Assembly (NCBI GenBank): GCA_030167865.1 | Contig: JALAGF010004961.1 | Coordinates: 62,001 to 106,711, forward strand | DNA: 44,711 nucleotides | Direction of reading: 5' to 3' | Source: Craspedostauros australis | Taxonomy: Eukaryota | Shown: positions 1 through 44,711 of the stretch, piece after piece | Numbering within the stretch: position 1 is the first letter of the stretch | How the letters are laid out: every line of letters begins with the position of its first letter | The notes under the pieces: generated by a model | The model's input: the letters and a program-made list of their open reading frames with translations, nothing else | What the model was told of the DNA's origin: nothing | Database searches by the model: none | Made by a program: the position numbers and the translations under genes

Positions 1-478
1 ATCTGCCAACAAGCGAGTTCTTTTTGTGTCGTGGCTGTTCTTCGTCAGCGACGCGTTCTCGTTTTCGCCACGACCAAACCGAATTCGATTCGGCGAGGAA
101 TTTTCCACTCATGTCTCGACCGTTCTCTTTCGTGTCACACTCAATAACGTCACGGGGGTTAAATTGTGTATTTCAGCGAGTGTGAATGTATAATTATATC
201 ACGTCATGAATATTATAATCGAAGTCGTTGACATTCGAGCCTGTCGAGTCGCTCGCTCACAATTAACACCCACAACATCAAGGCAAACCATGATGATGTG
301 GAGGGAGAAGCGAGAACGATGCTGAGAAGATCTTCTTCGTCATCGCCATTCCCTCCCACCACCATCAAGAACAATCATTTTCATCGCGGCAGCAACTGCC
401 TTCGACATTCCCACAATCAACGTCCAGGCGCCTGCGATTAAGCACACAAGTACCAATCAAGTACTGCGACGTGGGAAG

Positions 479-3070
479 ATGAAGACCTCCAACCGGACAC
501 TGCCAGCCAGAGGACAGACCAACAGTGCGAGAGCCAGTTCCCAACACGGCGCCGGTGAAGAATGCTACATGCCAGACGTCATCGTGGAGACAAAGTCGCA
601 TCAGAGCAGCATCTTGCCCAATGCCAGCAGCCTTTCGATGAGCTCCATCACTGCTAACTATCACAAAACTGCCACGCACAGCAACCGTGGCAGCAACAGC
701 AAGAATGCGGTAGGCCGGACGTCCAGATCCCACCTTGGCAAGTCGAGCGGGAGCAAGAAGACGCCACGCTCGCAACACATCAACACGACAGTGCCATCCA
801 TCGGTGATTTCCAGATCCTGGTCCAGTCCATGAGCGAACGCCCAGATGAGGTGTACGAAGTGTATGAGCGCATCAAGCAGGAGGAGAGCACAGCCAATCT
901 GTCCTTCGCAGCAGACGATGTGACGGAGGTGGTGTGCAACGTGGATCCTAATCGCAAAGTGGTTGTGGCGGCTGGTGCTGCCGTCTCCAGCGGCATGGAT
1001 CAGCGACAAGACGAGGAGGAGCGGGTCGGCACCGCAGAGAGAGTGGAGGTCATCGCAAGCACGAGCACAAACACAAGTGCAACGAAAACGAGCCGCAGCG
1101 CAAAGACCAACAATCCCCCAAAGAAGACCAACAGCATGAAGACGAGCGATGATGACTACTTGCACAGCATCATGCGCCGCTTGGACATCACCCCATTCCT
1201 TGATCACTTACAGCTCATGTCACAGCAGAAGGAATCCAAAGCCAGAAAATCGAAGTCATCAGCTGCACCATACACGCCGGCGCCCACACCGACATTCAAC
1301 GCCTCGTCCATTTCAGCATTAGGATCGTCAGCTTTCTCATTCGCATCGACGCCAATACCATCTCCATCAACAGACCCGAGGGCCGTGATCAGAACGCCTG
1401 TAAAAGCAAATGCAAAGACGACTGGGCCAACAAAGCCTGCGACGAATACGAATGCAAAGGCACCTCCAGCTCAAACGACGACCGCTGTCAAAACTGCAGC
1501 CGCACCAGCATCTATGGCAGTGCCGCCGCCTCCGCCACCGCGGCCCCCGCGATCGTCGGAACGAACCCAACCACCACCATCCCTCGGAAACTTCCCACCC
1601 ATGATTCAGGAGGTTCCTGTCCCAGATCCCAAGTTGCTCGCCAGATTGAAGGAACTGGAAAAGAAGCTGGAGAAGGACGCTTCTCGCGTCGAGGCCCTGG
1701 AGGAGCACAACCACGACCTCTTCAAAGATCTGGTGGAAGAGCGTCGCGCAGCAAGCACAATGAAGCTCACCAACGAAACTCGAATCGCCAAATCCATCGA
1801 AGAGACCAAACAGCACAAGCAATCCATCCACAAGCTGCAGGAAGAAATCGCTGCCATGAGGCTGGTGCAAGACAAGGTCGAAGCAGAACTCGAAGCCCAG
1901 ATCGGAAAGACCCAGATGCTCGCGAACTTGTTGCGCGATCAAGAAGAGCAGCACGAGCAGGACATGGCGACCCTCAAGGATAGCCATGCGTGGGATTTGA
2001 TGAGGTTGGATGCCAAGCAGGTGTTCAAGGATGCGGCGCGCGCTGGCAAGTCGCGATACATCAAGAAGGATATCGACGCGTTGGCGGATGAGATCAAGTT
2101 CCGCATCGTCCTCAACGAGAAGAACCAAGCCGAGATCAAGTCATTGAAGCAGGACGTCGTCGAGTTCAAGCAGGAGCTGAAAGACGAGAAGCAACGCAAC
2201 AGTCAAGCAGAGAAGATGAATGCATCGCTGAAGGAGACACTGCGCAGCGAACGCCACACCATCAAGCTCCTGTTCGATGCCAACGCCCATCTGCAATCCA
2301 TCGCCGACGACTACTCCATCAAGAGCTGCCAGCTGGAAGAAGCAACGAAGGAACTCAAGACATTGAAGGCCAGCAACAAGGAACAGGACAAGCTGTTGCA
2401 ATTCGTCACTGATGTTCTGAACAAGCGCAAAGTCCCCGCCCCATGCGTGAGCGAGGCGGGATCTTACGACGACATCAGCGAGAGAGATGCGTTCAGCAGC
2501 CGCAGCATCAGAACCAGCAACAGCGGCACTCTCTCCGTCCAAACAAGCAACTGTGAAGACAAGAGCCGCAATGGCAACAACGCTATCAAGCGTGCTACCA
2601 GCAGTCACTCACAACCATCCCCCGCTGTAGTCGCGGAGGAAACTGTTGACGTTGACGTTGTCATTGCCGAGACACAGTCTGTTGCCGCCAGCCCTGAACA
2701 AGAAGAAGAAGCCACTGTTGCTGCTCTGCATGAGAATGAAGATGGTGGTGACAACACAGACAATGTCGCGATGATCGTGGATGTTGTCGATATCGATGTC
2801 AACGAGGAAGATGAAGAAGACGATGACAATGGTGACGGTAATAATTGCAAGGACAACACCAATGCTGATGTTGGTGCCACGGCTGATGTCGACGTCGACG
2901 TCTCACCCGAAGTCGACAATGGTGCTGACACAGGCACAACCACGAACGCAGCCGCGCATTCGGATGCCACTGCCGACGACGACAATGTTGTTGTTGCAGT
3001 CGACACTGTCGGTGGAGACCATCCGTCTGTTCCCATGGACCCACCAGCCACGGATGCAAGCTCAGAATAG
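479..3070 (+). CDS. Uncharacterised 863-aa protein: S/T-rich disordered N-terminus, poly-Pro stretch, long central coiled coil, acidic C-terminal tail
   Basis: Long ATG-initiated ORF with coding-like codon use. It has heptad-rich E/K/L/Q segments (LLARLKELEKKLEK...ELKTLKASNKEQ), PPPPPPRPP and a D/E-rich tail. No recognisable catalytic motif. Confidence 0.8.
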   Translation: MKTSNRTLPARGQTNSARASSQHGAGEECYMPDVIVETKSHQSSILPNASSLSMSSITANYHKTATHSNRGSNSKNAVGRTSRSHLGKSSGSKKTPRSQHINTTVPSIGDFQILVQSMSERPDEVYEVYERIKQEESTANLSFAADDVTEVVCNVDPNRKVVVAAGAAVSSGMDQRQDEEERVGTAERVEVIASTSTNTSATKTSRSAKTNNPPKKTNSMKTSDDDYLHSIMRRLDITPFLDHLQLMSQQKESKARKSKSSAAPYTPAPTPTFNASSISALGSSAFSFASTPIPSPSTDPRAVIRTPVKANAKTTGPTKPATNTNAKAPPAQTTTAVKTAAAPASMAVPPPPPPRPPRSSERTQPPPSLGNFPPMIQEVPVPDPKLLARLKELEKKLEKDASRVEALEEHNHDLFKDLVEERRAASTMKLTNETRIAKSIEETKQHKQSIHKLQEEIAAMRLVQDKVEAELEAQIGKTQMLANLLRDQEEQHEQDMATLKDSHAWDLMRLDAKQVFKDAARAGKSRYIKKDIDALADEIKFRIVLNEKNQAEIKSLKQDVVEFKQELKDEKQRNSQAEKMNASLKETLRSERHTIKLLFDANAHLQSIADDYSIKSCQLEEATKELKTLKASNKEQDKLLQFVTDVLNKRKVPAPCVSEAGSYDDISERDAFSSRSIRTSNSGTLSVQTSNCEDKSRNGNNAIKRATSSHSQPSPAVVAEETVDVDVVIAETQSVAASPEQEEEATVAALHENEDGGDNTDNVAMIVDVVDIDVNEEDEEDDDNGDGNNCKDNTNADVGATADVDVDVSPEVDNGADTGTTTNAAAHSDATADDDNVVVAVDTVGGDHPSVPMDPPATDASSE

Positions 3071-3356
3071 AGTGAGCACCAAACACGATGTATCCAAACA
3101 GTTTGCATGCAAGTGACACCTCAATCGATTCGTCATCAGTTGAAGTAAATCAATGCATCGCAAACAAACTACCTTCCTCTTATCGTGCAGAGTACGAGTG
3201 AACAGCAAGTGCACATGCCATACATATAGTGGATAAGCTCAAACTATTAGTAAGTGTCAATGAAGTGAAGCAGTAACGTATCAGCTCCACTAACAACTCT
3301 ATTATATTCAATTAAGTTGGACAGCAACTTCACTCAAACTCCAAACATATTCTGCT

Positions 3357-4982
3357 CTATTCCATTTTGATGACCGAGCTCAACTTGTCCAAGACTTCAG
3401 CGACAGTGAGATCGATGGAATCAGTAGCAGCAGCATTGTTGTCGCTGTCGGTATCCTGACCCGCAATCATCTTGAGCAGGAACTGCAAACCCTTGACTGT
3501 CTTTTCTGCAAAGATCTTGTTCACGCCAAGGTAGTTGAATGTCAGATGCAGCCGGCCGCCAAAGGTCTGGACGTGCACCATGGTTGCTTGGGCGCCCGAT
3601 GGAGCCGGTGGTCTCTTGGCACCGCCGAAGAAGATGAGATCCTTGACCGAAAGGCCGTTGTCGTATTCGCCCTTGACTGGCGCAACGCCGATGGACGACA
3701 TCATCAATGCGTATGGTGGCATGGCGGCAGGATTGTTCATGAGACGGCGCAGCCATTCCTTGGGCTGTCCGTCATCCGCCGCCTTGCGCATCATACCGGA
3801 GGACTTGTTGGCCAAATCGGAGAGGATCTTGTCCGTGCTGCCGACGTCAAGCAGCTGCCACAATCCAGCCGAGCCGCACAGGCACGTATCGTCGAGGTGG
3901 TGGCTCTTCGCTTCCTTCTTGTCGCTGTTGGAGTCAGCAGGTGGTGGTGCTGCTGCTACCGTGGTCAACTTGCGACAATTCATGGGGATTTGGAATGGGA
4001 TCTTGCATGGCACAGCATGATCCAACAATGCCAGTCGCACCAGTCCGAAGGCGACGTTCAGCGCACCTTGGACGGTGGCTCCCTTGGCCTTGCAGTTTTC
4101 GCGCAGCTTCGCCGTCTCGGCCTCTGACAATTCAATGCTCAACGCCTCGATGGCACCAGAGTTGCTGCCTTCGTCAGGCTTGGGAAGCCCCTGCCGAGGC
4201 TCCTGTCGCAAGATCTTCGTTCCATCCTCGAACGTCAAATCGGACTTGCCAAGTGCTGCCTTTGTGATTTCCAAGTATGGGAAGTAACCGTCCTTTGGCG
4301 CGGCATCATCCTTCCCAACACTGGATCCATAGTCAGCGCCAAGGATGTGCGCTTGCAAGTCGATGCATCGCAGACAGGCGTCGGAAGATGACGCGCCCGA
4401 CCCTCCTTCGACCTTGATGCAGGAGCTTAGCTGACTCAAGAAGTATCTGACGACGGACAGGGTGCCTGGTCCATCGCTGACGGAATGGCACAGACATAGA
4501 ATCATTCGATACGCAACCACTCCTGGGGATGTGACCGTTGCCTTGTCGTCGTCCTTGTCGACGTTGCATTGGTAGAACTCCAAATTGTAGGACGACTTGG
4601 TCCATTCGACCTTCGTGGTGCCGTGCAACTGCAAGTGTTGCAGAAGCGAGATGGCGGCATCCCCGCTCGTGCTCCCGCTCTTTGCCTCGACGGGGACCTT
4701 CTCATGAAAGGCAATCTCGATGGCATCCTCAACCGAGGATGACTTCTCGATCGTGAAGCGCTGACCAAGGACACCTTGGCTGGCATCATCGTCACGAGCC
4801 TTGAGGCGCACTTGGAGGCACTCGTAGCGTGCCACGGTGTACTTCCAGGCCTGAGTGATGGCTGCCTTGCCAGCATCACCCGCAGCGTCGGGCATGGAGA
4901 AGGACACACCGGCATTGCACGTCATCGGGGCGAGTATGCACTCGTAGTCGTTGAGGTTTCGGATGGTCGTGAAGTCTGTCAT
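3357..4982 (-). CDS. CoA-dependent acyltransferase / stand-alone condensation-like domain protein (PapA5 / alcohol acetyltransferase-like), 541 aa
   Basis: Catalytic HxxxDG motif (LCHSVSDGPG, 4470-4487), N-terminal RNLNDYE, ATVQGAL after 'LRENCKAKG', P-x-N-x-R (IPMNCRK), SSIG, and C-terminal TFGGRLHLTFNY. These features are typical of this two-lobed acyltransferase fold. No introns needed. Confidence 0.75.
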   Translation of the reverse strand: MTDFTTIRNLNDYECILAPMTCNAGVSFSMPDAAGDAGKAAITQAWKYTVARYECLQVRLKARDDDASQGVLGQRFTIEKSSSVEDAIEIAFHEKVPVEAKSGSTSGDAAISLLQHLQLHGTTKVEWTKSSYNLEFYQCNVDKDDDKATVTSPGVVAYRMILCLCHSVSDGPGTLSVVRYFLSQLSSCIKVEGGSGASSSDACLRCIDLQAHILGADYGSSVGKDDAAPKDGYFPYLEITKAALGKSDLTFEDGTKILRQEPRQGLPKPDEGSNSGAIEALSIELSEAETAKLRENCKAKGATVQGALNVAFGLVRLALLDHAVPCKIPFQIPMNCRKLTTVAAAPPPADSNSDKKEAKSHHLDDTCLCGSAGLWQLLDVGSTDKILSDLANKSSGMMRKAADDGQPKEWLRRLMNNPAAMPPYALMMSSIGVAPVKGEYDNGLSVKDLIFFGGAKRPPAPSGAQATMVHVQTFGGRLHLTFNYLGVNKIFAEKTVKGLQFLLKMIAGQDTDSDNNAAATDSIDLTVAEVLDKLSSVIKME

Positions 4983-6138
4983 GATTGATTTGGATTGAGT
5001 TGAATCGCTGAATCGAATTGAGTTGAGTTGAGTTAATTTGAGATGAGATGAGCTTGGCGTTGTCGCTGCTTTATGACATGATCAACATCACTGCCTCTCT
5101 GGGTCGTACTCGTATGGTATGTACTACCTGCGCCAAATGTAAAGTGGGTCACCCAGCAACGTCGATGTACTATGTAAGATACGATGTCCTTCTCCCTCCC
5201 CTTATTGCTTTTTCTGTTTGAAGGTGTTGTGTCTGTCACGTTTGTTCGCTTCCGCCTTTACGTTCTTTTTCGTGATGTGTCTGTGCCAGTTCGAGCAACA
5301 CGACTGGGATCTTCAACGATTCCACGTTTGGCTTCAACATCGACAAGTGCACGACTGGATCCTGATATACATCCACGTTTGAGTTCCACCCAACGAGTTG
5401 CAGTCCACTGAGTCAAAAGACACATTTTTTCGTCATGTGATTGGATGTCGTGTACGTGTCGTATTCATCGCTTGCGACATCGCCACCTCGTGATATATAC
5501 GACTGGTTACTTAACGACTTAGATGGATTTGGAGATGCGTATCGGTCCGTTGAAGCCGACTATCATGCAGATACACATGGTGAGACAAACCTATCCGATG
5601 CGAGATGGCAGTGCACTCAACGACCCCACAAGATCGGTTGGCCATCACATCATGCGGACAACAACTTTCGCGAGGAAACGGCACGTCCAGCCGGCTCCGA
5701 CACCAACACCAACAACAGCACCAACACCAACGCATGTCCATCGAACGAGTACCCGTAGCCACCTGACGCGAGGAGGTACAGATACGCTACGACGCGATAA
5801 GTGTTGGAACAACAGGGCGTCGACCCAATCTGCTCCAAGAACCGTAGCACTGCTCTATTCCAAGGGAACAGCAACTTGATCCTACCACCCACCCATACTC
5901 TACTGCCGTCCTTCCTCACGTCAAACCTGTCAACGGACGCTCCGCAACAAACACTCACGCGCACGCTCATACTCATACTCACATCACAGCCCACTCCCAC
6001 ACCAACTCCAACCTCGAATCGATCTATTTCAAACCGTCCAACACTTTCGCACCTATCTCCACCCAAATAGCAACACACACTGAACTCACAACTCACAAAA
6101 TACCAGCACTTTGGAAGCGAACTCACTCAACATCGACA

Positions 6139-7512
6139 ATGAGCTGCTCAACATTCTTCTGCATGGGCTCCGCCCCAACCGCCTCCTCGGCAGCACGCGA
6201 GGAACTCGACTCCGCCACCGTCACGAGCGCCGACTTGCAGGCGGATGGTATCAGCAGAACCCGATCTATTGATCCAGACGGTGCCAAGGGTGAAACACCG
6301 CGCAAGACGGACTCACCCAAGGGCGTCGCATCCCTGTTCGATGCGGACGAGAAGCCAGTCCAGACCGAAGGGGAGACTGAGGAAGCCCCTGCCACGCCGG
6401 AACCAGAACAGAAGGACACCGCCAAGGCTCCAAAGAAGAAGGAGGATCCCACCGACGACGCCGACATCCAAACACCACCGTCCGTCATCAGCAAGGCATC
6501 CGGCGCTCGCACGCTCTTCGCCGGCGACGTCGTGAAGGAGGACTACGGCAAGCTGCGCCAAACCACCAGCGACAACCGTCACATCGCACGCCTCATGGAG
6601 GAGAACATCCGCAAGGAGTTCCAAATCTCCGCCCTCGAGGCATCGCTGGAGGCGCACAACCGCAACCCCAAGATGTGGGACCAGATGATGGAGGAGGAGA
6701 TCGCCCAGCTCAAGGCCAACCAGGTGCAGCGCGAATCCGATCTGCTGCAGAAGATCACGGCCTTCGAGAATCGCGTCGCATATCTCGAGGCCCACATCGA
6801 GAAGAAGGACCTGATGAGCGAGAAGCTGCAGAGGGAGCACGATCAGGAGATCATGGCCTTCAACCTGATCAGCGAACGACAGAACGAAGATTTCCAGGAC
6901 CGTCTGGGACAGGTGGAAGCCGCGAAGGCCTCGGTCATGGAGACCTTGAACACGCGCATGGAAGAGGCCGAGCAACATAAGTCGCAGATCCTCAGCACCA
7001 TGACGGCCAAGCTCGAGGAGGCCGAGATGCAACGCGAGGAGATCTCTACCGCCCTGATGGAGCGCGTGGCTCAGCTCAACGCTGCGCAGGCCCGCGTGAT
7101 GATGTTGGAGAACGAGATGCGGTTGCGCGATCTCATGAAGGAGGCCAACCTCAACAAAGCCGACAGCACCGTGGAGGAGGTCACCACCGAAGAGAAGGTG
7201 AACGACCAGGAATCCGCCGCCGCCGTGACCATCAGCACCGCCACGACCGAGCCAGTGCACACCATGATCGATGCCAAGAGCGACATCTCAGCCGCCATGA
7301 TGAAGGCGTCGCAGAAGACAGAGGAGGAGGATGACACGCAATCAAGACTGAACGCCGCCTTCGCCCGACTCGCGCAGCAGGCAGCCAAGGTCGGTGTTGA
7401 CGTTGACGATGTTGCGGAAACTGATGATGCCGACGGCGCCACCAGCATCCTGGACAACATGATTGATTCGAAACGAGCCGCAGAAGAGCCGTTGTCCATG
7501 ACATCGGAGTAA
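6139..7512 (+). CDS. Uncharacterised coiled-coil protein, 457 aa
   Basis: ATG ORF with strong C/G third-position bias, preceded by an AC-rich leader. It has an extended heptad region (EEEIAQLKANQ...LENEMRLRDL) and N-terminal MSCSTFFC. Confidence 0.82.
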   Translation: MSCSTFFCMGSAPTASSAAREELDSATVTSADLQADGISRTRSIDPDGAKGETPRKTDSPKGVASLFDADEKPVQTEGETEEAPATPEPEQKDTAKAPKKKEDPTDDADIQTPPSVISKASGARTLFAGDVVKEDYGKLRQTTSDNRHIARLMEENIRKEFQISALEASLEAHNRNPKMWDQMMEEEIAQLKANQVQRESDLLQKITAFENRVAYLEAHIEKKDLMSEKLQREHDQEIMAFNLISERQNEDFQDRLGQVEAAKASVMETLNTRMEEAEQHKSQILSTMTAKLEEAEMQREEISTALMERVAQLNAAQARVMMLENEMRLRDLMKEANLNKADSTVEEVTTEEKVNDQESAAAVTISTATTEPVHTMIDAKSDISAAMMKASQKTEEEDDTQSRLNAAFARLAQQAAKVGVDVDDVAETDDADGATSILDNMIDSKRAAEEPLSMTSE

Positions 7513-7674
7513 GTTTATGCTGAATACATGAAGCATATTCGGGTAGTCCATCGAAGGCAGTGATGAATGAAACAGACCAGGTCTTCAGGAAACCGTGTTC
7601 TGAAGACTACGACGATGACAAGAGTGAGTACAAGAGTGCATGTAGAAAGACAAGGTTTCACGGAGAAGCAAATC

Positions 7675-7693
7675 AGAGAGAGAGAGAGGAGAG
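7675..7693. repeat. (GA)n microsatellite
   Basis: agagagagagagaggagag is directly visible. Confidence 0.7.
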
Positions 7694-8659
7694 CAGGTGT
7701 GTGGTGTGGTGAACATCACGTGCCTGTTGTTAAGATGAGGCTGCAACAATGCAATGAACTGTAACTCTATAAAAGAACAACAATGACAACAACACTGAAT
7801 TGGCTTCGATGAGTTGCTGATGTCTCGAGATTCCCAACCGTCATTTTTGTTGTGATGGCCCTTTGTGTGTCGGGGGAAAAATTTTGGATTTTCGGCGGAG
7901 CGAGGTTCTTTGCCTCATCAATTTGTCACTCGTGCAGAGTTGGCACAAGAGCGGATAGTGAAACCAATGATCGGCATGGTGGAGAAAACAGGACGAACGA
8001 AAGTGTTTGACTTTTGGGTCTCGCTTGCACAGCATGTTTGAACATGGATGATGTACTCCATCATCTCGTTGTGTTGTGTTGAAATGGATTCCATTGCATT
8101 GGATTGGGGTCACTTTTTGAAAGTGTGATGGATGTTTCTTGAAACATCCGTACCGTGTGGTGGCGATGTTTTGAATTGGAAAGAGAGTTTACTGTACTGG
8201 ATTGAGTAACTGGAAGCAAGTTGTCATGCGAATGTGCAAGTGCCCATGGCCCGAATGCGTTCGCAACATGATGATGAGAAAGTTCCAACACCAATTTCAC
8301 CGCGGCAATGAGAAAGTGTGGTGTGGGACTAAATTCACGAATGGATGATGCGACACCGATACACATGCACGCTTGTGCGTTGGAAATCGTTGGCGTGACC
8401 GACCCCAATTAGGGTCAATCGTGTTGAAGAACCGACAAATTATTCCGGTAAGAGAGAGGTGCGCAACTCCAACACAAAAGTGAAGAAGCTGCATCCGCAA
8501 CCTCGACAAGAATCAGCGAGAGCAAGAAAAGGAAGAGAGAAGCAAGAAAGCGGAGAACGCCGCAAGCGCACACATACGCGTACTGGTGCGTAGGCAGTGT
8601 CACACACCCACACGCACACATCCATCCATCCGCCAAGAAGACCAAGAGAGAAACGAAAG

Positions 8660-8677
8660 GAGAGAGAGAGAGAGAGA
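8660..8677. repeat. (GA)n microsatellite upstream of the ankyrin gene
   Basis: gagagagagagagagaga is directly visible. Confidence 0.8.
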
Positions 8678-9051
8678 CCAAGACCAAGACAGAACGACCT
8701 CAGACAGACAGCAACAAGAAGTGAAGAACGAACGCAATTATCACGGAGGCGAGAAGTCAGTCAACCATCCTCAACTTGACAGCCACTTCATAGCTGTGCT
8801 CTGCGGCCACATTCTCGCGCCATTCACACCCGTCCATCTCCATCCACAAGAGGAGCTGGGATGTCCTGTTGAGACATCCGCGTGAGCACATTCGCCAGAA
8901 CCAGCCTCCACAGAGAGACAGAGAGAGACGCCATTGTTCTTGCCATACCATACCAATACTCACGGCAACAACAGCAACAGCAGCAACAACGACGACTACG
9001 GCTGCATCATCTCCATCCGGCAGCCGCTGATCAAGGAGCGCGCGATCCAAG

Positions 9052-11910
9052 ATGCCGTACGTCCGTCCACAAGCCAGAACGGCGGCCAGCATCATCGCGC
9101 TCTACGAGAAGAATCATCCTGCGAAGGTGCAGCAACCGCGTGAAGGCCAGGGGACGAAAGGGAGAATGGGTTTGGGAAAGAGATCCGCATCTCTGGGAGG
9201 GGCTGGGATAAGGTTTGGGAAAGGCGCAGGGGGCAGTGTTGGGGTTGGGGTTGGGGTTGGGACAGCCACGAAAGCAACTGCATCAGCATCTACATCTACA
9301 TCAACTGCGCTATCTACAACTACATCAACTGCGTCAGCTACACCATCTACAACGGCAACTGAAGCAACGAAAGCAACAGCTGAAGCATCCACGAAGAACA
9401 CGAAGACGGCGGTTAGCGCGGCAACGGGAAAGGCCATGACAGCCGGGATGCAGGTCAGAAGGGTGGGAGCGAGGCAGAGGAAGCGGGAGCTGGAGAGTCG
9501 CCTTCTGCAGAAGAAAGCTCCTGCGCCCATCGATACCTCCATTCAGGGCAGAGGCAGCAGCGTCGCCAGCATCACGAGTCACCAGTCCTCCGTCGGGAGC
9601 CATCGCACGCTCAGTACCGTTTCTCACAGGCAGGTGACGCCTCAGCCAGTGCAGCTGCAGCAGCAAGAGCATCAACAGCAGCAACAGCAGCAGCAACAAG
9701 AGCATCAGCAGCAACCCTCCAAGCCCCTTCAAGCGCAGGCACAAACACAACCACAGACAGGGAAGACTCCATCCGCAGTCTCCGCTCCGATATCCGCTGT
9801 AGTCTCACTCATGGATCGATCAGAGTCCCCATCCTGCTCCACAACCATGATGGACGACGATGAGATGGACTCGTCCAGCCTGTCGCTGGCTCCGACAGAT
9901 CATCATCACCACCCCTTTCCGCAGCAGCTCCTGCCAACCCATGACAGCGATGGCGACGACGATGATGACGACGATGAAGGTGTGCTGCGAGCGACGGATG
10001 TCTTCTTCCTCATCGAGAGCCAAGCCTGGGATGATGTCATCAACTTCGTTCGCTCCTTCCCGGAATCGGCTCACGTCGTCAACAACCCGAAGAAGATCGC
10101 GGACCATGCCAATCATGACAACAGCTCCATCGCCGATGCTTCTCTGACCCAGTCCGCCATCAGCAGCAGCCAGCCCTCCATCAAGCAATCCAAGAGCGGC
10201 GGTTTCGAGATTGAGACCGGCGACGTCAATGATACCAATGATACCAACGATACTGATCCAACTGATCCAACCGCCTCCTACAACTACGCATTGCACGAGG
10301 TCTGCAAGTACGAGCCACCGCTCGATGTCGTCGATGTCTTGCTCTTTCACAACCAAGCGGCTGTCGAGAAGGCGGGAGCCGATGGCTACCTGCCCTTGCA
10401 CGTCGCGTGCGCCCATCAATCATCGGCCGACGTCGTGTCAAGGCTGCTGGAAGTGCATTGCATGGCCACGAGGATACGCAGCAACACGCAGCAGGCCTAC
10501 CCGCTCCACCTGGCCGCCAAGCATGCCGCCTGCGAGGAGGTCATCATCGATCTGCTCACGCATCATCCCGACGCGTGGGACATTGCCGATCGCACTGGAC
10601 TGACGCCCATGGACCACGCCATCAACCTGCCCTCCACAAATTCCAACCGCGACATCATCCTCTCCACCTTGGGCTTCGCGCCCGTCATCGTGGCCGCCTC
10701 CGAAGCAACGCAACGCCGGTTGGCCAAGCACCACAACGTGCGTCTCCGCGGTCTGCAGCAGGCGCATCACGAGTTCGTGCGCCAGCTCGAACACCACCAC
10801 AAGACGGAGCAGTCCAGCGGCATCCGCAACCAGCTGCAGATCCAGAACGACCTGGCCGATGAGAAGGACCGCAACATCATGCTGGCGGAGGCCTTGCTCA
10901 AGCAGACGGAGAGTCAGCAGCACTGGGAGGCCCACAAGCAGGCCATGGAACGCACCATCGAACAGCAGGACCTCAAGCACGCGCAGCAGATGGCGACGCA
11001 GGAGAAGGAGTACCAGTCCATCATCGACGACGCCGTAGGCCGCGTCGAGGACCTCCAGGAGCAGCTGCACGACTTTCAGCACACCAAGATGCAGCTCAAG
11101 GACCTGCAGACGCGTTACGAGGAGATCGAGCAGGAGCTGCTAGAGGATCGCAACGACGAAGGCAAGAAGCAAAAGATGATCGACCGCCTGCAGGAGCTCC
11201 TCGCCGCGAAGGAGACTCAGATCCAGGGCCTGCGCGAGCAGCTCGAGAACAACGAGACGGCGCAGCTCGCCGTGTCGCGGTTGGAGATGAAGAAGATGCG
11301 GGAACATTCCGATCATCTGCAGCACCAGCTCCTTGAGGCCAATCGCAAGATCGCCGTGTCGGATCATCGTCTCACCAGCATCAAGAATCAGGTGGCCGCG
11401 TTGACCTACAATCTGCAGAGCTGGGCGATGGATGATGAGTGGGAGCAGCAGAAGGGCGCGTCGCCCAAGGCCGTTGTCGAAGGTATCGAGACGGTATACG
11501 AACAGCAGCAACCACAGCAGTCACACTCGCAGTCAGAGCAGTCACAGTCAGAGCATTCAAAGTCACACTCACAGTCTCAACCACAGCAACAGTCACAGCT
11601 GCTGGTGAAGGTCAATCCGTCTCAGCAACAACAAGACAGACAAACCCCACCTCCTTCTCTGCAACAGCATCATCGTCAACAACAGCAACAACTGATGCTC
11701 ATGCAACAGCATCTGCATCACCCGCAACAGCAGGCGAAACAGGGCGCACCCAGCGACCGCACGTTGGCAACGGCCCTCTCCACAGAACGAGACGAGAGCA
11801 TTCACCGCGTCGATGACGACGAATTGACATTCGCCTCGAGGCAAGGTCATTCGCTCATCTTGCACGCCAAGGACCGGGAACCTGTCCAGAGCTGCGGATT
11901 CTCCGTGTGA
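9052..11910 (+). CDS. Ankyrin-repeat and coiled-coil protein with poly-Q and low-complexity regions, 952 aa
   Basis: Ankyrin-like repeats YALHEVCKYEPPLDVV, GYLPLHVACAH, AYPLHLAAKH and GLTPMDHA. A long coiled coil follows (LQEQLHDFQ...LTYNLQ). Poly-Q tracts occur at both ends. Confidence 0.85.
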   Translation: MPYVRPQARTAASIIALYEKNHPAKVQQPREGQGTKGRMGLGKRSASLGGAGIRFGKGAGGSVGVGVGVGTATKATASASTSTSTALSTTTSTASATPSTTATEATKATAEASTKNTKTAVSAATGKAMTAGMQVRRVGARQRKRELESRLLQKKAPAPIDTSIQGRGSSVASITSHQSSVGSHRTLSTVSHRQVTPQPVQLQQQEHQQQQQQQQQEHQQQPSKPLQAQAQTQPQTGKTPSAVSAPISAVVSLMDRSESPSCSTTMMDDDEMDSSSLSLAPTDHHHHPFPQQLLPTHDSDGDDDDDDDEGVLRATDVFFLIESQAWDDVINFVRSFPESAHVVNNPKKIADHANHDNSSIADASLTQSAISSSQPSIKQSKSGGFEIETGDVNDTNDTNDTDPTDPTASYNYALHEVCKYEPPLDVVDVLLFHNQAAVEKAGADGYLPLHVACAHQSSADVVSRLLEVHCMATRIRSNTQQAYPLHLAAKHAACEEVIIDLLTHHPDAWDIADRTGLTPMDHAINLPSTNSNRDIILSTLGFAPVIVAASEATQRRLAKHHNVRLRGLQQAHHEFVRQLEHHHKTEQSSGIRNQLQIQNDLADEKDRNIMLAEALLKQTESQQHWEAHKQAMERTIEQQDLKHAQQMATQEKEYQSIIDDAVGRVEDLQEQLHDFQHTKMQLKDLQTRYEEIEQELLEDRNDEGKKQKMIDRLQELLAAKETQIQGLREQLENNETAQLAVSRLEMKKMREHSDHLQHQLLEANRKIAVSDHRLTSIKNQVAALTYNLQSWAMDDEWEQQKGASPKAVVEGIETVYEQQQPQQSHSQSEQSQSEHSKSHSQSQPQQQSQLLVKVNPSQQQQDRQTPPPSLQQHHRQQQQQLMLMQQHLHHPQQQAKQGAPSDRTLATALSTERDESIHRVDDDELTFASRQGHSLILHAKDREPVQSCGFSV

Positions 11911-12400
11911 TGTGCATAATCGGATGTGGATTGTGTATCTAGGCATTACATGTACTCTATGTATGATATTATATAAGACGATTCGTGTAGTAATTGATGG
12001 CATAGTATAGGATAAACAGTTGTGTCAGTCCAAGAGTCCAACAAAACATTGCCTGCGTCTTGATGGATGCATCTCTCGCTCCTTGTCTCTGGTTGTGGAT
12101 AGATCTGTCCTTGCTCAGAACCGTAGCCTCTCGACACTTTGATTCACGGGATGACAAGACTGAAATACCAAGAATGACTTTCTTGTTGCGAATCGGCCAC
12201 AATGGAGGTCACAACGACAGCGACCGCAACGCCACGAGGGCGAACATTCCCCACAACCTCTGCCGCACACTGATCGTTGACAACAGGAGCAAGAATAGAA
12301 CCAAGCAGCCATTGCATTCGAAGACTCCGATCAGCGACAACATCAACAGCGACAACAATACAGTAGACAACAGGAACAACCAGCAACAGCAGCCGATACC

Positions 12401-14280
12401 ATGACATCCCGCGTCTTCGACGGTTCCAGCTGGACGCCGGTGCAGGCCGACAACCCTTCCGTCGTGCTGCCCATCCTGCACGGTCAGGAATCCATCTTTG
12501 TCTCTGTCGTGAGCTACCGCGATGGCAAGCGGTGCGGTGAGACCCTCAGGGATCTCTTTGACAAGGCCAAGGATCCCGATCGCGTCGTCGTGGGGTTGGT
12601 GGAGCAGAACAAGGAAGACGATACCTTCTGTGTGGAGGCGTATTGTCAGTTGTATGGTACGTCTTGGTTGTTGTTAGTGTTGTTGTTGTTGTTGGCGTTG
12701 TTGTTATGGTTGATGGTGTTGATGAAGACACGAAGAGAGAACCCTGTTTCATGCACTACCATCGCTTGGTTTGACAATCTCGCGCGCGGATCTCCCTTTG
12801 TGCGGCGCCTTGATGATGCGATGATCGCCATCATTCTCACACCTGCTGCCTACGCATAACCACAACTGCACAAACGCATAACTGCACAAACGCATAACAC
12901 TATGACCACAGGCAAGTCCACCTACCGCAGGGAGACCGTGCGCAAAGACACCTTCAAGGTCATCGTGGAAAATCAGCACGAATGCCCTCGCATCCATCAG
13001 ATCCGCAAAATGGCGGTGCACAGCTTGAGTGCCAAGGGTCCCAGCTACGCCCGCAGCCTGGGACGCAAGATGATCGGCAACGAAGAATTCTGCTTGCAAT
13101 TGGATGCGCACTCCACATTCATCGATGGGTGGGACAATGCCCTCAAGCAACAGTGGAGCATGACGCGCAATGAATTTGGCATCATCAGCACGGCGCCCGC
13201 GTCCGAGTCGGGCAAGCCCGTGCCAAGGCAGTGCAACGTGGGCTTCTTGGACACTCTTGTCCCGACCTTTGCGTCGCCGGCCGATGGCAAGGTGGAGAAT
13301 CTCAAGGCGCCGTTGCTGGGTCATGCCTGGTCGGCAGGATTCAGCTTTGCCAAGTGCCATCTAGAGGAAGCGGCGCCCTACGATCCCTTCATGCCCTACG
13401 TCATGGGCGTGGAACAGTTTGTGCGCTTCGCGAGGTTTTGGACGAGAGGGTGAGTATTGCTTCTGCCTTCGTCTCCCCACCTACCTTCTATACTCATTCG
13501 CCCTCGCCAATGGTGCAACCCAACCGCTAACCCTGCTGTCTCATCTTATCTCTACTTTACATTCACATTCACACTGGCATTTCGTCAACGCGCATGCACA
13601 GATACGATGTGTACACCCCGACCGAGAATGTCGTCTTCCATGACTACTCTCCGCAACCAGACGGTCACAGCACGGATGAATGGATGATGAACGCGGATGG
13701 CATGATGCGACGAAGGGCATTGGATCGCGCACGGTCCATCCTCCAGCTTCCCAACCCCGACGATCACGAGCCGTTGGATTTGAACAATCTGGGAATATAC
13801 GGCCTCGGCAAGCGACGTAGCCTGGATCAGCTCGCGCAGTTTGTCGGAATCAATCTCAACAACCAGAAACTCGCCGACAACTTTCAATGTGCCAACCATG
13901 CCTTCGTCACGTACGATGCCAACATTTCACCGCTGGAGCATCTCTATTCGGAACCGCGGGATTTGGAACCGCAACCAGACTTCCCGCTGCGATCCAAGCT
14001 CACGTTCCATCCGCGCGGCGAGATGGAAGACGACGATGATGTGCAATCGGGTTTGGCCAGCCGCCTCGATGCCATCGCAAAACAGCAAGCATCCCATGAC
14101 AATGCGGGTCCCTTCCCACCCACCGGCACTCTGTTCTTCCTGTGGATAGCGGGATTGATTTTTTGGTACATCGTGTTCGTCCATCTTCCCAACAAGCGAT
14201 TTCTGGCATCGAAGGGGAAAGGATTGCCAGTCACGACGAGGCGGAAGAAGGAACCGCTCATGAGCAAGCGTAAAGATTAG
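12401..14280 (+). CDS. GT60-family / Skp1-hydroxyproline GlcNAc-transferase-like glycosyltransferase with a C-terminal TM helix; 3 exons (12401-12656, 12912-13449, 13602-14280), ~490 aa
   Basis: Motifs SIFVSVVSYRD, AKGPSYAR, QLDAH (DxH), WSAGFSF, PYDP and spliced FWTRG|YDVYTP. Two GT-AG introns restore the frame in phases 1 and 2, and the exon total of 1473 nt is divisible by 3. Hydrophobic LFFLWIAGLIFWYIVFVHL precedes a basic tail. The 5' end is uncertain. Confidence 0.85.
12657..12911 (+). other. Intron 1 of the GT60-like gene (255 nt, phase 1)
   Basis: Donor G|GTACGT at 12657 and acceptor CACAG at 12911. Splicing joins YCQLY-G-KSTYRR in frame. Confidence 0.8.
13450..13601 (+). other. Intron 2 of the GT60-like gene (152 nt, phase 2)
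   Basis: Donor GG|GTGAGT, internal GCTAAC branch-like site and acceptor GCACAG. Splicing restores the conserved WTRGYDVYTP. Confidence 0.88.
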
Positions 14281-14967
14281 ATTGGTGCATACTGGCATTC
14301 GCGGTAGAGTATGGTCTTATTTGCTCTTATATGATTTTGTTTATTTTGGCGTGAAGTGGATGGGATTGGAGTGTTGGTGCTGGTGTCCTCTTTGGTGTCT
14401 TACTGGAGTGAAACGCACACTATTGATGGCATGGTGTTGTGGCGGAATTGATTTCCGATCGTTTGCGTCTCAGCACAACGGCGATGACAAAGCGTCGTAT
14501 TGTGCGGGTATTGCTTGATAACTGACAATTGAATAGCTCTGCGTTGTGGGTACGAGTTTGTATGCAGGTGTGATATTAAATTGATGATCATGGTCTGTTA
14601 ATACACGTGTTCGAAGAAGCATGGTGACGAAGATGACATGTTGTCGGTGTATTTTTGGATTGACGTCGCTGGATTCGTCACTGGCCTCTTCCCACTGGAT
14701 CCGCTGTGTACCCGCACGTGTGGTGGGCTCGTTAATCCGTGGAACGATATCTGGTATTGCAAGCAAGAGTAGAATATAATTTGGGATCTATTTGGCTGGA
14801 AGAAATGGAGCATGAGATGTCTCTTGATCGCAGTCACTCTTCTCGAAGATCAACAACAGCACGGCGAGTTGTTGAGTGTTTGGAATAACATGGATGAATG
14901 GACGCATGCATCGGCGCATGGATGGATGTACGTGCGATGCCGCCAACTCGCTAAAGCGTACTCTGCT

Positions 14968-16611
14968 CTAAGCGCTTTTGACCTCATCGTAGGCCCACTG
15001 GAGCCATGGGCAGAGTGCCTCGAGATCGGCCTTCTCGACTGTGGATCCGCACCAGATGCGAATGGATGGCGGGGCGTCACGGTAACCTCCGATATCGTAG
15101 GCAACATCCTCGGTCTCCAGCAGGGCGACGAACTTCTTGATCTGATCGGCATCCAAATCCAGCGTCAGGCAAACGGAGGTGGAGGAACGTGTGGCTGGGT
15201 CCTTGGCGAGGAAGTCGATCCATTCGTTCTGCGCGACAAAGTTTTCGAGGACGCCGAGGTTGTCCTCGCTCATCTTGATGAGAGCGTCGACGCCACCAGA
15301 AGCGTCAGCCCACTCCAGGGCGTCGATGTAGTCCTCGACAGCGAGCATGGATGGTGTGTTGATGGTGGAACCTTTGAAGATTCCGGCATCGACCTTTCCC
15401 TTCTTGACCATGCGGAAGATCTTTGGCAGAGGACGGTTCTCCGGTGTGTAGGACTCCAATCGTTCGACGGCGCGTGGGCTGAGGATGAGGATACCGTGGG
15501 CACCCTCTCCTCCGAGAACCTTCTGCCAGGAGTAGGTGGTGATGTCGAGCTTCTCCCATGGCATATTCATGGCGAAGCAAGCGGAGGTGGCATCGCAAAG
15601 GGTGAGCCCGGTTCTGTCATCGGAGATGAAGTCGCAGCCATCCTCGACGCGGACACCGGAGGTGGTTCCGTTGAAGGTGAAGCAGATGTCGTGATCCGGA
15701 TTGGTCTTGGAGAGGTCTGGGAGACTGCCGTAGTCGGCGGTGAACTCGGTGACCTCGACGGTGTCCTTGAGCTTGAGGTGGGAGACGGCATCCGCGAACC
15801 ATCCCTTGCCGAAGGATTCCCAGTGGCAGATGTCGACGTTGCGCTGTCCGAGGACGTTCCACATGGCCATCTCGTAGGCTCCGGTGTCGGAGGCTGGCAC
15901 GATACCGACGTGGTAGTCATCTGGGACCTTCAGGATGCGCTTGGTCTCGCTGATGGCGAGTGCGAGACGCTCCTTTCCGATCTTGGATCTGTGGGAACGT
16001 CCCATCGTTCTTTGATCCAATGTGCTGACATTGTAGCCTGGGCGCTTCTTGCATGGACCTGAGGAGAATTCTGGGTTTGCTGGCTGCATTCAATAGACGA
16101 CAAGAGCGTGTGCGTGTCATTTTCATTGCGATAATTCAGTTGAGTTGGGTTGTTCAACACATACTCGTAGCATTGGTGTAAATTGAAATCAGATGTTTGA
16201 TGATGGTGGTTTGTGTGAGAGTGCGTGTCTCAGCTGGAGCATTGCGATGAAAGCAAAGGTGCATTCAGTATCATGCACTACGTTCGTGATGTATTCGTCC
16301 GGAGAGTGAGATCACGGACATCAAACAGGCGGGCTCTTAGCAGCGCTTGGCCATCAAGCGAAGAGATGATGCGACCATGGCAACCGTTCATCCCAACGTG
16401 ACAAGAACCACCATTGATGAAGAAAATGGACCTCGTCTTGGCGCTCCACCTGATCGCACAATCAACGACGGGAAAAGCTGAGAAGCGGTGAAACACGGAC
16501 CTTGGCGGCTGGAGCAGCGCTCATCATGCGCAGAGCAGCGAAGGTTGGCTGTCTTGGGAGCTGTCTGGCCTTGGCAAAGGCGAACATTCTTGCGGCTGGA
16601 AGGACTCTCAT
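14968..16611 (-). CDS. serC: Phosphoserine aminotransferase (alphaproteobacterial/Methanosarcina-type SerC) with a predicted mitochondrial presequence; exons 16611-16501 and 16083-14968, ~408 aa
   Basis: Motifs [54 protein letters not shown] (PLP lysine), TINTPSML and [16 protein letters not shown]. Exon 1 encodes [37 protein letters not shown] (R/A-rich, no acidic residues) and ends at a GTCCGT donor. It splices in phase 0 to TGCAG|CCA. Confidence 0.92.
16084..16500 (-). other. Intron of the PSAT gene (417 nt, phase 0), containing a candidate alternative first exon at 16173-16165
   Basis: On the minus strand: AAG|GTCCGT at 16500 and AATGCAG|CCA at 16084. ATG CTA CGA|GTATGT lies inside the intron at 16173-16159. 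Confidence 0.8.
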
Positions 16612-18345
16612 CGTGTTAGGTACTGTTTACGTCTTTGGGATGGCTGCGATGTCTGTTTTGTGAGCGAAGCGGATGCAGAGAAGGTCGACGATGATGGTGA
16701 CGAGATCAACAATGAGATTGACCAGAGACGGAGATGAAGATGAGGATTTTGATGTGTCCCTGGTGGTGGCGATGATGGATTGGATCCAATCGCTCTCGTG
16801 CCGAGTTGTTTGTGGCGATCGGATCCCGTCTTGTTGTTGTTGTGGTCGTGAGGTTGTTTGTTGGGTTCGCATCCATCCACAGCGTCTGTATGTCGTACGT
16901 TCCAAACTTGCGTTGCTCTTGATTCGTCCAAATGGCGATTCTCCGCCACCCATCGGCGGTCTCGGTTACGTGGCTCCCCTTTTCCTCGTTAAGTAACTCC
17001 ATGTCGCGTTCTGTCTGCACGCGCAAGCTGACGACGGCACGTTCACACGTTCTCGTTGCGTGCAGTTGTTCGTGTTTGTGCCCGTCGTTGTGTTTGTGTG
17101 CGTGAGAAGATTCGTAACATTCCCAAACGCAACCATCACATGTCTGTTGGGACATCCCCTTTTGCATTTTCCCTTCTGTTCGCACATGACTTCCCGACCT
17201 TTTCTGTCGACGACAATAGCAGCAGCAGCAGCAACTGTCGCAGGGGTTGGATGCAATGCAATTTCACAAGAGAACAGCAGCAGATGGATGATGCTGTGCA
17301 CTTTCCTTTCTTCACATTACAAGGCATGGCATGGCAGGGCATGGCAGGGCAAGGCCAAGAATAAGCAACAACATGGGCACGGCATGACCATGGAGATGCG
17401 TTGCATCGAATCATTGCAAAAGCAACCAATGCTCCCATGTCGCTGTGAACTGCGGCGCCACTGCAATGACGATAGTCACCATGCTTCGACAACATGGCGG
17501 CAACGGAAAAGGATGAAGCGAAGGAGATGAACGTCGAGGCGATGTTGTACAGTTGATGATTGGAATCCTTCATGGCTGCATTCAACAATGGATGTGGCAT
17601 TTGAACGCCAGTGCGATGGCAATTCACCTGCTGTCGTCTCATTTCCCGAGATCATGGCGCCAAGTTGCCCGCTCCCCACAAGCACGCCCATGCAAGGCGC
17701 GCGCATCATCGGTCATGATACTCCGTCGCGAATGGAATTCAGCAGTTGCAACACAGTCCACAGCAACAATTCATTCAATTTCCGAATGAAGCCACCGTAT
17801 CAGAAGAGTTCAGATCGCAAGGCAAGGCAAGCTTGGCAAAGCGCGGCAATGGCATCATGTCAACTCTGCACGGAAATGCGCCGCATTGCCATGTATTGCA
17901 ACAGCGATCTGTCCACGTTCCAGCGCCATGCGTGCAAAAGTCTGTGGTGCAGCTCGGTGTATCATTCTCCATGTTGGTGTCTGCATCATTGCCCTTCGAT
18001 GGTGGACTCTGGTAGTGGAAAACAGAACCGACGAGACAGAGCGGGTTCGCAGGCGAGGCTTCTACAACTGTCCGATTCCCAATGCGAACAGTGCGATATC
18101 TTCAACTATGACGGACAGCGAGTGTCGGACGAAACCAAAGATACGAGGTTGCTTCCAAACGTGAGGCACCAACAACAGAGAACAAACAACGATGACGATG
18201 ATGACAACGATGCCGCTGACCAAAGTGTATGATACCACCCGTGTATAAGAGCGACACATCGCACCGCTGCATCGACACCATCAACGCCATCACCACAACA
18301 GAACCAAAGACAAGTCCAAACTAACAACAGCCGAGTCGCAACAAG

Positions 18346-18798
18346 ATGGAGAAAGCGAAGAACGTGCGCGTTGGTGTTGGAGTTTTGGTGAAAGATCCGA
18401 AGCACCCCAGCAAGGTCTTTTGCGGTCTGCGGAAAGGCTCCCATGGTGCTGGCACGTTGGCCTTGCCTGGAGGGCATTTGGACATGTACGAATCCTGGGA
18501 GGAGTGCGCAAAGCGCGAAGTGATGGAGGAGATGAACGTGGAGCTGACGAACGTGCACTTCGGCCGCGTGACGAACGATCCCATGCCCAGCGAATCCAAG
18601 CACTACGTCACCATCTTCATGATGGCGGAATGCGTCAATGTGGATGCCGTGCCGCAGAACATGGAACCACACAAATGCGAAGGTTGGGAGAGCCACACCT
18701 GGGATGAGCTCAAAGCGCAGACCGACAAGCTCTTTGGTCCCCTGAAGAGGCTGGTGGATGATAGTCCACAAGTTGTGTTGGAGTTTCTCAACTCGTAG
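18346..18798 (+). CDS. Nudix hydrolase, NUDT15/MTH2-like (plant NUDT1-like) nucleotide diphosphatase, 150 aa
   Basis: VRVGVGVLV, RKGSHGAG, Nudix box GGHLDMYESWEECAKREVMEE, HYVTIFM, NMEPHKCEGW and LFGPL are characteristic of the NUDT15 group. Confidence 0.9.
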   Translation: MEKAKNVRVGVGVLVKDPKHPSKVFCGLRKGSHGAGTLALPGGHLDMYESWEECAKREVMEEMNVELTNVHFGRVTNDPMPSESKHYVTIFMMAECVNVDAVPQNMEPHKCEGWESHTWDELKAQTDKLFGPLKRLVDDSPQVVLEFLNS

Positions 18799-21700
18799 AA
18801 TGGACGTGACGAACAGGGCATCACAAATGGATTCGAATTGATGAATACCAGCACCTCTTCCAGGCATTGCTGTTCTGCGGAGAGACGCGTAGCATTGGGA
18901 AAGCAACATGAACATATAACATTATATCATACAACATATTTTACCAGGCAAACACTCAAGATTGGTTCCAGAACTTTGAATAGTACGTACTCTCGAGAGA
19001 TAGTCAAGATGCCACTCTGACGATTGGATGAACAAAGACTGGGCACATCGATGCGTTGGTCAATGTCGCTGCCATTGTGCGCTTGTCGATGTGACGACAA
19101 GTCAAGTGGATCACGTCAGTGTTGTTGCAGATGCTCTCGCAATCACCGATCCAGCACTGTTGGTGCAAGTACGTATTCCGAGTCCAGCGCTCCGACTTGG
19201 TGTCATGAGCTGAAGAGACCCGTCAACAAAAGAAGGATTGTGTCAAGGATCTTGCAGAACACAACAACGCACGTTCGAAAGATCGAGCAGAGCTTCCGTT
19301 CCACAGAAGGACCACAGAAGGACCACAGAAAGAACAGAACTTTCCAAGATTTGCGTCAAGAAGGATTCCCATCAGTTGCGGGAGTTTGGGTGATGGTGGT
19401 GACGTCGAAGATCTTCTTTCTCACTGCAACTGTGACGATTCCACACGGAAGATATCGTCAACTCCAGTTCTTGGATTCTCACCACACAAATCCTATTGGT
19501 GACACATCGGACATTTGCCTTCTCTTGATGGGCATTCTGGTCTCTGACGTGAGCCAGAGCCATCTTGCCTGCATTTCTCTTCATCATCCATTGGATACGC
19601 ACTTTCTGCCTCTGCCTTCAATGGGAAAGATACATGGAGGTGGGAGGTCCTTCCGCCACTCCTGTGACGATCCTTTCTGCTTGACTCTGGTCTGTCTTCA
19701 GACAAAGCTGTACGAGTACTATGATGGCCTCGACGACACTCATGTGCGTCTTTACCTTGTTCAGCTACTCAACTTGTTTCACCGATGTCATCGCATCCAC
19801 GCATGCGATGGCTTACGCTGCTCACCCGACCTATCTCTTTCTTCACCAAAAAACAGGATCAAACTGACAGAACTTCTCTTGGTTCGCGGAGGGCCATTTG
19901 GATCTTTGCATCAATTCTCACTGGATGTTCTGATTCGGCAGTTCTTCTGAGCGGCTCTGTGTCATGCCTGTGCAATCCACCTCATTGGATTGTTGACGTC
20001 ACGATCTGATTCGCTCAAATGCCGTGGCACATTCATTGGCCATCCGCTGGACAGATCAGATGGAGATGACGCTGACTTGAAGTACGTCATGCAGATTGGG
20101 ACTGATGTGAAGAACAGGTGCTTGATTGGTGGACGAGAACGACAGTGCAACACCCTTGATTTCGTGTCTCACTGATGTCGTCAAGCCGCACGTGCCTAAA
20201 TACGATTGGCCACGTAGTGCATGCTCGCCATTTTTAAAAAAGCGCACTTAGCCTCAACGCCTTTGGTTGGCTGTCGCTTCAACACCTCACGGCGTTTTGA
20301 TTGGTCCGATCTTGCAGCGTCACAGAATTTATCCGTCGTTTTTTTGCATGGTGCGCTGTCTTGTGTCGTGAAGCACGAGCACGCCGAACAGGAAACAGCG
20401 AAACATCCGCGCTGGCGACATCAGCAAAACATCAAAGACAGCACAAGCGCCGTAAAAGCACGAGCACAAATGCGCGTTGCGTGTCTTTGTTGTGGCGAAA
20501 AGGAAAAGATACTCATCCACGTTGATAACTGCGCACAGACACGGGCCGATGTGGCGCATCTTGTGCTTTTGGTTGAATTCAACTACGCCACCTCCTCCTT
20601 GAACAACACATCTCCGGAGGCTACGTTCAGCTGAATCTGCTCCTTGTCTCTGTTTGGCCTTGGGGATGATGGACGACATCCACACCCACCACCGAATCTT
20701 TTCTCCGACATCTTAGACAGAACAAAATTGAGCTTCTTTGCTTTCGCAGCGCTTTCCCATCAAGAGCGGCGCAAGAGAGATAGAAGGACAACTACAATTG
20801 CCGACGACAGCGACGAATCAATCACACCAGCATCGACATCGACATCGACATCCACATCCACCGATACAAACAGAAGGAACAAGGATCATCCATCCATCTA
20901 CCCATCCACGCACCCATCCACCCGTCGATCCATCAATGCAACCTTCGTCAACCAACCCTTACGTCCAAGCGAAGCACCCCAACACAACACGCTACTTGCA
21001 GATACTATACTGGTCGAAAGAAAAGGAGGAAGGAGGACGGAACAAACGAGAGTAGCACATGCGCAGCTGTGCACAGAAGAGCAGAACAGAGGAAGCCGCA
21101 GAGAAACAAGGAAGCAATGACTTCATTCCCTCGCCGGCAGACGGTGTCATGTTGGGCAGAACAAGCTCGGCCGTTGCTCATGGGGATGCGCAGGAGCAGC
21201 CTTTCCGCAGCAGGTGAGTCCATTGTTGTTGCTTGCTGCTTGTTACTTGTTGCGCAGAACGGAACATCGAGAGATTCAGCCCACGATGATGACAGGAGAT
21301 CGGCAAAAGAAACACCGCCGCGCAAACAAGACACGATGGAACCAGTACATGAAATGGCCGACAGACGCAGACTGTGCGATCACCACGCAGAACAAACAAA
21401 CAACGATGCGACGCGATGCGATACAGATCACGAAGATACTGTTAGTACGCACCAGTGCACTCTACCAGCATTGGCAACAACATTGCCAACAACAACAAAA
21501 GCAACGAGATCTACCCAAAGCAATTGCCAAACACTCAATGGGACAAACGCACGACTCCAGTCGTTCGTTGAAGGCAGAAGGGTGTTCCGTTCATGTGGGT
21601 TGAGAAGCATCCGCACATTTCTCATGGTCCGAACGGAATGAAAAAGACGGCAGAAGCATCGACTTTTCCCAGAATCAACGGCACACTCTGGAGGAGGAGG

Positions 21701-23232
21701 AAGAGGAACAACCGCAAAGGATACCATCATCGTGATCTCGAGTGAAAGCAGGAGATGGAGGAACATGGACGCACATCAATGCAATACATTCATTGCATCC
21801 TCCAACCATGCACATGAAGAGGGGAGAGACACAAGGGCACACATGCTCGTATGGGCGCACCCATCAGTGGGTTTTGGATACGGTGTCTCTCTTCCTCTCA
21901 TTTTGGTGTCAACAAAAGGTGTCACCAATCCATTCGGCTGGCGCCAAATCAATCAACCGCTCGATCAGTCAGTCCCTCGGGCGAAACGACCCATCAACGA
22001 TGTGACGCCAACTGCGACAAAGACATCGACTACGGAGCTGAGCACAAAGGCCCACCACTTTGACAAAGCCAGCGGCAAGGCGCCATCATGCATGTTGCAC
22101 CATAGTCAACATGATGCTGGATCTCTGCTGTGCTATACTCCATGATGCTCAATGCACCAACATCAATACCAGGATCCAGCCTCAACATGGTGCAGCAAAA
22201 CACAACACAGCACACAACCACGATGACATCGCATCCTTTGATACTACGCCAACGCTCTACCGATACGGCCATCCGCGAGCTACTCCGCCTTCTTCCTTCC
22301 CGCAGTAGTGACCAATGCACAAACACGCGCAACGAAGACAGCAAACCACGACCACTTTCTGTCCAAAATCAACTTGGTGATCGGAGAAGCACAGGCACCG
22401 AATGTTGTCAAGACATCTCCACGATCAAGGACGAACGGGCGTCGTGGCCAGTCGTGTGTTTTCGGGTCTTTTGGTGCCGGAAGCATCTGTCAGCACGAGT
22501 CATTTCGACACAAGATGCTCGCCAATTCTCTGGTACTCAGCCTGAGTGGGCAATCGTGCAAACCGGCACTGTTTTCGGTACTCGAATCTACGCGCAAGAG
22601 CAACTGGTGCTTCAAAATGACTGGCGAAGATCTGTCCTTCCTTGAATCACGGAGGAATGATATCCGATTCGGTGCCTCTCTCAGTACCTCCGCGTCGCTT
22701 CCACGAACAACGTCGTCGTCTCACCCATCCCGATGTTCGCCTCCCTTGCCTTCTGTTCCAACCGTTTTTCGGTTTCGGCCACGCTTTTTCTTCCTTTCGC
22801 TCCCGCGTTCCTTTTGCCTCGCTCTGTCTTGTGACTTTGGTTCACCGGCGCGATGCTGCGTCTCGCTGTCTTGTTGTTCGGATCCAATTCTGTCGCGTCG
22901 CTTCGCGACCACTACACGCGGCTTCTCTCTCATCTCTCTCTCTCTTTCTGTGCCCGCTTCGGTTGCCGTGTGGTGCCGCGCATTCCAACCTCAACATCAA
23001 CAACGATCATTGCCATCAACCACCGATCTACTCTGTGCCTTCTCCTTCTGCCGTGTCCATCATCACCTCCACCAACAAAACACCAATACGCGCACACCGC
23101 ACTGCATGCTTCATCCTCATCCATCCCGCCACCACAACAACAACAGCCGCAACAGCCGCAACAACAGATGTCCACACATCGTCAGTATCAGCAGCAACAT
23201 CGTCATCGTCATCCACCGATAACGAGGCCAGC

Positions 23233-26200
23233 ATGAGCAACGTCCCATTGCCGCCGGCCTCATCTCTTCTGCGACCAACGACGCAACAGCAGGCGCAGCA
23301 ACGACACCAGCTGCCAAACGCACACGCCATGTTCAACTTGGCAGTTGGAGAACCCTCGCAGCCGCTTCAGCAGCAATCCTACGACCAAGACAACGGCAAG
23401 ACGAACACGAAAACGAATGCAAATACAGATGCGGATGGTCTCATGAGGAAGCAATTCGGCCACAGCCAACGCCAAATGCACCAGCAACAACTACAGCCGC
23501 AACAGCAGCGCGAGGCAACAACGTTAACATCTTCATCCGAAGCAATGGTCGCAAGACTCATGGCATCGTCCTCCGCAGCAACAGCTGCTGCATCAACTCC
23601 ATCACGCGCGGTTCATGATACTGCCAATACCCACACGCGTATTCTGGCTCGCACAACAGCAACACTGCCAAACACCCTCCCAGAACAAGGACAGGCGCAA
23701 CAACAACAACAAGGACAGATGGAGGGAGGGATAGATCGTGCACACGAACCAGAACAAGCTCCAAACAGCTTGCGAACTTCGGATGCAAACATGACGTCAC
23801 AGAAATGGCAGAGACATTCTTGGAGAATATCAGAACATCACACACTGACATCGGTGTGTCAGGAAGCTGGGTTGCGACCCGAAGCAGAACATCTTCGTTC
23901 GGTTTCGGCTTCAAAAGATCGCTCACAAGATCTTATCGCCGCTCAGGAGCTGTTGGCTGCAGTACCACCACCCACGCGAAGAACAAGCCCGAGCTCCGCC
24001 ACCGACGACAGCGGTGACAGCGGCGAAGAAAGAAGCAGAAACAACTTCTGCGATCTTCGCGGCACAACCAGAACGGACTCATCATCTCGACAGCAGGCAG
24101 CGATCGCATCGCGCACTCCGGAAACACCGACATCGCTCACCATGTCAGCTGCTGCTTCTGTGGCTGGTACTGGTGCTGTCACGGATCTTTCTCCGAACAT
24201 CCAGCCCGAGACGAGTATTCACAACGCAGAACAGAACCACCATTCGCAGAAAACAGCCAAAGCATTTGTTCCATCAACACAAAACGCAACAAGAACAGCA
24301 ACGCCAACAGCGACAGCAGCAACACCAACCGCAGTAGCAGTAGCCCCATCAACACATGCGAATGCATCCACACTGGCGACCAATGCCAACAACAAGAAGC
24401 GCACAATCATGTCAATATCAACATCAGCAGCATCGTCATCGACGCCATCAACGCCATCAACAGCCAAAGCGACGACAACACCAAGCACATCATCCTCCGT
24501 GACAACACATCAGCCAAAAGTATCTTCTTCCATGCCATCACCGCCAACAACGGCACCATCCACGAAACGCCCAAGGAAACAGATGGGCACGACCATGGGC
24601 TTGGGACTCACCTTGGATCTTGGCGCGATCAACCGAGGCTTTTCGCAGACATCATCGCCATCTTCCATCCCAACCACAGACGCGCTCATGGAACATCAAC
24701 ATCCGCACCAACACCGACGCGTCCTGCATCACAACAGCAGACGCATCAACATGAGTCTGCGTGCAGCCACCGTTGCTGCATCTGCTTCTTCGTCTTTGGC
24801 TTCTTCCATCTCTGTCCCCGCTTTCACAAGCGATGGCCATGCGCCAGACGAGCGAAGGGATCCGCCTGCTGTTGTCGATACTGTGCGAAACACGCCTGCT
24901 GTTGCGCAGAATGGGTCTGCAACAGCACCTCGATCAAGTCTGAACAAGGCTAGCGCACACAATGAGGTCGTTGGCGCAAGCGACACCAACTGCTCTGCAA
25001 CCGCCTCTGCTGCATCATTGGTTACACCACGCACTGGACGCAACTACCAACATCACAGCAGTGAGAGCAGCAGCGACAACACCAGCAGCGATGCTGCGAC
25101 AGGTGCGCGCAATCCTTCTGGCGTCAAGCCTGTGATTGTTCCGCTGAACCTACCCTTGCCATCAAGCGCGTCATTACCGGGTACACGTCTGACATTGTTC
25201 CCATCATCACATGCACCAATCCGAACAAACGACACATCGACCACAGCATCGTCACCGCCAACGCCAACCACGATGTTCACATCTGCATCAAGCAGCAACG
25301 AGAACAACAACAAGAACAACAACAGTGGCAACGCACAGAAGCAGCACGGGCCCAAGCGATTGACCCTGTCGGCCTTCAGACGTCCGGAACAAACGGTCCG
25401 GCTCACCACGTCCGATCCATCCAAGCGGTTGGAACAGGACTACGACTTGATGACATCGCCCAGCATCCTGGGACACGGCACCTTCTCGACTGTGCGCCGT
25501 GGCATCCGCAGGTCGGATGGCAGCTTCGTCGCTGTCAAGAGCATCGCCAAGTACGAGGCACTCAGGTCGAGGCGTTTGCGCCGAGCCTCCGTGGTGGCAT
25601 CCAACACCAGGGCCAACCGCAACGGTGCCAACTCCACCCATGCTCAGAACGGCAGCTGCACCTGCGCAAGCGGCGAGGCTTGTGCTGACAGCGCAGCAAC
25701 AACCCAAGAGCTCGACCTGCTGCTGCCCCAAACATCGAGGCACATGGACGAGTGGGAGATCCTGCACAAGATGCGACACAACCCGCACATTATCACCCTC
25801 TTCGATGTGTACGAGACAGACGACGAGATCCACCTCGTCACAGAGTACTGTCCAGGTGGGGAGTTGTTCGCCGCTATTCGCACCAAGAACGAACGGCAAA
25901 CGACCGCTCCCTCGCGACGGGCACGCTTCTCGGAAGCTCAGACTGCGCACATCGCCAACCAGATGCTGCGCGCGTTGGAGGATCTGCACGCCAACAACAT
26001 CGTGCATCGCGACATCAAGCCTGAGAACATCCTGCTCGTGGACGACGACGAGTCCGACATGATCGTCAAGCTTGCCGACTTTGGCATGGCCAAGAACCTG
26101 CGCGGCACCAGAGGCGCACGCAACAGCGCGTCGACGAAGTCACCACGGTCCCCGTCGCTTTCGAGCACGGAAGACACGGACGGCGAATCATCCCCACCAA

Positions 26201-27195
26201 CACCACTCATGGCATCGGCAGCAGACGCCGCTACCATCGCACCAGAGACCAACCGAGGAGCGCACGGTCCAGCCATGGATATCTACGGTCTTGGTGTGAC
26301 CATCTACATCCTCCTCTGCGGATTCTCACCCGTGTTCTCGGAGGATGGAGTCGTCTTCCCGGACTCCCATTGGAGACAGGTCAGCCACAGCGCCAAGGGC
26401 ATCATCCGGAAGATGCTGCATGCAGATCCCTGCCAGCGCATCACCGCCCGTGATGCCCTCAACAACCCATGGATCCGTCAGCAATCGACGCGAGTCCGAC
26501 GTGGTTCCATCTCTGCCAACTTCGAGCTGGTCCGCGAGCGCCTTGCAAGAGAGCTCCTCCAAAGCCAATCAGCCGCCGCCAGTGCCGACGCAAAACGACG
26601 CATCAGCATCGACCTCACCAAGACGCTGTCCGAGGTGGTGTTGCCACCAACCCCTTCCAAGCCCATTCGCAACACCTCCGAAGGGCCGAACGACCACATC
26701 AGCGTGGCGGTCACTCCAACCCCTCGCAAGCGACCGGCACGTTTGGGAAGGCGCTCGAGGTCGCGATCACGCTCTCGTTCGCGTTCTCCATCCACGAGGA
26801 CTCCGCTGTCGGCGGCATCGCACAAGCGCAAGCTGATGAGCAGGCCGAGTTTCGGCAACACGAAGCGCAGGCGCCAGACCGTTGTCAGCGTGACCATGTC
26901 GGATCTGTTCTCCGGTTGCAACGCCAAGAGAGACGTCCGGGTCACAAGCTCCGTGGAGGAGGACCATGGCGATGAAATCAACGTTGATATCGACGTTGCC
27001 ATTGCTGGTGATGCTCATAGCAACGTGCATCATGATGTCATGCCATCCCCGTCGTCGCATCAAATGGATACTTCAACTGATGGAGTCTCCACTCGTACGT
27101 CCGAAGAGAAGGACACAGCGACGATGGATGTCCCACCTCCTCCACTCACAAGTACAAGCGCCTTCCCGACAAGTCACAACATCGCTTGCGGCTGA
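23233..27195 (+). CDS. Ser/Thr protein kinase, CAMK-like, with a long low-complexity N-terminus and an R/S-rich C-terminal tail (~1320 aa; kinase domain ~25441-26475)
   Basis: Motifs GHGTFSTV, VAVK, DEWEIL, TEYCPGGELF, HRDIKPEN, KLADFG, APE, DIYGLGV and RITARDALNNPWI. The start is placed at ATG 23233 (MSNVP). The frame is open back to 22642, with an ATG at 22657, but that stretch looks like a CT-rich leader. Confidence 0.88.
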   Translation: MSNVPLPPASSLLRPTTQQQAQQRHQLPNAHAMFNLAVGEPSQPLQQQSYDQDNGKTNTKTNANTDADGLMRKQFGHSQRQMHQQQLQPQQQREATTLTSSSEAMVARLMASSSAATAAASTPSRAVHDTANTHTRILARTTATLPNTLPEQGQAQQQQQGQMEGGIDRAHEPEQAPNSLRTSDANMTSQKWQRHSWRISEHHTLTSVCQEAGLRPEAEHLRSVSASKDRSQDLIAAQELLAAVPPPTRRTSPSSATDDSGDSGEERSRNNFCDLRGTTRTDSSSRQQAAIASRTPETPTSLTMSAAASVAGTGAVTDLSPNIQPETSIHNAEQNHHSQKTAKAFVPSTQNATRTATPTATAATPTAVAVAPSTHANASTLATNANNKKRTIMSISTSAASSSTPSTPSTAKATTTPSTSSSVTTHQPKVSSSMPSPPTTAPSTKRPRKQMGTTMGLGLTLDLGAINRGFSQTSSPSSIPTTDALMEHQHPHQHRRVLHHNSRRINMSLRAATVAASASSSLASSISVPAFTSDGHAPDERRDPPAVVDTVRNTPAVAQNGSATAPRSSLNKASAHNEVVGASDTNCSATASAASLVTPRTGRNYQHHSSESSSDNTSSDAATGARNPSGVKPVIVPLNLPLPSSASLPGTRLTLFPSSHAPIRTNDTSTTASSPPTPTTMFTSASSSNENNNKNNNSGNAQKQHGPKRLTLSAFRRPEQTVRLTTSDPSKRLEQDYDLMTSPSILGHGTFSTVRRGIRRSDGSFVAVKSIAKYEALRSRRLRRASVVASNTRANRNGANSTHAQNGSCTCASGEACADSAATTQELDLLLPQTSRHMDEWEILHKMRHNPHIITLFDVYETDDEIHLVTEYCPGGELFAAIRTKNERQTTAPSRRARFSEAQTAHIANQMLRALEDLHANNIVHRDIKPENILLVDDDESDMIVKLADFGMAKNLRGTRGARNSASTKSPRSPSLSSTEDTDGESSPPTPLMASAADAATIAPETNRGAHGPAMDIYGLGVTIYILLCGFSPVFSEDGVVFPDSHWRQVSHSAKGIIRKMLHADPCQRITARDALNNPWIRQQSTRVRRGSISANFELVRERLARELLQSQSAAASADAKRRISIDLTKTLSEVVLPPTPSKPIRNTSEGPNDHISVAVTPTPRKRPARLGRRSRSRSRSRSRSPSTRTPLSAASHKRKLMSRPSFGNTKRRRQTVVSVTMSDLFSGCNAKRDVRVTSSVEEDHGDEINVDIDVAIAGDAHSNVHHDVMPSPSSHQMDTSTDGVSTRTSEEKDTATMDVPPPPLTSTSAFPTSHNIACG

Positions 27196-28029
27196 GCACT
27201 CCAACATTCACAAAATACAAACAAAAATCAACTCAAGCAGACCGCGCCTGACAACGACGCCAGTCTGCCCTTGCACACAACGAGACGAGTCGTCCTCCGA
27301 CCGTCGCATCCATTCATGTACATCAAATCCATTCGCCGCGCCGTGTTGAATCAGCATGAGCCCAGCATCTTTCGCACCGGGCTCCCGGCACAGCAGCGAT
27401 GGAAGACCTGCACCATTTTGACACAACCAAATTTAGTATTCTACCCACATCTGTATCAATGTATGTAAAACTAATGTTACACTATTGTGAACATACTTCA
27501 TTCCATTTCGTGTCACACAAGTCTGTGTTAGTTGAAACTAATTGCGGGAGATCACTGCATCACCTCATGTGTTGTCGCGGTGGATACGCGCTGGCAAGGT
27601 ACCAATACTTGATTGCAGTGGCAGCTCCAGCTCGTGCTGTCGCTGCAGTTGCTTCTTGCATGACGTGGACGAGCATCAAGTCCCATGGAGACACGATCAC
27701 CCAACCCGATCCCATTCCATTGCACAAGGACAAGGTTGGAAGTTGGAGATTCCATCCAAGATGTAACTACGAGTACAATTCATTCTCCGTATATTGTTGT
27801 AACTAATGTACAAGTAATGCGAGTCCGCTGGTACGATCGCTGGTCTTGCGATTGGCTCTTTCCGTCTATTGCCCAGATCTTGTCGCGGATGTGCTCATTT
27901 TGCAGAGTAGAGGAGAGCAGAATAAGATTCATTCAACCCTTTCTGCTCTTCGAAGTCTCTCCAGTGCCTGCACACCCCATGAACATGTCTTCCCACAAAC
28001 ACGCGTATCAGAGTCTGCTCTGCTGTGCT

Positions 28030-28650
28030 CTATACCAGAACCTCCTTCGTGACCTTCGGCTGCGGCCTCGGTTTGGATCGCGACCTCGACGACCGTGCGC
28101 GACGGCTGCGACTGCGACTGCGGCCCGATTTGCGCGACTTGCTGTCGGACTTGACGTCGTCGATGATATCATAGTTGCTGGTGTTGCCCGTGCGTCGCGA
28201 GCGGCTTCGAGACCTTGAGGATCGTGACCGTGACGCGCTCTTGCTGCGGGATCGTGATTTGCTGTCGCTGGAGCTCTTTTTCCGTGATTTGGATGATGTT
28301 GGTCGGCGCATCATGGCCCGGTAGACCACGATGGCGATGAGCAAGGCGATGATGACGGCGCCGATCTTCATGAAGGTGTTGAAGCCCTTGCTTTCGCCGA
28401 GGAAGCTGAACATGCCGCCCGAGTCTTCACCGCTGCTGCCGCTGCCTCCACTCTTTCCCGTGCTGACACCGTCCGCATCGTAGTACTTGTCATAGACACC
28501 CTCGTTGTAATCCTTCATGGCGACATCATCGTCGAACCAACCAGCGCGCTTCCTCCAGTAGTCGACGTCCTCTGTGCGACGGGAGCGCAGGTTGCGGGTC
28601 TGTATGGTGCTCGCCATCACGTTCTCAACAAGGTTGCTGAGGGTCTCCAT
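28030..28650 (-). CDS. Uncharacterised single-pass membrane protein with an RS/K-rich C-terminal tail, ~206 aa
   Basis: ATG at 28650 (METLSNLV) with coding-like codon bias. TM helix IGAVIIALLIAIVVY is followed by RSRSKSASRSRSSRSRSRSRR repeats. The upstream in-frame extension to 28959 looks non-coding. Confidence 0.78.
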   Translation of the reverse strand: METLSNLVENVMASTIQTRNLRSRRTEDVDYWRKRAGWFDDDVAMKDYNEGVYDKYYDADGVSTGKSGGSGSSGEDSGGMFSFLGESKGFNTFMKIGAVIIALLIAIVVYRAMMRRPTSSKSRKKSSSDSKSRSRSKSASRSRSSRSRSRSRRTGNTSNYDIIDDVKSDSKSRKSGRSRSRSRRARSSRSRSKPRPQPKVTKEVLV

Positions 28651-28692
28651 GGTACTGCGCAGTACTCGTATGTGTCGAATTGGGCTTGGGTG

Positions 28693-28739
28693 TGTATTGC
28701 GTTTGGTATGTATTGCGTTTGGTATGTATTGCGTTTGGT
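28693..28739. repeat. 16-bp tandem repeat (TGTATTGCGTTTGGTA) x ~3 in the 5' leader of the RS-tail gene
   Basis: Copies start at 28693, 28709 and 28725; directly visible. Confidence 0.85.
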
Positions 28740-30681
28740 GTGAGTTAAGAGGCAGTAGCAGCAAAGTGCGGCTTTCGTGGTTGATGCCTTGGGAATGCGA
28801 CGGATGGCAATTGATGAGGAGTTGGAGGATGGGTTGGCGGAGGATGTGAACAATTGCCAATGCGTTCCAATAATGGATGACACAGTGATGATGGTGTGTT
28901 GCGAAGGACTCTGGACCTTCGTCAGTCGGCGGTTGATGTCGGCGATGACTGGCTACCAATCAATTGTCTCACAGCAGAGTAAAGTAGTGTCTGGCAGAGT
29001 GAAGTCCTCTCCTCTTGTTGCTTCTCTCTTGCTAATACTCTTTCCCATGATGTCGTTCCGTTTCGCGGAAGGTTCCTCTCGACACCAACAAAGAGAAGAA
29101 ACGGTGGAGAGAACGTGACGATCGTGATGACAGGCGACTTCCGCAATTGGTGTTTCGCTATCGTTGAAAAATTCACGACAATGCGGTTGTGTGAGTATCA
29201 AAAAATAATCGCACACATGCGCGCAGGACGTCACGCTTCGACAAAAATAGAGCTCAAACTTCTTTCCCGTTGCGCACATTCGCGGCCAACCACGATTATT
29301 AATATATTCAAATATGAGTGTGTTCATAAATCAGCGAGTCACGCACGCGGGTCGGGCATCACAATTTGATGCAACATCCTGGATTGGCGAAAACGCAACA
29401 ATGCCGTGACGAAACGGCATCGCCATACCTGCACCTGTCCATCTCACTATCCCAGTTTGAATGTCGCCTCCCACCGTCATCATCACTTCGTCCACAGCCA
29501 GCCAGCCCGGCATCCTGAAGCAAGTGCATGGGTGTGACGGTTGAATGTTGCAGCGAAGCAGCGATCACGATGTGACACGAAAGGATCAATTGTTCATTGT
29601 GTTCTGATCGATTGTGTTGATTCTTCGTGGAGTATAGTAGGGGAGGTTGATTGTCTCCAGCTGCGCTGATTGATTGGATGGGCATTGTATCATAGGCAGC
29701 AATGACTTTGTGCAGACCATGTAAGACATATTGCATTGGCTTGTTCATTGCCGCGTCATGTCTGTATGGTAGCGACAGCCGTCTCCGGTTGCAGAGTGGA
29801 AAGGTGGAACCAGTCAAGATGATGACTCACTGTGCCATACACCTTTTGCCTTCAAACAAACAAGCAATTCGAAGGTATGGTTTGCAGTAAGACAGACCTC
29901 TTCACCGAACAACCATGTTTGCAAGACACGGAATGTGCGGAGCAGAAAGAGATGTGTCGTTCACTGCTACGAGTCGATTCGGAAAAAGGCGCCAACTTCA
30001 ATTCTATATTTAAGAACATAGCCATGACTCCAATTTGGTCGTGAATCTCGTCAAATCGTGTTCGTCGTTTGACTAGATCGACCACAGCTGCACTTTGTCG
30101 AAAAAGTGTCAAGGGCGAGTCCGGGTGATTTCGATCGAACCAACCAACGCATGATGATGGATCAGGCGCCAACACAGAGAAGGAACGAGTGTGGCTGCCG
30201 CCAACCAACGAAGGTACGACTACCCACACTGCGCGCAACCGAGCGAAAGCGACTTCCACGTGGGTATCACGGATCGTTCGTTCATCGCTCTCCGTCCTGC
30301 CATTTCTTGGTTTGGCCTTGGTCGCCCATCCAATCTCACGTTCCATCCATCCATTCCATCCAACAACCAACCGCCCACTCCACGCCGCGGATCCTTCCGA
30401 TTGCCAATTCGGAAGGAGGACAGTGCGGCACTACACATCATTGCATTGCACATCATTGTGTTGTATTATATTGTATTGCATTGAGCTGTGACACACAAGA
30501 GAGTTTGGATCGTCGGTTGTGCCACGGAACAATCCAACCGCGCCGCCTGCTGTCCCATACTCCCCTGCACTCTCAAGGACCGACGATCTGCATCCGCACC
30601 CGAGGCTGCCATTCACGCTGGCGTCATTACTTGGACGCAGCAGAGCACTCGTGCTCCAATCAACCGATCCATCGACCCAAG

Positions 30682-32229
30682 ATGATGAAGACAGCAACGG
30701 CGCAGACGGCAACCATGCCATCAACGATGCTCTGCGTCGCGGCACTGCTCCTTCTGACTGCGCACAATCACAATGCTGCAGATGGCTTTCAGATCACCAC
30801 AACAACAATCATGTCCGGGCGATCGTCGGTCGCATTGCAACAGCCACGCAGACGCAGCACGACTGCCGTGTGGTCTTCGGTCGGTGGCGGTGGAGAGGAT
30901 GATCGACGAAGAAGCAATGGTGGCGACGGCGATGACGAGCTGGGTGGATTCCTCGCTCCCAACGAGGAGTCGGAGAATCTGCTCAAGGCCCGCGAGTACA
31001 TGAGCGAAACGAGCTTGCCGCTGTCCTACGATGCTGATGAGGACGATGTGCAAGCCAACGGTGTCGCTGATGGCAGTAACAAGATCAGCGATGAGGATGA
31101 GAACGACGCCACCAGTGTCGAAGCGGATGCTGACGATGTTGACATTCTGGACATGGACGACGAACCTGTCTCCGATGCAGTTGCTCCACGATCCGCCAAC
31201 GGCAACCCCAATGGATCCATGGTCTACAGCGGCAACACGAATACCAACAACGCAGCCACCAAGTCCGCGCTGTTCGGCCAGAGCGACATCCCCAACGACG
31301 TCCTGGCCAAGAACCCCTACATGCAGGTGGTCTCCAAACTCACACCCTCGGAACTCATCTCCAGATTCACGGCGACCTCGCATCCGCGCGTGCAGGAGGC
31401 GGTCCGCACCACCATCCTGGGCCTCATCGGAAATCTGCCCAAGATGGCATTCGACACCACCACGATAACCACAGGACAGCACCTGGCATCCCTCATGTTC
31501 CAATTGCAGATGACGGGTTACATGTTCAAGAACGCAGAGTACCGTCTCAGCCTCACGCAATCTCTCGGCATGTCACCATCGGAATTCCAATCCTCACAGG
31601 CTTCTCCGCTGCTGCTCACGGGCGATCCTGCGGCTTCCTCGGATGGTGACGACGATGATGAAGATGAGGATCCTCTGGTATCCGGCAAGGTCCGCGGCAA
31701 GCTCAAGGTCCGCTACGGCAACAATGCGCAAGCGCCCGTCAACAACAGCAACGACGACGACGACGAGACATCGAAAACGACACAGCCCAACGGTGTGGAG
31801 ATGGAAGTCGACGCTGCCGCCTACATGTCGGAACTGCGCGCCGAGGTTTCCAGACTGAAGGATGAGCTATCCACGACGCGCAAGGCGAAGGAGGAGGCCT
31901 TGCGCAAGGACCTGCTGTTCTACATCCGCACCTTGCCCAAGAAGGAGCTGCAATCGCTGACCAACACCATGAGTCCCGATGTGCTCGTCGGCATGAAGGG
32001 CCTCGTGCAGGTCGTCCTCAAGGGCATCGGCGACGGCAAGCTGGGACCCGACACCGTCACGGAGCAGTCCAGCGAGGCCATGGCGCAGCTCTGCATGTGG
32101 CAGCTCGTGCTGGGATACAACCTCAGGGAGCTCGAGGTACGGGAGCAGATGAAGAAGAGCCTCAGCGCCATCGCGAGCAGCGATTCGGAAGGCGGGGTGG
32201 ATATCGACGAACCCGGGACGCTGGAGTAG
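30682..32229 (+). CDS. Plastid-targeted DUF760 family protein, ~515 aa (alternative start 30715)
   Basis: Signal peptide MLCVAALLLLTAHNHNAADG|F followed by a T/S/R-rich transit peptide (bipartite, Phe at +1). Two DUF760-like helical motifs: LASLMFQLQMTGYMFKNAEYRLSL and MAQLCMWQLVLGYNLRELEVRE. Also NPYMQVVSKLTP and DLLFYIRTLP. Confidence 0.85.
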   Translation: MMKTATAQTATMPSTMLCVAALLLLTAHNHNAADGFQITTTTIMSGRSSVALQQPRRRSTTAVWSSVGGGGEDDRRRSNGGDGDDELGGFLAPNEESENLLKAREYMSETSLPLSYDADEDDVQANGVADGSNKISDEDENDATSVEADADDVDILDMDDEPVSDAVAPRSANGNPNGSMVYSGNTNTNNAATKSALFGQSDIPNDVLAKNPYMQVVSKLTPSELISRFTATSHPRVQEAVRTTILGLIGNLPKMAFDTTTITTGQHLASLMFQLQMTGYMFKNAEYRLSLTQSLGMSPSEFQSSQASPLLLTGDPAASSDGDDDDEDEDPLVSGKVRGKLKVRYGNNAQAPVNNSNDDDDETSKTTQPNGVEMEVDAAAYMSELRAEVSRLKDELSTTRKAKEEALRKDLLFYIRTLPKKELQSLTNTMSPDVLVGMKGLVQVVLKGIGDGKLGPDTVTEQSSEAMAQLCMWQLVLGYNLRELEVREQMKKSLSAIASSDSEGGVDIDEPGTLE

Positions 32230-32706
32230 CCCGTCTTCGTGTGTGATGTTCAGTGCCCGTATCAATGCTCGCAGAAGAAGAAGAAGAAACATCCAATTCC
32301 ATTTGATCTCCTCTCTAGATTAAAGCAGTGATATTTGTGGAAGACAAGCAGATTGCATGGTATTGTATGTAAACCGCTCCTTGTCGCTTGCAGTGGTGCG
32401 CGCGGTTGGGTGTTGGTCTATTTGTGCCAGAGGCTCTGCCGTCCCAAATTTGCGTTTGTTGGAATGCTCATGCTTTCGTATGGTACGAGTAGAGCGCCTG
32501 AGCAGGTACAGGTATGAAGGTCGTTGCTTTACGCCATGAATGTTATTATACAACGTATTAGTATAATACTCTAGTCGTGAACATAATACTCGCGGGTGCA
32601 TCATACTCCAGAGGATTAGAAATGTACGAACGTACCAGGTGGTGCATACGGTTGGTCATGTCCATGTATGGTATTATATGATTGTCGTGCCGTGTGTGTT
32701 CCATGT

Positions 32707-34422
32707 TCATACCCTGCAGATCGTATGCAAGGATCCCGTCTGGACACTCGATAGGACAGCGCAACCATTCATGCTGCTGCTGCCGTTGCTGTTACTGTTG
32801 TTGGTGGCTGTCCCACATTGAGAGCACTCCGCGCAATGTATCACATTCCAATGCAACTCGGCGTGCTCCTTGCAACAGTAGCTCACCTGATTGCAGCAGG
32901 AGGATGTTAACCGGGATGGATTGCCGCAGAACGCGCATCCATCGCATGGTGCTTGTGAAGGCGACTGGCCGGTGGATGTAGCGTAGGTCTCAGTCTTGGC
33001 GTTGTTGTTGTTGTTGGGATGACTGCGACTATTGTCACAGCCTTCGTCATCTTGCTTGCCGTCGGCGTCAACATCGTTAGCATCATCGTAAGTGCCATTT
33101 TCATGACTGCAGCCTTCGTCGGAAGTTGTCTTACCTGCGCGAAGCGATTGCACTTCCAGCAGCTTGTTCATGGCGCACTTGGAGTACGGATCGCTCTTGC
33201 CACCGCGCAGGAATTGGAGCGTCCGTACGCTCTTTTGGTAGGCTTCTTCCGCCTTTCGTAGGTTGACGTTGGAGAGCATGTCACCGAGCAGTTCGTACGT
33301 GAATGCCGTCGTAATGCTCTCCCCGTGCGGGCCCAGGATGGCATCGCGGCATTCCAGCTGCCTCCTGTAGGAGTCGGCTGCGGAACGGAACTTGCCTTGG
33401 TGCGAGTAGATCTCGGCCTGCAGCAGGAAGCATCGTTCTGCGAGAGCGTGAAGCTCGTGGGGCGGCTTGAGAGTCATGATCCGCTGTGACGCTTCCTGGC
33501 AACGCTTCTCGGTCGACATCGCTTCCAGCTTGGTGATCTCGGAGTCGAGCTCTGATTCGAACTTGAGCATGTCCTTGAGATATTCGGGGGTGGCGTTGCT
33601 TCTGCACTCGGTGCATGGCAGAAACCTTGGTTCCGTGTCCATCATTGGCTGATCCAGAAAGTGGGCGCCACGACAACCATGCCGCATGCACTTGAACCTC
33701 CTGGTGTCGTCGCCCTTGGACGTGCTGCATCTTGGACAGTCGCAGATGAAGCCCTTGTACTTGCGCAAGTCGTCGCGCCGCTGGGTGATCGGCTCGAGCT
33801 CGTTGTTCATGTAGTTGAGGGTGAGCTCCTCGTTTGCCTCGATGGAGGAGATGGCACGCACGATCTTCTGCTTCCCATCGCTGGATGTGTACCACGAACA
33901 GTTCGGCGTACAGGAATGGTTGATCTTGCACGCAATCTCGAAGAGGCCGCTGCCACAATCAACGATCTGGCCAGCCCCGTCAGCATTTGGCGGCTGCAAC
34001 TCGACGGCGTTGTATCGGATGACCATCGCGAAGTCCACGAACTCGGCCTTGTGATCGAGGATGCCACCATCGAAGTCGTCGTCGCATATCTTCTCCTCCT
34101 CCTTGTGAATCTCCTTGTCTCGCAGGTACTTCGTGAGGCACACCGCGTGTGGACAGGTCATGTCTCGGTAGAGATCCAGCGCCTTGGCCTTGACGGAGTC
34201 GCTTTGCTGACAGAATGCCCACCAATCCGTCCACATCTGTGGATCGAACTTGGAGAGGATGGCAGGGAGGGGGCCGGATAGATCCTCGGGACTTCCTCTC
34301 GTGGGCATAACGAATAGAGCCTCTTCTCGGAAGAGCTCGAAGCCCAGCGGGCCCGGGTCGATCTTGGCCGTCGCCTTGATGGCTCTGCCCTTGTCCTCGG
34401 TTTGAACAACTGTGTACAGCAT
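32707..34422 (-). CDS. SET-domain protein lysine methyltransferase (SMYD-like) with post-SET Cys cluster, TPR-like helices and a C-terminal MYND-type zinc finger, 571 aa
   Basis: KGRAIKA, INHSCTPN, EELTLNY and post-SET GFICDCPRC. TPR-like QAEIYSHQGKFRSAADSYRRQLE. C-terminal CAFCG...CCNQVSYCCKEHAELHW..H...C. Confidence 0.88.
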   Translation of the reverse strand: MLYTVVQTEDKGRAIKATAKIDPGPLGFELFREEALFVMPTRGSPEDLSGPLPAILSKFDPQMWTDWWAFCQQSDSVKAKALDLYRDMTCPHAVCLTKYLRDKEIHKEEEKICDDDFDGGILDHKAEFVDFAMVIRYNAVELQPPNADGAGQIVDCGSGLFEIACKINHSCTPNCSWYTSSDGKQKIVRAISSIEANEELTLNYMNNELEPITQRRDDLRKYKGFICDCPRCSTSKGDDTRRFKCMRHGCRGAHFLDQPMMDTEPRFLPCTECRSNATPEYLKDMLKFESELDSEITKLEAMSTEKRCQEASQRIMTLKPPHELHALAERCFLLQAEIYSHQGKFRSAADSYRRQLECRDAILGPHGESITTAFTYELLGDMLSNVNLRKAEEAYQKSVRTLQFLRGGKSDPYSKCAMNKLLEVQSLRAGKTTSDEGCSHENGTYDDANDVDADGKQDDEGCDNSRSHPNNNNNAKTETYATSTGQSPSQAPCDGCAFCGNPSRLTSSCCNQVSYCCKEHAELHWNVIHCAECSQCGTATNNSNSNGSSSMNGCAVLSSVQTGSLHTICRV

Positions 34423-36146
34423 GGCTGTGGGTGTGGCTGTGGCTGTCGACGCGCTTGGCGAGTTGGTTGAATTATGAGCATTGACTGCGGAATGCTCGCT
34501 AATGATGAGCTACGTGCTCACGGATGATGGAGTGTTCGTCGAGGAAAAAGATAGATTGAGTCTGGCTGCACTTTCTCAATGGCAGCCATTTCCCCTCGCC
34601 AATCCAGAGAAGAAAAACGTATCCACCAATCTTTCCCAGAAAGGTCGTTGTGACCCTCTTTCCTGTTTTGATTTGAGCTGACGATCACAGATGCGCAATG
34701 GCGCGAAGTGCTGCGTGTCTCTGGTGCGGTACTCGTGCACACATCACACAAAATAGGAAGAGGCGGAGACGCAGATCGATGATGTCCCTCGCGGAGGAGT
34801 ATCTATTCTCCGGTGGCTTGTGACATGCTCGACGCACAAGCCAAATCGACACTTAATGATCGACCACGACAGGCTGTTGGGATTTTCCGTGCTCACGATT
34901 GGCCAGCGATCACGGTTGCTTCCTTCCTTCTGTGGTGTTCCTCTTTGTGTCTCTCTACATACCGACACGATCTGTTCGTGGAGGGATGCCGCCTCTCTCA
35001 CTTTTGTTGGAACTCACGTTTTGCGTGTCTTTGCTGTTGTTCTTCAGTGTCGTCGTCGTGCCTGTGGATGCTCCAACTCCTTTGGCTAGCATCGTTGCAT
35101 GTGCAGGTCCTCCAATCACTATCGCAATCACCGTGGATATCGTGATCAATGTTGTCGCTGGCGTCTCTCTGGTAGGGTCTTTCCCTTCATCTTCCTGTTT
35201 AGGGCGACATGCAGGAACACAAACGGTGGCGCGGGCAGCTGGCAGATGTGGGAGACATGATGGGCACAAGAAGAGAGGAGGGCGACCACGGAGAAGGCAA
35301 CAACCGCAACAGTGATGGATCGCGAATGCCATCATCGGTCTTTCTCAATCGAGGTCGTTTTTTGATTCGGTGATTGTTGGGTCATTTTGTGAGGACAAAT
35401 GGTACTCAGATAGACCTTGTTTGCATTCTCTCATTTCGGAGAGTCTGTCCTTCGTACGATTTCTTGTCGGATGGATCAATCGAAAGATCGAACAAGAACA
35501 GCGAAACGAAATTTGCGCTTGTGTTTGACCGCTGTGGGTTTCGTTGCTGCCGTCACCACCATCAGCGCCTCGTGTTGGCGGCAGCAATGGCATGCGGACG
35601 GCAACACATCATCCACAGAGGCGACCTTTTGCCAACGCTCCCTTTGCTTTCACTGTCGCCATCACCCTTGTGCATACAATCGACCCCCCTTGGCTGTGTG
35701 AGTTGCTTGATGTTGAGTGATGGGTGTTGCATGATCACGGAGTGCTTGGCATACGTGGAGGGAGGCCATGCGGCCTTCATTCCGATGTGTCGCCAAACTC
35801 AATCTTCGCATGACAGATCGCGCTCACAGAATTGCGCTTGTTGCACACTTGCATCCATTTCCTATCACTCTTTTGACACTCTCTCCGCAATGAACTCAAC
35901 TTGACTCTTCACGATCTTTGAATCTTAACTTTCCCCATACATCCATCTACACTAATGCTGCGGGACTTCGGATGATATGCAATAACTTTCGTTCGAATCT
36001 GAACAACTGGATGCGAAATAACCAACACGAACTACGTACACACATACCGACCGAATGGATGAATGAACCAACCAACCAACCAACAAACAATGCAATACAC
36101 ATACAGACTACCAACCCACTTTATCACCTTCACAATTCCATCCATC

Positions 36147-36515
36147 ATGTTTTCCGCAGGACGTGTCTTCGCCTCCCGTGTGGCCACACGAGTCGCCACC
36201 AGCAATACCGCCCTCTCGGCACTCCGAACGCAGACAGGCGTCCGAACCTTCGCTGCTCAGACCTTCTTGGATTCCGGTGAGGTCACTGACAGAATCATGA
36301 CGGTCCTCAAGAACTTCGATCAGGTGAATACCGGAGACGTCAAGGACAACATCAAGTTCGTGGACGATTTGGGCTTGGACTCCCTGGATGTTGTCGAGGT
36401 CGTCATGGCCATTGAGGATGAATTCGCTATTGAGATCCCAGACGCCGAGGCCGACAAGATCCACTCCATCCCAGAGGCCGTGGAATACATCACTTCGCAC
36501 CCAATGGCCAAGTAA
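36147..36515 (+). CDS. Mitochondrial acyl carrier protein (ACPM/NDUFAB1-like), 122 aa
   Basis: R/A/T-rich presequence [17 protein letters not shown]..., phosphopantetheine site [24 protein letters not shown] and C-terminal HPMAK. Confidence 0.93.
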
Positions 36516-37070
36516 GGATCCATGCCTGCATGCACGCATGTTCGCCCGCATGGATGGATGCATGCATGTAATGGTGCTGGACTCCACCACTATAAAGAAC
36601 ACTATATTGCATGGCAAAGGCAGCACCACATGATGACAGAATTGACAACCAATAACAGGGGAGACGAATGAATCATGACGAGGAGGAAAATGATGCCGAG
36701 GTGGATACTAATATTAGTGCAGTATCATTTCACATCAAGGATGCATCTCATTCGAGCACAAGCGATGGTTCGGTGCGATACTCTCTCCGGCTTGTCGTGT
36801 TGATCCATACTCGTACATTCCCAAGTCGTGTGGCTCACGGCACGTCAGATGAGTTTGTGAGACGATCTGTCCTCATGTTCATTTTTGAGCATTGGGATCA
36901 GTCATCTACCATTGTGTTCCTCCACTTGTGCACGACAGCACAAACTCATGTGTTGAGATTGCTACACAACGCTCCGCGTGACGGTATGCTACTGAATAGT
37001 AGAGCACTATTACATTGGATTCGATAATATTGCCGAAGGATCGTCCGACTCGCACAAAGACTGCGACGCA

Positions 37071-38828
37071 CTACCGACGTCCGAAGGTCAAGGACTCCAA
37101 CCACCGGAACATGGTGAGCACACCACCGACGGTGGCCAAGAGTCGCACGAGAAGATGCGTGAGCGGCACGTACTCGCGCGAGATCTCGACGCTGAAGGGG
37201 TAGATTTCGTAAATGAAGAAGACGCCAGGCAGCACGGAGTTCTGGACCCTGTGGTGCTCGTGATTGTTGTGGCCGCCGGCGTGACCCGCATGCGCAGCGG
37301 CCTTCCTCTTGTTGGGTTCTCGGTAATGATCGTTGCCCAGCAGGTCCGTCATGAGCGGGCGGTAGCGTTCCGTGAAGAAGTACCGGTTGGTCTCCACGGT
37401 GGGCTGGTCCCGCACGATCTCATATCCCTCCTCGAAGAGGCTCGGCAGCGAGTCGGGGTCAACCTTGAGCTTTGGGAAGGCGTCGCGTCCGACGTAGGCG
37501 GTTGGCACCACCTTGATGAAGTACTGGAAGAGGCCGGTGGTCCCGGATGAGTCCGTGACGATCTTGGTGACGCCGTTGAGAGGCTCGTTGCCCTCCTCCG
37601 GACCGAACGCCAGGTAATGGATGATGTGCGAGGCGTTGAAGTTGTGCGCATCCTCCGGCAGGAAGGTGTGGATGTGACGGCCGTCACGCTCGATTCCCTC
37701 TCCCATGGCGATGTGGAAGTTGCCGCTGACTCTGTTGACGGTCATGAAACCGCTGAGGTTGCATCCCTGACCCTTGGTCATGCGCTTGGGTTCCTCGTGG
37801 TCGCGTCCCTCGCGGACGCACTGCTCCGCCGTGAACTTGAGAAGGTCGGTCTTCCAACGCTTTCCCTTGTAGGCCTCGATGACATCGTCGCAGGTCTGGC
37901 AACAGTCGCCATCGTTGAGCTGCGCACCGTAGCAGGGACCGCAGTAGTTGTCGGGCAGACCGACCTTGAGCAGCTGCTGCTTCTTGACCTGCTGATCCTT
38001 GTGGAAGTTGGTGTCCACCTTGATCTCCTCGGCCGAGTAGGACGTGCCATCAAGGTGCAACCGCTTCTTGACGAGCGTGTCCTCGATGTCCAGCTGGGAG
38101 TCTCCGGCGACGTCGATGGCATCGAGGTGCAGATCCTCACACGCAAGCGCAGGGAACGTGATGTTGAGGTTGACGCGCATGCGGCGTCCGATGGTGGTGT
38201 CCACCGATATGTGCTCCACCTCGGCGCCGTTCTGCGACATCCAGGTCACGGTCTCCGCCAGCACCAGGACGGCTATCAGGACGCACGCCGAGATGGTGAA
38301 GATGCCGTTGGCCTTCGGCCTCTCCGAGAACTCCTTGTCCACCTTGGGGAACATGAAGTCCATCCGCTTGACCATGCTTTTGGAAGGCGTCCTGGCCTGG
38401 AAAGCCGAAGCTGAGGACGAGCCACCGTACGGGGATTGCACTCCGGGTGCCTGCCGTCTCCTCAGCCCGACGCCTGGCTTGCCGCCTCCGTTGGCGGTGC
38501 TGCCCCGCAACTGCGCCGGAGAGTAGATGTTGGGGTAAGGAGATGCCGGGGATGCGGCAGCAGACGGGGCCGCCGCGGCTGATCCGCCATACGCGGCCTG
38601 CGCGTTGTAGGTGCCACCGTAGTTGCCATAGCTGCCGTTGGCATACGCTGATGATGCCGCCCGCGTCGGAGTGACCGCGGCAGAGGTGTACGCGGAGGAC
38701 GCCGGAGTGGCTCCGTTGGTCGGAGCTGCGCTCATGGCAGCGTTCGAGGCATACCCGGCGTACGAGTAGCCCTGCTGCTGCCCCTCTTTCTTCGTCGGTG
38801 TGGCTGACATCGCTGACATCGCTGACAT
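37071..38828 (-). CDS. ER-Golgi intermediate compartment protein (ERGIC3/Erv46-like), 585 aa
   Basis: DFMFPKV, first TM, NLNITFPALACEDLHLDAIDVAG, YCGPCYGA...CCQTCDDV, EQCVREG, GCNLSG, VSGNFHIA, FNASHIIHYLAFG, FQYFIKVVPT, LPGVFFIYEIYP and second TM RLLATVGGV. Confidence 0.93.
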   Translation of the reverse strand: MSAMSAMSATPTKKEGQQQGYSYAGYASNAAMSAAPTNGATPASSAYTSAAVTPTRAASSAYANGSYGNYGGTYNAQAAYGGSAAAAPSAAASPASPYPNIYSPAQLRGSTANGGGKPGVGLRRRQAPGVQSPYGGSSSASAFQARTPSKSMVKRMDFMFPKVDKEFSERPKANGIFTISACVLIAVLVLAETVTWMSQNGAEVEHISVDTTIGRRMRVNLNITFPALACEDLHLDAIDVAGDSQLDIEDTLVKKRLHLDGTSYSAEEIKVDTNFHKDQQVKKQQLLKVGLPDNYCGPCYGAQLNDGDCCQTCDDVIEAYKGKRWKTDLLKFTAEQCVREGRDHEEPKRMTKGQGCNLSGFMTVNRVSGNFHIAMGEGIERDGRHIHTFLPEDAHNFNASHIIHYLAFGPEEGNEPLNGVTKIVTDSSGTTGLFQYFIKVVPTAYVGRDAFPKLKVDPDSLPSLFEEGYEIVRDQPTVETNRYFFTERYRPLMTDLLGNDHYREPNKRKAAAHAGHAGGHNNHEHHRVQNSVLPGVFFIYEIYPFSVEISREYVPLTHLLVRLLATVGGVLTMFRWLESLTFGRR

Positions 38829-39584
38829 GGCACAAGTGACGACGACTTCAACACGATCAGCTGATCCTGCCCTGCTCCACTCTGCAGTATTCCTGGCGTG
38901 CCTTCGTCGTGCGAATGGTTGTGATACGGTTGGAGCGCCCTGCGATACTTTACTCTACTCTGCGAGGCAGTTGACTGGAGGACGAACTGCTCTGTGATCG
39001 GTCTCTTGGTCATCTGCTGAGATTGGCGCGAAGCGAGGAGTGGTTGGGTGGCATTGCTCCTTGTGTTGGCCTAAACCTCGCGCCAGCAACAAAACACAAG
39101 GCGAAACCAACGCCGAATCTCATCGGGTTGCGCCTGTCACTGCTCAACGGATCGATTACTCAATCAGGCTGCGTATTGGTGTCGCTGCGACGCAGATGTG
39201 ACATTATCACAAAAGTCTACAATGGTCAACTTAGGGAGTTTCGCGGCGAGGCACCCAGATCTCAGATGATCTCTCCAGATACAGCAATACTGACAGGCAA
39301 AGAGGATACGAAGAAGAGGGGTGAACGTGGGATTGCAGCCTGACCTGTACTTTGCGAGGCTACATTCTGCTAGGAATAGTGTGGTGTTCTTGCGGGGGGC
39401 AGGACGTAGACACATACTCCACACCTGCACATACGTTGATACTTGCGCTTTCGGACAGCAGTGGTTGGCTGACCTTCCGAGTGTCAATTGGTAATATATT
39501 CGATTGATTTACTCTGCAATTGCTTTTTCTTGCTCTTCAGAAACAGGGACGACGATGAACATCGACATCGAATGCGGAGATTAT

Positions 39585-42038
39585 TCATGGCACCACACCG
39601 CACGCTCCAACACCGAGGCATTCTCCATCGGGGATGACATAAGAGTTTTTGAAACACGAGAAATTGCCACGGCAGGCTCCATCCCCTACCATTCCGGTGT
39701 TGTAGTAGCATGCTGCGGTTTCGTAGCACGACCCCATGCCCACGTCGGCCTGGTTGCCATCGCAGGCGAATGGGCCTTGGCAGGAGTCCTGGCCGATGGC
39801 GCCAGCGTTCGCGCGACAAGTTGAGTTGCCACGGCAGGCTCCGTCCCCTACCATTCCGGTGTTATAGTCGCACGCTGAGATTTCGTTGCAGGACCCCATG
39901 CCCACGTCGGCCTGGTTGTCATAGCAGGCGTATGGGCCTTGGCAGGAGTCCTGGCCGATGGCGCCAGCGTTCTGGCGACAAGTGAAGTTGCCGAGGCAGG
40001 AGTATGCAGCGATCATGCCTGTGTTAATGGTGCACGCAGAAGGTCCAACACAGGATCCCATGCCCACATCGGCCTCGTTGCCGATGCAGGCGAATGGACC
40101 TTGGCAGGAGTCCTGACCGATGGCGCCAGCGTTCGCGCGACAAGTTGAGTTGCCGAGGCAGGAGTTTACAGCGATCATGCCTGTGTTGATGGTGCACGCA
40201 GCAAATCCAACACAGGATCCCATGCTGATAGTACCAGTGTTTTGGGCGCACGCACCTTCACCTTCGCAGGAGTCCTTGCCGATGTCGCCAGCGTTCGCGA
40301 CACAAGTTAAGTTGCCGAGGCAGGAGTTTACAGCGATCATGCCGGTGTTGATGGCACACGCAGTGGGTCCAATGCAAGATCCCATGCTGATGGCACCATC
40401 CTGCTGGGTGCATGCATTTGTTCCAATACAGGATCCCGTGCTGATGGGACCAGTGTTTTGGATGCATGCATCTTCACCGTGGCAGGACCCCGCGGCGACG
40501 CTACCAGTCTGCACACCGCACGCACGCCTTCCAATGCAGGATCCCATGCTGATGGAACCTGTGTTTTGGGTGCAGGTAGCGACACCTCCGCAGGAATTCG
40601 CGGCGACGCTGCCAGTGTTTTGGACGCACGGACCTTCACCGACACAACTTCCGCTTGCGATATCTCCTTCGTTGTCACCACAAGCAAGAAATCCGACGCA
40701 TGCGTTCGTACTGACTGCGCCTTCGTTGGAGGTGCAGGCGCTTCCGCCGATGCAGGATCCGGCGTCGACGTTTCCCTTGTTGAAGGCGCAAGCGTCCTCT
40801 CCAATGCAGGACCTGTCACTGATGTCGGCATCGTTCACGAAGCAAGCATCCTCGCCGAGGCAAGCGCCAGGTCCGATTGCTCCTTCGCTGAAAGTGCATG
40901 CATTTCTGCCTACGCAAGAGTTTTCCTTGACGTCGCCTCGGTTGCGGAGACATGCTCTGTCTGTGGTGCAAGAATTTTCGCTAATGTCTCCCCTATTCTG
41001 GAAACACGAAGCCTCCCCGAAGCATGAGAATGAGGAGATATCGCCTGAGTTTTCGAGGCAACTACCAACGCCGTTGCAAGATTGCTCATTGACTTTACCG
41101 GTGTTGGCTGCGCAACTGAGGTTGCCATTGCAAGCGTAAGAAGGAATTGATATCTCTATGCCATCGCAGGCTTCCACACCGTTGCAAGCATAGGGAGCAA
41201 TCGTGATGGCCGTTGTCTCGTTGGGACTGAATGCGCAAGAGTAATTGCCATTGCAGGAGTTGGGGCACACCGTCACGTGTCGGTCGCTGCCCCACGCACA
41301 CGCGGGAGCTATCTCATTGTCTGGTGCTTGACAGCAACTAGCCTCCTCGTCTGCACACTTCGCGGTGACATCTTTGGCCGTTCCGGTGAAGCAGGACTTG
41401 AATGCCTTGTTGGACTTGGAAGACTTCTCAGACTTGGCTCCCTTTGATGACGATTTCTCAGACTTGGGGGACTTGAGCTGGCGGTTGTGAGCATTGAGGG
41501 CTTCGACCGGCTTCTCAGGATGAAGTTCTGCGATCGACGCAAGCGACGCGCCCTTCTTGGCATCATCAATGGCGCCTTGAAGACGGCCAAGATCGGTGAA
41601 CTTGCGCTCAAGCTTGCGCTCAGGCTTGTTCTTGTCCTCGCTCTTGGTGTTGGTGGAAGAGGTGGCACGTCGACGATGGAAGTTGCTTGTCTTGGTATTG
41701 GCCTCTGTCTTAGTGCTGGCTTCCTTGAAGTTGGGAACAAGATGGTCGATGTTGGGCATGGAGGAGGTGTCAGAGAGGAGCATGTTCACCTTGTCCTCGG
41801 TGTCTTGTGCTGCGATCTTGGTGTTGTCAGCGTGTGCGGAGTTGAATGCCAAGATTTTGGCCTTGTGCTCAGCTGCCAGCTTGGCGAACTTCGCTTGAAG
41901 AGCGTTGATGTCGCCATCGATGTTGAGATCGGTGGCGACCTTGGTGCGGCCGCTCGTGTCGAGCACGGCATCGACGCCGTTGCAGATGATGCTCTGTGCG
42001 ATGACGAGAGCGAGGATGTCTTTCTTCATGGGTGGCAT
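39585..42038 (-). CDS. Secreted cysteine-rich tandem-repeat protein with RXL motifs and a KxxK cluster, ~817 aa
   Basis: Signal peptide MPPMKKDILALVIAQSIICNGVDA (ATG 42038, after an AC-rich leader). RKL and RQL motifs, then KSPKSEKSSSKGAKSEKSSKSNK, then ~31 copies of an 18-aa unit [SA]C-x-G-x-x-[AST]C-x-x-N-x-G-x-[IV]-x-x-x. Confidence 0.85.
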   Translation of the reverse strand: MPPMKKDILALVIAQSIICNGVDAVLDTSGRTKVATDLNIDGDINALQAKFAKLAAEHKAKILAFNSAHADNTKIAAQDTEDKVNMLLSDTSSMPNIDHLVPNFKEASTKTEANTKTSNFHRRRATSSTNTKSEDKNKPERKLERKFTDLGRLQGAIDDAKKGASLASIAELHPEKPVEALNAHNRQLKSPKSEKSSSKGAKSEKSSKSNKAFKSCFTGTAKDVTAKCADEEASCCQAPDNEIAPACAWGSDRHVTVCPNSCNGNYSCAFSPNETTAITIAPYACNGVEACDGIEISIPSYACNGNLSCAANTGKVNEQSCNGVGSCLENSGDISSFSCFGEASCFQNRGDISENSCTTDRACLRNRGDVKENSCVGRNACTFSEGAIGPGACLGEDACFVNDADISDRSCIGEDACAFNKGNVDAGSCIGGSACTSNEGAVSTNACVGFLACGDNEGDIASGSCVGEGPCVQNTGSVAANSCGGVATCTQNTGSISMGSCIGRRACGVQTGSVAAGSCHGEDACIQNTGPISTGSCIGTNACTQQDGAISMGSCIGPTACAINTGMIAVNSCLGNLTCVANAGDIGKDSCEGEGACAQNTGTISMGSCVGFAACTINTGMIAVNSCLGNSTCRANAGAIGQDSCQGPFACIGNEADVGMGSCVGPSACTINTGMIAAYSCLGNFTCRQNAGAIGQDSCQGPYACYDNQADVGMGSCNEISACDYNTGMVGDGACRGNSTCRANAGAIGQDSCQGPFACDGNQADVGMGSCYETAACYYNTGMVGDGACRGNFSCFKNSYVIPDGECLGVGACGVVP
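39588..41258 (-). repeat. Coding 54-bp tandem repeat array (~31 units) with a 162-bp higher-order period near the 3' end
   Basis: The motif caggagtcc recurs at 39781, 39943, 40105 and 40267, exactly 162 bp apart. The 18-aa periodicity was counted in the translation. Confidence 0.9.
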
Positions 42039-43421
42039 GGTTGCGTGTTGTTGTTGTTGTCGGTGTTGTTGTTGCTTGTTGTGTGTGTACTTTGGCCTTG
42101 AGTCAAGTTGAGTTGAGTTGTTCTGTTCTCGATTTTGTGGCTGATGGGAAGGAATCCCTCGAAGGATGAAACTCATCTCATTCTCTTTGTCATGGCCTGC
42201 TGTTGTTTGGGTGTGTTTGGCCACAGCATCCTCGCCAAAGTAAACAGTGGAGCGCGGGCGATCCAACAACTTCGGGAAACTTTCAATTTCGTGGAGGTGG
42301 CAACAACGGGCGAAGCCACAGTAGGACGCGGGACATTGTGGCGCTCATTTCATTTCGCCTCGCCATTTTTGCCCAGCGCTCTGTGAACAACGGAAGATGA
42401 CTTCAGCCCCACTGTCTGAGCAGACATGACAAGATCCTGCACAAGCGTGCTCCAGTGACAACAGGTCGTGAATTGTTTTTTGGTGATGTCTGTTGTGAGC
42501 GGGACTTGCTCTCTCTGTGCGGGTCTTCGATTGATGATGTTCACTTGAGCTTCGTGGCTCACCCTTCACCTCGTGGAACAACTCCGCGACAGAGCCAACC
42601 GGGGAATGGTCCTTGGCCACCCTCCACGTTTTGCCCGCGCTTGTTCCTTCGCAAGGATAAATCCATGGTGTCTCCAGGATCGACGAGCATTCTGGGTTCG
42701 GCTTGGGCCTTCTCCTGTTGGCCAAGGAGGACAGAACGCCGAAAACTTGCGTTCCGTTCATGTTCCCGACGTTCTGCTCGTGTTCCGCAACGTTCTTATT
42801 CCCAAAGTGGAAGACACCTGCGGTTCCGTCCACGAAGCAGGATCCTCTCTCATTGCAACAACACCTATCGATCAATGAAGTAGTCATAGTACCATCTATT
42901 GTTGAGGGCTCTCTCCCTGGAGACCATTGGATACTGGCAGGCTGAGGACGCAACGACAACAATGAAACCAGGCAGACACTGCGCCGGTGCTCCATTGGAA
43001 CTCTCCGATACAGCCGATCAAAGTGAAGTGTGAGATCGAAGCATGATAGAGTACTAAATGGTGCGGCGCGATCCAACCCGCATTCTGAACAATCCTCATG
43101 AAGGTGGAATCTGCCACCGTAGCCTCGGACGCTGTTGTCGGCAAAGCATGATCCAACCAGACACTTGACACAATTCACATGGCCTCGTATTGCAATAGTA
43201 CGCATACTGCATGGAGAGCACACATGCTCGTGCTGTTTTGCCAACTCGGGCACACCCTGTGCACGAACATCGGCACAAGCGAAGGCAGTACCCTCTGCAT
43301 CAAGCGGGGGTAAATAATGGAACACGATTACAACCACAGCCACAGTCTCTCCGTTGCGCTCCAATTTGCTCCACTGCGATCCTGCTCAATCCAATACCAA
43401 CTTGCTCCACTCCTCGGGACA

Positions 43422-44711
43422 TCATCGGAAGGATACTAATGCAGTCGCCAGCGCCTGGGCATATTCGTTGCTGCTTCCCAGCAACTCTCCTCCATCCAGC
43501 TTGCACAACAACTCATCCAACCTTTGCAATAGTTCGACATCGTTTGCGGACGATGCAACCCATCCCTTCGTGAACATGTACCCCAGGAATTCCATCTGCG
43601 CCAAACGATAATGCCATTCCATCAGTGCTCGCGGATAGGTCTCGCCTAAATCGCATCCCTTGTCCATGGCGATCCATTGGCTCTGCAGTTTGTCGTAGTA
43701 CCAACAGAGCAATTCGTGCTCGACATCGAGATACGAGACCCTCGGGTCCGGGAATAGCAAGTAGGCAACATCGCACACGCCGAGTCTGGGACCTGTGAAT
43801 TGCAAATCGCAGACTGCACAGGAATCGGAATCGTTGCACGCATCGTCTCCATCCACGCCTGGCACGAAGAACATGTTGGCGGCCTTGAAGTCGCCATGCA
43901 CCAATGTTACATAACTGCGCGGTCTCCGGAAGCCGTGGTTACTGTCGCACTTGTCCTTGCGCTCGCCTTTTGCGGCGGCTGCTGCTGCTGCGTTGTATAC
44001 CACTGGAGAGAGGTTGGTATAGATCGATGATGCTGATTGGGCAGGGTGCAGCTCCTCAAAGATGACAGGTATGACGCGCTTCAAGCGACGTCCGAACAGA
44101 CGGATTGATTCTCTCGAGCACAGATGAACTGCTTCCGGAAGCTTGCGCTGTGCCGCCATCCATCGCAACGTTCGATTCCATGCGGACTCGAAATCATTGG
44201 CGTATGTGTTCGGGAAGTACTGCTGCTTGAGACGGTACTGTACGGCTCAGAACGTCCCCTCCTCCCACACCAGTTGGCCGGGCCATTCGTTCGTCAGCTT
44301 TGGGGCTTCCCAGAACCTGGCGTGGAACTTGGCCAGCCAAGCTAGGGCGGATTTGGCTTGCGGGATGGATAGAACATCTGGATGGACTGGGTGCGTGGTT
44401 TGCAGATCACACATGATGAAGCATACTCCTGCAAAGGTTATATCCGATGGGCTCTTGCTTCCTTGGCTACCATTGTTGGTGCCGGTCGCCGTGGATGTCT
44501 TCGGTATTGCTGCTAGTCCGTCGGCGTGAGCACGATCGCCAGCAGTGTTGGAATGGCCAATCCCGCACGTGATGCTGCTCTGGCGGGACAAGGCTTGCCT
44601 GACGCAAATCCACGGCCGTAGAAATTAGCCTCCACATCGTACGATCTCACCCTCATGGCGTAGTCGATGAATCGGGGATTTCGGATATCGCAGACATGGC
44701 TTGTGGCATCC
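43422..44711 (-). pseudogene. EcKinase / choline-kinase / APH-like phosphotransferase, apparently disrupted and truncated by the window edge
   Basis: Family motifs RSYDVEANFY (one frame, ending at TAG 44515-44513), FIMCDL, LAWLAKFHARFW, TLVHGDFKAAN and DLQFTG...DVAYLL. An in-frame TGA at 44249-44247 sits where Trp would be expected (EEGTF*), and the same frame continues into the 43422-44168 ORF. Confidence 0.7.

Follow-up and report, generated by a model that had tools for sequence, protein, structure and literature searches.

A two-exon phosphoserine aminotransferase gene of a raphid pennate diatom with a conserved mitochondrial-type leader exon and a nested start codon that is probably fortuitous

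PGDH, PSAT, and PSP have been predicted to be mitochondrial in diatoms, which are described to "lack the classic cytoplasmic form" (PMC5715807). In the same report, targeting predictions are given for three diatoms, all stramenopile PSATs are placed in TIGR01365, and the diatom PSAT is presented as a stand-alone protein and not as a PGDH-PSAT fusion (Abrahamian et al., 2017, PMC5715807). The mitochondrial PSAT of diatoms is, therefore, a prediction already in print. Similarly, the premise of the original prediction for the present locus, namely, that stramenopiles run the C3 half of glycolysis and the phosphorylated serine pathway in mitochondria, is found in PMC5715807 and PMC6198282. The PSAT gene of Craspedostauros australis described here belongs to the same family, bears a leader of the same kind, is likewise stand-alone, and encodes a protein showing 84% identity to that of Phaeodactylum tricornutum (P0039). 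Nothing substantial distinguishes it from the predicted diatom PSATs; particular to this locus are the long leader intron (417 nt) and a public protein that is leaderless.

Other described systems are comparable in part. Genes that reach two compartments, such as the dual-targeted diatom aminoacyl-tRNA synthetases (PMC4494062) and human ELAC2 (PMC3084753), combine a leader first exon with a downstream start that skips it, a form alike to the layout proposed for the present gene. However, two 5′ ends or two proteins, by which such genes are defined, are lacking here, and the second start is without transcript, conservation, or protein support. In the literature searched, no paper was found that describes a diatom PSAT with two locations or with such an alternative exon. 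Intron retention is described to affect ∼24% of P. tricornutum genes (Rastogi et al., 2018, PMC5859163), and similarly, the transcript-derived record of the present gene carries intron sequence, as do two records of other diatoms (P0010 and P0056). From the sequence, the original prediction had proposed that a three-codon (MLR) micro-exon nested in the leader intron, used by way of an alternative promoter or first-exon choice, switches this one gene between mitochondrial and cytosolic isoforms. The analysis presented here indicates that, in this raphid pennate diatom, the locus is likely a nuclear PSAT gene with two coding exons and a leader of mitochondrial type and that the nested start probably arose by chance.

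The window, i.e., the whole stretch of 44,711 nucleotides analyzed (contig JALAGF010004961.1, positions 62,001 to 106,711), carries the gene on its minus strand (Table 1), and on direct checking, all coordinates of the original prediction matched the minus-strand sequence. Exon 2 opens with the codons CCA GCA AAC at 16083 (P A N P E F), and the precursor encoded by exons 1 and 2 is 408 residues long. The NCBIfam model TIGR01365 scored 570.1 bits (cut-off, 448.2), with profile positions 1–373 of 374 falling on residues 2–369 of the 373-aa unspliced frame, and the NCBIfam equivalog model NF002841 scored 592.2 bits (cut-off, 477), whereas the NCBIfam SerC_1 and SerC_3 models remained far under their own cut-offs. 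Since Pfam gave no family for the enzyme at E ≤ 0.001, the identity was settled by NCBIfam. With the cut-offs of two equivalog models exceeded over the full length, the earlier assignment as PSAT was upheld, and the gene product is, by family match, a SerC_2-type phosphoserine aminotransferase. The enzyme also aligned with the solved SerC of Mycobacterium tuberculosis (2fyf; E 7.1e-22), and Lys 190 of the 373-aa frame (...SWQK...), which lines up with the QK of 2fyf, is presumably the Schiff-base, PLP-binding lysine. The top match in the protein collection, other than the protein itself, showed 89% identity.

Table 1. Features of the PSAT locus (positions in the window)
Feature	Position	Strand	Remarks
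Possible 5′ leader, upstream of ATG 16611	16612..16648	-	One X1 contig spans this and exon 1
Exon 1 start ATG	16611-16609	-	Upstream in-frame stop 5 codons away (ORF 16462..16626)
Exon 1, coding part	16501..16611	-	37 codons, basic leader, mitochondrial-presequence type
Intron 1	16084..16500	-	417 nt, GTCCGT...CAG, phase 0, between leader and enzyme domain
Intron 1 donor GTCCGT	16500-16495	-	
Second nested candidate	16314..16391	-	ATG 16391, 24 codons, GTCCGT 16319-16314; missed in the original prediction
Nested candidate first exon	16159..16173	-	ATG 16173-16171, then CTA CGA; GTATGT 16164-16159; 81 nt to the shared acceptor, phase 0; present, use unsupported
Three in-frame TGAs and out-of-frame ATGs	16090..16125	-	TGAs 16125-16123, 16119-16117, and 16092-16090; ATGs 16126 and 16120
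In-frame ATG directly before acceptor CAG	16087..16089	-	First codon of P0122 and of the unspliced frame (373 aa)
Intron 1 acceptor CAG	16086-16084	-	
Exon 2, coding part	14971..16083	-	371 codons, whole bacterial-type SerC_2 PSAT domain
Candidate PLP-binding Lys codon	15520..15522	-	Alignment to QK of M. tuberculosis SerC 2fyf
Stop codon TAG	14968..14970	-	

The leader encoded by exon 1 comprises the 37 residues ahead of profile position 1–2 of the bacterial-length enzyme. It contains seven R+K and no D+E, with an A+S+T fraction of 0.35, and its composition and conservation bear out the original description of the distal exon as an Arg/Ala-rich presequence devoid of acidic residues. The leader could be aligned with those of 16 named or transcript-derived diatom PSATs; the leader lengths ranged from 36 to 55 aa with 5–8 R+K, and D+E was 0 in 15 of the 17 and 1 in the other 2. 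Among 119 diatom homologues, taken as the best matches (80–89% identity), the leader was fused at the K|P junction in 58 (57 by rule and P0035), the full-leader pattern being ...R-x-x-S-(2–9 aa)-K joined to P.NPEF, and 10 further homologues were 5′-truncated with the K|P junction unchanged. Leader-bearing records derived from cultures included those of Cylindrotheca, Nitzschia, Seminavis, Phaeodactylum, Fistulifera, Entomoneis, Epithemia, and Amphora. Near the leader ends, R-x-hydrophobic-S was found to be conserved as RMMS here and as RWMS, RAMS, RMFS, or RFLS in other diatoms; owing to these residues in the other diatoms, the possibility that a cytosolic form starts internally at the MM of RMMS was rejected. 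The motif of mitochondrial processing peptidase has Arg at −2 or −3, and RMMS in the exon 1 leader is of this type, R-x-(M/F/L)-S. After import, the leader would probably be cut at this conserved motif. The maximum 11-residue hydrophobic moment of the leader was 1.24, a value taken without a control set for scale. The bipartite plastid signal of diatoms consists of a signal peptide and an ASAFAP-type motif; the longest uncharged stretches at the leader N-terminus, judged by eye, are of five residues (VLPAA and MFAFA), too short for a signal peptide.

Strong comparative support thus exists for exon 1 as a real, conserved leader exon, as predicted from sequence. Exon 1 supplies nothing but an N-terminal, mitochondrial-type presequence, and the location of the enzyme would be mitochondrial. 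A query with 42 contiguous residues of the exon 1 frame returned a sole match, P0131, which is a 66%-identical exon-1-plus-intron ORF of a relative, a blank of this kind being weak evidence. The protein collection searched held no protein of this organism in which exons 1 and 2 are joined. For this species, the case for the spliced form is thus wholly one of homology, and the sole transcript-derived record is leaderless.

An intron at exactly the same site was present in 28 of 80 metagenomic loci, and this conservation agrees with the predicted splicing of the distal exon in phase 0 onto exon 2. The leader was contiguous with the enzyme in 50 loci (47 by rule; L076, L070, and L071 by eye), and 2 were without the 5′ part. 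The intron is not universal, since in some lineages the leader runs directly into the enzyme on several-kb contigs (L039, L040, L079, and L080). Following removal of the near-duplicates L008, L031, L058, and L067, the 24 non-redundant orthologous introns measured 86–422 nt with a median near 200, which makes intron 1 the second longest of 25. In other diatoms, the same intron was observed as retained versus spliced (P0010 versus P0011 and P0056 versus P0064). The sequence of intron 1 showed no conservation against the relatives (best blastn E 0.76), and its folding was no better than that of shuffled sequences (z +0.70). A repeat or insertion was rejected as the origin of the long intron, as blastn against the window matched only the intron itself, with the next best match at E 0.053 over 18 nt. 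An intronic RNA gene was also rejected, as Rfam gave three matches on 15900-17000, at E 0.37–0.56 and far below the gathering scores. The start of exon 2 coincides, to within one residue, with position 1 of the bacterial model and hence, the intron marks the seam between leader and enzyme. Presequence exons acquired ahead of transferred genes are known. The gain of a presequence as a separate exon before a transferred gene, by exon shuffling or recombination, is mentioned in PMC6198282, and the present gene is similar in that exon 1 consists of the leader alone.

The sole transcript-derived protein of this organism on record, P0122 (UniRef, mmetsp), was identical letter for letter to the frame of the window that starts at ATG 16089. 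This ATG, missed in the original prediction, immediately follows a TGA and opens the unspliced frame MQPANPEF.... Since P0122 starts there, the last part of the 81 nt between the nested donor and the acceptor was still present in its RNA. The RNA of P0122 is, therefore, most simply an intron-retaining transcript in which at least the 3′ end of the intron persisted. The leaderless MQ... protein would then be an ORF call on an intron-bearing RNA, whether by retention or as an unspliced precursor, and not a cytosolic isoform. Such RNA would be unproductive; intron 1 holds 13 ATGs in all, and when an RNA begins at the upstream promoter and keeps the whole intron, ATG 16089 comes only after ATG 16611 and 12 of these. 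Logan contigs of a run, X1, whose kind was guessed as RNA, contained half of the sampled words, and those of X2 and X3 next to none. The X1 contigs crossed both 16501/16500 and 16165/16164 colinear with the genome and with no joint, one of them (record 3) spanning 16432-16648 and another 16083-16239. Should X1 be RNA, these contigs, unspliced at both donors, would mean that unspliced transcripts are not rare there. The stretches 15517-16082 and 16240-16431 and the sequence above 16648 were uncovered, to which no weight was given, since records are dropped by filtering; contig depths and contig ends were likewise not drawn upon.

On the model of the original prediction, a promoter within the intron (RNA start placed here at ∼16240-16180) would make the AUG at 16173 the first, and removal of the 81 nt would give a leaderless, cytosolic PSAT beside the mitochondrial form. 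The nested ATG, the GTATGT donor, and the phase-0 intron are present where they were placed, and the model is feasible: on a matrix built from 25 donors, all of intron 1 and its orthologues, and hence small, the nested donor scored 8.58 bits versus 6.43 bits for the true GTCCGT, and the 81 nt come near the 86 nt of the shortest intron among the orthologues. In a post hoc test on 5000 dinucleotide shuffles of intron 1, a nested in-frame ATG with a donor as good as GTATGT was seen in just 1.2%. With the 81 nt excised, the three in-frame TGAs, all of which lie between ATG 16173 and exon 2, would also be cleared, along with ATG 16089 and the ATGs 16126 and 16120, which open a frame running past it (72-aa frame 15917..16135). 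An X1 contig covers 16083-16239, in a run whose kind was guessed; however, both this contig and P0122, which starts inside the 81 nt, keep the stretch that the model removes. On lowering the donor threshold to that of the weakest true donor (4.7 bits), at least one nested in-frame ATG with a donor occurred in 33.5% of the shuffles, but in none of the 24 orthologous introns, and so the conservation on which the prediction could have drawn was not observed, the intron sequences themselves being dissimilar. Intron 1 harbors a second candidate, whose donor is the same hexamer as the true one, and such candidates thus arise readily in it. The proposed product MLRPANPEF found no counterpart, since a three-residue N-terminus joined to exon 2 was seen in none of the 119 homologues and in none of the 11 members of the protein's own cluster. 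A transcript or protein with the junction 16165^16083 was likewise absent from these two sets, in which rare forms could be missed. Four homologues (P0009, P0098, P0118, and P0120) have 2–5 residues before P.NPEF, all ending in Q because the CAG acceptor is read through. The AC-rich leader noted before the nested ATG proved to be non-specific, as A+C richness extends along most of the gene on the sense strand, and in 16 of the 24 orthologous introns, the last 60 nt are more A+C-rich than the first 60. Finally, PMC5715807 reports diatoms without the cytoplasmic form of the pathway, which lowers the prior for a cytosolic isoform and would leave a cytosolic PSAT without partner enzymes. The switch through the MLR micro-exon is, therefore, unsupported rather than refuted, and we consider it very improbable; the nested ATG-CTA-CGA-GTATGT has probably come together by chance within a long intron.

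Alternatively, an RNA that begins within the intron and is left unspliced could be translated from ATG 16089 into a leaderless enzyme, the 373-aa MQ... protein. This ORF corresponds exactly to P0122, which came from a transcriptome project, and the frame covers the whole enzyme model, but ORF callers give the longest frame of any RNA that bears an intron, translated or not. ATG 16089, in the context ttgaATGc, would be the first AUG only if the RNA started within 16119-16090; from further upstream, ATG 16120, 16126, or 16173 comes first. An in-frame ATG open to the acceptor was found in 5 of the 24 orthologous introns and in 47.7% of the shuffles and is thus not conserved and at chance level. 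As it is present in so few of these introns and its distance from the intron end varies (15–102 nt), a relic of the bacterial start codon was also rejected. Translation from ATG 16089 appears extremely improbable. More broadly, a second promoter in intron 1 (RNA start at ∼16240-16100) that yields a leaderless MLR or MQ... enzyme, with a cytosolic pool beside the mitochondrial one, in contrast to what is reported for diatoms, and the leaderless record as a real isoform, is distinctly unlikely, as is dual targeting of PSAT in general. If true, the alternative start would revise the view of a mitochondria-only phosphorylated serine synthesis in diatoms, but nothing seen favors it. Retention of intron 1 could instead be regulated, with the splicing efficiency of the weak GTCCGT setting the amount of mitochondrial PSAT and the retained RNAs making no enzyme. 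The donor is the fourth lowest of the 25, the intron is among the longest, and in a retained RNA, the exon 1 frame would end after 12 intron codons (54-aa frame 16462..16626, which stops in the intron). An intron-bearing RNA was assembled in the transcriptome project, and the spliced form of this species is without a record. Widespread, condition-dependent intron retention is described in PMC5859163 for P. tricornutum. However, a single assembled transcript is uninformative on regulation, and transcriptome records of other diatoms are spliced, so regulated retention seems rather unlikely. The preferred reading remains a mitochondrial-type PSAT gene whose leaderless record reflects intron-bearing RNA.

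The two-exon structure matters mainly for annotation. The public 373-aa protein begins with two intron-encoded residues and is leaderless, and any localization predictor would call it cytosolic. The genome adds the conserved leader exon 417 nt upstream, giving the correct precursor. In addition, the locus illustrates cleanly how an intron can sit at the seam where a targeting leader has been added to an enzyme of bacterial type, at a site kept in the 28 environmental diatom loci. The nearest named proteins were those of Cylindrotheca and Nitzschia (85–88% identity).

The phosphoserine aminotransferase (PSAT) gene was read on the minus strand of the window, where all the elements of the original prediction were located (see table). 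Intron 1 is 417 nt long and lies in phase 0. Several features had escaped the original prediction, namely, the in-frame ATG at 16089, a total of 13 ATGs within intron 1, three in-frame TGAs between ATG 16173 and exon 2, and a second nested candidate. The acceptor CAG forms the second codon of the frame opened by ATG 16089, and the unspliced DNA therefore reads MQPANPEF... across the whole enzyme. The heptamer of the true donor, GTCCGTG (16494-16500), was also found to be repeated in the intron (16314-16320), following the open 24-codon frame.

Features of the PSAT gene and of other frames in the window
Feature	Position	Strand	Size or remark
Long open frame	14968..16089	minus	373 codons
Exon 1, coding part	ATG 16611 to 16501	minus	37 codons
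Intron donor GTCCGT	16500	minus	sequence motif
Intron acceptor CAG	16086-16084	minus	sequence motif
Exon 2 start, CCA GCA AAC	16083	minus	sequence motif
Nested candidate ATG, CTA, CGA, GTATGT	ATG 16173, GTATGT 16164	minus	inside intron 1; 81 nt to common acceptor
Second nested candidate, ATG to GTCCGT	ATG 16391, GTCCGT 16319	minus	24 codons
In-frame ATG	16089-16087	minus	preceded by TGA 16092-16090
Ankyrin frame	9031-11910		
Protein kinase frame	22621-27195	plus	1524 aa; kinase domain C-terminal
DUF760 frame	30073-32229		
SET frame	32707-34509		
ERGIC/ERV frame	37071-38954		
DUF7640 frame	39585-42344	minus	919 aa; six copies (E 9.6e-69)

The 373-codon frame matched the curated phosphoserine transaminase models NF002841 (592.2 bits) and TIGR01365 (serC_2; 570.1 bits) over the full length and above cut-off, and a Pfam search of the frame gave no match at E <= 0.001. 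The closest solved structure was SerC of M. tuberculosis (2fyf, E 7.1e-22), the QK of which aligned with SWQK of the window protein. Since profile position 1 corresponds to residue 2 of the frame, exon 2 begins at most one residue from the start of the bacterial-type enzyme. Exon 1 encodes the leader only and exon 2 the entire enzyme, an arrangement that looks like a leader exon added before a transferred gene.

The best 119 non-self homologues shared 80-89% identity, and those with a species name in the source label were diatoms (Cylindrotheca, Nitzschia, Seminavis, Phaeodactylum, Fistulifera, Entomoneis, Epithemia, and Amphora). A full leader of the same kind, fused to the enzyme at a K/P junction, was present in 57 of them by rule and additionally in the record P0035, and 5'-truncated versions with this junction in 10. 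Another 39 showed Q/P N-termini, corresponding to an ORF call through the CAG acceptor on genomic DNA, and the remaining 12 were other cases, mostly K/P read-through with an unrelated upstream frame. Over its entire length the exon-1 peptide could be aligned to 16 leaders that were either named or transcript-derived; their common features are M(M)R..PAA...AF.A close to the N-terminus and a terminal ...LRMMS.AAP..K. Two pairs of records (P0010/P0011 and P0056/P0064) represent one protein each in two versions, one of which keeps the intron as part of the reading frame; the intron-derived part begins VR.. (GTNCGN), similar to GTCCGT of the window. Among 80 related metagenomic loci, the leader was contiguous with the enzyme in 50 (47 by rule; L076, L070, and L071 by eye), which are spliced transcripts or intron-less genes. 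An intron at exactly the same site was observed in 28 (acceptors CAG in 16, TAG in 11, and AAG in one, L054), and the 5' part was missing in two. Leader exon and GT donor were located in 24 non-redundant orthologous introns, leaving out the near-duplicates L008, L031, L058, and L067. Together with that of the window, these introns ranged from 86 to 422 nt, the window's being the second longest of 25, and their donors were highly variable (GTACGT and GTGTGT, five each, plus eleven other hexamers). The leader was contiguous and intron-less in L037, L039, L040, L079, L080, L070, and L071, some on contigs of 8-20 kb, indicating that the leader intron is missing in some lineages. Judged by these comparisons, exon 1 and intron 1 are real, and the distal leader exon spliced in phase 0 proved to be the right gene model, the same leader and junction being found in relatives.

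The exon-1 peptide contains seven Arg and Lys residues and no Asp or Glu; orthologous leaders carry 5-8 basic residues, and 15 of 17 are devoid of acidic ones. Near the leader end, a conserved R-x-(M/F/L)-S (RMMS in the window; RWMS, RAMS, RMFS, or RFLS in others) is consistent with processing-peptidase sites, in which Arg occupies position -2 or -3. According to Abrahamian et al. (2017; PMC5715807), PGDH, PSAT, and PSP are predicted to be mitochondrial in oomycetes and diatoms, diatoms are devoid of the classic cytoplasmic form, and all stramenopile PSATs are assigned to TIGR01365; mitochondrial glycolysis as background is covered by PMC6198282. A mitochondrial role of the leader is hence predicted, as established knowledge applied to an orthologue. 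The two-exon model with a distal leader agrees with the published picture for diatoms.

The original prediction further proposed that ATG-CTA-CGA, spliced at GTATGT, serves as an alternative first exon for a cytosolic isoform. In a small matrix built from the 25 true donors of intron 1, GTATGT scored 8.58 bits compared with 6.43 for GTCCGT, the fourth lowest. Nested candidates were defined as an ATG in frame without stop to a GT that is followed by 50 nt or more of intron and scores no lower than the weakest true donor (4.7 bits). Two were present in the window's intron and none in the 24 orthologous introns, with which it shared no detectable similarity (best E 0.76). Of 5000 dinucleotide shuffles of this intron, 33.5% contained at least one candidate, and 1.2% contained one with a donor equal to GTATGT or better. 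With a donor of this quality the arrangement is somewhat unusual, yet it was selected post hoc and is not conserved. The AC-rich leader noted before ATG 16173 is not distinctive, as A and C are abundant on the sense strand along most of the gene and upstream of it, and A+C was higher in the last than in the first 60 nt of 16 of the 24 orthologous introns. None of the 119 homologues had a short N-terminus lacking the read-through Q; in all four that have 2-5 residues ahead of P.NPEF, Q is the last of these. Literature searches on whether diatom PSAT has a dual location or an alternative first exon found no such paper in the collection searched. An Rfam search of the region gave no match to an RNA family, and intron 1 showed no unusual folding (z +0.70) and no repeat occurring elsewhere in the window.

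The 90% cluster of the window protein has 11 members, including P0122, a 373-aa record of this organism (sources UniRef and mmetsp, the latter being the transcriptome project MMETSP). From ATG 16089 onwards the record and the window frame do not differ, and the record thus starts at an intron-encoded Met; in the assembled RNA, exon 2 was therefore directly preceded by no less than the final bases of the intron, among them some of the 81 nt that are removed in the micro-exon model. Since, moreover, no such exon was seen in orthologous introns or homologous N-termini, the three-codon exon and dual-compartment idea are unsupported, and use of the micro-exon is very improbable. Translation from ATG 16089 is likewise very improbable, even though P0122 matches that frame: on intron-retaining RNA from the upstream promoter this codon is preceded by ATG 16611 and 12 intron ATGs, of which 16126 and 16120 open an overlapping frame, and it is the first AUG only if the RNA starts within 16119-16090. 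An in-frame ATG with no stop before the acceptor was present at variable distance in five of the 24 orthologous introns, and 47.7% of shuffles contained one, as expected by chance.

A plain two-exon mitochondrial PSAT gene with unproductive intron-bearing RNA is considered highly probable. On such RNA from the upstream promoter, the exon-1 frame (16462..16626) ends 12 codons into the intron. The simplest account of P0122 is that an ORF caller picked the longest frame of intron-bearing RNA, and this public leaderless record probably has a mis-modelled N-terminus. Intron retention is common in diatoms, affecting ~24% of genes in P. tricornutum (PMC5859163); regulated retention of intron 1 appears unlikely. 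The second record, P0001 (345 aa; from JGI/IMG and eukprot), has the internal Met 29 as its first residue, and both public PSAT records of the organism are without the leader. A joined exon 1-exon 2 protein of this organism was not found in the protein collection, a blank that is weak evidence. No sequencing run on record as RNA was found to contain the sequence. Contigs of the run X1, a run of presumed kind, extend over 16083-16239 and 16432-16648 colinear with the genome, spanning both proposed donors without a joint; they are uninformative if X1 is DNA and represent unspliced molecules if RNA.

G+C is 0.50-0.585, and the adjoining frames are ordinary eukaryotic genes (GlcNAc-transferase in pieces, protein kinase, SET, ERGIC/ERV, and ankyrin); several long frames are without a Pfam match. 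The GlcNAc-type glycosyltransferase (PF11397; 12299-14280, plus strand) is spread across three abutting frames and so has at least two short introns; it is convergent with the PSAT gene, the stop codons being ~690 nt apart.
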